Origin: Gynuella sunshinyii YC6258
GTDB taxonomy: Bacteria > Pseudomonadota > Gammaproteobacteria > Pseudomonadales > Natronospirillaceae
Reading direction: 5' to 3'
Length of the DNA: 64,000 nt
NCBI RefSeq assembly: GCF_000940805.1
Contig: NZ_CP007142.1
Location: 408,593-472,592, forward strand
Shown here: piece by piece, positions 1-64,000 of the stretch
How the letters are laid out: the number at the start of each line of letters is the position of its first letter
Position numbering within the stretch: the stretch's first letter is position 1
Program-made: the position numbers and the translations under genes
The notes under the pieces: generated by a model
Seen by the model: the letters and a program-made list of their open reading frames with translations, nothing else
What the model was told of the DNA's origin: nothing
The model's database searches: none

Positions 1-1742
1 GCCTGCCTGAGCAGGATAGTAATGGCTGGTCAATTCTGACCCCTTCCAAAGACTCCCAAATAATGTATGTCAGCGCTGATGGTAACGACAAGAGTGCTGA
101 AACCTATGCCCCTGACGATGCGCTTATTGGCGACGATGTCTTCAATCCCGTTGGTGCGATTCAGCCTTATGCCACCATCGAAGCAGCGTTGAGTAAAATG
201 AGATCTGGCAGTCCTGACTACGTTTTGTTAAAACGCGGTGACACCTGGGAAGAGCCAACCGTCAAAATCACTACCTACGGTCATTCAGCCGACGAAAGAG
301 CTGTATTTGGGGCGTATGGAGATCTGACCGATGACCGGCCACTGATTAAAAACTCAGGGATAAACTTAAATGAAAGTGGCTACCTGGCCATTCTTGGCAT
401 TCATTTCCAGGACAGCAAACGTAATCCTGCTTCCGGAGATTTCGCTGGCTTCACGGATGAAACATCCAAAGGCATTGATGCAACCTTATACAATACCTAT
501 GGTGGTTTCCTTATCGAAGACTGTTGGTTTGAGTGGTACAGCAATAATGTCATTCAATCCTATTCAACTGACGCTTCCGGTAATTTTCTTCCAATTGAGG
601 ATATTATTATCCGGCGCAACATCTTCAATAATAACTATGCCACTACATCCCACGCCCAGGGATTGTATTCCGCGTATACATCCATACTGTTGGAAGAAAA
701 TATCTTCGATCACAATGGTTGGTATCAACAGGGCGATGGTAGCGCCCAGGAAGAGGGAAAGGCCACAATATTCAATCACAATACTTATTTTCCAGAGTCT
801 CAGGACACCATCTTCCGCAACAATATATTTTTAAGACCATCGAGTATCGGCAATAAATTCACGTCCAATTCTGAAGACCCTGAAGGTACAAACAGCATTA
901 AAGCCTGGAATATTCTGGTTGATAATAATTTTTACGCAGAAGGCGAGGTTGGCATCAGTCTGGGTGGAAATAAAGATCAGGATGATGGGCCACGCTGGAA
1001 GAATATGCTAATCGTCAATAATGTCCTCACGGCTATCGGACGGACATTTCCAACTGACCGGGATCTTGGCTGGGGCATCGGTATCAGCGATTGGGAAAAT
1101 GGACTGGTACAGGGTAATCTGACTTTTAATTGGGGTAAGGATGATGGTAAAGATGGAGACTACACCAATGTCCATGCAGTCAAAAGCAGCGGACATGTGA
1201 CCAACACCATTATTGATCACAACATAGCTTATGGTCTTGTCAGTAGCTTTGGAATCGTACAGCTCTCTGATGATGGTACGGATAAATTTGTGGCCCATGC
1301 CAGCAACCATATTACCTTTACCCATAACGAAATCGCATTGCTTCAGGATTCTGGTGGTTACCTTATGGAATATGACATACAGCCAGATGAACAAAATTTC
1401 GCTGAGAACTATTATTATTTTAACAGCACGGATGATTATTGGTTCCGTGCATCCGAAAACTACACTTGGTCGGAAATCAGCAATTACCGCAGTGTCGATT
1501 TTGCCAGTTATCAAAGTATTGCCAACGACAATACCTCAACCAATACAAAGCAAAACTACCTGGACCCCGATCGTACTATTGCGGACTTTCTGATCAACCA
1601 AGAGTACGTCTCTAGTGCAGATACTGACACTGAAATAGAAATATTAGTCAATCTACTGAAAACACAAAGAAAGGGAAATTGGGACAATCAATTAACCGCT
1701 GACGCAATCAATAAGTATTTCCGACAAGGCTTTTCCTACTAG
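1..1742 (+). CDS. Right-handed beta-helix repeat protein, paralog A. It is 5'-truncated by the window edge; the reading frame begins at position 3 and the ORF-track start at 63 is internal.
   Basis: Bases 1-80 align to 3340-3420 inside paralog B (LP.QDSNGWS.LTPSKDS.IMYVS.DGND). From there to the C-terminus the protein is roughly 80% identical to paralog B. It contains Asn-rich parallel beta-helix repeats and the conserved motifs EDCWFEW and FDHNGWYQQGDGS. Confidence 0.8.
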   Translation, partial: LPEQDSNGWSILTPSKDSQIMYVSADGNDKSAETYAPDDALIGDDVFNPVGAIQPYATIEAALSKMRSGSPDYVLLKRGDTWEEPTVKITTYGHSADERAVFGAYGDLTDDRPLIKNSGINLNESGYLAILGIHFQDSKRNPASGDFAGFTDETSKGIDATLYNTYGGFLIEDCWFEWYSNNVIQSYSTDASGNFLPIEDIIIRRNIFNNNYATTSHAQGLYSAYTSILLEENIFDHNGWYQQGDGSAQEEGKATIFNHNTYFPESQDTIFRNNIFLRPSSIGNKFTSNSEDPEGTNSIKAWNILVDNNFYAEGEVGISLGGNKDQDDGPRWKNMLIVNNVLTAIGRTFPTDRDLGWGIGISDWENGLVQGNLTFNWGKDDGKDGDYTNVHAVKSSGHVTNTIIDHNIAYGLVSSFGIVQLSDDGTDKFVAHASNHITFTHNEIALLQDSGGYLMEYDIQPDEQNFAENYYYFNSTDDYWFRASENYTWSEISNYRSVDFASYQSIANDNTSTNTKQNYLDPDRTIADFLINQEYVSSADTDTEIEILVNLLKTQRKGNWDNQLTADAINKYFRQGFSY

Positions 1743-1984
1743 GGTTTATGGCACATCGTGGCGCGACAAATGGAATATTGATGGGAAGGAAAAGGATTTC
1801 ATCAGGAACACGCATCGATTGCGAGCAGGCTGTTTAAAGAAAGGGCAAGCAGTGGAAAGTAAAACCAGAAAGCGCTACAGCTACCGACAAACTATGGGCC
1901 AAAAGCCAAAGATCCAGCAGTAAAAATAAACGGTAGCAACTTTGCCAATCCCGGCACCACCACCGACTGAAGATACTCTGATCC

Positions 1985-2060
1985 AACTAAAGCATGCCCG
2001 CAAAAATACTGGATCTGCGTGACCACCTTACGAGCCTCGGGTCTACTTTGACCAGAATGC
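1985..2060 (-). pseudogene. Degraded remnant of the 3' end of a LysR-family gene (ca. 75% nucleotide identity to 7664-7740)
   Basis: The sequence ctaaag..gcaaaaatactggatctgcgtgaccaccttacg at ~1985-2040 matches ctaaagtttgctggcaaaatattgaatctgcgtgaccactttacg at ~7664-7710. The minus-frame translation ...EARKVVTQIQYF matches the LysR C-terminus REARKVVTQIQYFASKL. Confidence 0.55.
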
Positions 2061-2106
2061 GATGGGCAGTGCAGTTGCCTCCAGTTATCGATTTGGCTGA
2101 GTTTAT

Positions 2107-2508
2107 TTACTCCGCATGGGCGGTCAGTCGCAAAAAGCCGCCCAATGCGCACAACAAAAATGAACAAGCCACGATTATGCCTATGGGATAGTACAAATTA
2201 CCGGCTAAATCCAACTGGCTGTATTTGATAATCATGATCAACGCTTCCAATACCAGCGCGATACAAACCGTGCCAACAAACCGGGTAATGGTCCGGCGGG
2301 TGTTCTGGAAAATCGTTTCCCCTTTCTTAACCGTTGAATACTCTTTGTCTACGCCAACTCCCAACTCATACATCGCCAGAGAAATCACCAGCGTGTTAAT
2401 GGTTCTGATGATCAGCGTGACAACATCAGCGGGGTCTGTCAGCAAACCATGGGCGAAATTGTAAACAGAAACCACCATAAACGTCAGAGCGATAAAGTGG
2501 AATACCAA
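2107..2508 (-). CDS. Small polytopic inner-membrane protein of about 133 aa with four predicted TM helices. The PsiE-like assignment is tentative.
   Basis: Clean ORF with four hydrophobic stretches of about 20 aa each. Size and topology resemble the PsiE family, but sequence similarity is weak. Confidence 0.4.
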   Translation of the reverse strand: MVFHFIALTFMVVSVYNFAHGLLTDPADVVTLIIRTINTLVISLAMYELGVGVDKEYSTVKKGETIFQNTRRTITRFVGTVCIALVLEALIMIIKYSQLDLAGNLYYPIGIIVACSFLLCALGGFLRLTAHAE

Positions 2509-2919
2509 TGAAAATATGTATGCCAGACTGCGCTTATAGTGAGAACATACTTTAAGACTTCTTCAAATATTTGAAGATAGCTTCATTCTTATTTCCTGTT
2601 TCAGTCAGATCTGCATGACCTTAAAATGCGTTGGCTAAATCCCTGCCTGTTTTTGTTTTGGCCAACTGAAATTTTGCAAAAAATGTGAACTGGTTAACAT
2701 CACAAAAGAAATTAATAGCCATCTATTAGGCATTCGTTTTAGAAACTGGAAGAAGTATTTGAAAAAGTCCATATATCCTTAATATGGGATATACAGTATA
2801 AATATTTACATTATACGGTTACATTATCTAATACTATCTACAGACAGGAGTCGTAGCCTCAGGAACCTCTGAACAACGGCTTTAGGATTCAGAGCATGCT
2901 CTGCCCCCCGGAGATTCAT

Positions 2920-5076
2920 ATGCAACAGAAAATAGCTTCTTTAAGTGTTAAAACAGCCTGGATATTATCCGCTGTGATGACTCTTACTGCCTGCACACTT
3001 AGTGGTGAGAGTAGCGATACCATTCAAAATATTGGGAAACCGAGTCCAATCAAAAGCCCAGTACCGACCATCACTCTGAATGGCAGCAGTAATATACAAA
3101 TTGCGGCTGGAAACAACTTCGAAGACCCGGGTGCGACAGCTTACGACGACCAGGATGGTGACCTGACAGGTTTTATCAATACCAAATCCGAGGTGAACAC
3201 CGCTGTTCCCGGACACTATAACATCGACTATTCCGTCACCGACTCCAACAAAAATACCGTATCTGTCTCCCGCACGGTTACCGTAGCCAAAAAGGGTGAT
3301 AACTACTATGTCGACTGGATTAAAGATTTTAGCCTGCCAGCTCAGGATAGTAATGGCTGGTCAGTTCTGACCCCTTCCAAAGACTCCAAAATAATGTATG
3401 TCAGCAACGATGGGAATGACGAAACAGCTAAAGTTTATACTCCAGACGACTCAACTGTTGGCAACGATGTTTTCAATCCTACTGGCGCAATTAAGCCCTA
3501 TGCCAGCATCGAAGCAGCGTTAGACCAACTACGACCTGGCAGCCCTGACTATGTTTTGCTTAAACGTGGCGATACCTGGGAAAGCCCTGAGGTAAACATT
3601 AAAGTTCATGGCCGCTCAGTTCAGGAAAAAGCGGTTTTAAGTGCATACGGTGACTTGGCAGATAACCGACCACTCATAAAAAACTCTGGAGCAATTCTGA
3701 ATAAAAGTGGATATCTGGCTATTGTTGGAATTCATTTTCAGGCCAGCAAACGTAACCCCAGCTCCAGCGATTTTGTTGGCTTTGACAAGGTCGATGACAC
3801 CAAAGGAATTAATGCGGCTTTATTCAATGATTATGGTGGTTTGCTGATCGAAGACTGTTGGTTTGAGTGGTTCGACAATAACTCTATTCAGTCATTTACA
3901 TTTGATAAGAATAATAATTTTTTGACCATTAAAGATATTATTGTTCGACGCAATATTTTTAATAATAACTATTCTACTGCGGCCCATTCCCAGGGTTTGT
4001 ATTCGGCATATACATCCATGCTACTGGAAGAAAATGTCTTTGATCACAATGGCTGGTATCAACAAGGTGACGGCAGTACTAAGAAAGATGGAAAAGCCAC
4101 AATGTTCAATCACAACACCTATTTCCCGGAAGCCCAGGGCTCTGTTTTTCGCAACAATATTTTTTTAAGAGCCTCAAGTATGGGTAACAAGTTCACGTCC
4201 AACTCTGAAGACTCGGAAGGCAGCAATAGTATTAAGGCCTGGAACATCCTGGTTGATAACAATTTTTATGCAGAGGGGGAAATTGGTATCAGTCTGGGAG
4301 GAAATAAAGATCAGGATGATGGGCCACGCTGGGAAAATATAATAGTCGTTAATAATGTCTTAACAGCAATTGGCAGGACGTTCCCAACGAATCGAACTTT
4401 AGGTTGGGGTATAGGCATCAGTGACTGGAAGAATGGACTGGTACAGAACAATCTGATGTTTAACTGGGGCCAGGATGATAATAAAAGTGGTGACTATAAA
4501 AACGTCTATGCCATTGACAGCAAAGGTCATGTGACCAATACCATCATTAATTACAATATTGCCTATGGACTTGTCACTGGTACAGCGGTCATCAGCTTTT
4601 CTGATCAGGGTGAAAAAGAGTTTGTCGCTCAGGCCAGTAACCATATTACCTTTACAAATAACCAAATCACTTTGCTTAAAGATTCAGGTGGCCGCATTAT
4701 GGCCTATGATATACAACCGAAAGCACAGAACTTTGCGAATAACGATTATCATTTCGACACCAACGATGCTTATTGGTTTCGTGCAACGGATAAGTACATC
4801 TGGTCAGAACTGAAAAGTAATCGGGATATTGATTTTGCTGGTTATCAAAGCATTAGTGAAGACAACACATCTATTCAGAATCGCCAATCCTACCCCGCCC
4901 CCAATCGAACGATTTCCGACTATCTGAAAGATAAGAATATTGACTCAACCGCCAATGCTACTACTGAAATGAATATTCTGGTCAATCTCCTGAAAACGCA
5001 GAGAAGGGGAAACTGGGATCAAAAGTTAACAGCAGGTGCGATCAATAACTATTTCCGGGAAGGATTTTCCCGTTAA
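2920..5076 (+). CDS. Lipoprotein, paralog B: lipobox signal, DUF5011-type Ig-like domain, then a right-handed parallel beta-helix. Putative polysaccharide lyase or glycosidase.
   Basis: ATG at 2920 is preceded by GGAG 8 nt upstream. Signal peptide MQQKIASLSVKTAWILSAVMTLTAC contains a lipobox (LTAC). The PGATAYDDQDGDLT motif indicates a DUF5011/Ig-like domain. The remainder is Asn-rich beta-helix repeats. Confidence 0.8.
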   Translation: MQQKIASLSVKTAWILSAVMTLTACTLSGESSDTIQNIGKPSPIKSPVPTITLNGSSNIQIAAGNNFEDPGATAYDDQDGDLTGFINTKSEVNTAVPGHYNIDYSVTDSNKNTVSVSRTVTVAKKGDNYYVDWIKDFSLPAQDSNGWSVLTPSKDSKIMYVSNDGNDETAKVYTPDDSTVGNDVFNPTGAIKPYASIEAALDQLRPGSPDYVLLKRGDTWESPEVNIKVHGRSVQEKAVLSAYGDLADNRPLIKNSGAILNKSGYLAIVGIHFQASKRNPSSSDFVGFDKVDDTKGINAALFNDYGGLLIEDCWFEWFDNNSIQSFTFDKNNNFLTIKDIIVRRNIFNNNYSTAAHSQGLYSAYTSMLLEENVFDHNGWYQQGDGSTKKDGKATMFNHNTYFPEAQGSVFRNNIFLRASSMGNKFTSNSEDSEGSNSIKAWNILVDNNFYAEGEIGISLGGNKDQDDGPRWENIIVVNNVLTAIGRTFPTNRTLGWGIGISDWKNGLVQNNLMFNWGQDDNKSGDYKNVYAIDSKGHVTNTIINYNIAYGLVTGTAVISFSDQGEKEFVAQASNHITFTNNQITLLKDSGGRIMAYDIQPKAQNFANNDYHFDTNDAYWFRATDKYIWSELKSNRDIDFAGYQSISEDNTSIQNRQSYPAPNRTISDYLKDKNIDSTANATTEMNILVNLLKTQRRGNWDQKLTAGAINNYFREGFSR

Positions 5077-5512
5077 ACATTTGTGATACCTGACCTTTAT
5101 TACAGTTTCGAATCTTGATGCAGAAAAAGGGAAACAAAAGCACCTCCAACTCTGAAGGTTCATAAACCATAAAACAGCATAGAGTCAGGAACACTCCCGC
5201 CATGATTTTTCGAGCGGAAAAATCGGAATCAGTTGGGTTGGTAATAAAGGTCAGATTGACTGTTCCTTGGTAAGAATATTGTCATTGTTACCATATTTCA
5301 GCCTTCAAAGGCACCGCAGTATATGGAGATGCTTGATTATTCAAATAAATGGAAAGTTATGCCGGAAACGGGAGCATTCTACGCTCTATTGACTATACGG
5401 CGACAAAACAGGCAAAGGCCATGATCGTTTTTTCGAGATGGTTTTTCTGATTAAAGCTCATTTCGCGTGCAGTTTCATGGAACCATAAATAACGGACGTT
5501 GGAAGAAAGCAC

Positions 5513-7633
5513 ATGAATTTCAATAACCACAAATACTTACAAACAATATTTTGCTGTGCTCTATTGGCGGCATGCAACTCAGAAAGCGATTCAGGCAAAA
5601 CCAATACTGCCGCTGCACACAGCAGCCAGGGCCCTGAAATTCAACTGACCGGCATTGAAAATATACAACTGCTGGCCGGTAGCGATTTCGTTGATCCCGG
5701 CGCCGTTGCAGAAGATGCTGAGGATGGTGATCTGACATCCAGTATTTCTGTTGATTCGAATCTTGATGTTTCCACCACAGGCAAATACGGTATTACCTAT
5801 ACAGTCGTCGATTCTGATGGTCACGAAGCAACTGTCACACGCACCATTATTGTGGCTGCAGAGTTTGACGATAACTATCATGTCAGCTGGGAAAGCAACT
5901 TTAGCCTCCCCAAACAGGATGCAGACGGCTGGTCAATCTTAATACCCTCATCCAACTCGCGACTGATCTATATTTCAACCACGAGCGGTGACGACAATAC
6001 TGCGAAGGTTTACACGCCCAAGGATAGTGTAATCGGCGGAGACTATCGTAATCCTGCCGGTACGGTTTTAGCGTATAAGACAATGGAAGCCGCTTTCGAA
6101 CAATTAAGAGCCGGAAAACCAGACTACCTGCTGTTTAAGCGCGGAGACACCTTTACTAAAACCCCCGGCTTCGATCTTGCACTTAAAGCCGGTCGTTCAG
6201 CCTCCGAACGACAGGTTCTCACCAGTTATGGACCAGCCACAGAGAGACCTGTGATCGATACCGGTACTGGTTGGGGATTAAACTTCAACAATGCTCCCTA
6301 TTCAGCTGCCGTTGGATTATATGTTGTGGCCAGTGGACGTAACCCGGACCAGGACGGTGATGGCAAGGAGGACCGTGACTTTGACTGGAATTCCATAGGT
6401 CAGGCACTGGGTTTTCGTGGTTTGGATATCGTCGGCCACATACTGATCGAAGATTGCTGGTTCGACTGGTATTCAAGCAACTATTTCCAGTCAACCGATG
6501 ATAACTCCGAGGTGATAGACATTATTTTCAGACGGAACCTGGTGACCAACAATTATGCCGCGGTATCCGGTCAGAACACGCAAGGTATGTACTCCGATAA
6601 TGTTTCATCGTTAATTGAAGAAAACATTTTCGACCACAATGGCTGGTATAAACAGGGTACCGGTAGCGATGACAAAGAAGGTCAGGCTACTTACTACAAC
6701 CACAACATTTATTTTGTAGAACCCAGGAACACGATTGTCAGGAACAATCTGTTTTTGCGTTCATCCAGTATTGGTACCAAGTTCACCTCCAACACAACAT
6801 CCGGGGACAATCAGATCAAAGCCTGGAACCTGTTGGTTGATAACAATCTTTATCTTGAAGGCGAAGTTGGTATTGGTCTGAGCGGTAACAAAGATCAGAA
6901 CAACGGACCAAGATTTCAGCAAATCTACGTAACCAATAATGTGCTGATGAATATAGGCCGAACTCAGCCGTCTAAACGGGATCTTGGCTGGGGGATGGAT
7001 CTGGCTGACTGGAAAGGCGGGCTGGTCAACGGCAACATCTTTGCACACTGGGGACAATACAACGCTCAAAACAATAACAACTATGCCATGTATATAACTG
7101 GCGAGATGTCCAATACAGAGATCAGCAACAACATTATCTATGATATCTACAGCAATCAGGTTCTGGTCAACTTCACCGGATATGACGAAATCGTATCATT
7201 TGATTTTCACCACAATGAAATCCAGGGAAAGGATGCGAACGTTCAGCGACCTGGCCGCCTGTTGCAATATTCTGTTAACAAAGGCACTGGTAATCTGGCT
7301 AATAACTACTACTACTCAGAAGTAGAGCAGGATCACTGGTTTTCCGGGCAAGGTTCTGCTTATTTGACTCTGGATCAGTATCGCAGTTACTCCGGTGACA
7401 CGACATCCATGCCTCAGTCTCGCTCTTATGATGAGCCGGAGCGTTCTATTTCAAGTTATTTGTCCTCTCTCGGGTACGCCTCAGGGTTAAATGTAGATAC
7501 GGAAATGGCAGCGTTAATCGAGTTGTTACTGGCACAACAAAAAGGTAACTGGGACACCAACATAAGTGCTACAGCAATCAACAATTATATTCGCGAAGGA
7601 TTCTGCCTCGAGGGTAACTTCAGCTGCCGCTGA
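5513..7633 (+). CDS. Lipoprotein, paralog C, with the same architecture as paralog B. It is more divergent, roughly 45-50% identical.
   Basis: Lipobox LLAACNS. Ig-like domain motif PGAVAEDAEDGDLT. Conserved EDCWFDWYS and FDHNGWYKQGTGS motifs, and a C-terminal KGNWD...AINNY region shared by all three paralogs. Confidence 0.8.
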   Translation: MNFNNHKYLQTIFCCALLAACNSESDSGKTNTAAAHSSQGPEIQLTGIENIQLLAGSDFVDPGAVAEDAEDGDLTSSISVDSNLDVSTTGKYGITYTVVDSDGHEATVTRTIIVAAEFDDNYHVSWESNFSLPKQDADGWSILIPSSNSRLIYISTTSGDDNTAKVYTPKDSVIGGDYRNPAGTVLAYKTMEAAFEQLRAGKPDYLLFKRGDTFTKTPGFDLALKAGRSASERQVLTSYGPATERPVIDTGTGWGLNFNNAPYSAAVGLYVVASGRNPDQDGDGKEDRDFDWNSIGQALGFRGLDIVGHILIEDCWFDWYSSNYFQSTDDNSEVIDIIFRRNLVTNNYAAVSGQNTQGMYSDNVSSLIEENIFDHNGWYKQGTGSDDKEGQATYYNHNIYFVEPRNTIVRNNLFLRSSSIGTKFTSNTTSGDNQIKAWNLLVDNNLYLEGEVGIGLSGNKDQNNGPRFQQIYVTNNVLMNIGRTQPSKRDLGWGMDLADWKGGLVNGNIFAHWGQYNAQNNNNYAMYITGEMSNTEISNNIIYDIYSNQVLVNFTGYDEIVSFDFHHNEIQGKDANVQRPGRLLQYSVNKGTGNLANNYYYSEVEQDHWFSGQGSAYLTLDQYRSYSGDTTSMPQSRSYDEPERSISSYLSSLGYASGLNVDTEMAALIELLLAQQKGNWDTNISATAINNYIREGFCLEGNFSCR

Positions 7634-7659
7634 TACAATAACCCTGACTCGGTATCTGG

Positions 7660-8523
7660 CTAAAGTTTGCTGGCAAAATATTGAATCTGCGTGACCACTT
7701 TACGCGCTTCACGTTGATTGAATGTCGATTTGCGACACACCAGAAAACTCGGCCGGTACAGCTGTTCAGGATCCGGCATCAGCGCAAAAGACATGGCATT
7801 CAATGCCTTGGCCACCCCCAGGGGGACCAGGGCGTGGCCAAACCCGGATATCGCCAGCTGTGCCGCCGCAAAAGAAGACTCCACCTGCATCGACTGATGC
7901 AGGTTAAATTCTGCCAACAGAGGTTTTAACCATTCCCAGGTGTTGGATTTGCGCTCAATGCCAATTATATCGATGGTTTTACCTGTCTCCCTTTCCTGCT
8001 TCAATAGCGCAAGATCTTTGCTTCTGGCCACGATGACCATTGGCTCCATATTGAGCAATTCCACCACCAGGCCGGGGGTTTGCGGGAGCTTGCCGGCACA
8101 AATGCCCAGTTGGTAATGACCGGACTGAATCTTGTCGATCACGGTTGGTGTCCGGTGTGCGTGAATATCAAACATCAGACCCTCTACCTGTTCACTGACA
8201 TTTTTCAGCAGATTCCCACCCCAGGAAGATAATATGGCTTCGGAAACACCGATGCTCAAGCGCTGTTGTGAGGTTTGACTTTGTTGCTGGATGATTAGAT
8301 TCAAGTCCGCCACCAGCGGACTGACTTTATTGATGAAGGCCGTTCCCTGCTCGGTAAAAACCGCCTTTCGCCCCTGCTTGGTAATCAGCTGTACGTCCAG
8401 TTGTTGCTCCAGCAATGCAATTCGCTTACTGATGGCCGACTGGCTGATTCGCAGTGCCAGTGCCGCAGCACTCATAGTCTGATGTTTGTCCAAGGCAATC
8501 AATGCTTCAATATTGGCCAACAC
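7660..8523 (-). CDS. LysR-family transcriptional regulator
   Basis: N-terminal HTH (TMSAAALALRISQSAISKRIALLEQQL) followed by a LysR substrate-binding domain. Divergent from the TauE/SafE gene. Confidence 0.85.
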   Translation of the reverse strand: MLANIEALIALDKHQTMSAAALALRISQSAISKRIALLEQQLDVQLITKQGRKAVFTEQGTAFINKVSPLVADLNLIIQQQSQTSQQRLSIGVSEAILSSWGGNLLKNVSEQVEGLMFDIHAHRTPTVIDKIQSGHYQLGICAGKLPQTPGLVVELLNMEPMVIVARSKDLALLKQERETGKTIDIIGIERKSNTWEWLKPLLAEFNLHQSMQVESSFAAAQLAISGFGHALVPLGVAKALNAMSFALMPDPEQLYRPSFLVCRKSTFNQREARKVVTQIQYFASKL

Positions 8524-8626
8524 AAAACTTTCCTCTTTGGAATATATTGCTTTAATAATATTCGCTATTGTGGATTATTCCCAGAGTGCAGAATACCCCC
8601 GTTCCTCGCACTTACGGAGTCATACC

Positions 8627-9361
8627 ATGTGGTTCATTGCCTTCTCAACGATTGCCCTGACCAGCTTGTTGTCAGGAGTACTCGGGATGGGTGGAGGCAT
8701 GATCCTGATGGGCGTCTTGGCCATCATCATGCCGCTATCCCAGGCAATGATCGTACATGGTCTGACTCAGACAGTTGCGAACTTATCCAGGGCTTGGATT
8801 CATAGAAGGGAAATACACTGGTCTATCTTTCGCTGGTATTTGATGGGGAGTCAGATAACGCTGATCGGTTTTTTCTTCTTTGCACTAACGATATCCAAGC
8901 CCTGGTTTTTTATTGCCCTGGGCTCAGTTGCGCTGATCAGTCAGATCATCCCCAAGCAACTTCGCATCGAAGTCAGTAAGCCTCGCAACGCGCTGCTGTG
9001 CGGTCTGCTGGTAACAGCCAGTCAGCTATTGGTAGGTGTCGCCGGTTCCATTCTGGATCTGTTTTTTATCCGCTCCAGACTCAGTCGGTATCAGGTACTG
9101 GCGACCAAAGCCATAACCCAGGCGGTTGGCCATATCTCCAAACTGATTTTCTGGTCCGGTATCGCCATCGGTCACCTGCAGACTGATTTTATTGCTTGGT
9201 GGGTATTACCGGTCATCATTGTACTGGCCTGTGCCGGCAGCCATTATGGCGCGAAGATTCTGGCCCGTATGAATGATGGTCAGTTTCGCAGAATTACTTC
9301 AACGGTATTAGCGATCATTGGCATCAGTTACCTGGTAAAAGGCAGTATGATGCTGTTGTGA
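8627..9361 (+). CDS. TauE/SafE-family (sulfite/anion exporter-like) membrane protein
   Basis: Polytopic protein with the GMGGGMILMGVL motif typical of PF01925. Start chosen at MWFIAF because the longer ORF from 8486 would overlap the LysR start codon. Confidence 0.65.
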   Translation: MWFIAFSTIALTSLLSGVLGMGGGMILMGVLAIIMPLSQAMIVHGLTQTVANLSRAWIHRREIHWSIFRWYLMGSQITLIGFFFFALTISKPWFFIALGSVALISQIIPKQLRIEVSKPRNALLCGLLVTASQLLVGVAGSILDLFFIRSRLSRYQVLATKAITQAVGHISKLIFWSGIAIGHLQTDFIAWWVLPVIIVLACAGSHYGAKILARMNDGQFRRITSTVLAIIGISYLVKGSMMLL

Positions 9362-9393
9362 ACCGCCTCTCCGGCGGTTCGTTTGCAGGGTAC

Positions 9394-11220
9394 TCAGAAC
9401 TCGATCTCCTGAAGCTGATCCGGTTGTATAGCGGTGACTTTGAGCTGCTTTTGGCGGGCTTTCTGTAACTCAAACTCCAGAGTCTTGACCGACGAAACAA
9501 ACTGCCAGTCAGCCACAACCTCATCATGACTGATGCTCAACAGCAACCAGCCACGATCACCGGTATTCATGTATTGAAGATCTTCCACCAGGGAGACGAT
9601 ACCAGCCTCCGTGGCGGCATAGTCGCTCGCATCAATATTCAAATACACTTCCAATCCCGGTGACGACACCGATGCGGTTGCCAGTTCCACCCCAACCACC
9701 TCGCCATTGGCGTTAGTCAGACGACTGGCCCAGGCATTATGAGTGTCTCCAGCCAGACTGATCAGTTTGACATTCAGCGTTTGGGCAATCGCCAGCAACC
9801 GCTCACGCTCAGCACCATAACCATCCCAGGCATCGAGGTTATACGGGAGACTGGGTGCCTGTAGTAACGCCATCACCTGATCTGTCAGGCGTGACTGGTT
9901 GGCTTGCACATAGGCGATTTGCTCAGCGGTCAAGGACGGATCTGAAACCGCCAGACGTTGAGCCAGAACTGCCAGTTGTGCCAATTCCGCATACTCAGAG
10001 ATCGTCATAGCCTGCGTCACGATAGCATACGGCAGATACATGCGGCCCATCAGAATCTGTTGACCCAGAATCTGCCAGGTACATTTGGACGCAGACATGG
10101 CATTTTGTAACCAGTCCAGCTGAGTGCTGCCCAACAACTGCCGCTCTTCATTGTTAATCGCGGCAGACAACGCAGTGGTATTGATGCCCTGGGTGGCGGG
10201 ATCGTAAAAACTCGTCAGATCCAGCTGCTGATCCCTGGCTTCATGGCGCGTATCCAGCATTAACAGATTGACCAGATCGCCCCAGACAAACTGACGGTAA
10301 ATACTGGTGGGCTCCATCAGGGAATCACTGTCGGCATTGACCGGTCGAATCGGCAACCATTCAAAATAGGCTTTAAAGGCAGCCGCTCTGCGATCCATAT
10401 AATCGCCTTGTTCAATGCTGTGGTTTTCGGCTCCGGCTTTCCAGGAGTCATTGGCAACTTCGTGGTCATCCCAGACCAGGATAAACGGGGTTTTGGCATG
10501 TGCCTGCTGTAAGTCGGTATCCGTCCGATATTGAGCGTAACGGGTACGATAATCCTCAAGACTGACCAGATCACCAGCCGGTTGGGGAACACGCCCCATT
10601 GCTTCGGCATCGTCAGTGGCATAACCATCCGCACCATATTCGTAAATATAGTCACCCAGATGCAGCACCAGATCCAGATCTTCGATCTGCGCCACAGACT
10701 GATAGACATGAAAGTAACCGGCCGGGTAGTTTGAACAGGATAACACCGCCATTTTCAGCTGACTGGCAGAACCTGAAGGCAGCGTGCGGGTGTGCCCCTG
10801 GGTAGAGTCATGGTTGGCAGTCCGGAACTGATAACGATAACGGGTATCAGCAGACAGGCCCCGGATATCCACTTTGACGGTAAAATCGTTCTCCAGCTTC
10901 GCCTCACCACGCCCCTGTGCAATGACCTGGGCGGTGTCGGCTTCCGCATACACTTGCCACTCAACCACAACGGCTGTTGTTGCGGGATTTTCGGGCGTCA
11001 CGCGGGTCCACAGAATCACGCTGTCACTGAGCGGATCCCCGGAGGCAACTCCATGCTCAAATGTTCCACGTCCCAGTGCTTCAGAGGGGGTTGCTGGAGC
11101 GCTGTCATCGTCATCATCCTGCGGGGCACAACCAACAAACGCATAAGTGACATAAATACTGCCAGCCGCGTGGGCACTGAGCTGTAAAAAACGACGTCGC
11201 GAAATAATAGGCATATCCAT
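9394..11220 (-). CDS. phoD: PhoD-family alkaline phosphatase/phosphodiesterase, exported via Tat
   Basis: Twin-arginine signal SRRRFLQLSAHAAG. PhoD-like metallophosphatase motifs are present (VLSCSNY, HLGDYIYEYG, VWDDHEVAND). Confidence 0.85.
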   Translation of the reverse strand: MDMPIISRRRFLQLSAHAAGSIYVTYAFVGCAPQDDDDDSAPATPSEALGRGTFEHGVASGDPLSDSVILWTRVTPENPATTAVVVEWQVYAEADTAQVIAQGRGEAKLENDFTVKVDIRGLSADTRYRYQFRTANHDSTQGHTRTLPSGSASQLKMAVLSCSNYPAGYFHVYQSVAQIEDLDLVLHLGDYIYEYGADGYATDDAEAMGRVPQPAGDLVSLEDYRTRYAQYRTDTDLQQAHAKTPFILVWDDHEVANDSWKAGAENHSIEQGDYMDRRAAAFKAYFEWLPIRPVNADSDSLMEPTSIYRQFVWGDLVNLLMLDTRHEARDQQLDLTSFYDPATQGINTTALSAAINNEERQLLGSTQLDWLQNAMSASKCTWQILGQQILMGRMYLPYAIVTQAMTISEYAELAQLAVLAQRLAVSDPSLTAEQIAYVQANQSRLTDQVMALLQAPSLPYNLDAWDGYGAERERLLAIAQTLNVKLISLAGDTHNAWASRLTNANGEVVGVELATASVSSPGLEVYLNIDASDYAATEAGIVSLVEDLQYMNTGDRGWLLLSISHDEVVADWQFVSSVKTLEFELQKARQKQLKVTAIQPDQLQEIEF

Positions 11221-11444
11221 ACATCTCTGTCAGAAGGAAAGTGCAGGAAGACTAACAATCCAACATGACGATATGCTGAAACGACCGCTTTGATTGCCCT
11301 GACAACAATACACGGCAACCAACAGGTGTTACCGAAAGCAGAAAGAGGTGAAAGTACGGAAGATATACACCGAGAGGAGTGGGAGTGACAGAGAAGACCC
11401 AAACCGGTCTCCTCTGCCGTTTCAGGCATTCAGGATAAACAGAT

Positions 11445-12359
11445 TTATACCGACATACTCAGATAGCGTTCACCGGTATCACAGATCACCGTCACGACGG
11501 TTTTACCTGCTCCCAGTTTCTTGGCCACCCGCAATGCCGCTGCCACATTTGCCCCGGCGGAAATGCCTCCAAAAATACCTTCCTCCTTAACCAATCGTTC
11601 ACGCATCGCGAACGCATCAGCAGTATTCACCTTTTCAACACCATCAAGCAGCTCAACTGCCAGGTTCGCAGGTATGAAACCGGCACCGATACCCTGAATT
11701 TTATGAGGACTGTGAGTACCACCGGAAATGACCGGTGATTCTTCCGGCTCTACGGCAATAGCCTGAAACGCGCTGTTACGCGACTTGATCACGGAAGCCA
11801 CCCCACTGATGGTTCCTCCGGTACCCACACCGGCGACAAACGCATCAATGTTACCATCAGTGGCTTTCCAGATTTCCTCGGCCGTGGTTTTCCGGTGAAC
11901 TTCCGGATTGGCGGGATTCTCAAACTGCTGTGGCATGAAGGCATCAGGGTGCTGTGCCAATAATTCTTTGGCCTTGTTAATCGCCCCTGTCATGGCTTCT
12001 TTTCCCGGTGTCAGTACGATCTCTGCACCGTAACTGGTGAGCAGATGGCGACGCTCCACCGACATGGTATCTGGCATGGTCAGAATACATTTATAACCTC
12101 TGGCTGCCGCAACCAGCGCCAGCGCAATCCCGGTATTACCGGATGTCGGCTCAATAATTGTGCCGCCAGGCTTGAGCTGTCCGGAAGCCTCAGCTGCAGT
12201 AATCATCGCCAGCCCTATGCGGTCTTTTACCGAACCACCCGGATTCCTGGATTCCAGCTTCACATAGACATCGGCACTGCCGGCCTCAGGCAATCGCTGT
12301 AAACGAACTAAATCTGTATCACCGATCAGTGCGGTAATATCTGCTGCTTTAACAGTCAT
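11445..12359 (-). CDS. cysK: Cysteine synthase (O-acetylserine sulfhydrylase), PLP-dependent
   Basis: [16 protein letters not shown] around the PLP-binding lysine, the GNTGIALA motif, and the GTGGTISG glycine loop. Confidence 0.9.
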
Positions 12360-12839
12360 TATATGTCTCCATTAAATACATCGTTGTCGGTCGAACCATT
12401 GTCTTACCTATGGGGCAACAGGTTCGGATTCAACTGACGCTTTTCTAACATGGTTTCATGAAAGGCCGCTAATAGCCTTTGCTTCTTTGCATATTCCGTT
12501 ACCCGGCATGAACTCGCAGTCATGCAAAGGCCTATAAATGGCAACGCGGCAATTAACCTGAATCAACTTTTTATACAAAATTCCGTGACCCATCAAAAAT
12601 TGCTTGAAGGCTTTTTACTTAAACGTTTAAGATTGCCGCCATCTTCTTAGCATAAAAACAGTTAATAGCCGCACAGCTGTCCGGCTCACAGCTGATAGAT
12701 CCAGCTCCAGCAAAACAAATCAAAAGCCTGGGAGGATCAGACTTGGCGTTGGCATTGTTTCAATTACAGGCCAATAACTATAACACTGTCAGCGAAACAC
12801 AGTTTCCATAGACATCTTCGACAGGTACGGACAACCAAT

Positions 12840-14303
12840 ATGAAAAACCAGGTTCAGCTTATTACCTATATAGATCGTTTGGGCAAAGGTGATATCAGAA
12901 CTTTAGAGAGAGTCTTGTCAGGTCCTCTCAAGGGCTTATTTGGGGGTATTCACATGCTCCCGTTTTTTACTCCTTTTGATGGTGCCGATGCCGGTTTTGA
13001 CCCCAGTAATCATGCTCAGGTCGACCCGCGTCTCGGAGACTGGCAGGATATCAAACGGCTGTCCGGTCAGGCAGAACTGATGGTGGATCTGATCGTCAAC
13101 CACGTTTCCAGTGAGTCACCACAATTCCAGGATGTACTGGCCAAAGGTGAACAATCAGAATTCAATAAACTGTTTTTGACTATGAGTTCTGTCTTTCCCA
13201 ATGGTGCGACAGAGCAACAGATTTGCAACATATATCGCCCCCGGCCAAATCTGCCCTGGAGTATGATCAAACTGGCGGATGGAAGTACCCGACTGTTCTG
13301 GACCACCTTCACAGCACAACAGATTGATATCGATGTTGAATCAGAACAGGGCCAACAATATCTGTTAAATATTCTGAAAGAGTTTCATCAGGCCGGCATA
13401 TCCACTATCCGACTGGATGCAACCGGTTATGCAATTAAACGCCCGGATACATCATGCTTCATGATACCGGAAACGTTTGACTTCATTGCCCAGCTGACCG
13501 AGCAGGCCAGAGCCCTTAATATAGAAGTTCTGGTAGAAATACACAGTTATTATCAGACTCAGATTGAAATCGCCGCGAAGGTTGACCGGGTATACGATTT
13601 TGCCCTGCCGCCGCTGGTACTGCATACGCTTTTCAATAAGGATGCTGCACCGTTACTGCAATGGTTTAACGTTTCTCCTCGCAACTGCATTACCGTTCTC
13701 GATACTCACGATGGTATCGGTGTCATCGATGTAGGTGCCGATAATGGCCGGTCCGGATTACTGGCACCGCAGCAGATTGATGATCTGGTCGAACAGATTC
13801 ACCGCCATTCCAATGGCGAAAGCCGTCTTGCAACCGGTGCTGCCGCCTCCAATCTGGATCTTTATCAAGTTAACTGCAGCTTCTATGATGCTCTTGGTAA
13901 AAATGACCAGTTATATCTGATTGCCAGAGCCATCCAGTTTTTTGCTCCGGGCATCCCACAGGTTTATTACCAGGGACTGCTGGCCGGCAAAAACGATATG
14001 GAACTGCTGGCAACAACGAAAGTCGGCCGGGATATCAACCGTCGTTATTTTTCCGAACAGGATATTGAAGCTCACATACAGCAACCCGTTGTTCAGAAAC
14101 TGTTTGAACTGATCCGCATCCGTAATGAAGCGCCCGAGTTTAATGGTTTATTCAGTTTTGAAAGTACAGCTAATCACGAATTTGTTCTAAGCTGGCAATT
14201 GAATGATTCGACCATTTCTCTGGCGGTGGACCTGAATCAGAGTCAGGCAATCATTTTTACTGCTAAAAATGCCGAGCCAAGCCACGATATCTGGAAAATT
14301 TAA
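12840..14303 (+). CDS. Sucrose phosphorylase-type GH13_18 glucoside phosphorylase
   Basis: N-terminus MKNQVQLITYIDRLG...HMLPFFTPFDGADAGFDP...DLIVNHVS is strongly similar to characterized sucrose phosphorylases. Length is 487 aa. Confidence 0.85.
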   Translation: MKNQVQLITYIDRLGKGDIRTLERVLSGPLKGLFGGIHMLPFFTPFDGADAGFDPSNHAQVDPRLGDWQDIKRLSGQAELMVDLIVNHVSSESPQFQDVLAKGEQSEFNKLFLTMSSVFPNGATEQQICNIYRPRPNLPWSMIKLADGSTRLFWTTFTAQQIDIDVESEQGQQYLLNILKEFHQAGISTIRLDATGYAIKRPDTSCFMIPETFDFIAQLTEQARALNIEVLVEIHSYYQTQIEIAAKVDRVYDFALPPLVLHTLFNKDAAPLLQWFNVSPRNCITVLDTHDGIGVIDVGADNGRSGLLAPQQIDDLVEQIHRHSNGESRLATGAAASNLDLYQVNCSFYDALGKNDQLYLIARAIQFFAPGIPQVYYQGLLAGKNDMELLATTKVGRDINRRYFSEQDIEAHIQQPVVQKLFELIRIRNEAPEFNGLFSFESTANHEFVLSWQLNDSTISLAVDLNQSQAIIFTAKNAEPSHDIWKI

Positions 14304-14529
14304 GACGGTTTGGACGTTTTAGAAACAGATTGAGTCATGGTTTTGTTTTAAATATTTTTTAATAACAAAAAATAATGATTCATTGAAATACCGCCTTAAA
14401 CGTTTAAGGTGTATTGTCTCAAAGCAATGACACATGGTGTCATGGACATTAGGCTAACTAAATCTGAACAGAGTTCCATCTCTGAAAGATTTAAGAACCA
14501 AAAAAATAACTACAACAGGAGTACTGCGA

Positions 14530-15888
14530 ATGTCGCTCAAAAAAACCACTCTTGCCACGGCAGTGGCGCTGGCAGCTGCTACGGCGACTGGTGCCGTTGC
14601 CGCAGATCTGAAATTTGAAAAAGGCAAAGGCCCGTTTCATTGGGAAGATCTGAAACAATTTGAAAATATGGATCTGTCCGGAAAAACCATCAGCGTGTTT
14701 GGTCCCTGGCTGGCGCAGGACGAAGCTCTGGTAAGCTCAGTCATCGCCTATTTTGAAGATGCCACTGGCGCCAAAGTCGATTACGCAGGTTCAGACAGCT
14801 TCGAACAACAGATCGTGATCGATGTGCAGGGTGGCAGTGCTCCCAACATCGCAATTTTCCCACAACCAGGTCTCGCTTCCGATCTGGCGTCCAAAGGCTA
14901 TCTGTATCCTCTGGGCAACGACACCAAAAAGTGGATTGCAGACAATTATGCAGCGGGTCAGTCCTGGGTTGATCTGGGTACCTACAAAAACAAAGATGGC
15001 AAAAAAGAACTGTACGGTTTCTTCTACAAAGTGGATCTGAAATCTCTGGTCTGGTATTCCCCGGACAACTTTGATGAAAAAGGTTACGAAGTCCCGGAAA
15101 CCATGGAGGAGCTGCTGGCACTGTCCGATCAGATCGTCGCTGACGGTGGTACTCCATGGTGTATCGGTCTGGGTTCCGGTGGTGCAACCGGCTGGCCGGC
15201 AACTGACTGGGTTGAAGACCTGATGCTCAGAACCCAACCCCCCGGTGTTTACGACCAATGGGTAACCAACGCCATTCCGTTCAATGATCCTCGCGTTGTG
15301 AAAGCCATTGAAGCGTTCGGCGAATTTGCCAAAAATGACAAATACGTTGATGGCGGTGCCGCTGCAGTTGCAACCACCGATTTCCGTGACAGCCCAAGAG
15401 GTCTGTTTACCGTGCCGCCAAAATGCTATATGCATCGTCAGGCTTCCTTCATTCCTTCATTCTTCCCGGACGGCACACAAGTGGGTGAAGATGTCGATTT
15501 CTTCTACTTCCCGGCTTATGCCCGTAAAGACTTGGGTAAACCGGTACTCGGCGCAGGTACTCTATGGGCGATCACCAAGGATTCTCCAGAAACCCGGGTC
15601 TTCCTGGACTTCCTGAAAACCAATCTGGCCAACGAAATCTGGATGGCACAATCCGGCTTCCTGACACCGTTGAAAACCGTCAACACCGAAGCCTATGCAA
15701 CAGATACCGCCCGTAAGATGGGAGATATTCTGCTGAATGCCACGACTTTCCGCTTTGACGGTTCTGACCTGATGCCAGGCGCTATCGGCGCGGGATCTTT
15801 CTGGACCGGTATGGTTGACTACACCAGCGGTGCTTCAGCCAAATCCGTCGCTGATGCAATTCAGAAAAGCTGGAATCAGATCAAATAA
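14530..15888 (+). CDS. aglE: Alpha-glucoside ABC transporter substrate-binding protein (AglE-like)
   Basis: Sec signal peptide MSLKKTTLATAVALAAATATGAVAA, sugar SBP family-1 fold, and genomic context with GH13 enzymes and MalFG-like permeases. Confidence 0.75.
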   Translation: MSLKKTTLATAVALAAATATGAVAADLKFEKGKGPFHWEDLKQFENMDLSGKTISVFGPWLAQDEALVSSVIAYFEDATGAKVDYAGSDSFEQQIVIDVQGGSAPNIAIFPQPGLASDLASKGYLYPLGNDTKKWIADNYAAGQSWVDLGTYKNKDGKKELYGFFYKVDLKSLVWYSPDNFDEKGYEVPETMEELLALSDQIVADGGTPWCIGLGSGGATGWPATDWVEDLMLRTQPPGVYDQWVTNAIPFNDPRVVKAIEAFGEFAKNDKYVDGGAAAVATTDFRDSPRGLFTVPPKCYMHRQASFIPSFFPDGTQVGEDVDFFYFPAYARKDLGKPVLGAGTLWAITKDSPETRVFLDFLKTNLANEIWMAQSGFLTPLKTVNTEAYATDTARKMGDILLNATTFRFDGSDLMPGAIGAGSFWTGMVDYTSGASAKSVADAIQKSWNQIK

Positions 15889-15908
15889 CGGTCTGATTTC
15901 AGTCTTCA

Positions 15909-15930
15909 GGGTTCCGAGTATTCGGAACCC
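15909..15930 (+). terminator. Intra-operon hairpin between the SBP and permease genes (GGGTTCCGA-gtat-TCGGAACCC); an attenuator-type partial terminator
   Basis: Perfect 9-bp stem 20 nt after the aglE stop. The following T tract is weak. Confidence 0.4.
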
Positions 15931-15965
15931 GCATAATTCATTTCATATTTGTTAGGAGGCCGGTT

Positions 15966-16970
15966 GTGTTACAGCAACTGTTCGGTGCTGCTACCGCCAT
16001 TGTGTTGTCTGTTGGGGTTTGTGTTGCATTCTTTTATGGTGCTAACGCGTTGCTGGATTATTATGCGACCGCGTCGGGTCTTGATCATCGCAGTCGTGAC
16101 CGGCGGGAACGTGTACGCAGCATCGTGCAACCCCTGATTTTCGTAGGTCCAGCACTACTGTTACTAAGTATTTTCCTGATTTATCCGGTTATCAAAACCG
16201 TCCAGTATTCGTTTATGGATCGTGGTAGTTTCGAATGGGTCGGACTGGCCAACTACGTCTGGGCTTTCCATGACCAGGAATTTCTGCAGTCCATCGGCAA
16301 CAACATTCTCTGGTTGATCATCGTACCATCGATGAGCACCTTCCTGGGCCTGCTGATTGCCTATCTGACTGACCGTATCTGGTGGGGTCAGATTGCCAGA
16401 ACACTGATATTTCTGCCTATGGCCATTTCCTTCCTGGCGGCCAGCGTCATCTGGAAGTTCGTGTACGACTATCGCGGACCGGATTCTGAACAGATCGGTC
16501 TGTTGAATGCCTTCTGGGTTGGTTTGGGAGGGGAACCTCAAGCCTGGATTACGCTGCCATTCTGGAACAACATATTTTTGATGATCATTCTGATCTGGAT
16601 TCAGACGGGTTTTGCCATGGTCATTTTGGGAGCGGCAATGCGCGGAGTTCCGGAAGAAACTCTCGAAGCTGCACACATGGAAGGTGCCAATGAAATGCAG
16701 ATTTTTTTCAAGATCATCATTCCTCAGGTGCTGGGTACCATTCTGGTGGTCTGGACCACCATCACCATCACCGTTCTGAAAGTCTTCGATATTGTGTATG
16801 CCATGACCAATGGTCAATGGGATACAGAGGTCATTGCCAACATGATGTTCGATACCATGTTCCGTGCCGGTGATGCCGGACGAGGTAGTGCCATCGCAGT
16901 TGTGCTGATGGTGGCAGTACTGCCGATCATGTGGTGGAACATTCGCAACGTCCGCAAGGAGGAAATATGA
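15966..16970 (+). CDS. aglF: ABC sugar permease (AglF/MalF-like)
   Basis: Six or more TM helices and an EAA-type motif (EAAHMEGANEMQIFFKIIIP). Confidence 0.8.
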   Translation: MLQQLFGAATAIVLSVGVCVAFFYGANALLDYYATASGLDHRSRDRRERVRSIVQPLIFVGPALLLLSIFLIYPVIKTVQYSFMDRGSFEWVGLANYVWAFHDQEFLQSIGNNILWLIIVPSMSTFLGLLIAYLTDRIWWGQIARTLIFLPMAISFLAASVIWKFVYDYRGPDSEQIGLLNAFWVGLGGEPQAWITLPFWNNIFLMIILIWIQTGFAMVILGAAMRGVPEETLEAAHMEGANEMQIFFKIIIPQVLGTILVVWTTITITVLKVFDIVYAMTNGQWDTEVIANMMFDTMFRAGDAGRGSAIAVVLMVAVLPIMWWNIRNVRKEEI

Positions 16971-18130
16971 GCATCATGGGTGGCGGTCTACACCGCATGA
17001 CAATGGGAAAAGCGCTGAAGCATGCAACCGTGTTGTTTTTTGTGCTGATCTGGTCGGTTCCAACTCTGGGTCTGTTGATCAGCTCTGTCCGTGACAAAGA
17101 TCAACTCGCCATTTCCGGCTGGTGGACCTCTCTAAGCTCCAAAATATCCAATGATGTGGTGCGAATGGGAAGTGCCGATGACCAGCAACAGCAGGGTGAT
17201 CACTACATCATCACCGGCTCTGTTTTTGAAGGTAATAACAAGGGCACAGTCCTGACCTTTGGCTTCCGGTCTGATGAATTGGATGCCTACAAAGCCGGTG
17301 AAACGGCTGATATTGGCAAAGGCCAGACACTGCTGGTTACAGCCGCCGGGGAATATACCCTGAGCAGCAGCGAGGCATTTACCAGCTCGCGGGGCAAACG
17401 GCTGTTCTTTGTCGCCAAACACGCTCCTCGCTTCACCTTTGAAAACTACCACAAAGTGCTGACGTCCGAGGGTATCGGCCGGGCATTCGTTAACTCTGCA
17501 ACCGTTACCCTGCCGGCCACGTTCATTCCTATTCTGATTGCCGCGTTCACCGCCTATGCGCTGGCGTGGATCGACTTCAAGGGGCGTGCCACCATGCTGG
17601 CGCTGGTTGTGGGTCTGCTGGTCGTTCCGTTGCAGATGTCGCTGATTCCGGTATTACGGCTGTATAACGAAGTAGGGGGGTACTTTGGCTTTCCGGCCAA
17701 GTCATATCCGGGTATCTGGCTGGCCCATACCGCGTTCGGTCTGCCACTGGCAATTTATCTGCTGCGCAACTACATGGCCGGTCTGCCTAAGGAAATCATG
17801 GAATCCGCCCGCATGGATGGTGCCAGTCACTTTCAGATTTTCCGTACCATTGTGCTGCCACTATCCGTGCCGGCTCTGGCTTCCTTTGCCATCTTTCAAT
17901 TTCTCTGGGTCTGGAATGATCTGCTGGTTTCGCTGGTGTTTCTGGGCATCGCCGACGATAAAACGGTCATGACCGCACAGCTGAAAGAAATGCTCGGATC
18001 GCGCGGAAATAACTGGGAGCTGCTGACCAGTGGGGCCTTCATTACCATGATTGTGCCGCTGATCGTGTTCTTCTCCTTACAGCGTTTCTTTGTACGTGGA
18101 TTGCTGGCCGGTTCTGTCAAAGGCGGCTGA
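16966..18130 (+). CDS. aglG: ABC sugar permease (AglG/MalG-like) with a long periplasmic insert
   Basis: Start overlaps the aglF stop (ATGA). EAA motif ESARMDGASHFQIFRTIVLP. A roughly 150-aa periplasmic loop sits between TM1 and TM2. Confidence 0.8.
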
Positions 18131-18281
18131 TCCGGATAAGGTACCCCGCAGGCCGGAGCATATGTCTGGCACTGTGGGGTCACATTTGACAACTTTGTTG
18201 TCACGATAACTCTCAGGGACTGTATGCTTGTGCTGTAATAGGGATGTTACTTTAATTTCGAATTCAGGAAGTAAAGAGATT

Positions 18282-19907
18282 ATGAGTCATGTAAACGAAT
18301 GGTGGCGTGGTGCTGTCATTTATCAAATTTATCCTCGTAGCTTTTGCGATGCCAATGGTGATGGTATTGGCGATATCGCCGGTATTATCAAGCATCTGGA
18401 TTACATTGCCGAACTCGGTGTCGATGCTGTCTGGCTGTCGCCATTTTTTACTTCCCCCATGAAAGATTTTGGTTACGACATTTCTGACTACCGAGATGTT
18501 GATCCGATGTTTGGTACTTTGGCTGACTTCCGGGAAATGATGGATAAGGCTCATGCTCTCGGATTGAAAGTCATTATCGACCAGGTGTACAGCCACTGTT
18601 CCGACCAGCACGAATGGTTCAAAGAAAGTCGCTCAAGTCTTGATAACCCTAAAGCCGACTGGTTTGTCTGGGCAGACCCAAAACCGGATGGCACCGCACC
18701 GAATAACTGGCTGAGCATGTTTGGAGGACCCGCCTGGCAGTGGGATACCACCCGTCAGCAGTATTATCAACACAACTTTCTGGCCAGCCAGCCGGACCTC
18801 AACTTCCATAATCGCGAAGTGCAGGATGCCATTCTGGATATCGCCAGATTCTGGCTGGATCTGGGTGTCGACGGCTTCCGCCTGGACACAGCCAATTATT
18901 ATGTGCACGACGCACAGTTACGTGACAATCCACCCAAGACCGAACCCTGGCAACAGTTCATCGGTGCAGATCCGTTAAACCCATTCAGCCGTCAATATCA
19001 CACCCGACAGGTTTCCCAGCCGGAAAACCTTGAGTTCCTGAAACGGCTACGGTCACTGATGAATCAGTACCTGGGAGATCGCTTTACCGTTGGTGAAATC
19101 GGTGCTCCTGAAGGCCTTAAGGTCATGGCGCAGTACACCTCCGGCGGTGACAAACTGAATTCCGCCTATACCTTTGAACTGCTGCGCGATGAACACAGCG
19201 CCGAGTATATCCGTACCGTACAGCAATCGATCAAAGACCATCTGGGCGATGGCTGGCCATGTTTTTCACTCAGCAATCACGACATGGTGCGCAGTGTGAC
19301 ACGCTGGGGACATGGACTGGATCAGGATGCTTTTGCCAAAGCCAGCCTGAGTTTTCTGTTAAGCCTGCGTGGCAGCGCCTGTATCTACCAGGGCGAGGAG
19401 TTGGCGCTGGAAGAGGCGGATGTTGCATTTGAAGATCTTCAGGATCCCTTTGGCATCGAATTCTGGCCCAAGTTCAAAGGTCGGGACGGATGCCGGGTGC
19501 CGATGATCTGGGATGAGACAGGAGGTTTCTCCAGTAATCCCAAACCCTGGCTGCCGATTTATCCGCCCCATCTGGCACGTAATCCGGCGACTCAGCAGCA
19601 ACAGCCGCAATCAAGCCTGCGATTCGTACAAAACTTTCTGCGCTGGCGGAAACAACATCCGGCGTTGGTAACTGGTGACATTGACTGGTTAACCATCAAT
19701 CCGGAAGTATTGACCTTCATCCGTTCTCAGGGTGATGAGAAAATTCTGGTGGTTATTAACCTGACTGGACAACAACAACAAATGACCCTGCAGCAAACCG
19801 TCAAAGATGAACTCACAGGTCACGGCCTCGAAAATCAATTCGACAAAGCTACAGGGGAATTAATACTGCCTGCACTAGGTGGTTGCTATTTGATCTTAGG
19901 CGAATGA
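18282..19907 (+). CDS. aglA: GH13 alpha-glucosidase / oligo-1,6-glucosidase (AglA-like)
   Basis: WWRGAVIYQIYPRSF, GDGIGDIAG, DAVWLSPFF, and the catalytic-region motifs GFRLD and EIG. Confidence 0.85.
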   Translation: MSHVNEWWRGAVIYQIYPRSFCDANGDGIGDIAGIIKHLDYIAELGVDAVWLSPFFTSPMKDFGYDISDYRDVDPMFGTLADFREMMDKAHALGLKVIIDQVYSHCSDQHEWFKESRSSLDNPKADWFVWADPKPDGTAPNNWLSMFGGPAWQWDTTRQQYYQHNFLASQPDLNFHNREVQDAILDIARFWLDLGVDGFRLDTANYYVHDAQLRDNPPKTEPWQQFIGADPLNPFSRQYHTRQVSQPENLEFLKRLRSLMNQYLGDRFTVGEIGAPEGLKVMAQYTSGGDKLNSAYTFELLRDEHSAEYIRTVQQSIKDHLGDGWPCFSLSNHDMVRSVTRWGHGLDQDAFAKASLSFLLSLRGSACIYQGEELALEEADVAFEDLQDPFGIEFWPKFKGRDGCRVPMIWDETGGFSSNPKPWLPIYPPHLARNPATQQQQPQSSLRFVQNFLRWRKQHPALVTGDIDWLTINPEVLTFIRSQGDEKILVVINLTGQQQQMTLQQTVKDELTGHGLENQFDKATGELILPALGGCYLILGE

Positions 19908-20932
19908 AAAAACTGACACTCAAAGATGTCGCAGCAGAGTTAAAGGTATCGACCGCTACCGTGTCGAACGCCTTTAACCGGCCTGATCAATTATCGGCGA
20001 AACTACGTTCTCACATACTCGATCAATGCCGCAAGCTCGGCTATTTCGGACCGAATGCCGCAGCCCGAAGCCTGAAAATGGGTAATAGCGGCATCATTGG
20101 TGTGGCGTTGTCAGACCGACTGCAATATAACTTCAGTGATCCGATTGCCTCACGCTTTCTGTCCGGACTGGCCGAGACATTCGATAATGCCAATATCAAT
20201 CTGCTACTGTTACCAAGCCGGGCGGAGTTCTACGAAAGCCGTCAGTTTGACTCATTTGCAGATGGCTTTGTGCTGTACGGAAATCCCCGCGACCCGGAAG
20301 TGCTTGACCGGCTGCTACAACACAAAAAACCAATAGTGACGGTGGATTTTGATCTACCTGATACGCCTTTTATTCATATCAACAACGAACTGGCGGCTTA
20401 TCAGATCACTTACCAGGCATTTACCAGCCGGCCACAACCAGCTGCTATTCTGGGCCTGAAGCTGGCCCCCACCCAATCGGTCTGCCGGATCAGCAACCAG
20501 ACGCTGTTTGATCCCCATAACTCCATTTCCAGACGCCGGCTGGAGGGTTATCAAAAAGCGATCCGCGAGATCAATGGTCATCGCCTGGGTGACGAGTGGA
20601 TCTGGACCATTCCGGAAAATTCTGAAGAATACGCCTACCAGGCAGTACGCGAATGCCTGATGTGCTATCCGCGTCCGGAGGTACTGTTGTGCATGAGCGA
20701 TACCGTCGCCATCTGTGCCCTGCGGGCCTGTGAACAAATGAATCTGAAAGTGCCCAAAGACATTCGGATAGCCGGTTTTGATGATATTCCAGCCGCAGCA
20801 AATTATGGTCTGACAACCATTCATCAACCTCAGAGAACCAAAGGTAAACTGGCTGCGGAAATGATTCTCGGCCTGAAACCCATGAAGAGCCATGTCATCA
20901 GTACCGAGTTAGTGGTCAGAACAACCTGCTGA
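19904..20932 (+). CDS. LacI-family transcriptional regulator
   Basis: HTH LKDVAAELKVSTATVSNAFN plus a periplasmic-binding-protein-like sugar-binding core. Start overlaps the aglA stop. Confidence 0.85.
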   Translation: MKKLTLKDVAAELKVSTATVSNAFNRPDQLSAKLRSHILDQCRKLGYFGPNAAARSLKMGNSGIIGVALSDRLQYNFSDPIASRFLSGLAETFDNANINLLLLPSRAEFYESRQFDSFADGFVLYGNPRDPEVLDRLLQHKKPIVTVDFDLPDTPFIHINNELAAYQITYQAFTSRPQPAAILGLKLAPTQSVCRISNQTLFDPHNSISRRRLEGYQKAIREINGHRLGDEWIWTIPENSEEYAYQAVRECLMCYPRPEVLLCMSDTVAICALRACEQMNLKVPKDIRIAGFDDIPAAANYGLTTIHQPQRTKGKLAAEMILGLKPMKSHVISTELVVRTTC

Positions 20933-21091
20933 CCTTCTAGCATATGATACGGGCTATGGCAGGCCCGCTTTTTGGGACATGGCGCTATCGTTCTCAAAGG
21001 GATTCTGTACTACACTTCTGCGCTACCCATGAAATCGGGTTTTCATCCCGAATACTCAATGATCGGACTTAAGCTCACATAATGGAGAAGT

Positions 21092-21769
21092 ATGAGTATG
21101 ACCCACACAATTCCCGGAGTGGAATTCATCGACAATGCCAATCAGCGAACCCCTTGTGTACTGGTGCTGGATACATCCAGTTCGATGAGCGGGGAACCTA
21201 TCAAACAACTCAATACCGGTCTTAAGGTCTTTGAAGAACAGCTGAAAAGTGATCCGGTTGCCGCTTTGCGGGTACAGGTACTGGTGATTGCCGTCGGTGG
21301 CCACGAAGATGTCACCATCCTGCAACCCTGGACCGATGCGGTGGATTTTTCCGCTCCAACACTCCAGGCCAGCGGCCTGACGCCACTGGGCCAAGGCATG
21401 GCCAAGGCCATGGATGAAATCGACGCCCAGAAAGCACTGTATGACAGCAATGGCATTTCCAGCACCCGTCCCTGGGTCATTATGATTTCTGACGGTTGCC
21501 CGAACGACTATGGCTGGGAAGAGATTGCTGCTCAGTGTCGCGATGCCGAACGCCAGAAAAAAACCGTTATCTTTCCAATCGGCACCGAAGGCGCTGATTT
21601 TGAAGCACTGGGACAGTTCTCCAACAAGACTCCGAAAAAACTCAAAGGTCTGCATTTCACCGAATTATTCATCTGGCTCAGCCGCAGCATGGCCACCGTT
21701 TCTGCCAGCGTGCCGGGCGAAAAGGTGGCATTACCCGATACCAACAGCTGGTCTGAAATAGAGGTTTAA
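21092..21769 (+). CDS. von Willebrand factor A domain protein (TerY-like)
   Basis: MIDAS motif DTSSSM (DxSxS) near the N-terminus, an alpha/beta Rossmann-like vWA fold, and length 225 aa. Confidence 0.8.
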   Translation: MSMTHTIPGVEFIDNANQRTPCVLVLDTSSSMSGEPIKQLNTGLKVFEEQLKSDPVAALRVQVLVIAVGGHEDVTILQPWTDAVDFSAPTLQASGLTPLGQGMAKAMDEIDAQKALYDSNGISSTRPWVIMISDGCPNDYGWEEIAAQCRDAERQKKTVIFPIGTEGADFEALGQFSNKTPKKLKGLHFTELFIWLSRSMATVSASVPGEKVALPDTNSWSEIEV

Positions 21770-21771
21770 GC

Positions 21772-22509
21772 ATGGGATGGCAGTATGCCGCTGCATCTGT
21801 CACCGGGGCCTCCCATGTACAGCAGCAGCTTCCCTGCCAGGATGCCTGGCAGATTCAGCAGACCGACAGCGGCATCATCGCCTGTGTGGCCGATGGCGCC
21901 GGTTCCGCGGCACGCTCAGAGATTGGGTCGAGAACCTTAGTGGATCACCTGTGTCAGACGCTGGCTCCACAACTGGATCAGCTAATCAGCCATACCGATG
22001 GCGCTCAGATGCTTGTCGATGCCATTGACGAAGTCCGCCAGGAACTTAGCGAACTGGGCCCAATCGCCGAATTCCATGCCACCTTATGCGGCCTGATAGC
22101 AACCGCTCATGGCCAAATGGTATTTCATATCGGCGATGGCGTCGTTCTGGGTATCAACCCCGGCGACTGGCAGGACTACGTGATCAGCGAGCCGGAAAAT
22201 GGCGAATATGCGGATATGACCTATTTTTTTACCCTGCCGGGTTGGCAACAACACCTGCGCATCTGGTGCCCGCATAAACCCTACCCCTTATGGTTCCTGA
22301 TGTCAGACGGAGTCAGCGGCTTTGCCACGACGGGTACTCAGACAGCAGGACCTCAGGAGAGCTTTCTCAAACCGGTACACCAGTACCTGTCGACCGTTTC
22401 CAGCGATCAGGGCAGCGAGGCGCTGAACGGTACACTTCAGGATAAACGGGCTGCAGCCATCAGTCACGACGATAAAACCCTGGCCTGGCTCTATATGAAC
22501 CGGAATTAA
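21772..22509 (+). CDS. PP2C-family Ser/Thr protein phosphatase (PP2C_2 type)
   Basis: CVADGAGSAARSEIGS signature of bacterial PP2C-like phosphatases. Only 2 nt separate it from the vWA gene. Confidence 0.75.
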   Translation: MGWQYAAASVTGASHVQQQLPCQDAWQIQQTDSGIIACVADGAGSAARSEIGSRTLVDHLCQTLAPQLDQLISHTDGAQMLVDAIDEVRQELSELGPIAEFHATLCGLIATAHGQMVFHIGDGVVLGINPGDWQDYVISEPENGEYADMTYFFTLPGWQQHLRIWCPHKPYPLWFLMSDGVSGFATTGTQTAGPQESFLKPVHQYLSTVSSDQGSEALNGTLQDKRAAAISHDDKTLAWLYMNRN

Positions 22510-22535
22510 TCAGCGTATTTCAACACAGCGGCAGT

Positions 22536-25310
22536 ATGTCCAACACTCTCTATTGTCATTACCCCGATGGCCGGAAGGAAACCATCCGCCACCCTGCCAA
22601 GCCCCTTAATCAGGGCGCTGACGGCGCTATCTTTGCCAGTACTGACCGACGTTATGCGCTCAAGATCTATCACCACCCGGATAAAGATCCCCGACGTGAA
22701 CACAAACTGTGGCAGATGATCGAACACACGCCACCGGCACAGCAAGGTGTTACTTTTGCCTGGCCGCTGGCCATACTCAAAACACATCGGGGTAAATTTG
22801 TCGGCTATCTGATGCCGTTGCTGAACTTCAAACATGAGGTTCAGCTGGAACAGTTGCTTTCGGCCCGGGCTCGTCAGCAGTCCAAACTGCCGGAAAGCTA
22901 CCTGTTTCGACTGAATGCCGCCATTGAACTGGTTCGCTGTGTCGAGGCGCTCCATCGCAGTGGTCATGCCATCATCGATTTCAAACCGGTGAATGTCATG
23001 GTCAACCGTCGGACTGCCGCCATTTCAATCGTCGACTGTGATGGCTTCTTCATTCGTGGTTCACATGATCAGTTTCCCGGTCACCAGTACACCGCCGGGT
23101 ATATTGCACCGGAAGCCCATAACAACAAACTGCCGCCCGATCAACTGGATCAGGCCCAGGACCTGTTTGCTCTGGCCGTTATTGTTTTCCAACTGCTCAA
23201 TAATGGAATTCACCCGTTCCAGGGCGTTCCCAAGCCCGGAACCAAACTGCCCACGGATAACCAGGCCCGCATCAGTGCAGCGCTATATCCCTACGGTGAA
23301 CAACCGCACCCCCGGATAGGTCCATCCCCCTGGAGTCTTCATCGCCACTTTCCTGTCAACCTGCGGGGGGCATTGGAATCATCGCTGATTGGCCCCAAAA
23401 GACATTCGGCGCAGCAATGGCTGCAACTGCTGGAGACCTTGCGCGAACACATCAGTCAGTGTCAAAAAACAGCGGATCACTACTACTGGGGAGAAGAATG
23501 CCCCCATTGCCGCCAAAGCGCCGGACAAACACAACAGTTGGCAGCAACGGCCAAAGCAGCCGCCCAACGAAAACCCCGCAAGCCGACCATCAAAACCCGG
23601 CCGACCAGACACACCGCGGCTCAACCGACCCCTCCGCCAGCACCAACCGCCACGATATCTACCGGTTTTGCCTGGTTCATGATAGTCGCCGTCATACTGG
23701 TGGGTATCATTTTCTTTAACAACGATCACTCTGATGACAGCCGCTACCCAAGTCCGGATGACACCGCCGATGAGGTATTTAAAGACTCCTATTCCGAAAT
23801 GCTGATTCCCGCTTCGGATCTTAACTTTCTCATCCTTGATCCCGCTAAAACGACCACCGAGACGGTCGCTTATACGGACGATGTTGTACGCATGACCTAT
23901 GACGACGGACAACCGGACTCAATATTTTACCAGTTGCCGGAATTCAGCAGCGCCAGTGCAATACCCTACCTCAAGCGCAAGGCAATCAGCCTGAATACCA
24001 CCACCACAATGATCAGCGGCGCTTATGATATTGGTATCCGTGACTTCAACGATCACAACCGGATGCTTGGACAGAATAACAACCCGAAAAACAACATTCT
24101 CATGCTATCGGACTGGCAATATGACGAAGCCACCGCAACGTCTTACACGTATTTGTGTATCCGCCATAACGATGGCAGCGGTATTGGAGGGGCTTTGCCG
24201 ATATGCCAGCACGTGTTACAGAGCAAAACCAACGGATCAGCACGATTTGAATTTACAGAACAGCCGGACACAGATACCTCCACCGCCGCGCAGGCTGGTG
24301 GCTGGCGTTATGACCTGAGCAACAATGGTCGTTACCTGGCCATGGCCAGCAATCGAACGCTGATCGTCTACAAAACCAACAACCCCAAACAGCCACTGGT
24401 TCAGCAATTGTTGCCGGCAGATCAGCTGCAACAATCCATCAACCGCATCATCATCGATGACAGCGGTGAACAAATCTATCTGGCCCTGACAGCACCCGCC
24501 AAACCGAATGAAGCTTTTTCCGGTACCGTCCTGGAACTGCAAAAAACCGGACAGGAGTACCAGATCAGCACCGACTTCTCGACCCTGACAGACCCCAACA
24601 CCCTGTCAGGCATTGACGTTGCCATCAATGCCGATGGCACCATCATGGCCATTGGCGAATACACGGATTCGTATCTGAACACCACCGACTATACCTCTCT
24701 GGGAAGTCCTGTCGATGTCCTGGAAGGCTTTGCCAGAATCAGCCTGTGGCAACGAACCTCTGAAGGCTGGCAGCAGATCTCCACGGTCCACGAACTGAAA
24801 TCCGCGAACGTTACCATCAACGGGGAAGCGTTTTACACCGACAAACCACCCAGAGAACTGATCACCGTTCCGCAGACTATCAGTGCCTACTATTTCAGAG
24901 CATCCTGGTTTGGGGGAGGACAAGGAAGCATTCAATCCCATGCCGCCTTCAATCGTCATTTTCAGCTGAGCCGTGATGGCAAAATACTGATGTCAGGACT
25001 GACTCTAAATGGGCAGAACAACCGCCAGAACAGCACCATGACCGTCAGCACCCATCTCTACGGGATCACCGGATCTGACGTCGCGCTCGCCGCCATTGCG
25101 AAACTTGCAGTCTCCCGGCAGTACGATCAAAACTACCTGCTGGTCGATGCCCGCATGTCGAAAGACGCTGCCACGATCATTTTCAATACCACCACCAATG
25201 TCAGATCTGTCTCCCGGCAAATTCAACAAACCACGCGGTTTGATTTATTTGACTTAAATTCCCTGAGCCAACCGGAATCTGTTACCACTGACGGAGGATC
25301 AACGTATTAA
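22536..25310 (+). CDS. Ser/Thr protein kinase with a zinc-ribbon-like motif, a proline-rich linker, one TM helix and a roughly 540-aa extracytoplasmic C-terminal domain
   Basis: Kinase motifs: RYALKIY (VAIK-like), IIDFKPVNVMV (catalytic loop) and GYIAPEA (APE). Then CPHCRQ, a proline-rich PTPPPAPTA linker, the TM helix FAWFMIVAVILVGIIFF, and a long Ser/Thr/Asn-rich domain. Confidence 0.8.
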   Translation: MSNTLYCHYPDGRKETIRHPAKPLNQGADGAIFASTDRRYALKIYHHPDKDPRREHKLWQMIEHTPPAQQGVTFAWPLAILKTHRGKFVGYLMPLLNFKHEVQLEQLLSARARQQSKLPESYLFRLNAAIELVRCVEALHRSGHAIIDFKPVNVMVNRRTAAISIVDCDGFFIRGSHDQFPGHQYTAGYIAPEAHNNKLPPDQLDQAQDLFALAVIVFQLLNNGIHPFQGVPKPGTKLPTDNQARISAALYPYGEQPHPRIGPSPWSLHRHFPVNLRGALESSLIGPKRHSAQQWLQLLETLREHISQCQKTADHYYWGEECPHCRQSAGQTQQLAATAKAAAQRKPRKPTIKTRPTRHTAAQPTPPPAPTATISTGFAWFMIVAVILVGIIFFNNDHSDDSRYPSPDDTADEVFKDSYSEMLIPASDLNFLILDPAKTTTETVAYTDDVVRMTYDDGQPDSIFYQLPEFSSASAIPYLKRKAISLNTTTTMISGAYDIGIRDFNDHNRMLGQNNNPKNNILMLSDWQYDEATATSYTYLCIRHNDGSGIGGALPICQHVLQSKTNGSARFEFTEQPDTDTSTAAQAGGWRYDLSNNGRYLAMASNRTLIVYKTNNPKQPLVQQLLPADQLQQSINRIIIDDSGEQIYLALTAPAKPNEAFSGTVLELQKTGQEYQISTDFSTLTDPNTLSGIDVAINADGTIMAIGEYTDSYLNTTDYTSLGSPVDVLEGFARISLWQRTSEGWQQISTVHELKSANVTINGEAFYTDKPPRELITVPQTISAYYFRASWFGGGQGSIQSHAAFNRHFQLSRDGKILMSGLTLNGQNNRQNSTMTVSTHLYGITGSDVALAAIAKLAVSRQYDQNYLLVDARMSKDAATIIFNTTTNVRSVSRQIQQTTRFDLFDLNSLSQPESVTTDGGSTY

Positions 25311-25409
25311 TTGGACGATAGGCATGCCCCAATTAAGAGTCGGACGATCAGGCGACCAAAGGTTGCCTATTTGAAGTATTAAAGCAGTTGAAAACTGATA
25401 TCAATCACC

Positions 25410-25446
25410 TTGCCGTTCAATTTCTCATTTCGAAATTGAACGGCAA
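25410..25446. terminator. Perfect 15-bp inverted repeat (TTGCCGTTCAATTTC / GAAATTGAACGGCAA) between the convergent kinase and rtcA genes
   Basis: Sits between two convergent genes. It is a strong hairpin without a clear U-tract on either side. Confidence 0.5.
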
Positions 25447-25452
25447 ATTATC

Positions 25453-26451
25453 CTATAACCGTAGTATATGGTCCTGAAAACTCATTTCCCTGCCGGTCAC
25501 ACGGGCGATAATCTGACGATTGGTCTCGCCATGATCCGACAAACCATCGCAACGAAACTCACCACCACCGGCCACCAGCATCGGCAGCATGATCTGATCC
25601 GCCAGATACTCATCCAGCACGGCATCACTTTGCAGATAACGGTTCACCTGCTTCAGCAGATTGCCGGCAACTTTTTCGGCACTGAGACGTGGTCGCCCTA
25701 ATTCGGTCAGGCAAATACGCGTCTTCTCAAAATGCAGATCAACAGCCAACAGGTTACCCGGCGAACTGCTTTTGGGTTGCCGGATCCGGGTTTCAGTGAC
25801 CGCCATCGGAGCACTGCGACAAAATACCTGTAGCTCACGTTCAGCGACCTGATTGCTCAGGCCGACTTCATAGGCACTGAGGCGACAGTTCAGCAGTTCA
25901 CCGCGCTGCAACCGGCTGATCGGTGACAGCACTGACGGTTTGATCGTTGCCTGCCAGCAACCTCCACCAGCCGGCATGAATCCCCAACGTTGAACATCCA
26001 GCTCAATCTGTGCGCCCATTTCCCGCAATAACGGCAAAAATGAACGCTTCAGATAGGTCAGGGGCGGCGCCATCGGGTTATGAGTGCCACCACGAAACTG
26101 CACCGTTGACGCGCCTTTGGCCTGCAGTAACGGCAGCGCGATGGTCTGGAATACCAGCGTGGTGCTGCCGGCACTGCCGACATCAAAATGGTAATCGCCG
26201 GATGTCACCGCGCCCGGCACGAAACGCAGTCGCGTTGACCCCAGTTCAGCCCCCTCAACCCAGGCACCACTGATAGTCTGAGCCGCCAGCACACAGGTCA
26301 GGTGCTGACGCATCAATCCCGGCTTGGGCCGGCCGCCACGAATGTGATGAATCTCAATCCCTTTGCCGGTCAGCATCGCCAGGGTCAGCGCCGAACGCAA
26401 AATCTGGCCGCCACCTTCACCCTGGCGACCATCCAGTTCAATCATGTCCAC
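25453..26451 (-). CDS. rtcA: RNA 3'-terminal phosphate cyclase
   Basis: LDGRQGEGGGQILRSALTLAML...GGRPKPGLMRQHL is closely similar to E. coli RtcA. Confidence 0.9.
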   Translation of the reverse strand: MDMIELDGRQGEGGGQILRSALTLAMLTGKGIEIHHIRGGRPKPGLMRQHLTCVLAAQTISGAWVEGAELGSTRLRFVPGAVTSGDYHFDVGSAGSTTLVFQTIALPLLQAKGASTVQFRGGTHNPMAPPLTYLKRSFLPLLREMGAQIELDVQRWGFMPAGGGCWQATIKPSVLSPISRLQRGELLNCRLSAYEVGLSNQVAERELQVFCRSAPMAVTETRIRQPKSSSPGNLLAVDLHFEKTRICLTELGRPRLSAEKVAGNLLKQVNRYLQSDAVLDEYLADQIMLPMLVAGGGEFRCDGLSDHGETNRQIIARVTGREMSFQDHILRL

Positions 26452-26458
26452 TACACAG

Positions 26459-27676
26459 TTATCCTTTTACACATACCACTTGTCTCAGGGTATGAACCAC
26501 TTCCACCAGGTCAGACTGAGCCGCCATAACCGCATCAATATTTTTATAAGCGCTGGGGGTCTCATCCACCACCGCCGCATCTTTTCGGCATTCCACATGG
26601 GCCGTCGCCAATGCATGCTCTTCAACACTCACCACTTTCTTGGCCTGGGTACGAGACATCACCCGTCCGGCTCCATGGCTACAACTGCAGAAGCTTTCCG
26701 CATTACCCTTACCCCGGACGATAAATGAGCGCGCACCCATGCTACCGGGAATAATTCCCAATTGACCTTCACGGGCGCTCACAGCACCTTTACGGGTCAA
26801 CCAGACATTTTTGTCGTAGTGGTGCTCTTTCTGCACGTAGTTATGGTGACAATTGACTGCCTCGCGCTCGACGATAACCGGTTTGTTCAGGGTAACCGCC
26901 AGCGCTTTCAAAGCCCGTCCCATCATCACCTGACGATTAATACGGGCAAAATCCTGAGCCCAGTCGACCGCTTCAACATAGTCGTTGAAATAGTCTGTTC
27001 CTTCGACCAGATACGACAAATCCCGGTCAGGCAACTGAATGAAGAAACGTTCCATTTCCTGTTTAGCCAGGCGGATAAAGTGTTCACCGATCCGGTTACC
27101 CACACCGCGGGAGCCGGAATGCAGCATGATCCAGACATCATCCTGTTCATCCAGACACACTTCAATAAAGTGATTGCCGGTACCCAACGTTCCCAGGTGT
27201 TTTACATTATTAGTGTTTTTTAATACGGGATGCTTATCGCACAACACCGTAAAACGATCAGCCAGCTGCTGTTGCCAGAATTGACCGACATCCTCCGGAA
27301 TATCATGCCAGGCACCCGGATCACGTTTTCGGGCTTTTCCTCCACCATGGGGAATGGCACGCTCCAGATTGCTACGCAGTTCTTTCAATGAGTCCGGCAA
27401 CTGATCGGCCCGGACATCGGTTTTGACGGCCATCATGCCACAGCCGATATCCACACCCACCGCTGCGGGAATGATGGCACCGGTGGTTGGAATCACCGAG
27501 CCGATAGTCGCTCCCTTACCAAAATGCACATCCGGCATTGCGGCCACCCATTTATGGATGAACGGTAGCGAGGCGAGGTTTTTCAATTGTTGCCGGGCTC
27601 CGTCCTCAAAAGGTACGCCGACGGTCCAGCTTTTTACCGGAACCCCTTTTTCCACGTTGATCACTTCAATGGCCAT
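26459..27676 (-). CDS. rtcB: RtcB RNA ligase (3'-phosphate/5'-OH RNA-splicing ligase)
   Basis: Length 405 aa. Metal-binding and GMP-histidine region motifs MLHSGSRGVGN and NCHHNY are present. Lies immediately upstream of rtcA. Confidence 0.9.
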   Translation of the reverse strand: MAIEVINVEKGVPVKSWTVGVPFEDGARQQLKNLASLPFIHKWVAAMPDVHFGKGATIGSVIPTTGAIIPAAVGVDIGCGMMAVKTDVRADQLPDSLKELRSNLERAIPHGGGKARKRDPGAWHDIPEDVGQFWQQQLADRFTVLCDKHPVLKNTNNVKHLGTLGTGNHFIEVCLDEQDDVWIMLHSGSRGVGNRIGEHFIRLAKQEMERFFIQLPDRDLSYLVEGTDYFNDYVEAVDWAQDFARINRQVMMGRALKALAVTLNKPVIVEREAVNCHHNYVQKEHHYDKNVWLTRKGAVSAREGQLGIIPGSMGARSFIVRGKGNAESFCSCSHGAGRVMSRTQAKKVVSVEEHALATAHVECRKDAAVVDETPSAYKNIDAVMAAQSDLVEVVHTLRQVVCVKG

Positions 27677-28015
27677 GATTTACTCCTTTTATTAAACCTG
27701 AAACTGTCATTCCGATACGGGTGACAGATTATCTAAACCGACACATTCAACGATGTAACAGGGTATTAACAAGAACAATGCCAAGAACCAAAATAAATAT
27801 AACTATTTGATAAATAAGACATTTTTATTTTTAACTCAATCACGATCAGCCAAAATTTATCGATATCGATCAACTATGATCATTTTCGAGTGGCAACAAG
27901 CCCAATGACATCACGCCCAAAGCCGTGATTACCTGCCCAAAGACTTTGTTTCGCCACAACCACCCCCACATTAAGGGACGACCCAGGCGTATCCTCTATC
28001 CAAGGAAACAACGTA

Positions 28016-28471
28016 ATGCATGAAACCCGCACAAATATTCAGCCCTTCTCAGACAGTCAGTGGCGCACTCTCAGCCTGAGCCCGGTGATTATATTTTTAC
28101 TGGTCGCCGCCGCCGACGGACATATCGATAACCGGGAAAAGCAGCAGTTTGTGGAATTACTGAAAGAGACAGAGAAGCGCCGTTCAGACAGATTGAAAAC
28201 ACTGCTTCAGGACGTGGCCCGGCAACTGACCGATTTATTGATGGTCGTGGCCAGCGAAACATTGGATATGATTGACGTGATAACGGAAACCGTCGATCTG
28301 GTGGAACAGCATCTTGAGCCCGAAGAAGCCCTGCTCTTCAAGCAGGACCTGCTCGACTTTGCCACTGAAATTGCCCGCAGCTCAGGCGGCCTGACCAGCG
28401 GCACAATTGATCGTCACGAGCAGCAGACGCTGGACCAAATCAGTCACTATCTGCGGCTCAATCTGTCCTGA
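28016..28471 (+). CDS. TerB-like (tellurite-resistance TerB / DjlA N-terminal-like) domain protein
   Basis: Helical protein of 151 aa with the VAAADGHIDNREKQQFVELL motif that resembles the TerB family. Assignment made by eye only. Confidence 0.4.
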   Translation: MHETRTNIQPFSDSQWRTLSLSPVIIFLLVAAADGHIDNREKQQFVELLKETEKRRSDRLKTLLQDVARQLTDLLMVVASETLDMIDVITETVDLVEQHLEPEEALLFKQDLLDFATEIARSSGGLTSGTIDRHEQQTLDQISHYLRLNLS

Positions 28472-28497
28472 CGATCAGCCATGGAGCGCGACGATGA

Positions 28498-29139
28498 TCA
28501 GTCGCGCAATCCCCATTCGGTTTCGACATCCTCCAGATCGCCCACATACGACAAGTCCACGCATTCCAGACTGAACATGTAGCGCACGTCTTCGATCAAC
28601 TCGCGGGCATCCAGATCCAACAAATGCCCCATCACCATGCCATTGAGCTCATAGTAGCGGGGATACGGTTTACGCATGTACTGGCGAAACATCTCCAGCA
28701 CTTCGCTTCTATGAGAAGGAAATGCCATGGCTATTTCCGCCAGCGAGTTCATCGAAATCGCATAAGCAAACTGATCCTCACCCTCCCGTTGCAGATACTC
28801 AGACAAAGGATTGATGGCTGCCGGTCCGATCAATGCCATTACCTTGTCCAGTTCAGTGATGGCAAAATCATCGCCACTGAAGCGGTCAAAGTTGTTGATC
28901 AGACTGTCTATCGCAGTCTCGGCCCGAAGTTGTCCCAGGGTCCGCCAGGCATGTACCGGTGCCCAGGTGGCAGGATCTTTGGGCTCAAGAGTATCGAAAT
29001 GTTCATCGCATACGACTGCGATCAGATCGGCAATATCAGACTCATCAAACCCATACTGCTCGGGGTATTGGGGCCATGGTGTTGAAATATGAGCTTCTCC
29101 CAGCTCGATCAGAGCCTGGATTTTTGGATTAGAGTGCAT
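28498..29139 (-). CDS. Conserved hypothetical acidic helical protein (possibly DUF1186-like)
   Basis: Clean ORF of 213 aa. No motif I can assign confidently. Confidence 0.45.
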   Translation of the reverse strand: MHSNPKIQALIELGEAHISTPWPQYPEQYGFDESDIADLIAVVCDEHFDTLEPKDPATWAPVHAWRTLGQLRAETAIDSLINNFDRFSGDDFAITELDKVMALIGPAAINPLSEYLQREGEDQFAYAISMNSLAEIAMAFPSHRSEVLEMFRQYMRKPYPRYYELNGMVMGHLLDLDARELIEDVRYMFSLECVDLSYVGDLEDVETEWGLRD

Positions 29140-29219
29140 AGTTAAGGTGTTACCTGAAATAAACCAATGGGACGAACAACAGTATGTAGGGCAATATGTA
29201 ACACGTCACAGAAATGGTT

Positions 29220-30806
29220 TCACTGCACCCGTTCAAACTTTAGATCAAACTTGGCCAGATACTGTCGCAATCGATGCGAGTCATTGGCAGAACTTTTCTT
29301 TAATCGCGAACGATTGAACAGTTTACGACCCGCCTGAGAAATATTCTGACTGTCCCGACACACCGCCACCACATGACGGAGTTGCTGCTGGTCGAACAGA
29401 TCCATATCAGCCAGTTGTTCCGGCTCCAGGATTTCTTCCAGTGCCGGTAACGAGTCATTCACCTCTGCCGGTTTCCACCAGGTCAGCAAGCGCTCACACT
29501 CCTGTTGAACCAGAGCTTCATTGATACGTCCGCCATCCGAGAGGATACTCATACGCTGAATACAGGCATTGAGATCACGAAAATTACCTGACCACAAAGC
29601 CTCAGGACTGGTGGCAAAATCGAGAAATCGCTGCCGCGCGGTCTTGTTGAAACTGACTTTGTAACCCATCTGGCTTTCCGCCTGCTGCAACTCATAATCA
29701 AGATTGGGTTCAATATCTTCACGTCGATGCCGCAAACCGGGCAATTCGTAACTCCAGAGATTGATTCGCGCCAGCAGATCCTCCCGAAAACGGCCTTCCG
29801 CCACCTGCTGTTGAAGATCCCGATTGGTGCCGGCAATCAGCTGAAAATCGCTGCTGACGGGACCATCCGCACCCACCGGATAAAACGTCTTTTCTTCAAT
29901 GGCATGCAGCAACATGGCCTGTTCATCCAATCCCAGTTCACCAATTTCATCCAGAAACAACAAACCCTGATCAGCTTTGTTCAACAAACCTTTGCGGGCA
30001 TTCTGAGCGCCGGTGAACGCTCCTTTCTTATGACCAAACAATGCCGACATGGCACTGTCACCGCGCAAAGTGGCACAGTTCACCGCCACCAGCTCCCCCT
30101 GGATCGAGCCACGCATTTTTTTGAGCTCATAAATCCGGCTGGCCAGCTGTGATTTGCCCGCACCGGTCGGCCCGGTAATCAATATCGGCGCCACCGAACG
30201 GATTGCTACCTGCTCAATCTGCTGAATCATGGCATTGAACTGGCGATTGCGGGTGGCAATGCCAGATTTCAGAAACTCAGTGCCTTCCAGTTGCCGACGC
30301 TTGAAACGGGAACTGATGGCATCGTATTTGGAGAGATCCAGATCGATGAGATGGCACTGACCTGACACTCCATTATCGCCACGCCCAGGCGAGGTTTGCA
30401 GCAACACGGCCGGAACATAGTTGGCTTCGCACAACAGAAACCAGCAGATCTGCGCCACATGGGTACCGGTGGTGATGTGCAGCAGGTAGCGCTCCTGATC
30501 CGGCTTGAACGGATAATGCTCCACGAAGTCCAGCAGGGTGCTATAGACCTGCTCAAAATCCCATGGATTCTCAAACCGCAGCTCATGCAGCTGCACTTCG
30601 GTGTCGGGCGAGACCGTCTGCACGTCCGCGCCGACATTATTGGCCAGCCGATGGTCACGCGCATCGTGAATCAGCTCCAGACGATCCACCAGCAGATCCT
30701 CCTGCATGAAGATACCGACCGTCGGCCGCCATTTATTCCAGCGCTTGACCCCTTTACCGCGGGCATCCAGTACGGTGCCCAGCAAACCAATCACAACCGT
30801 TTTCAT
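29220..30806 (-). CDS. rtcR: RtcR, sigma54-dependent transcriptional activator with an N-terminal CARF-like sensor domain
   Basis: N-terminus MKTVVIGLLGTVLDARGKGVKRWNKWRPT parallels E. coli RtcR. AAA+ sigma54-interaction domain (GPTGAGKS, GAFTGA) and a C-terminal HTH. Start placed at the Met aligned to the E. coli RtcR start. Confidence 0.85.
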   Translation of the reverse strand: MKTVVIGLLGTVLDARGKGVKRWNKWRPTVGIFMQEDLLVDRLELIHDARDHRLANNVGADVQTVSPDTEVQLHELRFENPWDFEQVYSTLLDFVEHYPFKPDQERYLLHITTGTHVAQICWFLLCEANYVPAVLLQTSPGRGDNGVSGQCHLIDLDLSKYDAISSRFKRRQLEGTEFLKSGIATRNRQFNAMIQQIEQVAIRSVAPILITGPTGAGKSQLASRIYELKKMRGSIQGELVAVNCATLRGDSAMSALFGHKKGAFTGAQNARKGLLNKADQGLLFLDEIGELGLDEQAMLLHAIEEKTFYPVGADGPVSSDFQLIAGTNRDLQQQVAEGRFREDLLARINLWSYELPGLRHRREDIEPNLDYELQQAESQMGYKVSFNKTARQRFLDFATSPEALWSGNFRDLNACIQRMSILSDGGRINEALVQQECERLLTWWKPAEVNDSLPALEEILEPEQLADMDLFDQQQLRHVVAVCRDSQNISQAGRKLFNRSRLKKSSANDSHRLRQYLAKFDLKFERVQ

Positions 30807-30951
30807 ATGATCTATTTCGATAAATGACGATAAATTTCGATCAGTATTCCTAAAGACCGGGTCGGGGTCAATGCTGTACATTTATGCAAGAAATATAAAA
30901 AATATTTTAAAAACAATGAGTTATAAATTTTTTTAATACATCAGAACAAGC

Positions 30952-30967
30952 TGGCACAGAGCTTGGA
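30952..30967 (+). promoter_or_regulatory. Candidate sigma54 (-24/-12) promoter TGGCAC-agagc-TTGGA, reading toward the tRNA-like RNA and SPFH/NTase genes
   Basis: Perfect -24 TGGCAC with correct spacing. The -12 element is TTGG rather than the consensus TTGC. Divergent from rtcR, matching the position where RtcR-activated promoters lie in enterobacteria. Confidence 0.35.
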
Positions 30968-31076
30968 ATAACAATATTGAATGTGATCACTGGCAGCGGC
31001 GCGGGTTCTGTACACCCGCCTGGCATCCCTCTCCATGAGACCGGATGTACCGACAGTATCGGACAGTACATTCACA

Positions 31077-31152
31077 CGTTTGATAGCTCATACGGTAGAG
31101 CAGTTGACTCATAATCAATGGGTAACGGGTTCGAATCCCGTTCAAACATCCA
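31077..31152 (+). ncRNA. tRNA-like RNA with a CAT (Met-type) anticodon. It has a 76-nt canonical cloverleaf with an encoded CCA, a C1·A72 mismatch and an AU-rich acceptor stem.
   Basis: Manual fold: acceptor 31077-83/31142-48 (6 of 7 pairs); D-stem GCTC/GAGC; anticodon stem GTTGA/TCAAT with loop CTCATAA; T-stem ACGGG/CCCGT with T-loop TTCGAAT. The anticodon and T arm closely resemble elongator tRNA-Met. Confidence 0.55.
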
Positions 31153-31418
31153 TGGTAAAGCCCTTCCAGGCTCAGGGTTCAAATCCCTCTTTAAATATAA
31201 ACGGGCGCAAGCCCAAAGCGGTGTGCCGCGTTTATCAGACCCGTTGTCGATAAACCCGGGCATACCCGGACCCGGGAGCTGAAATGCCAGGGGCGCTGGC
31301 TGACGCCGGTGGGGGCCAGGGATGGTCGTAGATTCAGGTGTAATCCCCACCGGCCTCAGACAGTCAACCGGCATTCCCTCCCGGCATCTGATCAATATGG
31401 ATCAAAAAAGGAGTCGTT

Positions 31419-32582
31419 ATGAAATTGTGGACCTCCATCAGCGTGGCTGATGATGAAAGAGTTTTATTGTACCGGGACCGTCAGCTGGTCCGGGTACTGC
31501 ACAGCGGTCGCTATCGCATGTTTGATCCCGGCCGGCGCTACAGCACAGAAACCCTGTCGCTGCGCGAAGCCGGCGTCAAACATGGCAACCTTGAAGTACT
31601 GCTGACCCTGGAGATTTTCCGCGCCGAGGTGGACGTTGAAACCATCGGCCAGGAAGAAGTCGGCATCGTGCGTCTGGATGGACAGGTGAAAGCGGTATTG
31701 GAACCGGGATCGCGCTTTGTCCGCTGGCGCAGCAGTGAGAATCTGACGCTGGAATGCATCGACATTTCCAATAACTACCGCATCGCTCCGGCGTTGCTGG
31801 CGCAATTGGAACGCTCGGGTGTGAACGGCATCGGCAGCCATAAGGCCTGGATGCAGTTGACCGTGCCGGATCAGACACTGGGTCAGCTGTTTGTGGATGG
31901 TCGTCTGGCCGAGACCCTGCCGAGCGGCCGCTATGGTTTCTGGTTGTACAACCGGGAACTCAACACCCAGGTCAGTGACCTGAAGTGGCAATCGGTGGAA
32001 ATCAGCGGTCAGGAAATTCTGACCAGGGACCGGGTCAGCCTGCGGTTGAACCTGAACGCGGTTTACCGCTTCAGCGATGTGGTGAAGTTGCTGTCTCAGG
32101 TGAAAAGCCCTGGTGATTATATCTACCGGCGTTTGCAGCTGGCACTGCGGGAAACGGTCGGTACCCGCACTCTGGATGAGTTGCTGGCGGATAAAAACGC
32201 CATCGCCAAAACCATCACCAAATCGGTCAGCGAGCACTTGCAGGAGATGGGATTCGAACTCGAACAGATTGGTATAAAGGACATCATTCTGCCCGGTGAT
32301 ATGAAAGATATTCTGAATCAGGTGGTGCAGGCTCAGAAAACCGCCGAGGCCAACCTGATCCGCCGGCGGGAAGAGACTGCCGCAACCCGTTCGCTGCAAA
32401 ACACCGCCAGAATGATCGAGGGTAACCCGGTGCTGTTACGCCTGAAGGAACTGGAGGCACTGGAAAAAGTGGCGGATCGGATCGGTCATCTGACCGTATA
32501 CGGAGGGCTCGAAGGGGTCATGAATGGACTGGTATCTCTGACCGGGGCGGTGAAATCCTCCAACGGTCAAACAACCTCATAA
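31419..32582 (+). CDS. SPFH/band-7 (stomatin/HflK-like) domain protein with a roughly 200-aa N-terminal extension and no TM anchor
   Basis: Band-7 core DRVSLRLNLNAVYRFSD...ITKSVSEHLQEMGFELEQIGIKDIILPGDMKDILNQVVQAQKTAEANLIRRREETAATRS followed by a coiled-coil tail. No hydrophobic helix is present. Confidence 0.75.
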   Translation: MKLWTSISVADDERVLLYRDRQLVRVLHSGRYRMFDPGRRYSTETLSLREAGVKHGNLEVLLTLEIFRAEVDVETIGQEEVGIVRLDGQVKAVLEPGSRFVRWRSSENLTLECIDISNNYRIAPALLAQLERSGVNGIGSHKAWMQLTVPDQTLGQLFVDGRLAETLPSGRYGFWLYNRELNTQVSDLKWQSVEISGQEILTRDRVSLRLNLNAVYRFSDVVKLLSQVKSPGDYIYRRLQLALRETVGTRTLDELLADKNAIAKTITKSVSEHLQEMGFELEQIGIKDIILPGDMKDILNQVVQAQKTAEANLIRRREETAATRSLQNTARMIEGNPVLLRLKELEALEKVADRIGHLTVYGGLEGVMNGLVSLTGAVKSSNGQTTS

Positions 32583-32595
32583 CGGGAGACAGACA

Positions 32596-33363
32596 ATGGA
32601 ACAGAGAATCCTTGCAACGTTGGAGCGGATCGAATGGGAATACGGCGTGGATATCCTCTACGCCTGCGAATCCGGCAGTCGCGCCTGGGGCTTTGTCTCA
32701 CCGAACAGCGACTACGATGTCCGCTTCATCTATGTGCATCCACTGGATCACTATTTATCGGTGGGCAGGCAGCGGGATGTGATTGAAGAACCGATTATCG
32801 ATGATCTCGACATCAACGGCTGGGATCTGCGCAAGGCCCTCGGGCTGATGCGCGGCAGTAATCCCAGTCTGCTGGAGTGGCTGCATTCGCCGGTGGTGTA
32901 CCACAGTCGTGAGTGGTTTGAATACGAGCTGCGGGAACTGGCATTGCAAAGCCTGGATCGCCGGGCGTTGTTTCACCACTATCGCTCAATGGCCGGCAAT
33001 GACTGGCGAAAAGTACGCAAAGCCGACCGGGAAGTTCCCCTGAAGCGCTACTTTTACATGCTGCGCACCGCGCTGTGCGCGCTTTGGGTGATGGACCCTG
33101 ACAAACCGGCGATGCCACCGGTGGCATTCGCAGAACTACTGGCGCAAACAGACATGGATGCGGTCGTTCGGGCGACGATCGGGGAGCTGCAAACACTCAA
33201 GGCCAGTCTGGCCGAGAAATGCTCGATCCCCCGAGTCGTGGTGCTGGACGACTTTCTCGCCGATGCGTTTGCCCGTATGGATGCGGCCAGTCCGGAGAAA
33301 AGAGCGCCGATGCCACTGGCACCATTCGATCAACTGCTGATCAACACCGTAAGGGCGGCCTGA
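32596..33363 (+). CDS. Pol-beta-superfamily nucleotidyltransferase (the RNA-repair-associated NTase family)
   Basis: ESGSRAWGFVSPNSDYDVRFIY matches the hG[GS]...[DE]h[DE]h NTase signature. Length 255 aa. Lies 13 nt downstream of the SPFH gene. Confidence 0.65.
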   Translation: MEQRILATLERIEWEYGVDILYACESGSRAWGFVSPNSDYDVRFIYVHPLDHYLSVGRQRDVIEEPIIDDLDINGWDLRKALGLMRGSNPSLLEWLHSPVVYHSREWFEYELRELALQSLDRRALFHHYRSMAGNDWRKVRKADREVPLKRYFYMLRTALCALWVMDPDKPAMPPVAFAELLAQTDMDAVVRATIGELQTLKASLAEKCSIPRVVVLDDFLADAFARMDAASPEKRAPMPLAPFDQLLINTVRAA

Positions 33364-33376
33364 CCGCCCTTTTTTT
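33353..33376 (+). terminator. Rho-independent terminator GGGCGG-cctga-CCGCCC-TTTTTTT, with the stop codon in the loop
   Basis: 6-bp GC stem followed by a 7-T tract immediately at the end of the NTase gene. Confidence 0.8.
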
Positions 33377-33391
33377 CGTCTGTCAAAACCT

Positions 33392-34831
33392 TCAGATTGG
33401 GACCTTCGGCGTCGCCGCCGATAATTGTCGCGAAACGAGCCGGCATAATTCAGCTAACTGCCAACAGGCGCTATCGGTTTCCTGCTCAGCCTGAAGCGGC
33501 CAGCCACAATTGATCCGCAGACAATCGTGATAGACCGGATGGGTACTGAAACAGGCACCGCTGCGGACATCGATATGCTGCTGTCGGGCAGTCTGTTCCA
33601 GCGCCACCGCATCCAGACCGGCAATCTGAACCCACAATACCAGCCCGCCTTCCGGTGCACTGACATTGGCATGCGCCGGTAAATGCTGCCGCAGAAACTG
33701 ACGATACTGATGGATCTGGTGTTGCAGTCGTAGCCGTATTTTATGCAGGTGGGCGCGGTATTCACCCGTGGCGATCAGTTCTCCGACACAGGCCTGCGTC
33801 AAAGTGTTCACCCCCAGGCTGGTCAGCCCATGACGGTCCAGATAGGCCTGCTGATAACGCCCCGGCAGACACCAGCCCAGCCGCAACCCCGGCGCCAGGG
33901 TCTTGGACATGGAGCCACACCAAAGCATATAACCCTGCCGGTCCCAGTATTTGGCGGGCAGGGTATGGCACTGCTGATGGCCTAATTCGAGATAGATATC
34001 GTCTTCGATAATCGGAATCTGATAGCGGGCGGCCAGCTCCGCCAATGCCTGCTTCTGTGCCACCGGCAAAGTGGTACCGAGAGGATTGATATGGGTGGTA
34101 CTCAGCAAGGCCGCGGTGATTTCCCCGCCGGCCATACAGGCTTCCAGCATCGGCAGATGAATACCGTCATGAGTGACCGGGATTTCGATGATCTTGCGCG
34201 ACAAAGTCGCCAGCAGATCCAGCAGGCCGCTGAAACAGGGCGAGCAAACGGCGACGGTATCGCCTTCGGTGGTCACGCATTCAAGGGCCAGCCGGACCGC
34301 TTCCAGGCAACCGTTGGTGATCACCAGTTCCGATGGCGCAAAGGCAAAATGGTCTTCCCGAAAATGCCGTGCCAGGGCCGTGCGCAATGACAATTCTCCC
34401 TGCAGTTCCGGATACCGCAGCAGACCCGGGTGAGAGCGTCGGGCCACCCGGCGGATGGTTCGTTGCAGCGCTTCTCCAGGCTGTAACTCCGGTGCCAGCA
34501 TGGAGGTGCCCAGAGGATTGAAATGATTGCTGTGGGGATTGTAACCATTGCCTGGTGCGAACCGTTTGGGGTCGCGGCTTTCCATCGGCAGGGTCTCCGG
34601 CACCGGAAAATGATCGTCTCCTGTCTGACTGGCGACGTAGTAGCCGGACTGCGGCAGGGCGTAGATCCAGCCAGTTTGCTGCAGGTAGTCATAAGTGCGG
34701 GTCGCGGTGGTCATACTCACTTTGTTCTGCCTGGCCATCACCCGCAGCGCCGGCAATCGTGTACCGGCCGGCAATCGCTGCTGCCGGATGTCATCGATCA
34801 CCCGTTGCGCCAGTGTTTCATAGAGTGTCAT
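33392..34831 (-). CDS. MocR/PdxR-type transcriptional regulator (GntR HTH fused to an aminotransferase-like domain)
   Basis: N-terminal GntR HTH and a fold-type I PLP domain with SMSKTLAPGLRLGW around the lysine. Confidence 0.85.
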   Translation of the reverse strand: MTLYETLAQRVIDDIRQQRLPAGTRLPALRVMARQNKVSMTTATRTYDYLQQTGWIYALPQSGYYVASQTGDDHFPVPETLPMESRDPKRFAPGNGYNPHSNHFNPLGTSMLAPELQPGEALQRTIRRVARRSHPGLLRYPELQGELSLRTALARHFREDHFAFAPSELVITNGCLEAVRLALECVTTEGDTVAVCSPCFSGLLDLLATLSRKIIEIPVTHDGIHLPMLEACMAGGEITAALLSTTHINPLGTTLPVAQKQALAELAARYQIPIIEDDIYLELGHQQCHTLPAKYWDRQGYMLWCGSMSKTLAPGLRLGWCLPGRYQQAYLDRHGLTSLGVNTLTQACVGELIATGEYRAHLHKIRLRLQHQIHQYRQFLRQHLPAHANVSAPEGGLVLWVQIAGLDAVALEQTARQQHIDVRSGACFSTHPVYHDCLRINCGWPLQAEQETDSACWQLAELCRLVSRQLSAATPKVPI

Positions 34832-34961
34832 GGGTCGTTTCCCGCTGCTCTGATCGGTATGAGCGCAAAATTGTACTCTTATTTTTCACAAAAATTGAAT
34901 CTGCACCCTTTTTCCAGGATCACCGATACTGTGGATTCGGATCATGAATACTGAGGACACC

Positions 34962-35852
34962 ATGAAAAAACTCGATGTTTTCCTGCTGGTTGCACTGATG
35001 GCACTGTGGGGCCTGAATTTCAGTGTGATCAAGCTCGGGGTCAACCATGTCGAACCGCTACTGCTGACGGCCATGCGGTTTGCCTTTGCCAGCTTTCCAT
35101 TGCTGCTGTTCATTAAACGACCGGACGTGCCATGGCGCTATCTGATGGCATACGGCCTGTCGTTCGGGGTCGGGGTGTGGGGTTTGACGACGCTGGCCGT
35201 CTACGCCGGCACCTCGGCAGGCATGGCGTCTCTGTTGTTGGATATGAGTGTCGTCAGCAGTCTGCTGGTGGGATATGTCTGCCTCAACGAACGCATCACC
35301 CGGATGAAACTGCTCGGTTCTGCGTTTGCGCTGGCAGGGCTGGCCATCATCATCCGCTTCAATGGTGGCGCAATCACGACCAAGGGACTGATCCTGGTGT
35401 TGCTGGCGTCGGTCTGCTGGAGTGTCAACGGACTGATCGTCAAGCGTGCCGGCACCCGGGCTGTGTTCGCCTTTAATATCTGGGCCATGGCATTTGCCCC
35501 ATTGCCGCTGGTCCTGCTGGCCAGCTGGATTCACGGTCCCCAGGCGATCATGAATCTGCCAGCTAAAATTGATGCCCCGGCACTCTTTTCGGCGCTTTTT
35601 CAGGCCTATCCAACCACTCTGCTGGGTTACTGGTTCTGGAACAAAATGATGGTGAAATACAGCGTCTCCAGCGTCGCACCCATGACGCTGCTGGTACCGG
35701 TATTTGGCCTGCTGGGTGGTTATCTGTTCTATCAGGAGCAACTGATCTTGCCTCAGGTACTGGCGGCGGTGCTGATTCTGGCCGGCCTGATGATTGGCGA
35801 AATGCGCGGCTGGCGTCAACGGCCAGCCAGACTGCAATCAGTAGTGGATTAA
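34962..35852 (+). CDS. EamA/DMT-family transporter
   Basis: Ten TM helices in a two-EamA-repeat architecture. Start at MKKLDVF is preceded by GAGGA. Divergent from the MocR regulator. Confidence 0.75.
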   Translation: MKKLDVFLLVALMALWGLNFSVIKLGVNHVEPLLLTAMRFAFASFPLLLFIKRPDVPWRYLMAYGLSFGVGVWGLTTLAVYAGTSAGMASLLLDMSVVSSLLVGYVCLNERITRMKLLGSAFALAGLAIIIRFNGGAITTKGLILVLLASVCWSVNGLIVKRAGTRAVFAFNIWAMAFAPLPLVLLASWIHGPQAIMNLPAKIDAPALFSALFQAYPTTLLGYWFWNKMMVKYSVSSVAPMTLLVPVFGLLGGYLFYQEQLILPQVLAAVLILAGLMIGEMRGWRQRPARLQSVVD

Positions 35853-35997
35853 CGTCGCCAACCGGTCATCGGGTCACATTTTCGCGCCCTTTCCAGGCAA
35901 TTCGTTGCCATATGAATCGCTATGAACTTGTATATAAAGAGCAGGTCAGGATCATAGCGGTCATACCAACTGTACGGATGGATGGAAAGGAACAGAC

Positions 35998-37785
35998 ATG
36001 ATTGAGTCGTTAAACCCCTCGTTTTTGCTTGCGTTGCTGATGCTGGCAGGTTTTTTCTGTCAGTGGCTGGGGTGGCGCTCCGGACTGCCGGCAATCTTGT
36101 TTTTGCTGCTCACCGGGATGGTGCTGGGACCACTGACCGGCTGGGTGAATCCCGATGAGCTGTTAGGGGAGTTGCTGTTCCCGTTTGTGTCTCTGGGGGT
36201 TGCGGTGATCCTGTTTGAAGGCAGCCTGACCCTGAAGTTTCATGAAATCTCCGGCCTCAAAAACGTCATTCGCAATATGACCACCATCGGCGTACTGCTG
36301 ACCTGGGGCCTGATGACCGCCATCACCTGCTGGCTTGCACAGGTCCCGTTGGCGGTGGCCGCGCTGTTCGGTGCACTGATGACCGTTACCGGTCCGACCG
36401 TGGTGGTCCCCATGCTGCGCAGCATCAACGCCAAAGCCAATATCGCCAATATTCTGCGCTGGGAAGGCATCGTGGTGGACCCCATCGGTGCACTGCTGGC
36501 GGTATTGGTGTTTGAAGCCATCGTCACCGGTGATCAGGCCCATAGCCTGATCGCCTTTGCCCGACTGGTGGGAGCCGGGATCATGCTCGGACTGGTCGGG
36601 GCATTGATCATGCGTCAGGCATTACTGAAGCAATGGATTCCGAACTATCTGGTGAACTTTTTCAGCCTGGCAGTGCTGTTGGTGGTCTTTACCCTGGCCA
36701 ATCATTTTGAAGATGAAGCCGGGTTGGTGGCGGTCACCTTGATGGGCATCGTGCTGGCCAACCTCAAAGGCGTGCATATGGAATCGATTCTGGATTTCAA
36801 GGAACACCTTTCCGTCCTGCTGATTTCCATGATGTTCATTCTGCTGGCGGCCCGCATGGACTTTCAGGCCATCGCCGGGCTGGGGTTCGCTGCCATACTG
36901 ATACTGCTGAGCGCGCAGCTGCTGGTGAGGCCATTGGCAGTATGGGTTTCGACCCTGGGCAGCGACCTGCGGTGGACAGAACGCGCCATGCTGGCGTGGA
37001 TTGCCCCGCGGGGTATCGTCGCTGCCGCCATTGCCTCATTGTTTGCCCTGAAACTGGCTGAAGCGGGGATTGAAGGGGCTGAAGCGCTGCTGCCACTGAC
37101 ATTTGTCATGATCGTCGGCACGGTGCTGATTCAGAGCTTCAGCGCCGGCTGGCTGGCGAAAAAGCTGGATGTCTCACTGGCCAATGCTCAGGGCGTTCTG
37201 ATTCACGGCGCCAACAAGATCTCTCTGGCACTGGCGACCAGCCTGCAAAAACAGGGCTTTGATGTGATTGTGGCCGATCAGGACCGCCGCCACATCAACG
37301 AAGCACGGATGCTGGGTCTGCGCACTTATTTCGGTAATGTGCTGAGTGAGCATGCAGACATTCACCTGGATCTGATGGGCATGAAAAAGCTGCTGCTGAT
37401 GAGCCGGCGTGAAGACGGCAACCATCTGATCTTTAACCAGTACAAACACGACTTTCCCGAAAACGGCATCTATGCCCTCAACACGGCGGCTCCCTCCAAT
37501 AATGAAAAAGCCCAGGTCCGCAAACATTTACGCGCCCGGGTACTGTTCGCCGAAACCTGTACCTGGAGCAAATTATCGAGTTTGTTCAGCCAGGGAGCGG
37601 AAATCCGCGTCACCACCATCACCGATGAGTTCACCTTTGCCCGCTACCGGGAGCACTGGAATGACCGGTTTATTCCGCTGTATGCCATTTCCCCGGACAA
37701 GAAACTCAAAATCATGGCGGCCGATTCCGAATTTGACATCAAATCCGGATGGCAGATTGCGTCACTGGTCTCAACAGACATGTAG
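35998..37785 (+). CDS. CPA1 Na+(K+)/H+ antiporter (NhaP/CvrA-like) with a C-terminal cytoplasmic regulatory domain
   Basis: Twelve or more TM helices with CPA1 motifs (FEGSL, TGPTVVVP), followed by a roughly 200-aa soluble tail. Confidence 0.75.
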   Translation: MIESLNPSFLLALLMLAGFFCQWLGWRSGLPAILFLLLTGMVLGPLTGWVNPDELLGELLFPFVSLGVAVILFEGSLTLKFHEISGLKNVIRNMTTIGVLLTWGLMTAITCWLAQVPLAVAALFGALMTVTGPTVVVPMLRSINAKANIANILRWEGIVVDPIGALLAVLVFEAIVTGDQAHSLIAFARLVGAGIMLGLVGALIMRQALLKQWIPNYLVNFFSLAVLLVVFTLANHFEDEAGLVAVTLMGIVLANLKGVHMESILDFKEHLSVLLISMMFILLAARMDFQAIAGLGFAAILILLSAQLLVRPLAVWVSTLGSDLRWTERAMLAWIAPRGIVAAAIASLFALKLAEAGIEGAEALLPLTFVMIVGTVLIQSFSAGWLAKKLDVSLANAQGVLIHGANKISLALATSLQKQGFDVIVADQDRRHINEARMLGLRTYFGNVLSEHADIHLDLMGMKKLLLMSRREDGNHLIFNQYKHDFPENGIYALNTAAPSNNEKAQVRKHLRARVLFAETCTWSKLSSLFSQGAEIRVTTITDEFTFARYREHWNDRFIPLYAISPDKKLKIMAADSEFDIKSGWQIASLVSTDM

Positions 37786-37789
37786 CATG

Positions 37790-39013
37790 CTATTCATGCC
37801 GTAGTGCTTCGATTGGATCCAGCCGGGCAGCCCGATGAGCCGGGAAATAACCGAAAACCACCCCTACAGCGGAGGAAAACACAAATGAGCCTATCATAAT
37901 GCCCGGATCCATCGTAAATGGCAGATGCATGAACACGGAAATACTGTAAGACAAGCCAACCGCCAGGCCGATGCCCATAAGTCCTCCGAGTGAAGACAAC
38001 ACGACCGCTTCCACCAGAAACTGCCACAATACTTCGTGTTCCAGCGCACCAATTGCCAGCCGGATACCGATCTCCCGGGTTCGCTCGGTCACCGAGACCA
38101 GCATGATATTCATGATGCCAATACCTCCCACCAGCAGACTGACACCGGCTACGGCTCCCAGCAACCCGGTCAGGGTCTGGGTGGTGCTGGTCAGGGTTTC
38201 AGCCAGTTCGGTGGTATCCATGATGTTGTAGTTGTCATCTTCGTTGGCGGCAATATTACGGCGCAGCCGCAACAGCCTATTGAGGCGGTCTTCGACATGT
38301 TCAGAATCGATACCATCCTGCAGTGAAATATAGATCTGCTGGACCTCACGATCACCGGCAATGCGTTTCTGAAAGGTCGGAAAAGGCATGAGCACGATGT
38401 CGTCCTGATCATTACCAAAACTGGTCTGACCCTTGGCTTTCAGCACCCCGATAACGGTGCAATTGTAGCTGCCGACCCGTATTTTCTGATCCAGCGGTGA
38501 CTGATCGGCAAACAGCTCCCCAACGATCGTTTGACCGATAATACAGACCGCACCACCGTTGTTATCTTCGTCTGCAGTGAAGGAGCGGCCTTCGGCAATG
38601 ACCCAGTTGCCGGCGGTCAGGTACTCATCTGTAGTACCGCGCACGGTGGAGCTCCAGCTGCTGTTGCCATGAATCAGTGTGGCACTGCCGGCACTGACCG
38701 GCGCAATGGCCTTGATCCCGGCAATTTCAAGTTCAATCGCGGCGAGATCCTCAAGCTCGAATCCCGGTGACTTGACCCGGTCACGACTACCGGGACCAAA
38801 CCCCTGGCCGCGGTTGATCATCATCAGGTTGCTACCCAGGCTGGAAACCCGCGCCTTGACCTGCTCCGTGGCACCATTACCGACAGTGACCATGGTAATG
38901 ACTGCAGCCACGCCGATGATGATTCCGAGCGTGGTCAGGAAGGAACGCAGAACGTTACGCCGGATTTCCTGCAGTGCCAGCTTCAGAGCATTGCCCAACA
39001 TCAATATCAGCAT
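37790..39013 (-). CDS. ABC transporter permease, MacB/FtsX family
   Basis: N-terminal TM helix, a large periplasmic MacB_PCD-like domain, then a C-terminal FtsX 3-TM bundle. Confidence 0.8.
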   Translation of the reverse strand: MLILMLGNALKLALQEIRRNVLRSFLTTLGIIIGVAAVITMVTVGNGATEQVKARVSSLGSNLMMINRGQGFGPGSRDRVKSPGFELEDLAAIELEIAGIKAIAPVSAGSATLIHGNSSWSSTVRGTTDEYLTAGNWVIAEGRSFTADEDNNGGAVCIIGQTIVGELFADQSPLDQKIRVGSYNCTVIGVLKAKGQTSFGNDQDDIVLMPFPTFQKRIAGDREVQQIYISLQDGIDSEHVEDRLNRLLRLRRNIAANEDDNYNIMDTTELAETLTSTTQTLTGLLGAVAGVSLLVGGIGIMNIMLVSVTERTREIGIRLAIGALEHEVLWQFLVEAVVLSSLGGLMGIGLAVGLSYSISVFMHLPFTMDPGIMIGSFVFSSAVGVVFGYFPAHRAARLDPIEALRHE

Positions 39014-39717
39014 GACTCCTCCCCCTCACTGCAGGTGTCACTGTCCACCAGCCCGTCAACAAAATGAATGATGCGGTTGCCATAGGCAGCCATATCCGGT
39101 TCGTGGGTCACCATCAGAATGGTCTGGCGCTGCTCACGATTAAGTTCGGCCAACAACTCCATGATCTCCTGGCTGCGTTCGGTATCGAGGTTACCAGTGG
39201 GTTCATCGGCCAGCAGAATGGCCGGATTGGTCGCCAGCGCTCTGGCAATGGCCACCCGCTGCTGCTGACCGCCGGATAATTCCGCCGGATGATGTTTGGC
39301 CCAAGGGGCCAGACCGACTTTATCCAGTGCCGACATGGCAGCCTGACGGCGTTCCCGACGACTGACCCCGCGGTAAACCAGCGGTAGTTCCACATTCTCC
39401 AGAGCACTGGTCCGGGCCAACAGATTAAACCCCTGAAATACAAACCCCACATGATGCCGGCGCAACAGTGCCCGCTGGTTGCGGTCCAGTGTGGATACAC
39501 CGATACCCTGGAAAAAATATTCCCCGGAAGTGATGACATCGAGACACCCGAGAATATTCATCACCGTTGATTTTCCCGAGCCACTGGGGCCCATCACTGA
39601 GACAAATTGTCCCGGGTGAATGGCAAAACTGACCCCTTTCAACGCCTGAAACGCCGCCTGACCGAAGCCGTAGGTCTTGGTCACTCCGGCAAAACGAATC
39701 AACGCCTGAGAGTTCAT
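39007..39717 (-). CDS. ABC transporter ATP-binding protein (MacB/LolD-type)
   Basis: Walker A GPSGSGKST, ABC signature LSGGQQQRVAIARAL, and Walker B ILLADEPTGNLD. Confidence 0.9.
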   Translation of the reverse strand: MNSQALIRFAGVTKTYGFGQAAFQALKGVSFAIHPGQFVSVMGPSGSGKSTVMNILGCLDVITSGEYFFQGIGVSTLDRNQRALLRRHHVGFVFQGFNLLARTSALENVELPLVYRGVSRRERRQAAMSALDKVGLAPWAKHHPAELSGGQQQRVAIARALATNPAILLADEPTGNLDTERSQEIMELLAELNREQRQTILMVTHEPDMAAYGNRIIHFVDGLVDSDTCSEGEESC

Positions 39718-41081
39718 GACTGCACCTGGGTGGAATCGGTGATCACCAAATCGCCCACCTGCAGGTCACCCGAAATCACCTGGGTTCTCAGGCCATCGCT
39801 GATGCCGGTCTCGATATGTACCGGTACCGGATGGTTGTCACGCAACACCCAGACCGTGGTACTGGCACCTTCAAGACTGCCGTTCATCGTAGTGGTATTA
39901 GTGTTCTGTCGGAAGTTTTCTCCCGGCGGTCCTCCCGGACCTCTTCCTCCCGGACCCCGGCGACCACCATCAAGTAAATTGGACAGAAAGTTACCGCTCC
40001 TCGCTTTATCGGGCGGTGATACTGACCCACCGGGTGCCGGTCCGAATACCGGCTGATAACGCAGTGCAGCATTGGCGATGGTCAGGGTATCCGTCGCAGA
40101 TTCCACCGCAATATCGGTTACAGCGGTCATACTGGGTAACAGCAACCGCTCCGGATTGGGAACGGTAAGAATAGTTTCATATGACACTACACTGGTATCA
40201 CTGTCCTCGGTAGAGGCCAGTCGAATCTGACTGATCTGTCCAGTGAAGCTGCGGCCGGAATAGGCATCCACGGTAAAGGTGGCCTGTTGTCCAAGTTTGA
40301 TCAGACCGATGTCCGCTTCATCAATATCAACATGCAACTCCATACTGGAAAGATCCCTGGCCAGCAAAAACAACGTAGGAGCCGAGTAGGAGGACGCCAC
40401 CGTCTGGCCGGGTTCGACATCTTTGGCCAGCACCACGCCATCAATCGGCGAAACAATTTCCGCTTTGCTCAGATCAGACTGCGCTGACTCCAGATTGGCG
40501 CGTGCCACTTCCACACTGGCATCAGCACTCAACTGCGCCGCCTGGGCCACTTCCCAGTCGATTTCATAGGCGTTCAGATCCTGCTTGGACGGCACCTTGC
40601 CACCGCTCAATTCCCACACCTGAAGATAGTGTTCATACTGGGCCTTGGCCTCCCGTGCCTCCGCCCGAGCCTGCTGCAATGAAGCCTGGGCCGACTTGAG
40701 AGAGGCCTTCTTCACCAGTACATCCGCTTCCAGCGTTGAGGTATTGAGTCTGGCCAACACCTGCCCTTTGATAACCTGGTCGTTATAGTCCACATAGACA
40801 TCGGTGATGATACCGGACAACTCGGAACTGACTTCCACTTCGTCCGTCGGTTCTATACTGCCGGTGGCGGAAACCGTCACTGCCAGATCCCCCTGGATGG
40901 CTGCATCGGTCTTGAATACGATATTGACCTGATTCTGTCCGCGACCGAAATAGTAAACCCCCGAACCTCCTGCCAGTAACAGCAGGGCCAGAATGATTCC
41001 CCATTTCAGTGCTTTGCGTTTACCGGACGTAGAGGTCAGTCCCAGTTGTGCCAATTGTTCGTTACTTTGATTACTCATCAT
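39714..41081 (-). CDS. Periplasmic adaptor (membrane fusion protein, HlyD/MacA family)
   Basis: N-terminal TM anchor, coiled-coil hairpin, and lipoyl/beta-barrel domains. Translationally coupled to the flanking genes. Confidence 0.8.
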   Translation of the reverse strand: MMSNQSNEQLAQLGLTSTSGKRKALKWGIILALLLLAGGSGVYYFGRGQNQVNIVFKTDAAIQGDLAVTVSATGSIEPTDEVEVSSELSGIITDVYVDYNDQVIKGQVLARLNTSTLEADVLVKKASLKSAQASLQQARAEAREAKAQYEHYLQVWELSGGKVPSKQDLNAYEIDWEVAQAAQLSADASVEVARANLESAQSDLSKAEIVSPIDGVVLAKDVEPGQTVASSYSAPTLFLLARDLSSMELHVDIDEADIGLIKLGQQATFTVDAYSGRSFTGQISQIRLASTEDSDTSVVSYETILTVPNPERLLLPSMTAVTDIAVESATDTLTIANAALRYQPVFGPAPGGSVSPPDKARSGNFLSNLLDGGRRGPGGRGPGGPPGENFRQNTNTTTMNGSLEGASTTVWVLRDNHPVPVHIETGISDGLRTQVISGDLQVGDLVITDSTQVQS

Positions 41082-42517
41082 GCGTCCAATCCATCAGTCG
41101 TGGAGGTTAAACCCTGCCAACCTCCTCCGAGGGAGCGATATAGTTCTATCCAGGCAGACAGGATGTCGCCACGGTTCGTGGCCAGCTCATTTTGTGCCGT
41201 CAGCAGAGTGGATTGTGCGTCCAGTACGGTTTCGAAATCGATCAGTCCGGCTTCGTAACGGACATTGGCCAGATCCAATGCCAGACTGGCGGAATCCTCA
41301 GCCAGCTGCAGAGCCTTTTGCTTATGCTGCTTGCTACTCAGGGTACCGAGCGCATTTTCCACTTCTTCACGGGCACTCAGCAGTGCCGCCCGATAATCCA
41401 GCAACGACTGTTGCAGCTGCAGCTGCTGGGATTGCATGTTCTTTTTGACGGTGCCGCCATCAAACAGGCTATAACTCAGACTGGTGGCCAGCCGGGTAAT
41501 AAAACTGTCGAGATCGAACAGATCACTCACACGAGTTCCACCACCAGTCAGGCTGCCGGTCAGATTGAAGGAGGGATAGCGCTGATTGCCGGCCTGTACC
41601 ACATTCTCGGCCTGTACTTTGACGGCAAACTCCTTGGCTTTGACATCCGGGCGCTGACGCAGAGTATCAGCCGGAATTCCCAGTGCCATCGAAGCCGGCA
41701 TGGCCGGCAAAGCCACATATTCTCTTAATTGCCGGCTCAGGCCGTCAGACAACCCACCGGTCAGTACCCACAACCGGTTCATGGCCTGATTCACCGTGTT
41801 CTCGTACTCTGGCAGCGACGCGCGGGTCTGCTCCAGTGTGGTTTCCGCCTGGATCACCTCCAGATCAGTGCTGATGCCAGCTTCTTTCTGCCATTTCACA
41901 AAGTCATAGCTTTGTTCCTGGATCGCAATGTTGGCCCTGATAACACGCAGGTTTTCCTGTGCACTGCGCAGCTCTGCATAGCTGCTGGCTGTTTCGGCAA
42001 TCAGACTGACCTGGCTGTAGTGCAGGGTTTCCAGACTGGCAGCCACCGATGCATCTGCTGATTTTTGTGCCGATGCCAGATTACCCCAGAGATCGAGTTC
42101 CCAGGATGCACTCAATCCGTCACTGAAAGATTCCGATGAACTGCTGTGACTGATGGATTCACTGGCACTCGCCGTGGCGGAAACCGATGGCACACCATCC
42201 ACTTTGGCATATTTCTGATCCAGTCTGGCCAGCTGGTAATTGAGTTGGGCGGTTTTCAGGTCAGTATTATTGGCCAGGGTCAACTGCACCAGCTGATTTA
42301 ACAGTTCATCATCAAACTTCCGCCACCAGCCGGTCATATCTTCTGTCGCCTGACGGTCAGATATCTGTCCGGTCTCACTGTGCCAGTTGTCATCCGGCGA
42401 AAATGCATCCAACTGATATTTTGGAGTCATGGTCGAGCAGCCGCTCAACACACATAACAGCAGTCCCATTGGGAACATTGGTTGGCAAGGTAATTTATTG
42501 GGTAACAATGGTCGCAT
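41078..42517 (-). CDS. Outer-membrane efflux lipoprotein (TolC/NodT family)
   Basis: Lipobox LLLCVLSGCST and two OEP repeats. The start is uncertain: candidate Met codons lie at 42589, 42517 and 42478. Confidence 0.75.
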   Translation of the reverse strand: MRPLLPNKLPCQPMFPMGLLLCVLSGCSTMTPKYQLDAFSPDDNWHSETGQISDRQATEDMTGWWRKFDDELLNQLVQLTLANNTDLKTAQLNYQLARLDQKYAKVDGVPSVSATASASESISHSSSSESFSDGLSASWELDLWGNLASAQKSADASVAASLETLHYSQVSLIAETASSYAELRSAQENLRVIRANIAIQEQSYDFVKWQKEAGISTDLEVIQAETTLEQTRASLPEYENTVNQAMNRLWVLTGGLSDGLSRQLREYVALPAMPASMALGIPADTLRQRPDVKAKEFAVKVQAENVVQAGNQRYPSFNLTGSLTGGGTRVSDLFDLDSFITRLATSLSYSLFDGGTVKKNMQSQQLQLQQSLLDYRAALLSAREEVENALGTLSSKQHKQKALQLAEDSASLALDLANVRYEAGLIDFETVLDAQSTLLTAQNELATNRGDILSAWIELYRSLGGGWQGLTSTTDGLDA

Positions 42518-42752
42518 GCAGGTGTTTTTACTCACGAATCTTGAATCTGAGCGCGAGAATAACACCGCGTCAGGCTCCATATTGCGCAAACATTGTGGAA
42601 TAGAAGGGCGTATACAGTTGTGGCCAAAAAGGCACTAGACGTAAGGGGTTATCGCTTATTGGTAATCATGATGCTGACAAAAACGTATCGTTATCAGCAT
42701 CCCAAACAGATGGTCTGAAAAACGGTTTTCAGGCACTGAACAGCATTGCGGC

Positions 42753-43292
42753 TCAACTCTCACGCAGACTTTTGCGAACCATGCGCAAAACGGACTCTTC
42801 ATCCGTCAGCTGATGAATCTCTGACCATGTCAGCCATCGCAGATCGTGGGACTCATCACTCAACACCAGGGCTTCCTGATCGGCTTCAAACCAGAAGCGG
42901 ATATCAAGATGCAGGTGGGCCGGTTCGGTTTTACGGGCCGGAATCTCGTGAATATCGATGTCAAAAATCTCCGGCTGTACTAACTCCAGTCCAGTGATCC
43001 CGGTTTCTTCGCGGGCCTCTCTGAGGCTGGCGGCCGGCAAACTGTCATCATCTTCAATATGGCCACCGGGCTGCACCCAGATATCCAGTTTGCCGTGATG
43101 TAACAGCACGGCCTGAGTGCGTTCACGGTTACTGATCCAGGCTGACGCCGTTAAATGTCCTTCGGCGGTATCCCGTTGATGAAAGCGGGGCTGGCGCTGC
43201 ACAAAGTCCCGGATAAATGCCAGGTCCTGCTGTTCTTTGTCACTGTCAGCCTGATAGGCATCCAACAGGCTAATGATCTCGATACTGTTCAT
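42753..43292 (-). CDS. NUDIX hydrolase
   Basis: Nudix box GGHIEDDDSLPAASLREAREETG. Start set at MNSIEII because the upstream 111 codons of the long ORF look non-coding. Confidence 0.6.
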   Translation of the reverse strand: MNSIEIISLLDAYQADSDKEQQDLAFIRDFVQRQPRFHQRDTAEGHLTASAWISNRERTQAVLLHHGKLDIWVQPGGHIEDDDSLPAASLREAREETGITGLELVQPEIFDIDIHEIPARKTEPAHLHLDIRFWFEADQEALVLSDESHDLRWLTWSEIHQLTDEESVLRMVRKSLRES

Positions 43293-43351
43293 GGAAAGGG
43301 CTCTGGTCAATATTCGAAAACCGGGGAGGGTATTCGTTCCACCGGCAATAG

Positions 43352-43945
43352 TCACCCCCACCATTGCTGATAGACCATCTTTATCGCGACATAACATAAC
43401 AGAACCGCCATCAACAGGTTGAGATAACGGAAGAACACCGGTCGGATGTAACGATGCATCTGCGCACCCAGGACACTGTATCCACCCGGTGCTCCCAGGG
43501 CGAATAGCGCCAGCAGAACCGACCAGATCAGAATATGAATTCCGCTGATGCCTTCTGCCGGAAACTGTACTGTACCGATGGGCAGGGTGGCCATCAGCCC
43601 TTTTGGATTCAGCAGCTGCATCCATACACCATCGAGGTAGTGCAGTGGTTTGTCAGCAACACCCTGACGATTCGCGAGATTAATATTGGCACGCAGCAGT
43701 TTCACCGCCAGATAGATCATGTAAGCGCCTCCCAGCAAGGCCAGGTAACGCTGCGCTGTTGGACCCAACAACCAGGCACCACTGTAACCAAAGACCAGAA
43801 ACATCATCAGCATGGCTGTCGAAACACCGGCGCAGAAACCAATCATTGACCTGATCTGCCCCTGCAGACCGGCGTTGAATGCCAACAGGTTTACCGGGCC
43901 AGGGGAATACATGATGCTGAACGCATAGGCAAAAACTTCCAACAT
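43352..43945 (-). CDS. LysE/RhtB-family amino-acid exporter
   Basis: MLEVFAYAFSIMYSPGPVNL is an N-terminal signature of the family. Six TM helices. Confidence 0.75.
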   Translation of the reverse strand: MLEVFAYAFSIMYSPGPVNLLAFNAGLQGQIRSMIGFCAGVSTAMLMMFLVFGYSGAWLLGPTAQRYLALLGGAYMIYLAVKLLRANINLANRQGVADKPLHYLDGVWMQLLNPKGLMATLPIGTVQFPAEGISGIHILIWSVLLALFALGAPGGYSVLGAQMHRYIRPVFFRYLNLLMAVLLCYVAIKMVYQQWWG

Positions 43946-43983
43946 GTTGTGACTCTTTATGTGTGAATGGGTTAAGGCGATGA

Positions 43984-44823
43984 TCAACAGATGCGCAGAT
44001 TGCGCTGATATTGTCTGGGAGTGGTACCGTAGACCGGTTTAAAGCGGCGGTTGAAGTGGCTCAGGTCGGAAAAACCATAAAGGTAGGCCACATCTTCCAC
44101 GGAACCGCCCCGCTCCAGCGCTTTGCGGGCACCATTGATCCGGCGGTTGAGTACGTATTGATAAGGCGTGATACCACACTGACTGCGAAACAAACGTAAA
44201 AAGTGGTATTTGGACAGGTTGGCCACCTGGCTCATATCCTCCAGCGTCAAACGGCTTTGCAGATGGGCCTCGATATAGTCTTTGACTCTTTCCAGCAGTC
44301 TGTCGGGACGACTCACGGTTGAGCAGGGCTGATAATCACCGCCAAGCTGACACAACCGTTCGGCAATGCGGTAGAGTCCTGCTTCCAGGGTCAATGGCGC
44401 CACGCCAGAATCATCCCCAGCCTCCATATTAATAACCTGTTGAAGAATAGCCGCACACAGAACCTCGTCCCGGAGCAGGGTCTGGCTAAAGCGAAAATCG
44501 GGGCGGGGGCGTTCCGTGATGCTGTTCAGCAATGGCTGAAGTTGTCGGGGATGCAGGTAAATCATCCGGTAGCGCAGGGTTTCATCAGTGCCGGAATGAC
44601 CGTCGTGAATCTCGTCTGGATTGAAGAGAATGATCGTTCCGGGTTGGCTCGAATGGTAATGACCGTTATGAAAAAAATCCTGACGGCCTGCCAGTGTCAC
44701 CCCAAGGGAATACTCCTCATGACTGTGACGCTCATAAGTGAAATCCGCCATCGCGGCGGTCAGCCCTCTGACATCAGGCAGCCACGGATTTTGACTGAAC
44801 TGAAATACGTTACCCGCCTGCAT
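43984..44823 (-). CDS. AraC-family transcriptional regulator (cupin sensor plus HTH)
   Basis: C-terminal dual HTH LSKYHFLRLFRSQCGITPYQYV...YLYGFSDLSHFNRRFK. Start at MQAGNVF is preceded by AGGGGG. Confidence 0.8.
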   Translation of the reverse strand: MQAGNVFQFSQNPWLPDVRGLTAAMADFTYERHSHEEYSLGVTLAGRQDFFHNGHYHSSQPGTIILFNPDEIHDGHSGTDETLRYRMIYLHPRQLQPLLNSITERPRPDFRFSQTLLRDEVLCAAILQQVINMEAGDDSGVAPLTLEAGLYRIAERLCQLGGDYQPCSTVSRPDRLLERVKDYIEAHLQSRLTLEDMSQVANLSKYHFLRLFRSQCGITPYQYVLNRRINGARKALERGGSVEDVAYLYGFSDLSHFNRRFKPVYGTTPRQYQRNLRIC

Positions 44824-45012
44824 TGTGATCCCCCTGCCAATGCCTCTGATCCGAATTGAATGCTCATACCCAGATATTAGAGCAATCCCGAGGATGCCGC
44901 TTGGACAAAATTGCGTAATATGGTGAGTGCCGGATCCGTGATGCATGGCAGATAGCGATCAGGAAAAAAGGTATCGGGTAACGCTGATATTTTTTGCGGT
45001 ACAGTAAGGATA

Positions 45013-45411
45013 TCAGGAGCCAGTTGATGCGCGCTGATGTCGCAGGGCCATAATGTCGGTTGCCAGTAGTTTCCACCAGCGGTCCACCTGATGCCGTAAA
45101 AACCATAACCGACGCCGGCCGTGACGCTGTTTATTCACAATCCTGCGGGTCAGCAGCTGCGCGCGAACACCTGCCCAGGCCGGAGTTGGCAGGGTAATGA
45201 GATTGATTCGGCAGGCAGGAAACACCTCATCGTAAAAAATGGATTCCAACTCGCTCAGCGAATATTTTGAATCCGCACAGACCCGGGCAATCTTCACCAG
45301 CTCTTTTTCTTCGTGGGTGTCCATAAACAACAACTGCATGGCATGCCAGATTGGCTCCCGATCCGGGATATCGTTTTCAATTGGGGTCATACAATCAGAC
45401 TGAAAATCCAT
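45013..45411 (-). CDS. Hypothetical protein
   Basis: Clean 132-aa ORF with nothing recognisable. Confidence 0.4.
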   Translation of the reverse strand: MDFQSDCMTPIENDIPDREPIWHAMQLLFMDTHEEKELVKIARVCADSKYSLSELESIFYDEVFPACRINLITLPTPAWAGVRAQLLTRRIVNKQRHGRRRLWFLRHQVDRWWKLLATDIMALRHQRASTGS

Positions 45412-45689
45412 TGGTATTATTTAACTTTAGGCAGTTTTTGTCGCTGACACGTAAAAACTTGTAAAACTTGCAGAATTTCATCTTCTATCATCCACCCTGC
45501 TTTGCACAGGGTTTTATTTCGGCTGTGTGCGACTCATCACAGAGGAATTTATTCCACCGGGCATTCACTCAGCCAACGTTCAGAGTTAATCTTGTCATCC
45601 CTCCATGGTCGTCAATACAAGCGGTATCGATCTGCTGTCTGATCATGTTTTCTGCGATGACTTTCAATGCATTACCGAAAGGAACAAAT

Positions 45690-46817
45690 ATGAATTTTAC
45701 CAAAGATCTTGACTGGATCCGCCGTCATATGCCCAGAACCGCACGTATGGTTTCAAAACTGGGAGACTGTCACGGCAAAAAGGTGGCCATCTGTACACAC
45801 CTGGATATCAAAATGGTGCCGCTGTACGAAGGCTTTCTGAAACAGGGAGGGGAGTTGTTCGTAACCACCTGTAACCCGACAACGGTTCGTGACGAAGTGG
45901 TCTCATATTTGTCCAGTCTCGGAGCCAGGACACATGCCTGGTTAAACATGAGTCAGGGTGACTGGGAACAATCACTGCAACAGGCATTGGACTGGCAACC
46001 GGATTACGTATGTGAGTTTGGCGCGGAAATCATGTCCCGGCTGCAACAACGGCCGGGTCAGACGATGAAGGCCGGACTCGAAGGTACCGGCTCGGGGGTT
46101 TCCAGACTCAAGCGAGCCGACATGACCTTTCCTGTTTTTAACTGGGACGACCTCGATGCCAAAGAGGGCCTGCACAATCGTCACATGGTGGGCCTGACAG
46201 CCTGGCAGGCATTCTTTGAACGCACACGCATGACATTACATGAGAAAACCGTTGTGGTGATCGGCTATGGGCTGGTGGGGCAGGGCGTGGCTTTCTCAGC
46301 CAGAGCCTATGGTGGTGCTGTCACGGTGGCAGAGCGAGACCCGGCACGTCGTCTGATGGCTCAATACGATGGCTGGCACGTCAGTGAACTGGATGACGCC
46401 ATTGCCCAGGCAGATGTGGTCGTTACCGCTACCGGAGCCTGCAATGTCATCACCGCCCGGCATTTACGACAACTGAAAAATGGCGCGTTTGTGATGAACG
46501 TTGGCCATGTCAGTGATGAAATTGATACCAGCGAACTGGACCTTAGCCAGGGTGAGGAAGTCCTGCCGCATGTCTACGAATATCAACAGGGCAACAAGCA
46601 CTTCTTTCTGTTGGCCAACGGAGCCATGTTCAATCTGACCGCCAGTTTTGGTGACAGCCTGAATGCCTTCGACGTTACTCTCGCCATCATGGCATCCGGA
46701 CTGGTCCATATTTTGGGAGACGGGGCCAAAGCTGATCCCGGTTTTTATCTGTTACCGGATGCGGTCTGGAAACCTGCAGTCAGTGCAATAACACCCGACA
46801 CCCCGGCATCACAATAA
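45690..46817 (+). CDS. S-adenosylhomocysteine hydrolase-like protein; a short, diverged paralog of about 375 aa
   Basis: Resembles the SAHH substrate domain (VAICTHLDIKM.., FVTTCNPTT, AW) and the NAD domain (VVVIGYGLVGQGVAFSARAYGGAVTVAERDP...TATG...NVGH). About 60-90 residues shorter than canonical AhcY. RBS AAGGA precedes ATG at 45690. Confidence 0.65.
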   Translation: MNFTKDLDWIRRHMPRTARMVSKLGDCHGKKVAICTHLDIKMVPLYEGFLKQGGELFVTTCNPTTVRDEVVSYLSSLGARTHAWLNMSQGDWEQSLQQALDWQPDYVCEFGAEIMSRLQQRPGQTMKAGLEGTGSGVSRLKRADMTFPVFNWDDLDAKEGLHNRHMVGLTAWQAFFERTRMTLHEKTVVVIGYGLVGQGVAFSARAYGGAVTVAERDPARRLMAQYDGWHVSELDDAIAQADVVVTATGACNVITARHLRQLKNGAFVMNVGHVSDEIDTSELDLSQGEEVLPHVYEYQQGNKHFFLLANGAMFNLTASFGDSLNAFDVTLAIMASGLVHILGDGAKADPGFYLLPDAVWKPAVSAITPDTPASQ

Positions 46818-47283
46818 ATTCTTCCAGTTGTTCCAGAACCCCGGCCATTCGTTGGTCGCGGTTCTGTACCAGCAACAGCTTCATTCGCTGAAAGGAGACC
46901 TTCACGGCCTCCTCAAGGGTTTGCGCATCGCCATTTATCTGCGCCCCCAACAACCTCTCACAATGTTGCAATAACAACCGCAGATACTCACTAACCAGAG
47001 ACCAGTGTCCCAATACCGACAGACAAATCACCAGATGATGACATGAGTACAACAGGTTATTGATCATTTCAGACGCGCCGACCACCTCATGCTGATGCTG
47101 CACAGCCAGTACGGCAATTTCGTAAGCTGCTCCCAGCTTGCGGCAGGCCAGTTCCCAACTTTGCGCCTCCATGGCCATCAGCCCGGCCAGCTTCAGGTGC
47201 TCAAACTGCTGATAGGCCTGAAGCGGATCCTGTGCGACCAATAACTGATGATGACTACAGATGAATCGCATAACTTGCCTCAT
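46780..47283 (-). CDS. Hypothetical helical protein
   Basis: Clean 167-aa ORF that is convergent with and overlaps the 3' end of the SAHH-like gene. Confidence 0.4.
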   Translation of the reverse strand: MRQVMRFICSHHQLLVAQDPLQAYQQFEHLKLAGLMAMEAQSWELACRKLGAAYEIAVLAVQHQHEVVGASEMINNLLYSCHHLVICLSVLGHWSLVSEYLRLLLQHCERLLGAQINGDAQTLEEAVKVSFQRMKLLLVQNRDQRMAGVLEQLEEFIVMPGCRVLLH

Positions 47284-47719
47284 GCTTTAAATGATAATGA
47301 TTATCATTTATAAACAAACGGGCCACATAATACAAGCAGGATTTCACGGCAACTGACTTGAATCACAAACAGCCTGACCCACACAGAAAAGGAATCAACC
47401 TGATGCAGACATGACTTGAACCGATACCGCTAATGAGTAAATTCTGTTACAAAATCAACCGGCTCGCCCGACTCTGAATCTGATAGTTAATACAACGTTA
47501 TGCACTGAATCATCCATACGCGATTGACGCCGTGTGACCGGATGTAACGCAAACACTGTGATCCGGATTTCATTTTGGCAATCAATATCGGCCAAAAGTG
47601 ATCCGAATCAGCAAAAAAGCAACATTAAACTGTATTCGAAGTTAAGATATACCTGCATGATCTAAAGACAGATCAGTAATCCAGTTTCCAAAAACAATTC
47701 CAAGCAGGATTATCAAAAC

Positions 47720-50209
47720 ATGAATTCAAAAACCCTAAAAGCCATTCTTGCGGCCGGATTTTTGCTTGCCGCAAATGGCATGACAGCAACCACCGCATAT
47801 GCAGCTTCTGACATGACTGATACCTCAGAAAAACAGACTCTTTCCAACGCAGACAGTCCAACCGGTATCTGGCAATGCCCGGATTCCGGTTTGTACTTCT
47901 GTGACGATTTCGCCACCGGCAGCACCAATAACTGGAACCTGCTGCCGCAGACCGAAAACAGCATGATACCCGATGGCAGTTTTGACCTCGTTAATGATGC
48001 AGACAACTATGTCCTGCGCTATACCGCCGATAAATCCGGTGGCGTTATTGCGCTGGTTAAACCATCAGCTTTATCCATGCTGACAACGGCAGACTATTAC
48101 GTTGAGGCGAAAATCAGACCGCGTTACAACTCGACAGCTGCCAACAAGCAACTTTATTTGCTTGGTCGCTATCAGGACGGTAACAACTGGTATGCCGGAG
48201 CGATGAACATTCAAAATTCCGTCGGCAGCACCCAGGTGGAAATTGCCAAAATGGTCAACGGCGAACTGACGCGTATGCAGCGAGTCAAAACACCGATTGA
48301 ACAGGGTGCAAAAGATGCCCTGGACGGACAATGGTACTACCTGCGTCTGGTACTGAAAGGTGACACCCTGACGGTTTATCTCGATGGCGATCAGATTGCC
48401 TCCACTACCGACACGAGTTTCACAGATACCGGCATCATCGGTCTCTGGACATCCAATAAATCATTCGAAATCGATGATGTCCGAGTCGGTAATGCCGACG
48501 ACCTTCCTGCATCTATCGTGTTGTCTCCCAGAGATACGGAATACAGCGCTGAAGTTGGAGATACGCCCAAGGTCGTTGAAGTCAGTACCCGTACAGAGAC
48601 CGGAGAAAATGATACCTTTACCGTCACCTCAAGCGATTCGAATGTGATTGCCATCAGCACGGCAGGTAATCAGGTTACCCTGACACCCGTGGGATCAGGC
48701 ACCGCCACGGTCACATTTATCAGCGGCTCAAATCTGGTTCGAAAAATCAGCGCCACCATTGCACCACAATTTGAAATGCCAACCGCAGTCTATAATTTCT
48801 GCAATGAACTCACACCCGCCTCAGGCGAATTCAATACCTATGAAGATACCCAGCTCAAAATCAGATTTGATTCTGAGGTAACACTGGGAGAGGGATCCAT
48901 TCGCATTTTCAGAACCAGCGATGATGTCATGGTGGACAAAATCAGTCTGATCAATGAATCAGACAACATAGGCTACAACCCGGTACGTACCATTAAAACC
49001 AATCAGGTCAGAATCGATGGCAACATTGTCCGTATCACCCCACACGCCAATACTCTGGAGCACGGTGTCAACTACTATATCGCCATAGCTAAAGAAGCAT
49101 TCACCGGTGCAACATTGGCAGGACAAGTATTTGAGGGCATTGGAAAAAACAGTGGCTGGACCTTTACCACCAGAATCAACGGACCAGATACCAACAAGAC
49201 CACGCTGGTGGTTAACGATAATGGTCATCATGCTGACTTCCGGTCAGTACAAGGCGCACTCAACTTTATCATGCAGAACGTGGCAGCAGATACACCTGCT
49301 ACGGTGTATATCAAAAATGGCATATATGAAGAACCGCTGTACCTTTACGGCAAAAATAACATTACCTTGAAAGGTGAAAACCGGCGTAGAACCATCATTC
49401 GTTACACCATCAATGAGAGCATGAACTCGGGTACCGCAGGACGACCATTATTCCTGATAGAACAGGCAGATATGGTCAGACTGGACAACCTGACACTGAA
49501 AAACACCACACTGATCGGGGAAGGGCACCAGGCTGAAACGCTATTCTTTAACAGCCCGGACGGTCGACTGATTGCCACCAACGCAGACTTTTTCAGCGAA
49601 CAGGACACTCTGAACCTTAAGGGCTGGACCTGGTTCTATAACACATTGGTTGCCGGAAATGTTGATTTTATCTGGGGCTACAGCAAAGTCTCCTTGTTCG
49701 AAAACAGCGAAATCCGCACGTTGGGAGATTCACGGGGTAATGGCAGCGGCGGATACGTCCTTCAGGCCCGGGTGGAAAATGAAACCGACAAAGGCTTTGT
49801 CTTCCTCAACTCAAAAATCACTCGCGGTAACGGTCCGAACGGCGACCCGGTCCTGGACAATACTACCTACCTGGCCCGAAGCGGCGGTTGCAGTGGCTGT
49901 TACGACAATATCGTGTTCGTCAATACTTACATGGACGCCCATATCAAACCCGTCGGCTGGCTAAACGATCCATTACCCACACCACAAATAGCCAATGAAA
50001 ATGCGGGTTGGCGGGAATACAACACAATGGATCTTAACGGCCAGGAACAAGACCTTTCAGAAAGACTCGAAACCTTATCTTACGAAATGAACGAAGAGGA
50101 AGTTCTGAATGGCTACAGCACGAGAGAACAGATATTTTCCGCCTATAACAACGGCGAAGGATGGGAGCCAATGAAAGACATATACAATCATTGGCCGAGG
50201 TTTAAATAA
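47720..50209 (+). CDS. Secreted multidomain carbohydrate esterase family 8 (pectin methylesterase-like) protein with N-terminal lectin/Ig-like (Big_2) domains
   Basis: Signal peptide MNSKTLKAILAAGFLLAANGMTATTAYA. Big_2-like segment. C-terminal CE8 motifs FFSEQDTL and GNVDFIWG. Confidence 0.7.
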   Translation: MNSKTLKAILAAGFLLAANGMTATTAYAASDMTDTSEKQTLSNADSPTGIWQCPDSGLYFCDDFATGSTNNWNLLPQTENSMIPDGSFDLVNDADNYVLRYTADKSGGVIALVKPSALSMLTTADYYVEAKIRPRYNSTAANKQLYLLGRYQDGNNWYAGAMNIQNSVGSTQVEIAKMVNGELTRMQRVKTPIEQGAKDALDGQWYYLRLVLKGDTLTVYLDGDQIASTTDTSFTDTGIIGLWTSNKSFEIDDVRVGNADDLPASIVLSPRDTEYSAEVGDTPKVVEVSTRTETGENDTFTVTSSDSNVIAISTAGNQVTLTPVGSGTATVTFISGSNLVRKISATIAPQFEMPTAVYNFCNELTPASGEFNTYEDTQLKIRFDSEVTLGEGSIRIFRTSDDVMVDKISLINESDNIGYNPVRTIKTNQVRIDGNIVRITPHANTLEHGVNYYIAIAKEAFTGATLAGQVFEGIGKNSGWTFTTRINGPDTNKTTLVVNDNGHHADFRSVQGALNFIMQNVAADTPATVYIKNGIYEEPLYLYGKNNITLKGENRRRTIIRYTINESMNSGTAGRPLFLIEQADMVRLDNLTLKNTTLIGEGHQAETLFFNSPDGRLIATNADFFSEQDTLNLKGWTWFYNTLVAGNVDFIWGYSKVSLFENSEIRTLGDSRGNGSGGYVLQARVENETDKGFVFLNSKITRGNGPNGDPVLDNTTYLARSGGCSGCYDNIVFVNTYMDAHIKPVGWLNDPLPTPQIANENAGWREYNTMDLNGQEQDLSERLETLSYEMNEEEVLNGYSTREQIFSAYNNGEGWEPMKDIYNHWPRFK

Positions 50210-50318
50210 ATAGATTAAGGGATTAAGCGTGTTTGATGCAGGGATGCATCGCTTTGAAGCATTCAATAGTATGACAGTCCGAAGGCGTCATATATGTCCT
50301 TTTTATATCTCCCTCTGG

Positions 50319-50651
50319 TTAGAAATTCAAAAACTTTAATGCAGCCAAAGCGATACAAATCACTATCGATGCAGCACTTAATCTATTCAGTATATTTAGA
50401 CTTTTTGCAATAGACTTCACTTTTTCATCTTCAAACTTTAAATAAGGCTTTACATTGAAGTATCTAATACGATTAAGGTGTAACCTAAAGGCATTATCAT
50501 CATACAGTCCAAATTCTATCAATTGGCTATCATCCAGCTTTTCAATAGCCAAAAAGAACTCGCGTTGCAATGAGTTATATTTATTGACAAGAAAAATCGA
50601 TATTACTAAAAACATTAAGAAAAATATGCTTATCATACCTATCACCGTCAA
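50319..50651 (-). CDS. Small membrane protein (two TM helices) in the AT-rich island
   Basis: 110-aa ORF with low-GC codon usage. Confidence 0.4.
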   Translation of the reverse strand: MTVIGMISIFFLMFLVISIFLVNKYNSLQREFFLAIEKLDDSQLIEFGLYDDNAFRLHLNRIRYFNVKPYLKFEDEKVKSIAKSLNILNRLSAASIVICIALAALKFLNF

Positions 50652-50654
50652 AAC

Positions 50655-51110
50655 TTCTGATCAAAGCCAACCGCAAGCATAGTCCCACTGCTACCAAATA
50701 CTAATCCAACACCGCCTTTGAAATTCGCGCCGCCAGAGCCAAGAGTACCACTAACTTTTGTACCAAAGATTCCTCTAGCAGGAGCGGTCCACGAAAATTT
50801 ATCGGTAATGTTTAGATCTGACGGACCTCTCTCTCCGATTGGAAAGTTATAATCAACTGTTAACGATAAGCTGCGCCTTTGATTAACCCCGATCCAGCAA
50901 AGAACTTTGCATCACCAGCCCCATTAATAGAAAAATCAACCCTATAACCAGCATTGTTTTTTCTAAGAGCTAAGGAGCCTGTAAAGGAATAACGATCGAG
51001 CTCGTCAAGAGAATCTACAAACCTAAATAGATCCTCTCTCACGCCTCCATCTAGCATTCGATTCCAGAAAAAGCCTGCAAATGAGTCTTCAGATACCTGA
51101 GGCAAACTAG
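50655..51110 (-). pseudogene. Disrupted outer-membrane beta-barrel (OmpA/OmpW-like porin family) gene, frameshifted
   Basis: Two frames give ...FAGSGLIKGAAYR and ...GTLGSGGANFKGGVGLVFGSSGTMLAVGFDQKF*, which is Gly-rich with a C-terminal Phe typical of OMPs. No intact start or signal peptide. Confidence 0.5.
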
Positions 51111-51141
51111 GCCAGCTCCACCTGCTCTTTTGTACATTAAA

Positions 51142-51195
51142 GATTCAAGTTTACGGGTGTATTTTTTATTTTCATTCTTTTTATTTTCAAATTTA
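51142..51195. repeat. Island repeat copy 1 (degenerate): GATTCAAGTTTACGGGTGTATTTTTTATTTTCATTCTTTTTATTTTC
   Basis: One of five copies of the GAATTCAAGTTTATGGATGTCCTTTTTAT... family. Confidence 0.6.
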
Positions 51196-51312
51196 TGAAT
51201 TCAAATAATGGGTGCCCTTTTTATTTCTTATAGCACAAGATTGGCCAAGTTATTTACAGAGATATGGGTTCTAACCGTTGGTAATGGTTTAAGATCTCCT
51301 TAAGTAGCCACA

Positions 51313-51360
51313 ATTCAAGTTTTTGGGTGTTATTTTTGTTTTCCATTCTCATCACCCAAA
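51313..51360. repeat. Island repeat copy 2 (degenerate)
   Basis: AATTCAAGTTTTTGGGTGTTATTTTTGTTTTCCATTCTC. Confidence 0.55.
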
Positions 51361-51484
51361 GATATCCACGACTTGCATCTTTTTATAGCTGCTAACAGGG
51401 TAGCTATCCAATATGAACTTCTCTAAATCATTCGACAGTCTCTGAAAATATGGTGTAGCACTTGTGCTGGTACCATCATGGATT

Positions 51485-51510
51485 AACAAGTTTATGGATG
51501 TCCTATTTAT
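51485..51510. repeat. Island repeat copy 3 (core only), 11 nt beyond the 3' end of lipoprotein gene 51521..51928
   Basis: AACAAGTTTATGGATGTCCTATTTAT. Confidence 0.6.
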
Positions 51511-51520
51511 TCACCAATCC

Positions 51521-51928
51521 CTATTCCTTAACAAAACATAAATGTAACTCTGTTTGAAAACAAAGATGTATATTTGGCTCCTTGTTCTTTGACGTTTTTA
51601 CGGCCAAAGTAAACCAATCACCACGAGAGCTTGATATGCCTTTCATAGCCCTAAACTTAAAATTGTAAAAAACAACATCAATTTCAATCACAGAGTCAGA
51701 TGGCGTTTCAACAAACTTCCAAGCGCCTTTTTCTTCTTTAACTTCATTTTCTTCTCGAAATTTGTGTATATATGTACCATCGGCATTTATTTCCAACTTG
51801 TCGGTATCATCCGCGTAATGGGCCAAATAGCTACCATACAATTCTTCAGCATTAAAATACTCTCGTTTAGATCCACATCCTGTGCAAATGGCCATGATCA
51901 AAACAAAAAGGGAAAGGTGAAATTTCAT
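51521..51928 (-). CDS. Lipoprotein (candidate immunity-type protein)
   Basis: Lipobox MKFHLSLFVLIMAICTGCGS. 135 aa. Abuts the upstream 225-aa ORF with no gap. Confidence 0.55.
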   Translation of the reverse strand: MKFHLSLFVLIMAICTGCGSKREYFNAEELYGSYLAHYADDTDKLEINADGTYIHKFREENEVKEEKGAWKFVETPSDSVIEIDVVFYNFKFRAMKGISSSRGDWFTLAVKTSKNKEPNIHLCFQTELHLCFVKE

Positions 51929-52606
51929 TTAATACTGCTCAGTTATAAAATAAGTTTGCGATACTGTTGACATTGGCGACATAGTGTAACCAGTTCTATC
52001 ATACGAAATTTCACCAAATATTCTTCCGGTTAGCGAAGATAAGCTGGTGTTATTGTCTAGCGCATACATTAACGTGCGATTTGGCCCTCCAACAATATCC
52101 GTTACCGTGAAGCTCCCGACATATGCCCCCGTAGGGCTTTGCCAAGCGATTTTGAATCCTTCGGCAATTGATATCGTCTTCCCAAAGTTGGTTGCATGAA
52201 TTCCACTCCAGTCATTAGATGCAGATAACTGCGAGCCATATGTTTTGAAAAATAAGTCTCTGACGCGTTGAAACTCCGGGGTTAAGCTTAGATTGTGAGA
52301 TTGAATAGAGTCTGGACCAAACACCAGTTCGGAAGGACCAACTCCGAGAAAAAATCCCGCGACAATCATTCCAGCGGTCGCGACTTCACCAACTTGATCT
52401 CCAATCCCAAAGCTCTTTTGTGCATTATCCACCACCACTACGATAGTCCCCTGTTCTGCCAACTCTTCCTGAGCACGTATATACATATATCCATTGGGCA
52501 CCACACTGGTAGTTCCATAAGGCGAATAGTACTGATTTTGCACTCCCAGCGCTGCATCGGCGCACTGGATGTCATTTTTATCTTTTTTTATTTTCTTTTG
52601 AAACAA
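51929..52606 (-). CDS. Hypothetical 225-aa protein without a signal peptide (candidate effector/toxin-like partner of the downstream lipoprotein)
   Basis: Clean ORF with low-GC usage and no recognisable domain. Confidence 0.4.
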   Translation of the reverse strand: MFQKKIKKDKNDIQCADAALGVQNQYYSPYGTTSVVPNGYMYIRAQEELAEQGTIVVVVDNAQKSFGIGDQVGEVATAGMIVAGFFLGVGPSELVFGPDSIQSHNLSLTPEFQRVRDLFFKTYGSQLSASNDWSGIHATNFGKTISIAEGFKIAWQSPTGAYVGSFTVTDIVGGPNRTLMYALDNNTSLSSLTGRIFGEISYDRTGYTMSPMSTVSQTYFITEQY

Positions 52607-52625
52607 GTATCCAACTACTAAATCT

Positions 52626-52874
52626 CTATAGGCATTCTTTTTGTTTTTTTAATTTTGAATATACAATACTAAATATTACGCTTTCGAACACAACATATAC
52701 ACAAGCTATAGCGGATCCTCCCCTTAAATCAGCACCTCCCACCAAACCAAGACAGAAAACCTGAAGAAGAAAAATAACCGACTCTTTTTTCACATCACCC
52801 AATGAAAATATCTTAATAAACCGAAAGCATGTACCGCCAAAAACTATTACTACCACAATTATTGTTTCCGTCAT
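52626..52874 (-). CDS. Small membrane protein (82 aa)
   Basis: Two TM helices. Overlaps the upstream small ORF by 4 nt. Confidence 0.35.
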   Translation of the reverse strand: MTETIIVVVIVFGGTCFRFIKIFSLGDVKKESVIFLLQVFCLGLVGGADLRGGSAIACVYVVFESVIFSIVYSKLKKQKECL

Positions 52875-53051
52875 AACCCTACACCCAGCATCGCGTTAGT
52901 TACAATAGTATTTGCAGACGCACCTAGTTGAAATAGGTCATATCCAACTATAATATTACCCTGAGTTAATATTGAGATTTTTGTAACCTCAGACCCTAAA
53001 GTCAGAGGTTTTTTTACTAGCGATATTAATTGCACCAGATATCTTTTCTGG

Positions 53052-53108
53052 GAATTCAAGTTTATGGATGTCCTTTTTATTTTTCTATTCTCTCTTTTTA
53101 TTCTTCTC
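53052..53108. repeat. Island repeat copy 4 (full length), 14 nt beyond the 3' end of lipoprotein gene 53122..53547
   Basis: GAATTCAAGTTTATGGATGTCCTTTTTATTTTTCTATTCTCTCTTTTTATTCTTC. Confidence 0.65.
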
Positions 53109-53121
53109 TATTTCGAATCGC

Positions 53122-53547
53122 CTAGCTTTCTATCTTATATTTCTTATGTAACTGAGAGATATTCCGTGGATCGATTTCGATAAGGACATCTTTAGTATCA
53201 AACCAAAGACTTAGGTATCTATCTTTAGATTGATTAAAATTTAATGGATTATTTTGCTGATATATATACAACAATCTTCTTCCCACGACGCTATTGTCTT
53301 CTTTTCTCGTCATAATAGTGTCATATGATGGTTCACCCAACATAGCTATAACAACAGCATATGAATCACCTATTTCTAATTTTTGGATTTTTTCGATATC
53401 TAACGGTAAGTTCTGTCTTTCTTCAATATTCAAATCACTATGCTTGGTATCATTACCATCTTTATTACATGCAGTAAAACCAAATAAGGTTATTGATATT
53501 GCTATACAAGTATTAATTACAATATTTAAACGCATATTCCTTAACAT
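53122..53547 (-). CDS. Lipoprotein (candidate immunity-type protein)
   Basis: Lipobox ISITLFGFTACNKDG. 141 aa. Confidence 0.55.
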   Translation of the reverse strand: MLRNMRLNIVINTCIAISITLFGFTACNKDGNDTKHSDLNIEERQNLPLDIEKIQKLEIGDSYAVVIAMLGEPSYDTIMTRKEDNSVVGRRLLYIYQQNNPLNFNQSKDRYLSLWFDTKDVLIEIDPRNISQLHKKYKIES

Positions 53548-53579
53548 CTTGTGGGCTCCAGATAAAATGATATTTTGAG

Positions 53580-53917
53580 GGCTTTCCTCCTACATGAAGA
53601 GCACCATACGCAGTAGTTGAACAATTAGAGTCGATAGTGGACCAGTTTTTATCTTATTTCCATTTATCCCACCACGATTTTATTTTTTCAGTATCTGGGT
53701 TAGTGACCAATATTTCATGATCAGGTATTTTTTGCCCTTCCAATCTTACGTCATCCTCAAAACTTTGATTGGCCATTTCTTCTGCTTCAAAGACTTGGCC
53801 TCCATAAGATCCGAATACTTTATATTTTTCTATAGGCCTTTGCTCAGGGCCAGGGCAGAAACTAATATGAGTTCCATTATTGTTTCCCTTGAGATTTTTG
53901 CTATTTTAATTTACTAA
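53580..53917 (-). pseudogene. Start-less C-terminal ORF fragment (...GTHISFCPGPEQRPIEKYKVFGSYGGQVFEAEEMANQSFEDDVRLEGQKIPDHEILVTNPDTEKIKSWWDKWK*) immediately upstream of the lipoprotein gene
   Basis: Open frame of about 100 codons with no plausible start other than an internal Met. Resembles an orphan C-terminal module. Confidence 0.35.
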
Positions 53918-54307
53918 GTTTCGGCTAAATACCAGCAATAGTGCAGAGAGCAGACAAACCAGACAGGATAACTTAAAAAGCAGCCCATACCGCGTATAAT
54001 TATTACACAGCGCATCTAACGTCGCATCACTAAGAGACTTATAAGATTTTTTCTTTAGAAAGTCGGAAAAAGCTTTTTGCCTACTTAGCTCGTAAACTTC
54101 AAATTTGAGAGAGACACCTAAATTTTTGCTAATATCAGGGTATGATTCAAGAAGTCTTTTTTTATATCTATTTTGAACACCATAGTCCCGACTAGAGAGA
54201 TAACTACGACTGCTACGGATAAGACGAATATTCACTCTACCAGCATATCTACTCTCCAGAATTGAATAATTGATAGCTGAATCCAACCGACCTTGCAACT
54301 GAACCAC
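53906..54307 (-). CDS. Hypothetical 133-aa protein with a C-terminal TM helix. Possibly the frameshifted continuation of the upstream Gly-rich fragment at 54310-54470.
   Basis: The same DNA upstream reads ...GLAGFKAAGSIGLNGLSDQVGIGVVKGG in another frame. Confidence 0.3.
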   Translation of the reverse strand: MVQLQGRLDSAINYSILESRYAGRVNIRLIRSSRSYLSSRDYGVQNRYKKRLLESYPDISKNLGVSLKFEVYELSRQKAFSDFLKKKSYKSLSDATLDALCNNYTRYGLLFKLSCLVCLLSALLLVFSRNLVN

Positions 54308-54561
54308 CTTTTACCACTCCGATACCGACTTGGTCACTTAAGCCGTTTAAACCGATGGACCCCGCTGCTTTGAATCCTGCCAACCCATACACTTGCGATG
54401 TAATTGATGTTTTACCCAAGAAATCGAGACCTCCAATTATTTCCAGCGAATGGCTGCGCTTGCAAGTTTAAATCCGCCGTTAGTGAAAAGCTTCTACCTG
54501 TCACGTAACCTGTTTCTTCGGCTCCAGGAATTTCAATTCATATATTTTCCTGGACAGCCAG

Positions 54562-54590
54562 GAATTCAAGTTTATGGATGTCCTTTTTAT
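54562..54590. repeat. Island repeat copy 5 (core)
   Basis: GAATTCAAGTTTATGGATGTCCTTTTTAT. Confidence 0.65.
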
Positions 54591-54750
54591 ATTTTTTATA
54601 CTTCCGCGAATGCGCGGGATAATTATTAATATTAAAATTTTTTATGCCCTTCTCAAAGGATCTTTTTTATTCTGGTAATAGACTTATTCAATATGGTAGA
54701 AAATGAAATATACTACGATTGGTTTTCAGTCAACGAGAAAAGGATAAGTT

Positions 54751-55077
54751 ATGAAGAGGGTTTTACTTTTATTGATATCAATCTTGTCGGTTAATACTTT
54801 GGCATATACGGAATGTAGCCGTTCTCCAAACAAAGTCTGGCTAAACCTTACGGGTAATTCAGTCTGGATTTGCTTCGATACAGGAAATTGTGTCTATAAA
54901 ACAGTTTCTGGTAACTTTACTGAAGCCCATCTGGACAGGATGTATGCAACTGGTATGGCAGCAATATCAGCGGGGAAAAATCTGATTATCAGATACCCAG
55001 AAGACAATGCAAACTGCAGTGACCTGACCAGCACTCCGAGCAGAGATGATATTCAAGGGTTGTGGTTCACCAAATAA
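54751..55077 (+). CDS. Small secreted cysteine-containing protein (108 aa)
   Basis: Sec signal MKRVLLLLISILSVNTLAYT; four Cys residues in the mature part. Confidence 0.45.
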   Translation: MKRVLLLLISILSVNTLAYTECSRSPNKVWLNLTGNSVWICFDTGNCVYKTVSGNFTEAHLDRMYATGMAAISAGKNLIIRYPEDNANCSDLTSTPSRDDIQGLWFTK

Positions 55078-55245
55078 AGGTTTGCAGAAACACACGCGAC
55101 AGATAGCCTTGTCGTTGGTAACAACAGTAGCTATAACAGTACCTAAAAATACAACTTACCTGTACGACGCGATGAAATAAATAGCCGATTATATAGCTAG
55201 AAGAATTCGTATCTCTTGTATAAGTGTCTCGGTCAGTCAATAGCA

Positions 55246-55929
55246 TCAGAGTGAAGAATGTGGTTTATCTGTTGTATCTTCACTCTGATGATGTCTCACA
55301 GGCACTTCCTCCCAACCGCTGATCATGGCTTTCATAAACTGTCCAACAGTTGCTCCAGTGGTTATCAAATACAGGTGGGCCACGAGAAAGGTCAGTATCA
55401 GAAATGCAGCAGCGGTATGAATCAAGGCAACGATTTCGAGGCTTAACCCGGCGTTGATCAGTTCGAATCTTGCCCATTCATTGTAAAACAGATAAAGCAG
55501 TCCGCTGATCCATATCGCTGGAATAATCAGTATTTTTAGCAGCAAATAGGCTAGTCGTTGCAGTGGGTTGTGTTTGGCCGCAGTACTGGGATGAAACGGA
55601 TGCGGTTCTCCGCTAAAAATGCCTCTGGAGTAGTACATCAGTTGCTCCCATAATCCTTTACGGGTAGGCAGGTAGTGTTTGTATTCTCCCGTGGTCAGAT
55701 GCCAGAAGATGGTGAACACCCACAGTACCACCAGAGACCAGGCCGACATTTCATGAAGTTGTGTCGCCCGGTCAAATCCGAACAGCGTGTAGTTACCATG
55801 AATTTCAAATCCCGTCAGCGCCATAAATATGATCAATACCGCCTGAGCCCAATGCCAGAATCGTTCATACGCTTTAAATAGCAGTATCCGTTCAGTTGTC
55901 TGGTTCATTCCGTTTTCTCCTCCAGGCAA
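55246..55929 (-). CDS. Membrane b-type cytochrome (Ni/Fe-hydrogenase/formate-dehydrogenase cytochrome b family, PF01292-like)
   Basis: RFWHWAQAVLIIFMALTGFEIH plus four TM helices carrying conserved His. Last gene of the cytochrome operon. Confidence 0.7.
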   Translation of the reverse strand: MPGGENGMNQTTERILLFKAYERFWHWAQAVLIIFMALTGFEIHGNYTLFGFDRATQLHEMSAWSLVVLWVFTIFWHLTTGEYKHYLPTRKGLWEQLMYYSRGIFSGEPHPFHPSTAAKHNPLQRLAYLLLKILIIPAIWISGLLYLFYNEWARFELINAGLSLEIVALIHTAAAFLILTFLVAHLYLITTGATVGQFMKAMISGWEEVPVRHHQSEDTTDKPHSSL

Positions 55930-57499
55930 ATATGATTCGCAAGGTTCCGTGTGTCAGCACGGCAACAATCGTGAGAATAACGAGCAGCCTTCCCAATTGA
56001 TCCAATAGCTGGGATTGGTTTTGTCCTGGAATATACAAACCAGCAACTCTACCCAAACGACCTTCTCCGGTATGACATTGCTGACAACTCAGAGCCTGTT
56101 CTTTGGGAGCCACGCCATGATTGAGTGGCCACAGCATAGTCGTCTCGACAAATCCGACTTCACCGGAAAATTTCAGTCCTGCAGCTTCAGCGCCTGCCTG
56201 CAGCGATTTTTCCCAGCTGTAACCATTCCAGTAGGCCTCACGTCCACGACCAGCAAGCTGCATGGGTATCAGCTTCTGTTCTTCGGAGTCGTAAGGCAGT
56301 ATTGAACGGAATACATGGAAGGGGAAGATCTTGCTGTTCGTTTGTTCAGCACCACCCCCTATGGTTGTCATCATTACTGCTGTAGCCGGGTCGACCGGGT
56401 TGCCGGGTTTTGCAAATGTTATCTGGCCATCAAACCAACGATATTCCGGGCGCAGTGTTTCCCCATATTGCATGGCGCCTTTTTGCGATGCGTAAATTAC
56501 TCTGCCAGCTTCGTCATATTCAATAATCGGTTTACGACGACGATCTTTTTCACCAGCTTTAGACCAGTCCCAGAAGGTTTTGGTAGCCACACCTCCACGG
56601 GCATATGCCGGAATATGGCATGTCTGACAGGCAACCCGATCTGTGTGATCGTTCAACCGCTCATCCTGCATCGGTCTGTCTCCATGACAGGAAACGCAGG
56701 TGGCTCTCGCACCATTTAACGCATCCACACCTTTATCATCAATCGGGCTGTTTGCCTGATAACGACTCCCATACATTTGATGATCATTTCCCTGGTGGCA
56801 ACTGCTACAGGTCAAACTCGCGCCATCCGCACTGAGATGTACATCCAATTCATGACTGGCATTCAATAGAGAGCTGTCCAGGTCGCCATGCTTGGCGCCA
56901 TCCGCGCCGCCATCATGAAAATGACACGCACCACAAGCACTACTGGTCGTCATGCCTACTTGTTGCGCCATGGTCGTCAAAGTAACGGTAAACCGAGATG
57001 GCTGGTTCTTTGTCTGCTCTTTTAAGGCTTCTGCGCCATCATCGTGACAATTCAGACACTTAGCCCCATCCTGATGAAATTTGCTGTAAAAATATTCACC
57101 TGTAGTGTCATGGCACATCATGCAATCGACCACGCCATCCGGGCGAATACCACTCAGCTCCTGTTCTTCCAGACCATAACCAATATGGCAGTTATCACAG
57201 GAGTCCATATTCGAGGCCACGGAAGGATGATAGCTGTTCATAACATTCAGCTTTCCCTGTAGATGACCACTCTTATCTTCAAACTGCCAACGCCAGTGGA
57301 TGGTATTGTGTAGCTGAGCAGGAGCCTCCGTATGACAGGACACACATGCGTCATTCAACTGTTGCAGAGTCTCAAAATCCTGTTGCAGAACTTCGAATTT
57401 ATGGTGATCTGCTGTTCCTCCAGCCATCAACAACGGACTTGCCAGCAACAAAAGCAGCCACCGCATCATCCATCGCAGTGGCTTATTCAATACAGGCAT
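55892..57499 (-). CDS. Periplasmic multiheme c-type cytochrome (about nine CxxCH motifs)
   Basis: Signal peptide, then CVSCH, CDNCH, CMMCH, CLNCH, CGACH, CSSCH, CVSCH, CQTCH and CQQCH motifs. A C-terminal hydrophobic segment is present. Confidence 0.8.
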   Translation of the reverse strand: MPVLNKPLRWMMRWLLLLLASPLLMAGGTADHHKFEVLQQDFETLQQLNDACVSCHTEAPAQLHNTIHWRWQFEDKSGHLQGKLNVMNSYHPSVASNMDSCDNCHIGYGLEEQELSGIRPDGVVDCMMCHDTTGEYFYSKFHQDGAKCLNCHDDGAEALKEQTKNQPSRFTVTLTTMAQQVGMTTSSACGACHFHDGGADGAKHGDLDSSLLNASHELDVHLSADGASLTCSSCHQGNDHQMYGSRYQANSPIDDKGVDALNGARATCVSCHGDRPMQDERLNDHTDRVACQTCHIPAYARGGVATKTFWDWSKAGEKDRRRKPIIEYDEAGRVIYASQKGAMQYGETLRPEYRWFDGQITFAKPGNPVDPATAVMMTTIGGGAEQTNSKIFPFHVFRSILPYDSEEQKLIPMQLAGRGREAYWNGYSWEKSLQAGAEAAGLKFSGEVGFVETTMLWPLNHGVAPKEQALSCQQCHTGEGRLGRVAGLYIPGQNQSQLLDQLGRLLVILTIVAVLTHGTLRIIFAWRRKRNEPDN

Positions 57500-57505
57500 A
57501 GTGAG

Positions 57506-58609
57506 TTAAGGCCGATCGAGTTTTGGAACTGTCACTTTCTGACCAAGATCCATCACGGAATCATGCATCAGTTGCAGCACGTATGATGCGTTGTGCATAT
57601 AAGCGCCGTGATCTTTAAGCGCAAACTGATAGTTATAAGCCGCTTTGGCCAGTCTTGGAGTCCAGTGGCTATATCCGTTCTTGCGGTTGGCCTCATCTTC
57701 ATCAACCTTGCCATTGGCATTCAGGTCATTGAAGAAATAAGGGTAGGTATGTTCGTCATAGGCAATTCCGCTGCCGACCACATCTGTCGAGTAACGTGTC
57801 ATAACAGTAAGCAGTAATTCTTCCAGCCCTTGCACTTCGTACTTGATGCCCTCTTCAGTATTACCATCACCGTCGAAATCACCTTTGAGATCACGAATGT
57901 TGGCAAAGTCATCTTTAGTGACTACCGATTCATGGCAATCCTGACAACCCCGGGGATCGATTTTCAGGGTATGACTGTTATGGCAATCGTTGCATTGAGT
58001 GGACACTTCGTCGTGAAAGTAGAAGCCAGCATACTTCTGGCCGGAATACTGATAGCCACCGTGAGCTTCAGCACCAAAACGAGTCGCGCCAGCGGCACTG
58101 TAATGGATATTCAGGAATTTCAACTTGTCGGAGGAGGCGTCATCGGCCACAGCCGCTTCCTGTACCATTTTATCAACGGCGATACCGGAAGACCGACCCT
58201 GATGGCAGTCCATACATCGGGCGTCTGGCTCAAAACGTTCCACCTCGATACCCGATGGAAACAGCACCGCTTCTTTATGCAGCGTAGCAGTATTGTGGCA
58301 AGCGACACAGGCAACACCTTCCTCTATCGGTGCATCTTTTTCAACCGATCCTGCGGCACTGCCATCCACTCCGAGGAAATCAAGATGTCCTGTGGTGGAA
58401 TGGCATCCGGCACAATCTTTGGAGACTTTACCTTCATCATTCCAATGAGCAAAAGGCTCTGCCTCAAAGTCGGCATGGGGGGAACTCTGCCAGTCTTCCA
58501 GGAAAGGAATCTGGGGCAGCTTATGCTCTGCAGTTCGGGCAAAAAAGGATACAGCAACCAGAACAGTGAATACGGCAGTCAGGCATAAGGAACGTTTAGT
58601 ATGCATCAT
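57506..58609 (-). CDS. Periplasmic multiheme c-type cytochrome (about five CxxCH motifs)
   Basis: Signal peptide, then CAGCH, CVACH, CMDCH, CNDCH and CQDCH motifs. Confidence 0.8.
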   Translation of the reverse strand: MMHTKRSLCLTAVFTVLVAVSFFARTAEHKLPQIPFLEDWQSSPHADFEAEPFAHWNDEGKVSKDCAGCHSTTGHLDFLGVDGSAAGSVEKDAPIEEGVACVACHNTATLHKEAVLFPSGIEVERFEPDARCMDCHQGRSSGIAVDKMVQEAAVADDASSDKLKFLNIHYSAAGATRFGAEAHGGYQYSGQKYAGFYFHDEVSTQCNDCHNSHTLKIDPRGCQDCHESVVTKDDFANIRDLKGDFDGDGNTEEGIKYEVQGLEELLLTVMTRYSTDVVGSGIAYDEHTYPYFFNDLNANGKVDEDEANRKNGYSHWTPRLAKAAYNYQFALKDHGAYMHNASYVLQLMHDSVMDLGQKVTVPKLDRP

Positions 58610-59225
58610 ACAACAGTCCTCATTTCGTTATTGTAATAATCTCCGGCGACTACTCGATCAGGGGAAACCGGCACTGCTTATATTTAGTCTATTTATACCT
58701 ACAATGCCACTCAGGAAGCACATTGTTTTCTGCGGCAGATCAATGAGTTTGAAAATAAAGAGTTGTCATTGTTTTGGCCAGTATAAAAATGTATCCGTCT
58801 TTTGGGAGCCGTCTATTGTTTCAGCAGAATCAACTCAGATCTTCAGATCGATCGATAACTTAAAAGCATAGTCTGATGTTAATCATATCCCTGTCTGTCA
58901 TCTGATCGTCATCTGCAAAATAGTTGTTATCGTATTTACATATGTAGTCTGAAAACGGCTCAGACAACAGGTTTGAGAAGTGACACAAATCAGGTTGTGA
59001 CCGTTTCAAGCCTGAATTTTCCAGTCTGATCCAATTGCCTGTTTATGACCTATATGACACCAGTAACGACATTTGCTGTTACTTTTGTTATGGGAGTTTC
59101 ACTTTACAACGACACCGCTGTTACTATCCTGTCATATTTTTGCAAGATAATCTTCCTGGACATTCCGTATTTGGAACAGAACACCTTATCTGGTCCTGAT
59201 GATACTCATAATAAGAGGAGTCACC

Positions 59226-60338
59226 ATGAAAGTATCTCGACGCCAATTTGTGAAAGGTTCTCTTGCGGCCGGTATCGCCGCAACTTCTCCGTTTTACCTA
59301 AACCGTGCGCTGGCCGCATCCAAGGAACTACGTATTTATGCCTGGGCCGGTTATATCACTGATGAAATGCTCAAGGACTTCAAAGCCAAGACCGGTATCA
59401 ATGCCACGTTCACGCCTTATGGCACGAATGATGAGTTGATGAATTCTCTGCGCGCCACCGATGGAACGGGTTTTGACATTATCATGCCAACCGTTGACCG
59501 GGTTCCCGGTTACCTGGATTTCAATCTGATTCAACCACTGGATACCACCCGTATTAACTGGAACGGCTGTCTGGACAGCGCCATGAGCGGCTCGGAAGTC
59601 GGTGGTGTCATTGATGGCAAACGCTATTTTGCCCCATCGGATTGGGGTACTGAGGCCATTTGCTACAACACAGAAGAAGCCAGAGTTGACCCTAAAAACC
59701 TGAGTTATGGTGATTTGTGGAAACCTGAACACAATGGTGGCGTAACGGTTCGCGGCCATTCTGCACTTGTAGGTATCGGTCTTTGGCTTGAACAGCAGGG
59801 AAAATTACCGTTTCCATTGCTGGACTCTTATAAAAACGAAAAAGCCATGCGCGCCAACTTTGACGTCATTCTGAAAGCTGCAGTGGAACACAAGGGCATG
59901 ATTGCGCAATTCTGGTCAACCGAAAATGAAGCCCAGGGCGCATTTCGCACCAATGGCGCCATCATCGGCCAGACCTGGGACAGCACCGCGTTCAAACTGC
60001 AATCCGAAGGCGAACCCATCGCCTACGGGGCCCCCAAAGAAGGCGCACTGGCATGGATGGAAGGCTTTGTGATTCCTAAAAATGCCAATAATGTTGATGC
60101 AGTCTATGAATTCATAAACTGGTATTACACGCCCGAAGCCGGTGCCATGTTCGTGAAATCCACCGGATACAACTCAACATCAAAAGGTGCCGAGGCACTG
60201 TTACCAGAATCCACGAAAAAATTCTTTAGCAGCTCTTATTCTGAAAAAGATCTCGCCAATCTTTGGTGGTGGCCAATCCAGGAGCCCTGGTACGTTGCTT
60301 TACGTAACGAGTATCAGGATCGCTTTCTGTCTGCCTGA
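59226..60338 (+). CDS. ABC transporter substrate-binding protein, PotD/PotF family, with a Tat signal
   Basis: SRRQFVKGSLAAGIAATSPFYLNRALA twin-arginine leader. AGGAG RBS. SBP family-1 fold. Confidence 0.75.
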   Translation: MKVSRRQFVKGSLAAGIAATSPFYLNRALAASKELRIYAWAGYITDEMLKDFKAKTGINATFTPYGTNDELMNSLRATDGTGFDIIMPTVDRVPGYLDFNLIQPLDTTRINWNGCLDSAMSGSEVGGVIDGKRYFAPSDWGTEAICYNTEEARVDPKNLSYGDLWKPEHNGGVTVRGHSALVGIGLWLEQQGKLPFPLLDSYKNEKAMRANFDVILKAAVEHKGMIAQFWSTENEAQGAFRTNGAIIGQTWDSTAFKLQSEGEPIAYGAPKEGALAWMEGFVIPKNANNVDAVYEFINWYYTPEAGAMFVKSTGYNSTSKGAEALLPESTKKFFSSSYSEKDLANLWWWPIQEPWYVALRNEYQDRFLSA

Positions 60339-60424
60339 ACCCTGTCTACAGCCCCCGGACAATCATTGACGGGGGCTTTCCTAACAGAATGCAATATTCC
60401 GTCAATTAAAGGTTATCACGTCCA

Positions 60425-61507
60425 ATGGATAGCAGTATTCATCTTGACAATATCGTCATGCAATTTGGTGATTTCACCGCCGTGCAGCAGCTGGATCTGA
60501 ACATTGAATCCGGAGAATTTTTTAGTTTTCTGGGACCGTCCGGATGCGGCAAAACCACCATATTAAACATGATCAGTGGTTTTCTGCAGCCCACCCACGG
60601 AAATGTTTATATTGGCGGTCAGAACATGCAGGGTGTTCCAGCCAACAAAAGACCGACCTCCATGATTTTTCAGAATCTGGCATTGTTTCCTCTGATGAGT
60701 GTCGCTGAAAACATTGAGTTCGGACTTGAAGTCAGAGGTATTAAAAAAGCTGCACGAAAAAAAACCTCAGACCGTCTGCTGGAGCTGGTAGATCTGGCGG
60801 ATAGCGGCAATAAGAAGATATCCGAGCTGTCTGGTGGACAAAAACAGCGTATTGCCATTGCCCGGGCACTGGCGGTGGAACCCCAGGTATTGTTACTTGA
60901 CGAACCGCTTTCTGCGCTTGATCTCAAGCTGCGCCAACACATGCGCAACGAACTAAAAGAGCTGCAACGAAAAACCGGAATCACTTTTATTTACATCACT
61001 CACGATCAGGGCGAAGCACTCACCATGTCTGATCGGGTTGCAGTTATGTCCGCAGGAAAACTGCAACAGGTGGCTGATCCAATTACCCTGTATCGTCAGC
61101 CGAAGACTATTTTTGCTGCTGGATTTGTTGGTGAAAACAATGCGATTCGTGGCCGGGTGACGGATGTGAACGCTGAAAATATCACTCTCGACTGCGGTGA
61201 GCTTGGTCTGCTACAGGGCAATAATCCTGGCAATCTTAGTCGTGGTGAAGAAGCAACACTGTTTATCCGGCCGGAACATATTTCTCTCGACCATGAACAG
61301 CACACCAATCAACTCAGCGCCCGTATTGAAGAAATTAATTTCGAAGGTTCATACCTGACTCTGGTGGCTACAGCAAAGAACTTCGTCAAATTGACAGTAC
61401 AGATCAGCTCTGATCAGTACCTGGCGTCGATGGTGCCTCATAGTGAAATAAGATTATCTTTCAATCCTTCCGAAGCGATTGTGATTGCTGGAGGTGAGGA
61501 TGTTTGA
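60425..61507 (+). CDS. ABC transporter ATP-binding protein (PotA-like, with a C-terminal TOBE domain)
   Basis: Walker A GPSGCGKTT, signature LSGGQKQRIAIARAL, Walker B LLLDEPLSALD. Confidence 0.9.
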   Translation: MDSSIHLDNIVMQFGDFTAVQQLDLNIESGEFFSFLGPSGCGKTTILNMISGFLQPTHGNVYIGGQNMQGVPANKRPTSMIFQNLALFPLMSVAENIEFGLEVRGIKKAARKKTSDRLLELVDLADSGNKKISELSGGQKQRIAIARALAVEPQVLLLDEPLSALDLKLRQHMRNELKELQRKTGITFIYITHDQGEALTMSDRVAVMSAGKLQQVADPITLYRQPKTIFAAGFVGENNAIRGRVTDVNAENITLDCGELGLLQGNNPGNLSRGEEATLFIRPEHISLDHEQHTNQLSARIEEINFEGSYLTLVATAKNFVKLTVQISSDQYLASMVPHSEIRLSFNPSEAIVIAGGEDV

Positions 61508-62387
61508 TCAGCTGAGAAATCGTTTTGGCAGTGGTCTGGCGGTTGGCATTATTCTCATGATTGTCATCTGGCTCATCGGCATGGTGATTTTGCCCCAGGT
61601 GCTGATGATTGATTACTCTTTCCGGCCCAATCTGTTACCAGCGGAGCTCGGAGGTCCCAAAGACCACTATTCGCTAATCAATTATCAAACCCTGTTCAAT
61701 AATAAAATTCATCTGTCGATTTTTTTCAAGACCATCTGGTCAAGTGTATCTGTCACCATGCTAACGCTGCTGGTCTGTTATCCGCTGGCCTTTTATCTGG
61801 CCAAAGTGGCAACCCCCAGACAGGCCGCCATGTGCATGTTATTGCTCATTATTCCATTCTGGATTAATGAAATTTTACGAACCTTCTCCTGGTATATCAT
61901 TTTGGCCTACAAAGGCCCATTAAATGCACTGCTGCAGGCGTTAGGCCTGATTGAACGACCGATCCGGTTTTTAAATGGTAACGGTGGCGTCATGATCGGT
62001 ATGGTTTACGCCTATATTCTGTTTATGGTTTTTCCGATTTATAACGGTATTGAGAGCCTCGATAGCAATCAGATCAAAGCGGCCAGAAATCTTGGGGCAG
62101 GCTGGATTCGCACACATTGGCGCGTTGTCATTCCCCATGCCAAACCGGGTATCGCCACCGGCTGCATCATGACATTTATGCTGGCCGCTGGCAGTTATGC
62201 GGTACCGGCGCTACTTGGATCTCCCGGCAGCCGCTGGTTTACCCAGATCATCTACAACTGGTTCTTCGAAGGCGGCAACTGGAATCAGGGTGCGGCTTAC
62301 GCCTTCCTGCTGCTGTTGATCTGTATTGGCTTTATTGCGCTGGTCATGCGGATTTTCAAAGTCGGGCTGGGGGATATTGCCCGATGA
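61500..62387 (+). CDS. ABC transporter permease (PotB-like)
   Basis: Six TM helices and an EAA-like loop. RBS GGAGG. Overlaps the ATPase stop. Confidence 0.8.
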   Translation: MFDQLRNRFGSGLAVGIILMIVIWLIGMVILPQVLMIDYSFRPNLLPAELGGPKDHYSLINYQTLFNNKIHLSIFFKTIWSSVSVTMLTLLVCYPLAFYLAKVATPRQAAMCMLLLIIPFWINEILRTFSWYIILAYKGPLNALLQALGLIERPIRFLNGNGGVMIGMVYAYILFMVFPIYNGIESLDSNQIKAARNLGAGWIRTHWRVVIPHAKPGIATGCIMTFMLAAGSYAVPALLGSPGSRWFTQIIYNWFFEGGNWNQGAAYAFLLLLICIGFIALVMRIFKVGLGDIAR

Positions 62388-63175
62388 ACAGTCAAACGGT
62401 ATTACGCTGGAGCGTACGTTTTTATATTGGTTTTTTCTTTCTCTATCTGTTTATTCCCCTGATCATCATGGGCTTGGCAACCTTTAACGACAGCCGTTTT
62501 CCAACGATTTCTCCTTGGAAAGGGTTTACTTTGAAATGGTTCGCAGCACTCGCTCAGGATGGTGCCATGTGGCAGGCATTGCTGACCAGCCTGATCGTAG
62601 CGGTCGGGGTGCTGATAATAGCCCTGCCAATTGGGATCAGTTGCGCACTGTTTCTTTCCAGCGTCAATGGTCGCGCCAAGACCTTTCTATACTCCCTGAT
62701 GATGTCGCCGCTGCTGACCCCTGGTGTCATTATTGGCATATCCACTTTGATCTTCTGGCGCAGCCTGTCCGTTAATGGCGGTATGTTTTTAACCGTTGTG
62801 GCACAAACAAGTTTTATCAGCGCCTACGTCATGCTGATGATGCTGGCACGGTTACAGCGATTTGATCGCACACTGGAACAGGCAGCATTAAGTCTGGGAG
62901 CCACACAGTGGCAAACTTTCCGGCGAATTCTGTTGCCTTATTTACGACCGACCATGTTTTCCTCTGCCGTATTGACGTTTTTACAATCGTTTGAAAACTA
63001 CAATACGACCTTGTTTGTCAAAGGCTACGACACCACCCTGACGGTCTATATTGCCTCAAAAGTGCGGACCGGACTGACCCCGGCAGTGAATGCACTGGGT
63101 CTGACATTGATCGTCTTAACTGTTTTTTTTGCGGTAGTATACGAATTAAAACGGCGACACGATAAGAGTGCCTGA
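62384..63175 (+). CDS. ABC transporter permease (PotC-like)
   Basis: Start overlaps the upstream stop (ATGA). Six TM helices. EAA motif EQAALSLGATQWQTFRRILLP. Confidence 0.8.
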   Translation: MNSQTVLRWSVRFYIGFFFLYLFIPLIIMGLATFNDSRFPTISPWKGFTLKWFAALAQDGAMWQALLTSLIVAVGVLIIALPIGISCALFLSSVNGRAKTFLYSLMMSPLLTPGVIIGISTLIFWRSLSVNGGMFLTVVAQTSFISAYVMLMMLARLQRFDRTLEQAALSLGATQWQTFRRILLPYLRPTMFSSAVLTFLQSFENYNTTLFVKGYDTTLTVYIASKVRTGLTPAVNALGLTLIVLTVFFAVVYELKRRHDKSA

Positions 63176-63189
63176 CAAGGAGAAATGAA

Positions 63190-63223
63190 AAGCGCCTGAC
63201 CCACAGGGAACAGGCGCTTTTTA
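63190..63223 (+). terminator. Rho-independent terminator AAGCGCCTG-(12 nt)-CAGGCGCTT-TTT
   Basis: 9-bp stem plus a T tract 15 nt after the permease stop. Confidence 0.8.
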
Positions 63224-63497
63224 TATGGGATAGTGATTCAGCTCTGGTTGAAAACCAATTCAAACCTGACTCTCAGCAGGATCATCAGTCAGATCTTCAC
63301 GACCGGCTTGATTATCAGGTTAACAACCATTTTTTGCGTTCCGGACATAAACGTCCGTCAATACCATCCTTTGGATTCCCAAACTTCGTTATTATTCAGC
63401 GGACAGAATTCTTACATGCTGAGCATGATATACAAGCTGCACTGATGAACTGATTTAGCTGACATTCAGTCCCAACAAGGGAGAGCGCAACTATTGC

Positions 63498-63878
63498 TTA
63501 CTTAAGCTGAGTTGCAGAAATGAATTGGGGTTCACGACTGGCCCCAATGCTTTCCAGTTTAGCCAGATACTGCTGCCAGAGCGATGCCTGATCACGACAT
63601 AAATGCGCCAGATATTTCCAGTCATACAAGCCACTGTCGTGGCCATCACTGAACACAATTTTCAGCGCATAATTACCGGAAGGTTGAATATCCAGAATCT
63701 GCACCTGACTCTTGCCCACCTGCAGTTTTTCCTGACCGATACCATGACCACGAACCTCCGCGGATGGCGAATGCACCCGCAAAAACTCTGCACTCAGAGA
63801 ATTATGAGTACCATCCTCAAACGCCAGTTCCAGCATCTGGGATTTTTTATGAAAGTTAATTTTGCTTGGAAGTTTCAT
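63498..63878 (-). CDS. DUF971 (gamma-butyrobetaine hydroxylase-like N-terminal domain) protein
   Basis: 126 aa. LELAFEDG...LSAEFLRVHSPSAE...LKIVFSDGHDSGLYDWKYL matches the DUF971 pattern. Confidence 0.6.
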   Translation of the reverse strand: MKLPSKINFHKKSQMLELAFEDGTHNSLSAEFLRVHSPSAEVRGHGIGQEKLQVGKSQVQILDIQPSGNYALKIVFSDGHDSGLYDWKYLAHLCRDQASLWQQYLAKLESIGASREPQFISATQLK

Positions 63879-64000
63879 GGTTATACCAAGAAATATGGGA
63901 AAAATAGATAGAAGTACATACCATAAGAACCTGGCTAGGGCTTATTCACACTCATTTTATCGGCCTGTGAGTGAAACTGACCCTAGCACTTAAAGTGCAT

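Follow-up and report, generated by a model that had tools for sequence, protein, structure and literature searches.

The intergenic region at positions 31153-31418 of the stretch of Gynuella sunshinyii YC6258 DNA analysed here (64,000 nucleotides, hereafter the window) probably represents the downstream two-thirds of a modular RNA of about 400 nt (approximately 30979-31390), to judge from its sequence and from analogy with other RNA-repair operons. This RNA would be transcribed from an RtcR-dependent sigma-54 promoter together with the genes for an SPFH/Band-7 protein and RlaP, and may act as the non-coding partner of a Band-7 repair module, a reading that is favoured here with moderate confidence. 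[quoted passage not shown] New with respect to Rfam 15 and the literature found are the 5' domain, the reduced second module together with the evolutionary series to which it belongs, and the covarying 3' domain; part of this anatomy may already be described in the 2016 paper on the b7a-tRNA. This provides helices to mutate, a covariance model for seeding an Rfam family, and predictions on processing and protein binding, and it makes the comparison with Ro60/Y RNA directly testable.

Genomic context and promoter

As judged from its sequence, the locus is an RNA-repair unit of the RtcR/sigma-54 type, in which rtcR is followed divergently by a promoter, a tRNA-like RNA, the region 31153-31418, the SPFH/Band-7 gene, and the RlaP gene. 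The genes and the promoter are the following:

25453-26451 (-): rtcA (Pfam).
26459-27676 (-): rtcB (Pfam).
29220-30881 (-): rtcR, oriented away from the RNA and encoding a sigma-54 activator with RtcR/CARF domain (Pfam RtcR, 1.2e-82; Sigma54_activat, 4.9e-50).
30952-30966 (+): sigma-54-type promoter TGGCAC-N5-TTGG, the sole perfect match to TGGCACNNNNNTTGS (TGGCAC-N5-TTGS) in the 64-kb window.
31419-32582 (+): SPFH/Band-7 ('slipin') gene (Pfam Band_7, 2.3e-27; translation; homologues).
32596-33363 (+): RlaP nucleotidyltransferase gene (Pfam RlaP, 5.8e-80).

The promoter is situated in the spacer from which rtcR and SPFH diverge and was kept in loci L081, L082, and L087. Transcription is predicted to start at approximately position 30978, and sequence conservation among the relatives sets in at GAATGTG, position 30979. 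The SPFH protein is 93% identical to its best homologue, and its N-terminus, read by eye, displays no obvious hydrophobic segment. The rtcB-rtcA pair has a sigma-54-like promoter of its own (TGGCAT-N5-TTGT; 27769-27783, minus strand) and is set apart from rtcR, indicating that the RtcR regulon consists here of two transcription units. Between rtcB-rtcA and rtcR, a TerB-like gene (28016-28471, plus strand) and a DUF1186-like gene (28498-29139, minus strand) were found, while a 924-amino-acid ORF adjoining rtcA (22536-25310, plus strand) has a weak match to a protein-kinase domain.

The 5' domain and the first tRNA-like module

The first part of the predicted RNA consists of two modules:

30979-31076 (+): 5' domain, closed by GAAUGU/ACAUUC and containing an internal GCGGGU/ACCCGC hairpin (RNAalifold of the whole RNA).
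31077-31152 (+): tRNA-like module 1, the b7a-tRNA (ARAGORN, tRNA-Met with anticodon CAU; Rfam tRNA model, 62 bits).

Matches to the 5' domain were found with nhmmer in the distant loci L064, L066, L051, L032, L025, and L007, including modules internal to operons. Both its 5'-end GAAUGU and the inner GGAUGUAC are able to pair with GUACAUUC just before the tRNA, and these competing pairings suggest alternative folds; as all three segments are invariant, covariation cannot choose between them.

Module 1 is the only tRNA called in the window by ARAGORN and by the Rfam tRNA model. It carries a CAU anticodon, a 7-bp acceptor stem, a C1-A72 mismatch, and an encoded CCA end, and it is nearly invariant among the relatives except for its anticodon, which reads CAT, GAG, TTT, or AAG; the CCA end is not conserved. 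In distant loci, the anticodon loop (31110-31116 in the window) is variable or malformed according to ARAGORN. The variation of the anticodon among near-identical relatives and the unconserved CCA end indicate that the RNA is not a decoding tRNA.

A 'band 7-associated tRNA' beside Band-7 and RtcB genes was predicted in 2016 and was unvalidated when last discussed (bioRxiv 10.1101/312249). The homologue of Pseudomonas aeruginosa, PA4581.1, is annotated as tRNA-Arg4; it has no CCA, and qRT-PCR detects it (PMC13637947). The module of the window belongs to this family, since it is a cloverleaf directly upstream of an SPFH gene on the same strand, an arrangement found in nearly all of 90 related loci, and since it has a neighbourhood of RNA-repair genes (RtcB, RtcA, RtcR, and RlaP), as retrieved by Pfam in the window and by tblastn maps of the 90 loci.

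A reduced second tRNA-like module

The first sequence-only reading of this DNA had noticed a T-arm-like element (CAGGGTTCAAATCCCTC, 31173-31189) 20 nt past the end of the tRNA and had remarked that it leaves no room for a full tRNA. The element was confirmed as a hairpin at 31174-31188, and the remark holds too, as 37 nt are available and the call by ARAGORN and Rfam is restricted to 31077-31152. The T-loop consensus GGTTCRANTCC occurs twice in the 64 kb (31128 and 31176), against 0.27 occurrences expected. The element forms part of the following feature:

31153-31189 (+): reduced second tRNA-like module, in which UGGUAAAG (31153-60), resembling a D-loop, is followed by the small hairpin GCC-CUUCCA-GGC (31160-71) and by the T-arm AGGG-UUCAAAU-CCCU (31174-88).

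This module was compared across 80 distant and 10 closer SPFH loci, all obtained through SPFH homologues. Two T-loop consensus motifs at most 90 nt apart, just upstream of the SPFH gene, were present in 69 of 91 loci from many lineages, and a D-loop-like GG(N)A motif preceded the second T-arm in 65 of these 69. The loci differ in the spacing of the two T-loops. With a spacing of 68-83 nt (37 loci), the second element takes the form of a cloverleaf or comes close to one, and a tetraloop often replaces the anticodon loop; for Pseudomonas and other loci, ARAGORN reports two tRNA-like genes that abut each other, the second module being a full cloverleaf. With a spacing of 62-65 nt (13 loci), an extra hairpin is followed by GGUAAAG, a small hairpin, and the T-arm. 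With a spacing of 41-55 nt (19 loci, including the window with 48 nt), just (U)GGUAAAG, the small hairpin, and the T-arm are found. The helix of the second T-arm was 100% paired in an alignment of 20 sequences, with GC, AU, and CG variants. Comparison of these loci shows that the second T-arm belongs to a predicted reduced tRNA-like module and that the family forms a series, with a complete second cloverleaf at one end and the minimal form of the window at the other.

The elbow of a tRNA is built by G18/G19 of the D-loop together with the T-loop. As the minimal form retains the D-loop GG(U)A and the T-loop, the elbow-forming parts may have been kept, and it appears that the second module preserves mainly the tRNA elbow. 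The close relatives L082, L085, and L087 have lost the second T-loop consensus and retained a hairpin with a 7-nt loop, indicating that the elbow is not strictly required.

Covarying hairpins between the second module and the start codon

Downstream of the second T-arm, the following elements were delineated:

31203-31214 (+): tetraloop hairpin GGGC-GCAA-GCCC (helix 90.6% paired in the 20-sequence alignment).
31215-31225 (+): motif AAAGCGGUGUG, apparently unpaired, kept in Hahellaceae relatives, Permianibacter, Marinobacter, and Oleiphilus.
31230-31255 (+): stem GUUUAUC/GAUAAAC with a 12-nt loop (helix 3; seven pairs, five of them compensatory, 100% paired).
31272-31384 (+): long composite hairpin of approximately 115 nt (helices 4-7; 41 pairs, 20 of them compensatory).
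31385-31418 (+): A-rich linker with Shine-Dalgarno sequence AAGGAG (31408-13), followed by the SPFH ATG at 31419 (read from the sequence).

The region 31153-31418 as a whole folds with -113.7 kcal/mol, compared with -92.1 ± 4.9 for 200 dinucleotide shuffles (z = -4.4), none of which folded as well. The sequence-only reading had described it as unusually GC-rich for an intergenic region and full of near-perfect hairpins. Its GC content (56.8%) does exceed that of the window (49.4%) and of the promoter-proximal spacer (40%), but it equals that of the flanking genes (56.7%) and is not extreme. Among the hairpins named, GGGC-GCAA-GCCC is present and conserved in the relatives: its stem is the same in six close relatives despite replacement of the GCAA loop by UUCG or UCCG, and the stem reads GGAGC/GCUCC and GGGGC/GCCCC in L088 and L089. 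The 9-bp stem CCGGTGGGG/CCCCACCGG (31306-14/31345-53) is likewise present and forms part of the conserved, covarying long hairpin. Two other hairpins exist in the window but are hardly shared: GCGG-TGTG-CCGC (31218-29) occurs only there and in L081, a 93% relative, whereas others keep the sequence GCGGURUG alone, and CCGGG-CATA-CCCGG (31256-69) is not kept as such, the relatives displaying CAGG-CAUACAAAA-CCUG instead, in competition with the base of the long hairpin. The conserved unpaired motif, also written as GCGGUGUG, lies between the tetraloop hairpin and the 7-bp stem. The apex of the long hairpin is a three-way junction with hairpins A (GGCC-AGGGAU-GGUC, 31314-27) and B (GAUU-CAGGUGU-AAUC, 31331-45). 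These apical hairpins (31314-31345) bear AGG-rich loops, AGGGAU and CAGGUGU, and similar loops were seen in Pseudomonas, Competibacter, and Pokkaliibacter loci.

Covariation across orthologous loci had been proposed as a check of these stems, and the downstream stems proved to be conserved and covarying. RNAalifold on the window and five relatives yielded 56 pairs, 27 of them with compensatory changes. In this six-sequence structure, 93.7% of the cells were paired, against 32-48% when the partners were slid, and none of 500 shuffles did as well; double-sided changes occurred at 27 pairs, against 2-7 with slid partners. A model of the segment 31151-31270 (R2) gave 40 matches with E<=1 in the 795 kb of loci and the window, all of them on the plus strand and directly upstream of an SPFH gene. 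The alignment of the 20 matches with E<0.01, which is fitted to the model, was 91.5% paired with compensatory changes at 19 of 23 pairs, compared with 30-50% paired and 3-8 compensatory pairs in slid controls. A model of the long hairpin built on six sequences (R1) found Pokkaliibacter (E = 4e-6 to 6e-5), to which its matches outside the training set were limited in the sampled loci, and similarity to the downstream profile in nhmmer faded past the close relatives. Separate RNAalifold predictions gave compensatory changes at 20 of 53 pairs in Pseudomonas and 21 of 66 pairs in Burkholderiales, both with a layout of T-arm, small hairpin, long composite hairpin, and A-rich linker with Shine-Dalgarno sequence; the proposed homology of the 3' domain across these clades rests on this common layout and not on a scored alignment. 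Past the second T-arm, the leaders of the 90 loci have a median z of -4.0, 90% of them being below -2.

Folding of the whole RNA (30979-31393) with its relatives by RNAalifold returned locally closed modules in the order 5' domain, cloverleaf, second module, small hairpin, stem, and long hairpin. A protein-coding reading of the region was considered and rejected. ORFs 31035-31253 (plus strand) and 31072-31395 (minus strand) overlap the tRNA, the small ORFs called in the relatives differ in strand and frame, and the alignment contains 1-nt indels and paired compensatory changes.

Proposed function of the RNA

The sequence-only reading had offered three interpretations, namely a composite non-coding RNA consisting of a tRNA-like domain plus extra stems, an integration-derived duplicate of the 3' half of a tRNA, and a processing or attenuator structure. 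The first is best supported, given the conserved and covarying stems and the assignment of the second T-arm to a reduced module. The pairing of Y RNA with Ro60 in rsr-yrlBA-rtcBA operons suggests, by analogy, that the RNA may be the non-coding partner of a soluble Band-7 protein in Rtc repair. It would probably be excised from the operon transcript, with RNase P cutting at the 5' end of module 1 and an endonuclease in or past the long hairpin. Once released, it would present one or two tRNA elbows, by which tRNA-directed nucleases or repair enzymes (RtcB and RlaP) may be decoyed or offered a docking platform, while the long hairpin may be a protein-binding or stabilising domain.

The position of the module in other operons bears on this proposal. 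According to the tblastn maps, it always lies directly 5' of the SPFH gene, either first after the promoter or between rtcA and SPFH. In 11 loci it is operon-internal, rtcR being followed divergently by rtcB, sometimes rtcA, and then the RNA and SPFH, and several of these operon-internal loci (e.g., L064, L066, L051, L032, L025, and L007) have kept the 5' domain. Furthermore, the distance between the end of the long hairpin and the SPFH ATG ranges from 31 to about 250 nt among the relatives. The operon-internal position, the retained 5' domain, and the variable distance to the Shine-Dalgarno sequence argue for a modular RNA and not a promoter leader.

Alternative explanations

The main rival, which is less probable than the non-coding partner and has to be taken seriously, is that the region acts purely in cis, as a leader or intercistronic element of the SPFH mRNA. 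Its stems would shield the 5' end of the mRNA after removal of the tRNA-like part, offer a site for RNase III, or bind a translational regulator. The module being always immediately 5' of SPFH would be expected of such an element; as the loci were sampled through SPFH homologues only, this constant position fits a cis-acting leader equally well. A metagenome scan independent of SPFH, with the pattern GGATGTACCG...TAGCTCA...GGNAGAGC, returned 12 matches, none of them with an SPFH or Rtc neighbour; the seven that were inspected resembled ordinary tRNA genes. Also consistent with a leader are the lack of a terminator between the RNA and SPFH and the coaxial helices 4 and 5, which make up a near-continuous duplex of about 32 bp. 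That the Shine-Dalgarno sequence follows the structure at anything from 31 to about 250 nt, however, speaks against direct occlusion of the ribosome-binding site, and a mere stabiliser would need neither two mimics of a tRNA elbow nor a conserved 5' domain.

A translational regulator that may be considered for such a leader is CsrA/RsmA, the SELEX consensus of which is RUACARGGAUGU (quoted in PMC4347634). The apical loop CAGGGAUG resembles this site: it agrees with the core CARGGAUG and has its GGA in the loop. A second GGA occurs in the Shine-Dalgarno sequence. These features recall the GGA hairpins of CsrB, RsmY, and RsmZ and leaders bound by CsrA. In 20 loci (Pseudomonas, Competibacter, relatives of Gynuella/Hahella, and Pokkaliibacter), but not in the Acidovorax clade, hairpins with a CA(R)GGA(Y)G loop precede the ATG by approximately 100-330 nt. 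The bare motif, however, is not clearly enriched in the leaders (21 sense versus 15 antisense occurrences); a looser search for AGG(G)A-loop hairpins retrieved 37 loci, compared with 21.8 on average and at most 31 for shuffled sequences. Unlike CsrB, RsmY, and RsmZ, the RNA has one or two such hairpins, without significant enrichment of a motif that is absent from the Burkholderiales loci, and these have to be regarded as putative sites only. Deletion of rtcB in P. aeruginosa has been reported to alter RsmA levels (PMC8619066).

That the region functions as a transcription attenuator or partial terminator, ending a short non-coding RNA and gating read-through into SPFH, is improbable. Locus L085, a relative of Hahella ganghwensis, does contain UUACUUUUUU after the long hairpin (approximately 2955-2975), which could be a terminator, and L082, L084, and L090 have weaker U-rich tracts past this hairpin. 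An alternative pairing at 31256-31278, in which CCGGG/CCCGG or CAGG/CCUG competes with the base of the long hairpin, is available in the window and its close relatives. However, 31153-31418 has no terminator-like site on the plus strand, a U-run past the hairpin is missing in the window, L081, and the Pseudomonas clade, and intrinsic terminators do not usually take the form of a branched hairpin of about 115 nt. The third interpretation of the sequence-only reading is left in part only: an attenuator of the terminator type is unsupported, as no stem plus U-run occurs on the plus strand between the tRNA and the start codon, whereas a role in processing or stability is possible.

An attL/attR-type duplicated 3' half, left by integration into a tRNA gene, would account for a second T-loop near a tRNA-like gene but can be dismissed with near certainty, since the 64-kb window contains no further copy of the tRNA 3' part at up to three mismatches (the direct repeat that was to be looked for) and no direct-repeat family involving the region, the two arms have only the T-loop consensus in common, the Pfam scan revealed no adjacent integrase, and the arrangement with its covarying stems is kept in 69 of 91 loci of many lineages.

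Comparison with known systems

The closest known element is the b7a-tRNA, with which the RNA shares a tRNA-like gene directly upstream of Band-7/SPFH amid RtcR, RtcB, RtcA, and RlaP genes, 31077-31152 being a member of this family. The unit found here differs in its length of about 400 nt, with a 5' domain, a full or reduced second module, and a covarying 3' hairpin domain.

A second point of comparison is YrlA and the other bacterial Y RNAs, which are encoded in rsr-yrlBA-rtcBA operons (PMC4201824; bioRxiv 10.1101/312249). Both are operon-embedded non-coding RNAs with a tRNA-like (T-arm/D-arm) domain plus extra helices, associated with RtcB-type repair genes under RtcR control, and both adjoin the gene for a protein proposed as repair cofactor. 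Here, in contrast, the partner gene encodes an SPFH protein, the acceptor stem is a real one of 7 bp, and there is a second module. The likeness to Y RNAs that the sequence-only reading had drawn therefore stands as an analogy, through the tRNA-like domain and its T-arm/D-arm mimicry, but failed when tested for Y RNA features proper. Rfam scans at gathering and permissive thresholds returned no family besides tRNA, and cmscan of 30850-31450 gave no match to Y RNA/YrlA at E<=10, the output being limited to tRNA and chance matches. Similarly, no Ro60/Rsr (TROVE) gene was present among the ORFs scanned between 22.5 and 41 kb, and RNAalifold of the whole RNA revealed no Y RNA-type stem joining its 5' and 3' ends.

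Thirdly, tRNAs and tRNA-like processing signals occur in co-transcripts with mRNA or long RNA, as in thrU-tyrU-glyT-thrT-tufB of Escherichia coli and in MALAT1/mascRNA. As in these cases, the embedded tRNA shape could recruit cleavage of the RNase P/RNase Z type, parting two functional RNAs; it differs from them in that neither the anticodon nor the CCA of the tRNA-like part is conserved and that conserved non-tRNA domains accompany this part.

Lastly, the vault particle comprises MVP, the shoulder domain of which is SPFH-like, TEP1, which contains a TROVE domain, and vault RNA. An oligomeric SPFH-fold protein together with a small structured RNA recalls this particle, an analogy that is no more than a lead. 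On a speculative note, the RNA of about 400 nt and a soluble SPFH oligomer might form a vault- or Ro-like ribonucleoprotein that baits anticodon nucleases or holds the broken ends of tRNA or 16S rRNA for RtcB and RlaP. The 5' domain, one or two tRNA-elbow mimics with a free-running anticodon loop, and the branched hairpin with its Shine-Dalgarno- or CsrA-like loops would be part of it, and the rapidly changing anticodon would reflect an arms race with such nucleases.

Other observations

Arrays of up to 19-20 ordinary-looking tRNA genes were found on the same strand just upstream of the mimic and SPFH in L001 (673-2830), L061 (402-2746), and L024 (2064-2793), and such arrays occur in L010, L038, L044, L060, and L075 as well. 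The array of L024 is located between rtcA and the mimic, so that it appears to lie inside the repair operon. These arrays recall the stress-induced tRNA operon of Anabaena, which is co-regulated with rtcB and a slipin gene (PMC10272220). Elsewhere in the window, a 34-nt repeat of the form GGAATTCAAGTTTATGGATGTCCTTTTTATTTTT occurs six times in an AT-rich block (50000-55000; 34-41% GC), and positions 1-7000 contain long direct repeats with a spacing of 3331-3334 nt and 72-86% identity, which suggest tandem paralogous genes.

Follow-up and report, generated by a model that had tools for sequence, protein, structure and literature searches.

What kind of DNA is the AT-rich block at positions 50210-55245 of the 64-kb stretch of Gynuella sunshinyii DNA analysed here (the window)? 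The block is compositionally foreign. It fills exactly the space between two stop codons, that of the CE8 pectinesterase gene at 50209 and that of the cytochrome b561 gene at 55246. GC content is 37.45% in the block and 50.4% in the rest of the window (z = -3.9), and the lowest value among all other 5-kb stretches, 42.3%, still lies above it. In 500-nt windows from 50000 to 55250, GC was 0.31-0.40 compared with 0.47-0.55 in the flanks, with a single bump of 0.456 over a 225-aa ORF. Tetranucleotide usage of the block correlates with the rest at 0.48, against 0.82-0.95 elsewhere in the window, and GC3 is 0.25-0.42 in its ORFs and 0.46-0.57 in the flanking genes. The original prediction that composition and codon usage differ from those of the flanks, at about 50% GC, is borne out by both the sliding GC and the tetranucleotide comparison.

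The gene layout is also as described. The ORFs are short and lie on the minus strand, with the sole exception of a 108-aa protein with a signal peptide and four cysteines (54751..55077, plus strand), located inside the non-syntenic low-GC block; it had no match in Pfam, PHROG or PDB and is absent from L001. Start-less ORF fragments are present at 53516-53905 and 54252-54537. Lipoproteins are present too, two (135 and 141 aa) and not several. Neither integrase nor transposase was found among the genes neighbouring the block, and no tRNA lies at its edges, the only tRNA of the whole window being at 31077.

The cassette at 51521-52606 carries an ORF of 225 aa with a TTG start (51929..52606, minus strand), which is predicted to be an orphan Rhs-type C-terminal toxin. 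Its toxin domain (about residues 64-225) is complete, and the ORF has neither a DPxGL motif nor an Rhs body. In HMMER searches, residues 64-225 matched the C-terminal ends of 23 other proteins of 124-1370 aa, among them several with RHS_repeat/RHS and one with DUF637; in 10 of these proteins a (D/N)PxG motif is located 70-200 residues upstream of the toxin domain. The N-terminal part of the 225-type profile, upstream of the toxin domain, matches Rhs/TcC/teneurin chains in PDB. The closest relative, P0002 (57% identity, E 4e-52), runs on upstream in frame into the end of an Rhs core, ...NPLAGTDPTGY (contig L036). The AF2 model had a pLDDT of 70.6, and structure comparison of this fold and that of the second toxin described below gave no significant match.

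Directly adjoining the stop codon of the 225-aa toxin is the start of an intact 135-aa lipoprotein gene (51521..51928, minus strand), the candidate immunity gene. Homologous lipoproteins follow the 225-type toxin in L036 (28% identity, E ~1e-24), L046 (E 8e-14) and L045 (E 8e-11), so that the order of toxin and same-family lipoprotein recurs in four independent loci, the window and three others. These comparisons show that the cassette pairs a complete, putative Rhs-type C-terminal toxin domain with a predicted family-specific lipoprotein partner. A lipoprotein as partner makes the periplasm or the envelope the probable site of the toxin's action.

The second recognizable cassette (50319-51105) contains the gene that had been taken for a frameshifted OMP gene. 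The frameshift is real; the OMP label did not hold, as the protein lacks a signal peptide and is related to toxin cassettes that have a small membrane protein as partner. The gene (50651..51105, minus strand), which we refer to as the E-type toxin gene, is full length and has a TTG start at 51105 that is conserved in relatives. A 1-nt deletion near 50875 (GLIKG|RSLSL) breaks the reading frame, and the gene is therefore a pseudogene; the intact homologues P0067 and P0068 read through GLIKGRS(L/V)SLT at this point. After merging of the frames, the 159-aa product shares 64% identity with P0067 and 62% with P0068, and P0068 sits in a metagenomic Rhs orphan array. Next to it is encoded an intact 110-aa protein (50319..50651, minus strand), whose residues 3-21 and 87-109 form two hydrophobic, TM-like segments. 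We take this protein as the candidate immunity partner: the 104-aa gene after the E-type toxin in L039 is homologous (34% identity, E 7e-22), and a 100-aa counterpart follows the E-type toxin in L047, where the two form a stand-alone unit. As judged from these homologies, the cassette comprises a frameshifted putative toxin gene and an intact two-helix membrane partner, and the same pair occurs in a metagenomic Rhs orphan array. A membrane is the probable target of the E-type toxin, given the integral membrane protein that accompanies it. Using the E-type profile in hmmsearch, we detected a second copy, 5'-truncated and frameshifted, at 54252..54537 on the minus strand. This copy, part of cassette A, survives as two fragments in different frames that match the profile collinearly, at positions 82-99 with E 0.005 and at 112-159 with E 0.0016.

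Relatives could be detected for only two of about five cassettes, and the others were assigned by architecture alone; all of their ORFs are on the minus strand. An intact 82-aa protein with three hydrophobic segments (52626..52874), with no homologue found, is probably a membrane immunity protein whose toxin was lost or decayed. The 62-aa ORF directly after repeat copy B (52871..53059), likewise with no homologue found, may be a toxin remnant. An intact 141-aa lipoprotein (53122..53547; lipobox ...LFGFTAC) is a putative orphan immunity protein; it has a weak BamE-like match (Pfam BamE, E 0.0023), under the cutoff, and none in PDB or among plasmids. Start-less fragments of 83 and 46 aa in two frames (53516..53905), without family matches, would be the remnants of its former toxin. 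Cassette A carries a 133-aa ORF with a C-terminal hydrophobic helix (53906..54307), a putative immunity or membrane protein with no homologue found. The 45-aa ORF (51352..51489) flanked by repeat copies C and D is probably a cassette remnant, and no relatives of it were found. Decay follows a pattern: every candidate immunity ORF is intact, and the toxins comprise one with a frameshift, one reduced to fragments and one without its body.

A sister Gynuella MAG was the sole related genome available for comparison. Nucleotide synteny at 86% stops at window position 55292, the end of the cytochrome b gene. Past the break, the MAG has a gene in the same orientation that encodes more than 1778 aa and combines SpvB, FG-GAP and RHS_repeat domains, and the block is missing at the syntenic position; the comparison covers the right boundary side, the related contig ending inside its rhs gene. 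No Rhs body was found within the 64-kb window, and no Rhs core fragment (DPxGL region) survives in the island, in contrast to classical orphans. Searching for Rhs/CDI effector and immunity relatives proved the right check, for both identifiable modules have relatives in Rhs loci. These nearest relatives (57-64% amino acid identity) lie in Rhs loci of unrelated metagenomic contigs, which makes module-wise horizontal exchange likely.

In our view, then, an Rhs polymorphic-toxin locus that lacks its delivery gene probably accounts for the block, which would be the variable 3' tail of that locus, an array of orphan toxin-tip/immunity cassettes decayed to different degrees. Orphan rhs-CT/rhsI "silent cassettes" have been documented (PMC3150448), and so has serial displacement that leaves immunity arrays with a short conserved stretch inside (PMC5361080). 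The array may have grown as toxin/immunity modules from other strains arrived serially and pushed older modules downstream, through C-terminal displacement via homology-facilitated illegitimate recombination. The 141-, 133- and 82-aa lipoprotein and membrane ORFs would then be orphan immunity genes with truncated toxins. After the presumed loss of the rhs body, the remaining useful function would be protection, as a store of immunity, and the unused toxin parts would decay. The intact immunity proteins (periplasmic lipoproteins and inner-membrane proteins) may neutralise matching Rhs toxins from competitors, e.g. Rhs-armed Gynuella relatives.

The dispersed repeat family that had been noted is a 33-nt element, repeat X, with seven same-strand copies at cassette joints, confined to the island within the window. 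All are on the minus strand. A search with its 20-nt core, allowing up to 3 mismatches, gave 3 matches compared with 0.01 expected. Copy A (54564..54596; families D1, D2 and D6) is followed at 54524-54541, 34 nt downstream, by a partial repetition of its 3' half. Copy B (53054..53086) is located about 35 nt past the stop of the 141-aa lipoprotein gene, and 30 nt of it are identical to copy A in unrelated surroundings. Copy C (51484..51515) begins about 5 nt past the stop of the 135-aa lipoprotein gene. Copy D lies at 51313..51345 and copy E at 51143..51175, and copy G (51197..51232) belongs to family D3. Copy F (50294..50311; family D4), about 7 nt past the stop of the 110-aa gene, retains just its 5' half (ATAAAAAGGACAT), and no other element separates it from the CE8 flank. 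The copies lie 5-35 nt past the stops of candidate immunity genes, and conservation ends on the same base in five of them.

An independent Rhs array, the metagenomic L039, contains 12 same-strand copies of a 26-nt repeat that has a core in common with X, AGGACA[TG][CG]CA. Its repeats are located 0-12 nt past candidate immunity gene stops, provide the stop codon for two unrelated ones, and adjoin rhs fragments cut off at different points. The two arrays together could suggest that repeat X is the defined joint of a dedicated mechanism, either a site-specific recombination site or a mobile cassette with fixed ends, with a recombinase gene at some other site, comparable to integron attC or to the repeat-bounded immunity arrays of Bacteroidales. 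The strand bias, the A/B identity, the fixed end of conservation, the half copy F, the position after immunity genes and the parallel in L039 all speak for such a joint. We nevertheless regard it as unlikely. There is no recombinase gene nearby, X shows neither dyad symmetry nor an attC structure, and the 5' ends of the E-type cassettes differ between the window and L039, which precise excision would not give. Serial illegitimate recombination already accounts for short conserved stretches in arrays (PMC5361080), and the common core is short and could be due to chance (about 1e-2 to 1e-3 by our own estimate).

The modules could also be bacteriocin-like or toxin-antitoxin pairs that have always stood alone in this lineage, without attachment to an Rhs protein, their nearness to the neighbour's rhs site being coincidental. 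With its own conserved TTG start and the isolated two-gene unit in L047, the E-type toxin may be independent of an Rhs carrier; a TTG start is possible for the 225-aa ORF as well, and the island keeps no Rhs core fragment. However, the 225-aa toxin domain is fused behind Rhs cores elsewhere, the E-type pair is also found within an Rhs array, and the cassettes match the rhs gene of the sister genome in strand and position. This makes the stand-alone origin decidedly improbable.

We find it harder still to accept a generic horizontally acquired genomic island, in which miscellaneous cargo came as one 5-kb unit from an AT-rich donor. The deviant composition and the missing block in the sister MAG would fit such an island, but a search for an integrase, transposase, tRNA or att-like flanks found none, and the cargo consists of toxin/immunity modules tied to Rhs loci. 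The modules are unlike in GC (0.30-0.44) and decay state, which suggests that they arrived at different times, and different nearest relatives and ages of modules have already been partly seen. Low GC is moreover typical of Rhs tips: in L045 and L039 the CT and immunity parts are 10-14 GC points under the Rhs bodies, so low GC is expected for such DNA, and the composition shift alone neither dates the transfer nor proves a recent acquisition as one unit. Of the horizontal acquisition proposed in the original prediction, the foreign composition, the absence in the MAG and a likely module-wise exchange remain, and a generic island that came in one piece is improbable. Finally, the short one-strand ORFs parted by a repeat in AT-rich DNA might point to a prophage remnant, an anti-phage defence islet or an integron cassette array that lacks its integrase (CALIN). 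All three are hardly credible, because searches of the block found no attC sites (0 attC-like R''/R' pairs, against 0.12 in shuffles), no defence family in PADLOC at E <= 0.01 (the one match listed, PDC-M13B, E 0.058, for the 133-aa ORF, not significant), no phage hits beyond non-significant PHROG matches of the 141-aa lipoprotein (E 0.038 and 0.073) and no significant match in Rfam.

Read as the tail of an Rhs locus, the block resembles the orphan rhs-CT/rhsI modules downstream of rhs genes in Enterobacteriaceae (Dickeya dadantii, Yersinia pseudotuberculosis and Salmonella Typhimurium), which likewise have toxin C-terminal domains without a delivery body (PMC3150448, PMC3967940). A small cognate immunity gene after each toxin in one orientation, and a GC content under that of body and genome, are common to both. 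Unlike these orphans, the block has no main rhs gene in the 64-kb window, its toxin and immunity families are absent from Pfam, NCBIfam and PDB, and a specific 33-nt repeat marks its joints. It keeps no DPxGL-encoding core fragment, so reloading onto a body by homologous recombination is impossible here.

Like the T6SS immunity-gene arrays of Vibrio cholerae, it appears to hold older modules moved downstream, with immunity kept and effectors truncated; in those arrays, too, a short conserved stretch normally located downstream of effectors recurs inside, and homology-facilitated illegitimate recombination without integrase has been proposed as the mechanism (PMC5361080). The V. cholerae arrays are VgrG-linked T6SS clusters, whereas the block is Rhs-type with a Sec-type SpvB/FG-GAP/RHS neighbour, and its upstream anchor gene is wholly gone. 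In the rAID arrays of Bacteroidales, reportedly described by Ross et al. in 2019, orphan immunity genes parted by conserved intergenic repeats are said to protect against competitors' toxins; these arrays are said to adjoin a tyrosine recombinase and to hold mostly immunity genes only, whereas the block has no recombinase nearby and keeps toxin remnants.

Tse5/RhsP1 of Pseudomonas aeruginosa (PDB 8cp6) is an Rhs protein with a membrane-acting C-terminal toxin, and the end of its Rhs core resembles the region upstream of the 225-type domain in full-length relatives. The E-type toxin has neither sequence nor fold similarity to Tse5-CT, and its model (pLDDT 41) was unusable; the E-type pair parallels the idea of a glycine-rich Rhs tip countered by a small membrane protein. 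On this reading the block is an island of a known kind, in which the toxin families are new and the cassette joints carry a short repeat.

The GC content of the island at window positions 50210-55245 is 37.45%, against 50.4% in the rest, and is below that of every other 5-kb window (z = -3.9). In 500-nt windows GC was 0.31 to 0.40 across 50000-55250 and 0.47 to 0.55 on both flanks. Tetranucleotide usage in the island correlated with the rest of the window at 0.48, compared with 0.82 to 0.95 elsewhere, and GC3 was 0.25 to 0.42 in the island ORFs and 0.46 to 0.57 in the flanking genes. The original prediction of an AT-rich block of distinct composition was thus borne out. The limits of the block are exactly the stop of the CE8 pectinesterase gene and the stop of the cytochrome b561 gene, the last gene of a multihaem cytochrome operon. 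As had also been noted from the sequence, no integrase or transposase was detected among the neighbouring genes by a Pfam scan, and no tRNA is located near the block.

Other compositional features were observed in the window. A second lower-GC stretch (0.42 to 0.45), with a slightly reduced tetranucleotide correlation of 0.82 to 0.88, is located at 1-7600; it contains the genes of two paralogous proteins of ~700 aa (2896-5076 and 5513-7633), which have a Bact_surface_Ig-like domain, as well as a 559-aa ORF without Pfam match (63-1742). Intergenic GC dips to 0.38-0.39 at 47250-47750, upstream of the CE8 gene, and at 58500-59250, upstream of the cytochrome operon. The latter dip is ancestral promoter-region DNA and not island, because it is also present in a sister Gynuella metagenome-assembled genome (MAG; contig L001, 8250-9000). 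A 924-aa ORF at 22536-25310 may encode a large Ser/Thr kinase-like protein; its sole domain match, to a protein kinase, is weak (Pkinase, E 2.5e-8, residues 104-232).

This MAG, of a Gynuella sp., was the one close relative found in a genome scan with a 535-aa cytochrome query (88% aa identity). Its contig is syntenic with the window at 86% nucleotide identity from 63854 down to 55292. Synteny ends within the cytochrome b561 gene, about 46 nt from its 3' end (window 55246-55292 vs L001 12208-12242), and therefore the last ~15 residues differ between both Gynuella genomes, ending in ...VPVRHHQSEDTTDKPHSSL in the window and in ...VPVRQKRPNKTEKSS in L001. Past the break, L001 carries an ORF of more than 1778 codons that has the orientation of the cytochrome operon and runs off the contig end; its domains are SpvB, FG-GAP and RHS_repeat. 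Synteny is thus truly broken at the right edge, where the neighbour genome has a Rhs-family toxin gene. The L001 contig stops inside this rhs gene, and the edge comparison covers the right edge of the island. When the MAG Rhs fragment was used as query, there was no rhs locus of Gynuella among the matches, and the best match was 29% identical.

The 225-aa ORF at 51929-52606 connects the island itself to Rhs proteins. A word-indexed protein search with this ORF returned only the protein itself, and an exhaustive HMMER search over 1.84 billion representatives was needed to reveal relatives. It recovered 23 other proteins of 124 to 1370 aa, matching about residues 64-225. In 21 of them the matching part is the C-terminal end, which is not so in P0018 or in P0014, probably a fragment. 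The long relatives have RHS_repeat or RHS domains, and in ten relatives a (D/N)PxG core-end motif precedes the toxin domain by 70-200 residues. Upstream of the domain, the family profile matches PDB chains of Rhs, TcC and teneurin proteins, including Tse5, YenC2 and TccC3. The 225-aa ORF is therefore a homologue of the variable C-terminal domain found behind the PxxxxDPxGL core end in full-length Rhs proteins. Its toxin domain is complete, and it has neither the Rhs body nor the DPxGL motif.

The nearest relative, P0002, is 57% identical (E 4e-52). At the 5' end of its metagenomic contig (L036) it reads in frame from ...GRFMSVDPFIQAPSNTQSINPYSYIMNNPLAGTDPTGY, a Rhs core end. The next gene encodes a lipoprotein homologous to the 135-aa lipoprotein of the window at 51521-51928 (28% identity, E 2e-24). 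A lipoprotein of the same family lies downstream of a toxin of the 225-aa type in four loci: the window, L036 and two more, in one of which it is behind a 1370-aa Rhs protein. The 225-aa ORF with the 135-aa lipoprotein is the signature of a predicted polymorphic-toxin tip and its predicted cognate immunity protein. The structural model of the 225-aa ORF gave weak matches only. Colicin M-like domains, which cleave lipid II and were considered for this ORF, have a catalytic fold with an Asp/Tyr/His/Arg signature. An orphan CDI (CdiA-CT/CdiI) module was rejected: DUF637 occurs in one distant long relative only (P0016), the VENN-type pre-toxin motif is absent from the island ORF and its relatives, and there is no large exoprotein gene in the window.

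The toxin tip and immunity segments of two fetched loci are 10-14 GC points under their Rhs bodies, and the AT-richness of the island is therefore expected for such DNA. AT-richness alone is no evidence that the block was transferred recently and in one piece. The proposal of horizontal acquisition is supported in part: the DNA looks foreign and was probably exchanged horizontally module by module. The proposal needed the specific identification as Rhs DNA.

A second predicted toxin family, here called E-type, is represented at 50651-51105. When the overlapping frames at 50651-51144 were merged, they gave 159 aa that are 64% identical to one intact metagenomic protein (173 aa) and 62% identical to another (168 aa). 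The intact homologues read uninterrupted across the junction GLIKGRS(L/V)SLT, and therefore the window copy has a 1-nt deletion near 50875. The original prediction had described a frameshifted OMP gene here; the frameshift holds and the OMP label does not, since neither the window copy nor the intact homologues have a signal peptide, the ORF has no OMP match in Pfam or NCBIfam, and the genomic context is of the toxin/immunity kind. For the homologues P0067 and P0068, predicted secondary structure consists of two N-terminal helices and then eight strands of 10-13 residues, which would suit a small beta-barrel; the AF2 model itself is unusable, with a confidence (pLDDT 41) far below that needed.

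One intact E-type homologue is found on the metagenomic contigs L039-L042. Their layout begins with a Rhs 3' end (...NRYSYVVNNPLNATDPSGF...), which has a tip and a lipoprotein of its own, and continues with the E-type toxin, here without a start codon. Next is a 104-aa membrane protein, 34% identical (E 7e-22) to the 110-aa ORF of the window at 50319-50651, and then more orphans in which bits of pre-toxin sequence from the main gene are retained. The second homologue belongs to a stand-alone unit of two genes and starts with TTG, a start that is kept in the window copy. In three loci a two-helix membrane protein is located downstream of the E-type toxin. The link of this toxin to Rhs tips is by context only, within the Rhs array of L039; no full-length Rhs protein fused to it was found. 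A metagenome scan with the E-type profile returned the L039-type contigs again and nothing further. From these comparisons, 50651-51105 is a predicted toxin pseudogene beside an intact membrane partner. At 54252-54537, two collinear fragments in different frames match E-type profile positions 82-99 (E 0.005) and 112-159 (E 0.0016). These fragments are a second E-type copy, truncated and more decayed than the first.

The unit containing this relic, cassette A, and the E-type toxin are the only paralogous pair among the island ORFs. Four further ORFs are intact. They encode a lipoprotein of 141 aa, for which a BamE-like match stayed sub-threshold, a protein of 82 aa in which three segments are hydrophobic, a 133-aa protein of cassette A with a hydrophobic helix at its C-terminus, and a 108-aa signal-peptide protein on the strand opposite to the other ORFs. 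These four have no detectable relatives. By their position, they look like orphan immunity proteins adjoining start-less toxin remnants. All island ORFs gave nothing significant in Pfam, NCBIfam, PADLOC and PHROGs. Plasmid searches by tblastn had no match for the E-type toxin, the 141-aa lipoprotein or the 225-aa toxin, and a PDB sequence search gave nothing for the 141-aa lipoprotein, the 108-aa protein or the E-type profile.

The dispersed repeat family reported earlier is real and specific to the island. A 33-nt repeat (repeat X, consensus GAAAATAAAAAGGACAYCCATAAACTTGAATTC) occurs there seven times, always on the minus strand, and is absent elsewhere in the window. The copies are A (54564-54596), B (53054-53086), C (51484-51515, reading AATAGGACATCCA), D (51313-51345), G (51197-51232), E (51143-51175) and F (50294-50311), the last copy, which has the 5' half only and adjoins the CE8 flank. 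Copies A and B share 30 identical nt in unrelated surroundings, in five copies the conserved stretch has its 3' limit at the same base, and copies lie 5-35 nt past the stops of the 141-aa, 135-aa and 110-aa genes. Promoter and terminator consensus was not above the background of shuffled sequences, and Rfam gave nothing significant. The 20-nt core had no exact match in JGI metagenome contigs, nor in 42 fetched loci.

A comparable repeat is present in L039 (JGI Ga0193960_1004750), where 12 same-strand copies of 26 nt occur at 1546-4720 and mark every cassette boundary; the repeat is also found in L040-L044. It reads AACCAATAGGACAGGCACT and continues with TATATA, GAAGAAG or other sequence. Copies are located 0-12 nt past the stops of candidate immunity genes, two of which, unrelated to each other, have the repeat's TAG as their stop codon. 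The repeats abut Rhs fragments cut at varying points, namely a core piece (GFTGHEMLDEVGIIH) and pre-toxin pieces, and at two places (2410-2603 and 4546-4664) a Rhs core fragment of 100-190 nt lies between repeat copies. Paired copies are 28-34 nt apart. In the island, the 3' half of copy A is duplicated 34 nt downstream (54524-54541 vs 54558-54575, 78% identical), a spacing like that of the paired L039 copies. Another array-end repeat, AAAAGGGGTCAGAGTCAATTTAAATGAACTATAC, is present in L036 (JGI Ga0394932_035761) at 1375-1462 as two tandem copies with a 45-nt period, ~100 nt past the immunity gene of the 225-aa toxin's closest relative.

Repeat X and the L039 repeat have the core AGGACA[TG][CG]CA in common. 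The ordinary reading is that a short conserved "end of module" stretch came with each incoming module, the repeats being passive scars of illegitimate recombination. Such a stretch at module ends has been noted in the immunity arrays of V. cholerae, which are built by homology-facilitated illegitimate recombination (PMC5361080). We consider it unlikely that the two repeats are a defined recombination joint for capturing and stacking Rhs toxin/immunity cassettes. Such a joint would amount to a cassette system, integron-like or with fixed ends, that serves interbacterial weapons of Gammaproteobacteria and has its enzyme encoded elsewhere. The differing 5' ends of the same E-type cassette in the window and L039 arrays speak against precise cassette excision. 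An integron cassette array or CALIN was rejected: the island has 0 complementary pairs of the attC-like form RYYYAAC...GTTRRRY (0.12 in shuffles), repeat X shows no dyad symmetry, and the Pfam-scanned neighbouring genes include no integrase. Nor does repeat X have attC-, dif- or lox-like symmetry. Readings of it as a leader peptide of the double-glycine type or as a conserved start region were also rejected, because its frames and the sequences downstream are unconserved. The cassette-joint repeat is the one island feature deserving follow-up, and its occurrence in two independent arrays gives a concrete handle on the long-open question of how orphan cassettes are stacked.

These results explain an anomalous island of a natural-product-rich marine rhizobacterium as interbacterial-conflict DNA. 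They also add two predicted toxin/immunity families: a Rhs tip with a lipoprotein antidote, in about two dozen sequence clusters, and a glycine-rich toxin of roughly 170 aa with a two-helix membrane antidote.

Rhs genes followed by orphan rhs-CT/rhsI cassettes are well known, and in other bacteria such cassettes are fused to full-length Rhs proteins (PMC3150448). Unlike those arrays, the island has no main rhs gene upstream in the same orientation, there being no Rhs body in the 64-kb window. It also keeps no DPxGL core piece for recombination with a main gene: a profile of 21 Rhs core ends, which detects the L039 core fragment, found no core-end fragment in the six-frame translation of the island. 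The syntenic site of L001 does have a rhs gene of matching orientation, and the array is therefore best regarded as one bereft of its body. Like orphan Rhs-CT/RhsI arrays, the island has a toxin tip in common with full-length Rhs proteins, in the 225-aa ORF, and a small predicted immunity gene downstream that co-varies with the toxin type. With these two likenesses and the two differences, the island is best described, at the level of sequence, as a bereft, decaying orphan Rhs-CT/RhsI array, a known class of DNA. Intact partner genes next to decayed toxins form a pattern that fits selection for immunity only. Arrays that retain immunity genes past the displacement of their effector have been described (PMC5361080), and the island would be a clear example of such an immunity-retaining array outliving its delivery gene.

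Follow-up and report, generated by a model that had tools for sequence, protein, structure and literature searches.

What is the short repeat that punctuates an AT-rich island of Gynuella sunshinyii YC6258 and recurs just past the stops of small lipoprotein-like genes? The window analysed here, 64,000 nucleotides of the chromosome (NZ_CP007142.1:408593-472592, whose first letter is position 1 throughout), contains this island at 50250–55291 (array on the minus strand), as delimited by the composition profile and by the limits of homology with a sister genome. It covers about 5 kb, has a GC content of about 35% where the surrounding DNA has about 50%, and lies between a pectinesterase gene (47720–50209, plus strand) and a cytochrome b gene (55246–55929, minus strand). 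A preliminary description of the locus had proposed an array of orphan toxin/immunity modules joined by a translated recombination handle, with a REP- or MITE-like element or a set of terminators as alternatives.

A short motif between co-oriented cassettes

The five copies listed in that description are real: the repeat search recovered them at 51142/51146, 51313/51316, 51485/51487, 53052/53057 and 54562/54567 (families D6 and D8), with an exact 29-mer, GAATTCAAGTTTATGGATGTCCTTTTTAT, found only at 53052 and 54562 (0.00 expected in shuffles). Their proposed length of 30–55 bp did not hold, since the conserved unit is about 25 nt, which on the minus (gene) strand reads WATAAAAAGGACATCCATAAACTTG, and the flanks of the copies are unrelated to one another. 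What had been taken for a T-rich tail is a non-conserved tract, purine-rich on the sense strand and in part built from repeats of the motif's 5′ half. When a weight matrix was trained solely on motif copies of other genomes, six window sites scored 43.9, 43.1, 39.0, 25.7, 22.7 and 14.7, followed by a next best site at 10.2, while the maximum per shuffle was 3 to 17 (10 shuffles). All six top-scoring sites are on the minus strand and within the island, and one of them (51202–51225) is absent from the earlier list. Two probable remnants score at chance level and were recognised only through comparison with a close relative (L031). The motif follows the orientation of the genes in all six clear window copies, in 7/7 copies of locus L002 and in 3/3 of L031. 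The earlier judgement that this is not a CRISPR array is also borne out.

Followed along the minus strand, the array opens with its most upstream copy, M1 (54567–54591, TATAAAAAGGACATCCATAAACTTG, score 43.1). The coding remnants of cassette 1 come next (53906–54541), as frame-shifted glycine-rich fragments of 72 aa (54252–54467) and 134 aa (53909–54310) whose three-frame translation gave no Pfam or NCBIfam match; the immunity position of this cassette is taken by a 141-aa lipoprotein-like gene (53122–53547) with a lipobox, FTAC, assigned by eye, a weak BamE-like match and an L031 paralogue at 84% nucleotide identity. M2 (53057–53081, score 43.9) leads into cassette 2 (52626–53059), in which a 62-aa ORF starting from the TTG inside M2 shares an ATGA overlap with the beginning of an 82-aa membrane-protein ORF (52626–52874), an arrangement that suggests coupling; neither ORF matched a family in Pfam or NCBIfam. 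The degenerate M3 (52558–52582, containing ATAAAAATGACATCCAGTG) is tentative because its score, 4.2, is at chance level, and was placed by the L031 comparison. It stands upstream of a 225-aa orphan toxin ORF (51929–52606), whose stop is abutted by a 135-aa lipoprotein-like gene (51521–51928), the candidate cognate immunity gene; the pair is kept in L031 and L032.

M4 (51487–51511, score 39.0) is followed by three further copies, namely the diverged M5 (51316–51340, AACAAAAATAACACCCAAAAACTTG, score 22.7), M6 (51202–51225, AATAAAAAGGGCACCCATTATTTG, score 14.7) and M7 (51146–51170, AATAAAAAATACACCCGTAAACTTG, score 25.7). Cassette 7 consists of a toxin-like pseudogene (50651–51144), glycine-rich and split by a frameshift into 94-aa and 87-aa fragments, and of a 110-aa membrane-protein ORF in immunity position (50319–50651) that is 99.5% identical at the nucleotide level in L031 and L032. 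Ten nucleotides past the stop of this ORF, at the distal array end, the truncated M8 (50294–50308, ATATAAAAAGGACAT) scores 6.3, a chance-level value, and the equivalent position of L031 holds a full motif. A 108-aa ORF with a signal-peptide-like N-terminus (54751–55077, plus strand) runs opposite to the array inside the island and has no family in Pfam or NCBIfam.

As the preliminary description stated, copies come after the stops of both lipoprotein-like genes (stop at 51521, motif from 51511; stop at 53122, motif from 53081), with an A-rich tract between stop and motif. The same arrangement bears on the idea that the repeats are intrinsic terminators placed after each gene, which was suggested by a T-rich tract beyond the core when the plus strand is read. 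On the minus strand, which carries the genes, this tract is rich in A and comes before the core. A terminator scan placed no terminator-like site at any copy, and the copies folded no better than shuffles, except when unrelated, non-conserved flanking hairpins were included. We consider that terminators can practically be dismissed. Aligning and folding the copies likewise revealed no palindrome, inverted repeat or conserved hairpin in the motif.

Rhs origin of one cassette and breakpoints at the motif

The toxin ORF ties the island to Rhs proteins. In a full HMMER search, its residues ~64–225, an uncharacterised C-terminal toxin domain, matched the C-termini of four Rhs-repeat proteins (P0143, P0144, P0146 and P0150) and also a DUF637/CdiA-like protein. 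In L031 the same toxin, at 97% nucleotide identity, is still fused to the end of an Rhs core (...NRYAYVLNNPLSYSDPSGY), and M3 lies where, relative to L031, the Rhs core and linker were lost upstream of the 225-aa ORF. In a sister Gynuella sp., homology to the window ends at 50249 (L026) and 55292 (L027), and the island is wholly non-homologous; the same chromosomal site carries an rhs gene, at least 1763 aa long (SpvB, FG-GAP and RHS repeats), that starts beside the cytochrome b gene and is directed into the island, and, towards the pectinesterase gene, the 3′ portion of a tnpA-Y1 gene. The toxin domain match, the L031 fusion and the sister rhs gene together sustain the proposal that the island is an array of orphan Rhs-type polymorphic-toxin C-terminus/immunity modules with the repeat at module junctions. 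As judged from sequence, the lipoprotein-like genes occupy the immunity position, and the 225-aa ORF with its abutting gene appears to constitute an orphan Rhs toxin/immunity module.

Orphan rhs-CT/immunity arrays downstream of rhs genes are known in Enterobacteriaceae. The island resembles them in its co-oriented, displaced toxin C-terminus and immunity modules in the AT-rich variable region of an rhs locus, in a toxin domain common with full-length Rhs proteins and in module content that is wholly different between close relatives. In classical orphans a fragment of the rhs core persists and acts as the homology handle, whereas the window has no core remnant, and a degenerate motif stands in place of the core and linker before the toxin. 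Also unlike classical orphans, each module comes after a 25-nt non-coding motif, which is found ahead of a Y1 transposase-like gene as well, and the main rhs gene is missing from this locus, while the sister genome has one at that site. Within the 64-kb window there is no tnpA, no rhs gene and no Rhs-core homology (rhs by tblastn), and the island has no recombinase gene.

The handle model held that the repeat is a translated, conserved junction used for homologous recombination and shared with a full-length toxin gene at the point where its variable C-terminus begins. That the array consists of orphan toxin/immunity modules with the repeat at their junctions agrees with it, as does the presence of some copies in frame with ORFs. 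The IKRTSINL frame is not constant, however: at least 40 codons are open in 5/16 array copies, with another frame in 3/16 and the third in 1/16. As the copies have unrelated flanks and no frame common to all, the motif is not a translated junction. In L031 it lies after the immunity gene and not at the core/C-terminus junction, the window has no Rhs-core remnant, and a motif of 25 nt is at the lower limit for RecA-dependent exchange. This model is largely refuted, and we give it very little credence.

The comparison with L031 is informative about the motif's edge. There, the window's 110-aa cassette (99.5% identity) comes immediately after toxin, 135-aa lipoprotein gene and motif, so that collinearity between window and L031 ends at the 3′ edge of M4. 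L031 skips window positions 51484–50683, and its motif's CTTG is joined to the last ~10 codons of the cassette 7 toxin fragment, which is longer in the window. As far as the alignment goes, the L031 junction is a deletion with one end at the 3′ edge of the motif, directly after CTTG; it is the one direct ancestral/derived comparison available (window versus L031/L032). More broadly, when array copies are compared with the native sequence next to tnpA, the likeness ends right after CTTG in 10/16 cases and a few nucleotides later in 6/16. The joint is not perfectly fixed, falling 0–9 nt past CTTG, a spread compatible as well with illegitimate joining, or with replication slippage, where a protein is bound.

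A TnpA-Y1 gene that carries the motif

In relatives, the motif also belongs to a gene. In 7/8 loci of the closer clade (about 60% or more identical) it covers the promoter −35 of a RAYT-like Y1 (HUH) transposase gene, here called tnpA, and it is found 35–60 nt upstream of the tnpA ATG in L002, L014, L022, L025, L028, L029, L030 and L033. An rhs gene adjoins tnpA in four genomic settings (L028, L025, L002 and L026/L027). The order in L028 is an rhs gene with Tox-REase-5, Imm52, six motifs and tnpA, and in L002 an RHS core, an HNH toxin, seven motifs and tnpA. No rhs was found within 10 kb of tnpA in L033 (IS elements, toxin-antitoxin genes), L034 (Fic) or L030 (reprolysin-like), and more distant members of the tnpA family have neither motif nor rhs.

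All 24 of the 24 tnpA family members matched NCBIfam NF047646 (REP-associated tyrosine transposase; best E-value 1e-11), with every match below the curated cut-off of 80 bits, and the Pfam Y1_Tnp match of the product is weak. Its NHYH, WE and YVDLNP motifs and its length fit TnpA-Y1 subclass 2.3 (PMC6006769), for which a flanking REP-like structure was not reported. The YC6258 genome has five intact and two frame-shifted copies, at 91–97% identity. Homology among the Gynuella tnpA copies begins about 35 nt before the motif and ends at the stop codon, and the copies lack subterminal hairpins, so they do not correspond to an IS200/IS605 element.

The promoter position of the motif raises the possibility of a portable expression signal, i.e., a −35/UP element, an operator or a Shine-Dalgarno plus TTG (AAAGGA-N11-TTG) that keeps orphan immunity genes expressed. 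The tnpA-proximal copies fit such a role, having TTGACA or TTGAAT (after the C of CTTG), a TAnnnT-like −10 exactly 17 nt further and the ATG about 7 nt beyond it; in addition, the motif-internal TTG starts an ORF at M2, at M4 and at L002 4549, the M2 ORF overlapping the next start. Against it, the array copies have no −10 at the 17-nt spacing, a promoter consensus scan placed none at any copy (14 promoter-like sites in the island versus 16.1 expected) and in only 5/16 copies does the TTG frame stay open for 40 codons or more. We regard this as a rather improbable account of the array copies.

The kinship with RAYTs gives some weight to a generic REP/MITE-like selfish repeat, mobilised by the RAYT-like gene and piling up in permissive AT-rich intergenic DNA, with no role in forming cassettes. 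Part of this alternative, already named in the preliminary description, stands: as in REP/REPIN-RAYT (TnpA-REP) systems, a short repeat is tied to and adjoins a Y1 HUH transposase-like gene, which is RAYT-related by its weak NF047646 match and its place in the TnpA-Y1 superfamily, subclass 2.3 (PMC6006769), and is multi-copy in YC6258. The motif, or just its 5′ half, is repeated in tandem beside tnpA (L028 and L025) and inside arrays, and one solitary copy in L007 lies between convergent, apparently ordinary genes. Other features speak against it: the motif is neither an imperfect palindrome nor a hairpin and does not occur in the ~92 kb of non-array DNA sampled from two Gynuella genomes (the other 59 kb of the window and 33 kb of L026 and L027). 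It is found in direct orientation only, co-oriented with the genes and clustered in toxin arrays, unlike REPs, and the multi-copy Gynuella gene falls in a subclass with no REP-like structure reported (PMC6006769). Window and L031 differ by whole segments with ends at the motif, with no presence/absence polymorphism of the motif alone, and what follows the motifs on their 3′ side is coding DNA that has been truncated rather than intact intergenic sequence. On balance, a generic selfish repeat seems unlikely.

A proposed route and its relation to known systems

We therefore favour, with a probability of about 0.6, the reading that the motif is a strand-specific, non-coding boundary of about 25 bp between the cassettes of an orphan Rhs toxin/immunity array, linked to a TnpA-Y1 transposase-like gene. 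Each cassette comprises a 5′-truncated or orphaned toxin C-terminal region and an immunity gene, followed by the motif. In Gynuella and its relatives tnpA sits at the end of, or beside, rhs loci, giving a native order of rhs core, toxin C-terminus, immunity gene, motif(s) and tnpA. Modules ending in the motif may have been deposited repeatedly and the DNA 3′ of the motif deleted, which would leave a motif before every older, truncated module; the YC6258 locus would later have lost both rhs and tnpA. It is reasonable to hypothesize that a protein, most plausibly TnpA-Y1, binds or nicks the motif, which would make the motif's 3′ edge a preferred joint, and that TnpA-Y1 is the catalyst. Since the window contains neither tnpA nor rhs, any enzyme would have acted in trans or in the past. 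Some observations run against the favoured reading: Y1 transposases normally recognise hairpins, none of which is conserved in the motif, the tnpA–rhs link is not universal, the joint varies in position, the solitary L007 copy is among apparently ordinary genes, and motif-anchored deletion has the support of a single direct comparison. The array may serve to keep immunity genes useful. A motif that precedes both the cassettes and a RAYT-type gene capping rhs loci in relatives hints at an undescribed route for building toxin arrays.

Other array systems offer partial parallels. In rAID clusters, co-oriented low-GC immunity-type genes with conserved intergenic motifs follow an upstream tyrosine recombinase (PMC12247911). 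The arrays described here have in common with them the co-oriented, low-GC, short immunity-type genes, the conserved intergenic motif and a recombinase/transposase-type gene at one end. Unlike rAID clusters, which contain immunity genes only, the present cassettes still include fragments of toxins; the array is linked with rhs, its host is a gammaproteobacterium, and the linked gene of relatives is of the HUH Y1 type and stands at the downstream end. With the tyrosine recombinase missing, the locus is not a rAID-like cluster.

Integrons combine the IntI tyrosine recombinase, attC sites with R″/L″–L′/R′ inverted repeats and arrays of promoterless cassettes. The likeness lies in unidirectional, mostly promoterless cassettes that each end in a repeated site, and in cassette-level differences between strains. 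The motif array differs by having neither IntI nor attC-like inverted repeats; with no recombinase gene in the island and no inverted repeats in the motif, it does not classify as an integron. Finally, H-rpt (ISAs1-type) elements, which are DDE-type IS, accompany the Rhs elements of E. coli, and there too rhs loci recurrently have a transposase-like gene downstream, whereas the gene described here is of the Y1 HUH type, with a short cognate motif repeated through the array.

The repeat in and beyond the island

An exact 29-mer occurs at two sites in the window, 53052 and 54562, where none would be expected by chance, and a repeat search recovered all five copies listed in the preliminary description (families D6 and D8). 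Alignment of all copies, read on the gene (minus) strand, showed that the conserved part spans only ~25 nt, WATAAAAAGGACATCCATAAACTTG, and that both flanks are unrelated; on the 5′ side its limit is obscured by A-rich repetitions of the motif's own 5′ half. A weight matrix for the 64-kb window, built solely from motif copies of other genomes, returned six sites with scores from 43.9 to 14.7, all on the minus strand and all inside the AT-rich island (50250–55291), and the next site scored 10.2, within the range of shuffle maxima. The five copies are therefore real, and the set grows slightly: the matrix added a sixth copy (51202–51225, minus), and two probable remnants (~52558–52582 and 50294–50308, both minus) are visible only by comparison with the related contig L031.

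Rfam holds no family matching the motif. Scanning a genome collection in which the source genome is absent gave four matches, one of which, a second Gynuella locus (L002), became the key lead; the single matches at the other three (L001, L003 and L004) are probably due to chance. The L001 match, in a Psychroflexus (Bacteroidota) genome bin, comprises 30 nt (6029–6058) that differ from window 54565–54594 at a single position; no other copy lies in the 8-kb locus, from which tnpA, the RAYT-like Y1 (HUH) transposase-like gene discussed below, is absent, and the match was probably picked up by chance in the pattern scan. Metagenomes yielded 20 single-match loci, mostly of the form AAAGGACATCCATAAATG..., and the majority are probably chance or ordinary start regions. 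Three looked relevant: L014 and L022, in both of which tnpA adjoins the motif, and L007. Of all copies observed, that of L007 alone has neither a toxin nor a tnpA setting: it is a solitary near-perfect motif (6564–6585) between convergent, apparently ordinary genes, one thioesterase-like and the other encoding an epimerase-like C-terminus. A viral scan gave three chance matches, none of them near tnpA.

Island cassettes as Rhs-type modules

The island has a GC content of ~35% against ~50% around it, and nearly all of its ORFs lie on the minus strand. Ten island ORFs searched against Pfam and NCBIfam gave no convincing family match. For the 225-aa ORF (51929–52606), a word-based homology search retrieved only the query itself, and a full HMMER search found 24 relatives. 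Residues ~64–225 have their counterpart at the very C-terminal end of these relatives, whose lengths differ widely; several carry RHS repeats and one a DUF637/CdiA-type region. This pattern is the signature of a putative polymorphic-toxin C-terminal domain. The domain (window 51929–52606, P0135–P0157) covers ~150 aa, has no Pfam model, is found on Rhs, CdiA-like and short proteins, and includes motifs such as G.GP...F and QF[VI]GS[FY].[VI]...N.TS..S. It appears to be an undescribed polymorphic-toxin family.

The clearest view of the origin of this cassette comes from L031, a contig of a close relative (97–99.5% nucleotide identity). The contig opens on the last part of an Rhs core (...VQSYNRYAYVLNNPLSYSDPSGY), which continues through a linker into the window's toxin, followed by the 135-aa lipoprotein-like gene and a perfect motif. 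In the window, core and linker are lost and a degenerate motif abuts the toxin sequence. Since what is fused in L031 is gone in the window, at least the 225-aa cassette is a displaced C-terminus of a main rhs gene together with its immunity gene, the putative toxin and immunity roles being assigned by position and homology. The earlier proposal that the repeat belongs to an array of orphan toxin/immunity modules is borne out by the C-terminal alignments and by the L031 fusion, and the modules can now be named as Rhs type. The second Gynuella locus has a like anatomy, with a small Rhs-core protein carrying an HNH toxin, a DUF7668 gene and, within 8 kb, seven motif copies that share the orientation of the genes. 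A fragment of this locus once considered as half of an NlpC/P60 domain was dropped, as Pfam gave it no support. In L022, an IS66-family element (1024–3300) and an inverted, truncated tnpA 5′ end comprising motif, promoter and first codons (3418–3439) adjoin toxin-like fragments ending in ...GGKFANGAQAAATAHLFNQ; such arrays seem to be readily invaded by IS elements.

Homologous recombination via retained core sequence is the usual explanation for orphan toxin/immunity arrays. The island array is of this known kind but lacks the handle of core sequence by which classical orphans are defined. The preliminary description had read the repeat itself as such a handle, a conserved coding junction. The frame open through the motif varies, however: it may be that of IKRTSINL or that of KKDIHKL, or the motif may lie upstream of an ATG, and no frame is dominant in the 16 array copies. 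Moreover, the L031 motif sits past the immunity gene (3′ of it) and not at the junction between Rhs core and toxin C-terminus, so that the coding reading does not hold. A set of transcription terminators, the other possibility raised at that stage, fared no better when the copies were folded, their energies being ordinary unless unrelated flanking stems were included. Neither terminator-like nor promoter-like consensus sites coincide with any copy, and the island shows no excess of either class. Close to the motif copies there is a single good stem, a GC-rich hairpin outside the repeat, TTCCGCGAATGCGCGGGA (54602–54619), between motif copy M1 and an oppositely oriented gene. This 108-aa ORF (54751–55077, plus strand) lies within the island, has a signal-peptide-like N-terminus and matches no family.

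A transposase-like gene preceded by the motif

In three loci (L002, L014 and L022), a perfect or near-perfect motif lies 35–60 nt upstream of a ~355-aa gene, tnpA, whose product bears an NHYH (HUH) motif. Three motif copies together with short 10–11-nt reiterations precede tnpA in L025 and six copies precede it in L028; the motif box is also found upstream of tnpA in L029, L030 and L033. All gene-proximal copies share one layout: CTTGACA or CTTGAAT, exactly 17 nt, a TAnnnT-like hexamer, and an ATG a few nucleotides later. Given this spacing, the motif overlaps the −35 element of a plausible promoter, as would be expected of an expression signal that was reused in the arrays. Against such reuse, the −10 element is missing from the array copies, and the promoter-like sites fall elsewhere in the island. 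The array copies are, from sequence comparison, the gene-proximal sequence cut between −35 and −10.

The family is large, with more than 8000 members, and well conserved (60–65% identity across marine gammaproteobacterial genera), and its sources name it RayT or IS200-like transposase. All 24 members tested matched NCBIfam NF047646 (REP-associated tyrosine transposase), in every case below the family cut-off, and the match to Pfam Y1_Tnp is weak. Its NHYH, WE and YVDLNP motifs, together with length and taxonomy, match TnpA-Y1 subclass 2.3 (Quentin et al. 2018, PMC6006769). For this group, that survey found no flanking repeat structure and left the interactions unidentified (PMC6006769). Comparison of the family profile with solved structures gave no match, and the AlphaFold model of the G. 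sunshinyii protein is poor (pLDDT 54). In strain YC6258, tnpA occurs seven times at 91–97% identity, with five copies intact (AJQ92202, AJQ94131, AJQ94195, AJQ95713 and AJQ96070) and two frame-shifted, none of them in the window. Exact look-ups gave no record for the G. sunshinyii tnpA locus or for the window's 110-aa ORF.

In the tnpA upstream region of L028 (9735–10000), five tandem 20–24-nt units (AAAAGGACATCCAATAAAAG...) lead into a promoter with 26 initial codons of tnpA, and then into a motif, a promoter and the full gene; the joint of this partial duplication of the tnpA 5′ end is at the 5′ side of a motif. In L025 (9800–9970), GTAG precedes each of the three motif copies (ACGTAGGACATCCACAAACTTG), interspersed with 10–12-nt reiterations, GACACGTAG(G/C)(A), about one helical turn apart, like iterons. 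L029 holds a second, partial and diverged tnpA-Y1 paralogue (7728–8318, 52% identity) 6 kb from the first.

Often, tnpA and rhs occur together. L028 reads, on one strand throughout, rhs (>4039 aa, Tox-REase-5), Imm52, motifs and tnpA; in L025, tnpA lies 1.8 kb upstream of a 2329-aa rhs gene; in L002 it closes the Rhs-type array; and at the window's locus in a sister Gynuella sp. genome, rhs and tnpA lie on opposite sides. Elsewhere its neighbours are a reprolysin-like gene (L030), IS elements with toxin-antitoxin genes (L033) or Fic (L034), and in L029 the contig ends just upstream of the gene. Two distant plasmid-borne family members (41–45% identical) have neither motif nor rhs. The association is therefore frequent in the motif-carrying clade but not universal, in a small sample with few contexts. 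Literature searches on a RAYT–Rhs link, an IS200–Rhs link and Gynuella rhs found nothing relevant. Overall, it is well supported that the repeat marks cassette boundaries in an Rhs orphan array and is common to the upstream region of a RAYT-like gene.

Breakpoints at the motif and the island's setting

The window and L031 are collinear from the toxin through the lipoprotein gene to motif copy M4 (51487–51511). Directly past the CTTG of M4, L031 continues with CTATGCCTGCGGTTGGC..., which in the window is found 800 bp further on, as the last part of a longer toxin-like pseudogene preceding the 110-aa membrane-protein ORF. A full coding sequence could not have arisen by extension of its final ten codons, so L031 is the derived state, and its junction is, on this comparison, a deletion with one end exactly at the 3′ edge of the motif. 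CTTG microhomology at the junction was considered and rejected, as the sequences show none. On the 3′ side of the 110-aa ORF, L031 has a full motif, whereas in the window, at the array end, the motif is cut after GGACAT. Among the 16 array copies, ten depart from the native gene-proximal sequence right after CTTG, and four window copies retain 3–9 extra native bases (AAT, AATT, AATTCC and AATTCCCA); the 3′ edge is therefore sharp but not absolutely fixed.

We favour the interpretation that a protein binds or nicks the motif, its 3′ edge being the joint preferred in the addition of modules or the deletion of DNA. This draws on the association with tnpA, the one ancestral/derived comparison and the sharp edge, and the TnpA-Y1 protein would be the obvious candidate for acting there. 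A more specific possibility, to which we give roughly one chance in four, is that TnpA-Y1 subclass 2.3 consists of domesticated HUH enzymes, which would handle Rhs toxin/immunity modules as cassettes in an integron-like system. TnpA-Y1 would bind the GGACATCC box and nick ~11 nt downstream of it, after CTTG; this would allow modules ending in the motif to undergo excision, insertion or stacking at rhs loci, and the DNA 3′ of a motif would be deletable. If true, this orphan RAYT-like subclass would have its first cognate DNA site and its first biological role, and the bacteria would gain a reserve of immunity genes together with spare toxin ends. The pairing of motif and gene is also what a REP-like selfish repeat piling up in permissive DNA would present, as in REP/RAYT systems; however, the motif failed the palindrome test, and the dispersal typical of REPs was not seen as far as sampled.

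The closest concept is the rAID cluster of Bacteroidales, in which a recombinase is found with orphan immunity genes, all in one orientation, and with conserved motifs between the genes (PMC12247911); it differs from the arrays described here in enzyme class and architecture. In the present array, the joints are marked by a short motif belonging to a Y1 (HUH) transposase-like gene family. Were the link between motif and tnpA causal, that family would gain a DNA site and a job, a new enzyme class would join the ways of assembling toxin/immunity arsenals, and motif plus tnpA would serve as a sequence tag for arrays and new toxin domains in marine Gammaproteobacteria. Were it not, there would still be an annotated Rhs orphan array and a new toxin C-terminal domain with a lipoprotein partner.

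Several window proteins match accessions of Gynuella sunshinyii YC6258 exactly, which identifies the source. Homology with the sister genome breaks off at two points, 50249 (just past the pectinesterase gene) and 55292 (where the cytochrome b gene ends), and the intervening 5 kb are specific to YC6258 in this comparison. On the cytochrome b side (L027), the sister genome continues into rhs, with at least 1763 aa encoded (SpvB, FG-GAP, RHS repeats), which points toward the island and runs off the contig; the pectinesterase side (L026) finishes with IS fragments and a 3′ portion of tnpA. The island border (55246–58609) holds genes for cytochrome b, an octaheme tetrathionate-reductase-family cytochrome c and one further multihaem cytochrome, conserved in the sister genome at 86% nucleotide identity. 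Near the start of the window (63–7633) lie three tandem paralogous genes of 559, 726 and 706 aa; between the first and the second, the repeat period is 3.33 kb and the nucleotide identity 72–86%, and both paralogues tested contain a Bact_surface_Ig-like domain.

Follow-up and report, generated by a model that had tools for sequence, protein, structure and literature searches.

Orphan Rhs modules and related systems

The closest described relatives of the locus reported here are the orphan rhs-CT/rhsI modules of E. coli, Salmonella and Dickeya, which are accounted for by the C-terminal displacement model and whose general biology is already well known. In these modules, a variable toxin domain comes after the Rhs core end motif and is followed at once by a small immunity gene, the DNA is richer in AT than the genome as a whole, and silent 5′-truncated copies are gathered in arrays. 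The first of two gene pairs (pair 1) in a 64-kb window of the Gynuella sunshinyii genome (the whole stretch of DNA analysed) is alike in these traits, and its toxin is found in an Rhs-fused form in a second, closely related assembly (GCA_050296355.1, here L059). Two differences set the locus apart. Classical orphans retain a fragment of the rhs core, which is used for recombination, whereas the Gynuella orphans have none and are bordered by 26-nt AT-rich junctions instead; and the classical array follows a main rhs gene, whereas none was seen among the window ORFs scanned upstream of the Gynuella array, where the neighbouring gene encodes cytochrome b.

Type VI secretion system (T6SS) envelope effectors offer a second comparison. 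Like pair 1, the Tae/Tai and Tle/Tli systems place a tightly coupled immunity gene, encoding a signal-peptide protein or lipoprotein, behind a small toxin gene; pair 1 differs in having no homology to them (Pfam and NCBIfam negative) and no visible T6SS linkage. No vgrG, hcp, PAAR or adaptor gene is linked to it among the window ORFs scanned, and no known N-terminal delivery domain was found in its 225-aa protein. Colicin M/Cmi and the DUF3289/DUF943 T6SS effector–immunity pairs are lipid II-degrading and act in the periplasm. Finally, acquired interbacterial defence islands and integron arrays resemble the locus in their small same-strand cassettes and repeated junctions.

We read the locus as an array of orphan Rhs-type toxin–immunity cassettes in which pair 1 is well preserved and pair 2 has decayed, with a probability of roughly 0.8.

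A low-GC island of small cassettes

A 4.4-kb low-GC island (~50250-54650) contains both pairs, which, like all its credible genes, are on the minus strand. The island is composed of small cassettes with a 26-nt repeat (AATAAAAAGGACATCCATAAACTTG) between them.

50250..54650, minus strand: low-GC island with the cassette array (GC 34-41% versus ~50% in the flanks)
47720..50209, plus strand: pectinesterase gene, island flank
55246.., minus strand: cytochrome genes, opposite island flank
53906..54467, minus strand: Gly-rich fragment (54467..54252) and 133-aa ORF (54307..53906) with a TM helix at its C-terminus, in one cassette with pair 2
52626..53059, minus strand: cassette of a 62-aa small ORF and an 82-aa three-TM protein
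50319..51144, minus strand: cassette of two frameshifted fragments (51144..50863; 50911..50651, with a Gly-rich end) and a 110-aa TM protein (50651..50319)

The 62-aa ORF has its TTG start within a junction and shares an ATGA overlap with the gene of the three-TM protein, an architecture that makes this cassette look like a bacteriocin/immunity pair. The Gly-rich fragment and the 133-aa ORF likewise resemble an additional pair of toxin remnant and immunity gene. In the L059 counterpart of the 50319..51144 cassette, the fragment is reduced to its last ~10 codons and the 110-aa TM gene is kept at 99.5% identity, a further likeness to acquired defence islands, where immunity is kept while the toxin decays.

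An all-against-all blastp comparison of the island reading frames found no paralogy apart from the junctions, and Rhs core remnants are absent from every cassette of the array. Sequence searches of Pfam, NCBIfam, PHROGs and the PDB returned no match above threshold for any cassette product. PAAR, VgrG, Hcp and Rhs genes, which the sequence-only reading, an earlier interpretation of this DNA, had proposed to look for elsewhere in the genome, were not found when 20 large ORFs of the window were scanned, nor was any other delivery gene.

The predicted toxin domain of pair 1

Pair 1 is exactly as the sequence-only reading had drawn it: a 225-codon ORF (52606..51929) runs with zero gap into a 135-aa ORF (51928..51521), in the same frame and with only the TAA stop before the lipoprotein ATG.

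51929..52606, minus strand: 225-aa ORF, WP_044615584.1, TTG start, stop TAA at 51931-51929
51932..52429, minus strand: predicted toxin domain itself, residues ~60-225, of a new family
51521..51928, minus strand: 135-aa lipoprotein, WP_044615583.1, immunity-family gene

The N-terminus of the 225-aa protein is not hydrophobic, in agreement with the earlier call that it has no signal peptide. The annotated TTG start has no clear Shine–Dalgarno (SD) sequence, and the start codon is uncertain. The predicted toxin domain occupies the last ~165 residues. When a 3-sequence profile of the domain was searched against 1.84 billion representative proteins (E<=1e-3), 34 matches were obtained: 33 credible homologues and one low-complexity repeat protein. 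In each of the 33, between 0 and 19 residues separate the end of the domain from the C-terminus of the carrier. The carriers are mostly Rhs/YD-repeat proteins, with RHS_repeat/TEN_YD-shell, DUF637 (CdiA-type pre-toxin) or LysM domains; Rhs, TcC-like and CdiA-like proteins elsewhere are among them. Metagenome loci include a TcB-like and Rhs pair, and also a main Rhs gene followed by an orphan Rhs fragment. A non-circular HMM, built from the Rhs-linked subfamily only, recovers the 225-aa protein at 69 bits (E 1.6e-23). The family is absent from Pfam, NCBIfam and the PDB.

Conserved positions, in domain numbering, are GxGP, R56, G104 (FVGS), N125/S128/S131 (TNxTSxxS), R144 (WER), Q157 and E163 (QTYxWTE). 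The window copy retains all the invariant and near-invariant residues of the family, as might be expected if both pairs were active, stand-alone effector–immunity pairs, for instance T6SS cargo for an Hcp or VgrG encoded elsewhere. Stand-alone forms do occur: Aliikangiella has one of 236 aa with its own ATG, and several metagenome loci have forms of 167-180 codons followed by the immunity gene. The history of the window copy, described below, speaks for a different origin.

A linked lipoprotein family

In the 135-aa protein, the signal peptide ends in ..AICTGC, whose Cys is invariant in the family alignment, and the earlier designation of this protein as a lipoprotein holds (lipobox calls for this and for the 141-aa protein of pair 2 were made by sequence inspection). 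A homologous lipoprotein of 129-142 aa lies directly downstream of the toxin domain in 6/6 of the first contexts inspected. When the metagenome scan of the toxin family was made with a tight alignment of the domain, the same linkage was seen in 27 of the 31 distinct loci with enough sequence. An HMM built from 26 metagenome immunity proteins, again non-circular, scores the 135-aa lipoprotein at 73 bits. This family, too, is missing from Pfam, NCBIfam and the PDB. The sequence and linkage data strongly support the 135-aa lipoprotein as the predicted cognate immunity protein of the toxin domain.

An Rhs-fused copy in a related genome

L059 is 95% identical to the window over 52557..51484, and its toxin copy is fused in frame to the end of an Rhs core (..NNPLSYSDPSGY..), the ORF running on upstream as ..VQSYNRYAYVLNNPLSYSDPSGYRVEEG.. 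up to the contig end. An Rhs core end likewise precedes the domain in frame in the metagenome homologue P0003.

52557..52566, minus strand: breakpoint, where the 95% similarity to the L059 Rhs-fused copy begins
52566..52599, minus strand: degenerate junction copy (..AAAAATGACATCCA..), immediately adjoining the truncated toxin gene

Upstream of the breakpoint, the window has a junction repeat where L059 has the Rhs core end. The similarity stops ~8 nt from this repeat, which identifies the window gene as a 5′-truncated, orphan Rhs C-terminal module. Codons ~3-14 of the 225-aa ORF fall within the degenerate junction, and its first ~16 codons are missing from the Rhs-fused copy. The core-end motif PxxxxDPxG[LY], present in L059, in L003 and in many carriers, is absent from the window's ORF, where it would directly precede the toxin region. 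Because this motif is lacking and the 5′ end is junction-derived, the 225-aa gene is, as judged from its sequence, an orphan fragment encoding a predicted Rhs C-terminal toxin and not an Rhs protein. An origin as the 3′-terminal part of a larger gene had been claimed for pair 2; it is pair 1 that displays it. Between the window and L059, the toxin has a dN/dS of ~1.2 (14 non-synonymous and 4 synonymous changes) versus 0.5 for the immunity gene, a contrast that, with counts so small, is compatible with relaxed constraint on the toxin.

These observations bear directly on the proposal of active stand-alone pairs. The window copy is a truncated version of an Rhs-fused gene, its 5′ end replaced by a junction repeat; its TTG start is weak, and Pfam reveals no known T6SS targeting domain in the 225-aa protein. 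T6SS genes are absent among the window ORFs scanned, and the upstream ORF of pair 2 has an internal stop and no start. We consider it improbable that both pairs operate in this way. The effector–immunity interpretation of pair 1 as such is upheld by the C-terminal carriers, the 95% identical Rhs-fused copy and the recurrent linkage to the lipoprotein gene.

The junction repeat

Eight copies of the 26-nt junction occur in the window, all confined to the island. Besides the degenerate copy at the toxin gene, they are:

54567..54592, minus strand: junction copy 1, of the AATAAAAAGGACATCCATAAACTTG type, with a sharp end at ..CTTG
53057..53082, minus strand: junction copy 2, with a 17-nt core identical to that of copy 1
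51487..51512, minus strand: junction copy directly after the pair 1 immunity gene
51316-51341, 51208-51232 and 51146-51171, minus strand: three diverged junction copies with almost nothing between them (empty cassettes)
50294..50311, minus strand: last, partial junction copy (AAAAAGGACAT|ATATGACG..), at the array end

Clear copies number 11 in the two genomes (6 in the window and 5 in L059), with two further partial ones in the window. In the 8 copies with an intact ..CTTG, the conserved block stops exactly there and unrelated sequence follows. The junction recurs in L059, where the cassettes stand in another order and the array follows the Rhs gene. Searches for the junction elsewhere gave one chance match among genome contigs, in an archaeal MAG (the Gynuella genome itself was not among the matches), and two chance matches among viral contigs, both without the A-rich flank. 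As an integron attC, a dif/Xer site, a promoter or a terminator, the junction was rejected, none having a matching consensus.

The sharp edge and the number of copies, together with the unlike cassette order in the two genomes, suggest a mobile, integron-like array in which the junction would be a site-specific recombination or nicking site that takes up and reshuffles cassettes of 5′-truncated toxin and immunity gene without recourse to Rhs core homology. Two toxin genes are truncated unequally beside it, immediately after ..CTTG in L059 and ~8 nt away in the window, and the orphans have no Rhs core remnant. Moreover, the Aliikangiella array that holds the homologous module adjoins a Y1 (IS200-like) transposase-like gene and contains an A-rich motif, GGRCACCCA..CTT, that can be aligned with the junction in the same orientation. 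That similarity is short and weak, however, and the Aliikangiella copies are degenerate; none of 43 other loci with the toxin family has the junction motif. No recombinase, integrase or transposase gene was found in or adjoining the Gynuella island, and inspection of the junctions revealed neither attC-type inverted repeats nor RYYYAAC/GTTRRRY cores, so the locus differs from integron arrays on these counts as well as in its junction of only ~26 nt. Recombination by RecA over short homologies, combined with selection against intact toxins, could look alike. An integron-like array is thus an unlikely account. The bolder proposition that the junction marks an undescribed form of cassette capture, shuffling Rhs orphans without rhs core homology, is a long shot; the toxin genes truncated variably exactly at the site are what it would explain, and a kinship with the Y1-adjacent Aliikangiella array might exist.

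Pair 2, a probable remnant

Pair 2 exists, with dimensions other than those first given.

53516..53905, minus strand: fragment D, the upstream ORF of 83 + 46 codons in a single frame, TAA at 53656-53654
53122..53547, minus strand: 141-aa lipoprotein, WP_044615586.1, lipobox ..LFGFTAC

The first open stretch of fragment D, which ends in ..IKSWWDKWK*, comprises 83 codons (53905..53657) and not about 100-112; its TAA is at 53656-53654 and not at 53580; and the distance from this stop to the lipoprotein ATG (53547) is 106 nt where a gap of 30 nt had been stated. Beyond the single TAA, the frame stays open for 46 further codons, to 53516, and overlaps the start of the lipoprotein gene by 32 nt. Since the frame continues past one stop codon, fragment D looks like a pseudogene, and probably is one. 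No in-frame start is found near its 5′ end; an SD-like AAGGGA with an ATG at 53877 belongs to a different frame, which stops after 15 codons. By eye, one might guess at a permuted-papain-like fold with an H..C arrangement (GTHISF..SNCSTTAYG).

Neither product has recognizable relatives. Word-index searches with fragment D and with the 141-aa lipoprotein returned only the query or nothing, tblastn of fragment D against plasmids found none, and the lipoprotein, an ORFan, has no family match, its BamE-like hit (E 0.0023) lying below threshold. That pair 2 arose by copying of pair 1 was ruled out by hhalign and HMM comparison, and the 141-aa lipoprotein falls outside the pair 1 immunity family. 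With no homologue at all, the assignment of pair 2 as a decayed toxin–immunity module of the same array is contextual, drawn from its position. Of the earlier effector–immunity interpretation, the context is confirmed, that is, a disrupted, coding-like ORF within a toxin/immunity-like array; a homologue or family match is not.

Fragment D could instead be non-coding, or an unrelated dead gene, lying beside an ordinary, BamE-like envelope lipoprotein. The missing homologues and the sub-threshold BamE match are in keeping with this, as is the situation in L059, where all that persists of the 141-aa lipoprotein gene is a 5′-truncated remnant with a frameshift; the ORF in front of it is a different one, for a lipoprotein of 184 aa, so that the pairing is not conserved. 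Against it, the open frame spans the gap completely and runs into the start of the lipoprotein gene, an outcome with p of about 0.001-0.016: in mononucleotide shuffles of the 393-nt gap, the probability of at least 83 open codons is 0.016 and that of 130 codons with one stop is 0.0012. Fragment D also has a coding-like GC1>GC2>GC3 pattern, the same as that of the neighbouring genes; the other cassettes of the array are toxin/immunity-like; and an ORFan lipoprotein in a low-GC island is unlike a housekeeping BamE. We regard an unrelated dead gene or non-coding stretch as somewhat unlikely, and retain the decayed toxin–immunity module as the preferred reading of pair 2.

Possible fold and target of the predicted toxin

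The AlphaFold model of the toxin domain, computed from a 30-sequence alignment, is confident and weakly hints at a colicin-M-like fold. These hints find no support in sequence: the catalytic motif of colicin M, DxYDx5HR, is absent from the 30-sequence alignment, and homology gained no support at the sequence level (hhalign probability 0.1-0.5%, the higher value against an alignment of seven ColM family sequences taken from plasmid records; no Pfam match). The domain may perhaps be an enzyme of the colicin M fold whose active site differs, a suggestion that ranks as low as that of undescribed cassette capture. The target most likely lies in the envelope, since the immunity protein would be a periplasm-exposed lipoprotein.

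A model for the orphan cassettes

In a complete system, established Rhs biology would have the YD shell enclose the toxin domain, which would be freed by autoproteolysis after DPxG[LY] and then delivered to a neighbouring cell. Once there, the toxin might attack a peptidoglycan precursor in the manner of colicin M, one weakly suggested possibility. In the Gynuella genome, the 26-nt junction repeat stands in place of the Rhs shell and of the first ~43 post-cleavage codons. Because these are replaced, the orphan toxin is probably not deliverable from the window locus. Pair 1 would most plausibly represent retained immunity, presumably neutralising the toxin of relatives that carry it attached to Rhs, and a reservoir of toxin sequence. 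In pair 2, the ORF in the toxin position lacks a start and would have been inactivated by its nonsense codon, with an intact ORFan lipoprotein behind it.

Because the breakpoint lies ~8 nt from a short repeat, both the origin of the orphan module and the role of the repeat are directly testable. The Rhs/polymorphic-toxin repertoire gains a so far unannotated family of predicted toxin domains, of about 34 clusters among 1.84 billion representative proteins, together with a lipoprotein family of predicted immunity proteins, and two closely related genomes present one toxin gene both attached to Rhs and as an orphan.

A putative orphan Rhs toxin and its lipoprotein

The two genes of pair 1 lie exactly as the sequence-only reading described them: the first starts with TTG and ends in TAA, the ATG of the second follows at once with zero gap, and both share one frame.

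52606..51929, minus strand, 225-aa ORF
51928..51521, minus strand, 135-aa lipoprotein

The hypothetical protein WP_044615584.1 of Gynuella sunshinyii YC6258 matches the 225-aa protein with 100% identity. A word-index search returned only two relatives, from an Aliikangiella sp. and a JGI metagenome (236 aa each), both 58-59% identical over the C-terminal ~165 residues and unrelated at the N-terminus. A domain profile searched exhaustively against 1.84 billion representatives gave 34 matches at E<=1e-3, one of which, a low-complexity repeat protein, was set aside. The remaining proteins range from 124 to 1370 aa, and the domain lies at the C-terminus in 33 of 33, with 0-19 residues after it. 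Long carriers have RHS_repeat / TEN_YD-shell domains, single carriers have a DUF637 CdiA-type pre-toxin domain and LysM, respectively, and many of the short, fragmentary matches start with the end of the Rhs core (..NRYxY..NP..DPxGL). Homologous C-terminal domains on larger genes, which the sequence-only reading suggested looking for, are present on Rhs/YD-shell carriers of other genomes. An HMM of the Rhs-linked subfamily, from which Gynuella-type sequences were excluded, matched the 225-aa protein at 69 bits, and the window toxin keeps all invariant or near-invariant positions: GxGP, R56, G104, N125, S128, S131, R144, Q157 and E163 (domain numbering).

Immediately after the toxin domain comes a gene for a homologous lipoprotein of 129-142 aa. 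It is there in all contexts looked at first (Aliikangiella, JGI contigs, two complete Rhs genes and one Rhs fragment), and among 31 distinct metagenome loci whose sequence extends far enough downstream, 27 have it. An HMM of 26 metagenome lipoproteins matched the 135-aa lipoprotein at 73 bits. One metagenome locus encodes a TcB-like protein (SpvB/FG-GAP/TcdB_mid), then the Rhs carrier, then the lipoprotein; an orphan Rhs fragment with the toxin domain was also found behind a main Rhs gene. Carriers of this kind lie at L034 4328-10902, L026 2-5101 and L008 1916-2302, and among them is a neighbouring orphan Rhs end whose C-terminus is a glycine zipper. The position of the domain at carrier C-termini and its linkage to the lipoprotein uphold the effector/immunity reading of pair 1, which appears to be a genuine polymorphic-toxin/immunity module: an orphan Rhs C-terminal domain, detached from its core, with a cognate lipoprotein. 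Both families are undescribed.

Cassettes bounded by a short repeat

Both pairs lie on the minus strand inside a low-GC island (34-41% at ~50-55 kb vs roughly 50% on either side), flanked as follows.

47720..50209, plus strand, pectinesterase gene
55246.., minus strand, cytochrome b / multihaem cytochrome operon

Searches near this stretch found neither a tRNA nor an Rfam element, and none of the 20 large window ORFs scanned is an Rhs, VgrG, Hcp, PAAR, integrase or transposase. The island is cut into cassettes by a 26-nt junction repeat, in the sense of the genes AATAAAAAGGACATCCATAAACTTG, with eight copies, all on the minus strand, and no further copies elsewhere in the window.

Copies of the junction repeat
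54592-54567, minus strand, full
53082-53057, minus strand, full
52599-52566, minus strand, degenerate
51512-51487, minus strand, full
51341-51316, minus strand, diverged
51232-51208, minus strand, diverged
51171-51146, minus strand, diverged
50311-50294, minus strand, partial, closes the array

Every cassette is bounded by a copy, and no cassette product matches Pfam, NCBIfam or PHROGs.

Cassettes in order, all on the minus strand
First: Gly-rich fragment, 133-aa tail-anchored ORF, fragment D, 141-aa lipoprotein
Second: 62-aa ORF and 82-aa three-TM protein
Third: 225-aa ORF and 135-aa lipoprotein (pair 1)
Next three: nearly empty
Last: two frameshifted fragments and a 110-aa TM protein

The 62-aa ORF (52871-53059, minus strand) has both its TTG start and the upstream AAGGA within the junction repeat and overlaps (ATGA) the gene of the 82-aa protein (52626-52874, minus strand); together they look like an intact small bacteriocin-like peptide with a membrane immunity protein. 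Also within the low-GC stretch, and divergent from the array, is a 108-aa Cys-containing secreted protein (54751-55077, plus strand) that matches nothing in Pfam, NCBIfam or PHROGs. Elsewhere in the window, two tandem paralogues of ~700 aa (2896-5076 and 5513-7633, plus strand), each with an N-terminal bacterial surface Ig-like domain, are unrelated to the array.

Comparison with an Rhs-fused copy

The 90% cluster of the 135-aa lipoprotein has a second member, on contigs L059 (2.7 kb, sister assembly GCA_050296355.1) and L060, both 95% identical to window 52557..51484. The toxin ORF of L059 extends up to the first bases of the contig, with the sequence ..VQSYNRYAYVLNNPLSYSDPSGYRVEEGCGCS...NASLGVQNQYY.., an Rhs core end that continues in frame into the toxin region. 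Window and contig cease to align at ~52560, about 8 nt away from the degenerate junction copy, and the first ~16 codons of the window gene (MFQKKIKKDKNDIQCAD), most of which fall within the junction repeat, are therefore absent from the Rhs-fused copy. The 225-aa gene is a 5'-truncated orphan, and for pair 1 the Rhs-fused copy bears out the proposal that orphan modules derive from the 3' end of a larger gene. The JGI homologue P0003, called as 236 aa, is likewise preceded in frame by ..DPFIQAPSNTQSINPYSYIMNNPLAGTDPTGY, and its length is an artefact of calling genes on a short contig; in the JGI metagenome contigs L003-L005 the frame stays open as far as the contig begins, and ahead of the called ATG it encodes an Rhs core end. 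Between the window and L059, the toxin has a dN/dS of about 1.2, from 14 non-synonymous and 4 synonymous changes, and the immunity gene one of about 0.5. These values fit relaxed constraint on the orphan toxin, on counts too small to decide.

L059 uses the identical junction four times (1244-1269, 1657-1682, 1711-1736 and ~2690-2705), with a cassette order that differs from that of the window.

Order of L059
Start: Rhs-CT (the attached toxin), 135-aa lipoprotein, junction
After the first junction: last ~10 codons of a toxin fragment and the 110-aa TM gene, 99.5% identical to window 50682..50302
Next: junction, 50 nt, junction, 184-aa lipoprotein ORF
End: remnant of the 141-aa lipoprotein gene with a frameshift, 84% identical to window 53358..53159, then a junction remnant

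Among the junction copies of both genomes, eight have an intact ..CTTG end; conservation stops precisely at that point, and the sequence beyond it is unrelated. Beside a copy, two different toxin genes have been cut short, to different extents: the toxin fragment of L059 begins directly after ..CTTG, and the pair-1 toxin breaks ~8 nt from the degenerate copy. Classical rhs orphans keep core fragments, unlike the Gynuella orphan. No recombinase was found near the array, inspection of the junctions found neither an attC-like structure nor a dif match, and the motif occurs in 0 of 43 other loci carrying the toxin family. In Aliikangiella sp. IMCC44653 (L001, 9700-16000) a homologous toxin/lipoprotein module lies beside tuf in a small-ORF array spaced by a composite ~470-nt repeat (171-nt, 76-nt and 171-nt units). 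A Y1 (IS200-like) transposase-like gene (11379-12356, 325 aa) has its first ~57 nt inside that repeat, which also contains an A-rich GGRCACCCA..CTT motif alignable with the Gynuella junction in the same orientation; the likeness is short, and may serve as a lead only.

Pair 2, a decayed neighbour

For pair 2, a frame ending in IKSWWDKWK and lacking an in-frame start does exist (fragment D), at coordinates other than those first proposed; the supposed 30-nt gap is in fact 106 nt, given the position of the fragment's stop.

53905..53657, minus strand, fragment D, open for 83 codons
53656-53654, minus strand, TAA stop of fragment D
53547..53122, minus strand, 141-aa lipoprotein (WP_044615586.1), ATG at 53547

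Past that single TAA the frame is open for 46 codons more, to 53516, overlapping the lipoprotein start. When the 393-nt gap was shuffled, a frame open for 83 codons had P = 0.016, and one of 130 codons interrupted by a single stop had P = 0.0012. Codon-position GC (0.47/0.34/0.30) follows the pattern of neighbouring genes, and a plausible SD and ATG at 53877 sit in another frame. Fragment D looks like a recently dead gene. From the 133-aa tail-anchored ORF through fragment D to the end of its continuation (54310-53516, minus strand), a single frame is broken only by TAA at 53908-53906 and 53656-53654; this could have arisen by chance (about 1 in 9), or the three may be parts of a larger dead gene.

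Neither fragment D nor the 141-aa lipoprotein has homologues or family matches (word-index, Pfam, NCBIfam, PHROGs etc.), save a sub-threshold BamE match of the lipoprotein (E 0.0023). The pair-1 lipoprotein HMM does not match the 141-aa protein; kinship of pair 2 with the pair-1 families was ruled out, both its members being unrelated to them. All that L059 has of the 141-aa lipoprotein gene is a truncated remnant with a frameshift, located behind an unrelated ORF. At most, pair 2 can be described as a disrupted gene in the cassette's toxin position followed by an intact ORFan lipoprotein, a decayed neighbour of pair 1, for which a toxin-immunity reading is plausible by context and unproven.

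Possible activity of the pair-1 toxin

The toxin falls in neither a Pfam nor an NCBIfam family, and the PDB contains no sequence relative. AlphaFold, run on 30 aligned sequences, gave a confident model (pLDDT 85, pTM 0.80), for which structure matches were obtained.

Structure matches of the toxin model (two values per match)
BtpeA C-terminal domain (DUF3289 T6SS effector): 5.0; 120
PaeM: 4.9; 81
Pectocin M1: 4.7; 106
Syringacin M: 4.7; 80

The best two Foldseek matches are colicin M (E 0.17-0.57, TM 0.32-0.36), and a published proposal makes DUF3289 a homologue of colicin M, with cells rounding on its periplasmic expression (PMC11148199). A colicin-M-like, lipid II-directed activity is nevertheless doubtful, at roughly one chance in four, because hhalign of the toxin family with colicin M alone or with a 7-member ColM alignment assembled from plasmid records gave probabilities of 0.1-0.5%, and the catalytic motif DxYDx5HR has no counterpart in the family. 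A periplasmic or envelope site of action can be proposed more firmly, since the immunity protein is a lipoprotein; immunity by lipoproteins, as in Tsi/Tli/Cmi-type systems, implies toxin action there.

Rhs-type toxin/immunity orphans are already well known as a kind of system; what is new here is the toxin family, the immunity family and, at the borders of the orphans, a short junction repeat with a sharp edge.
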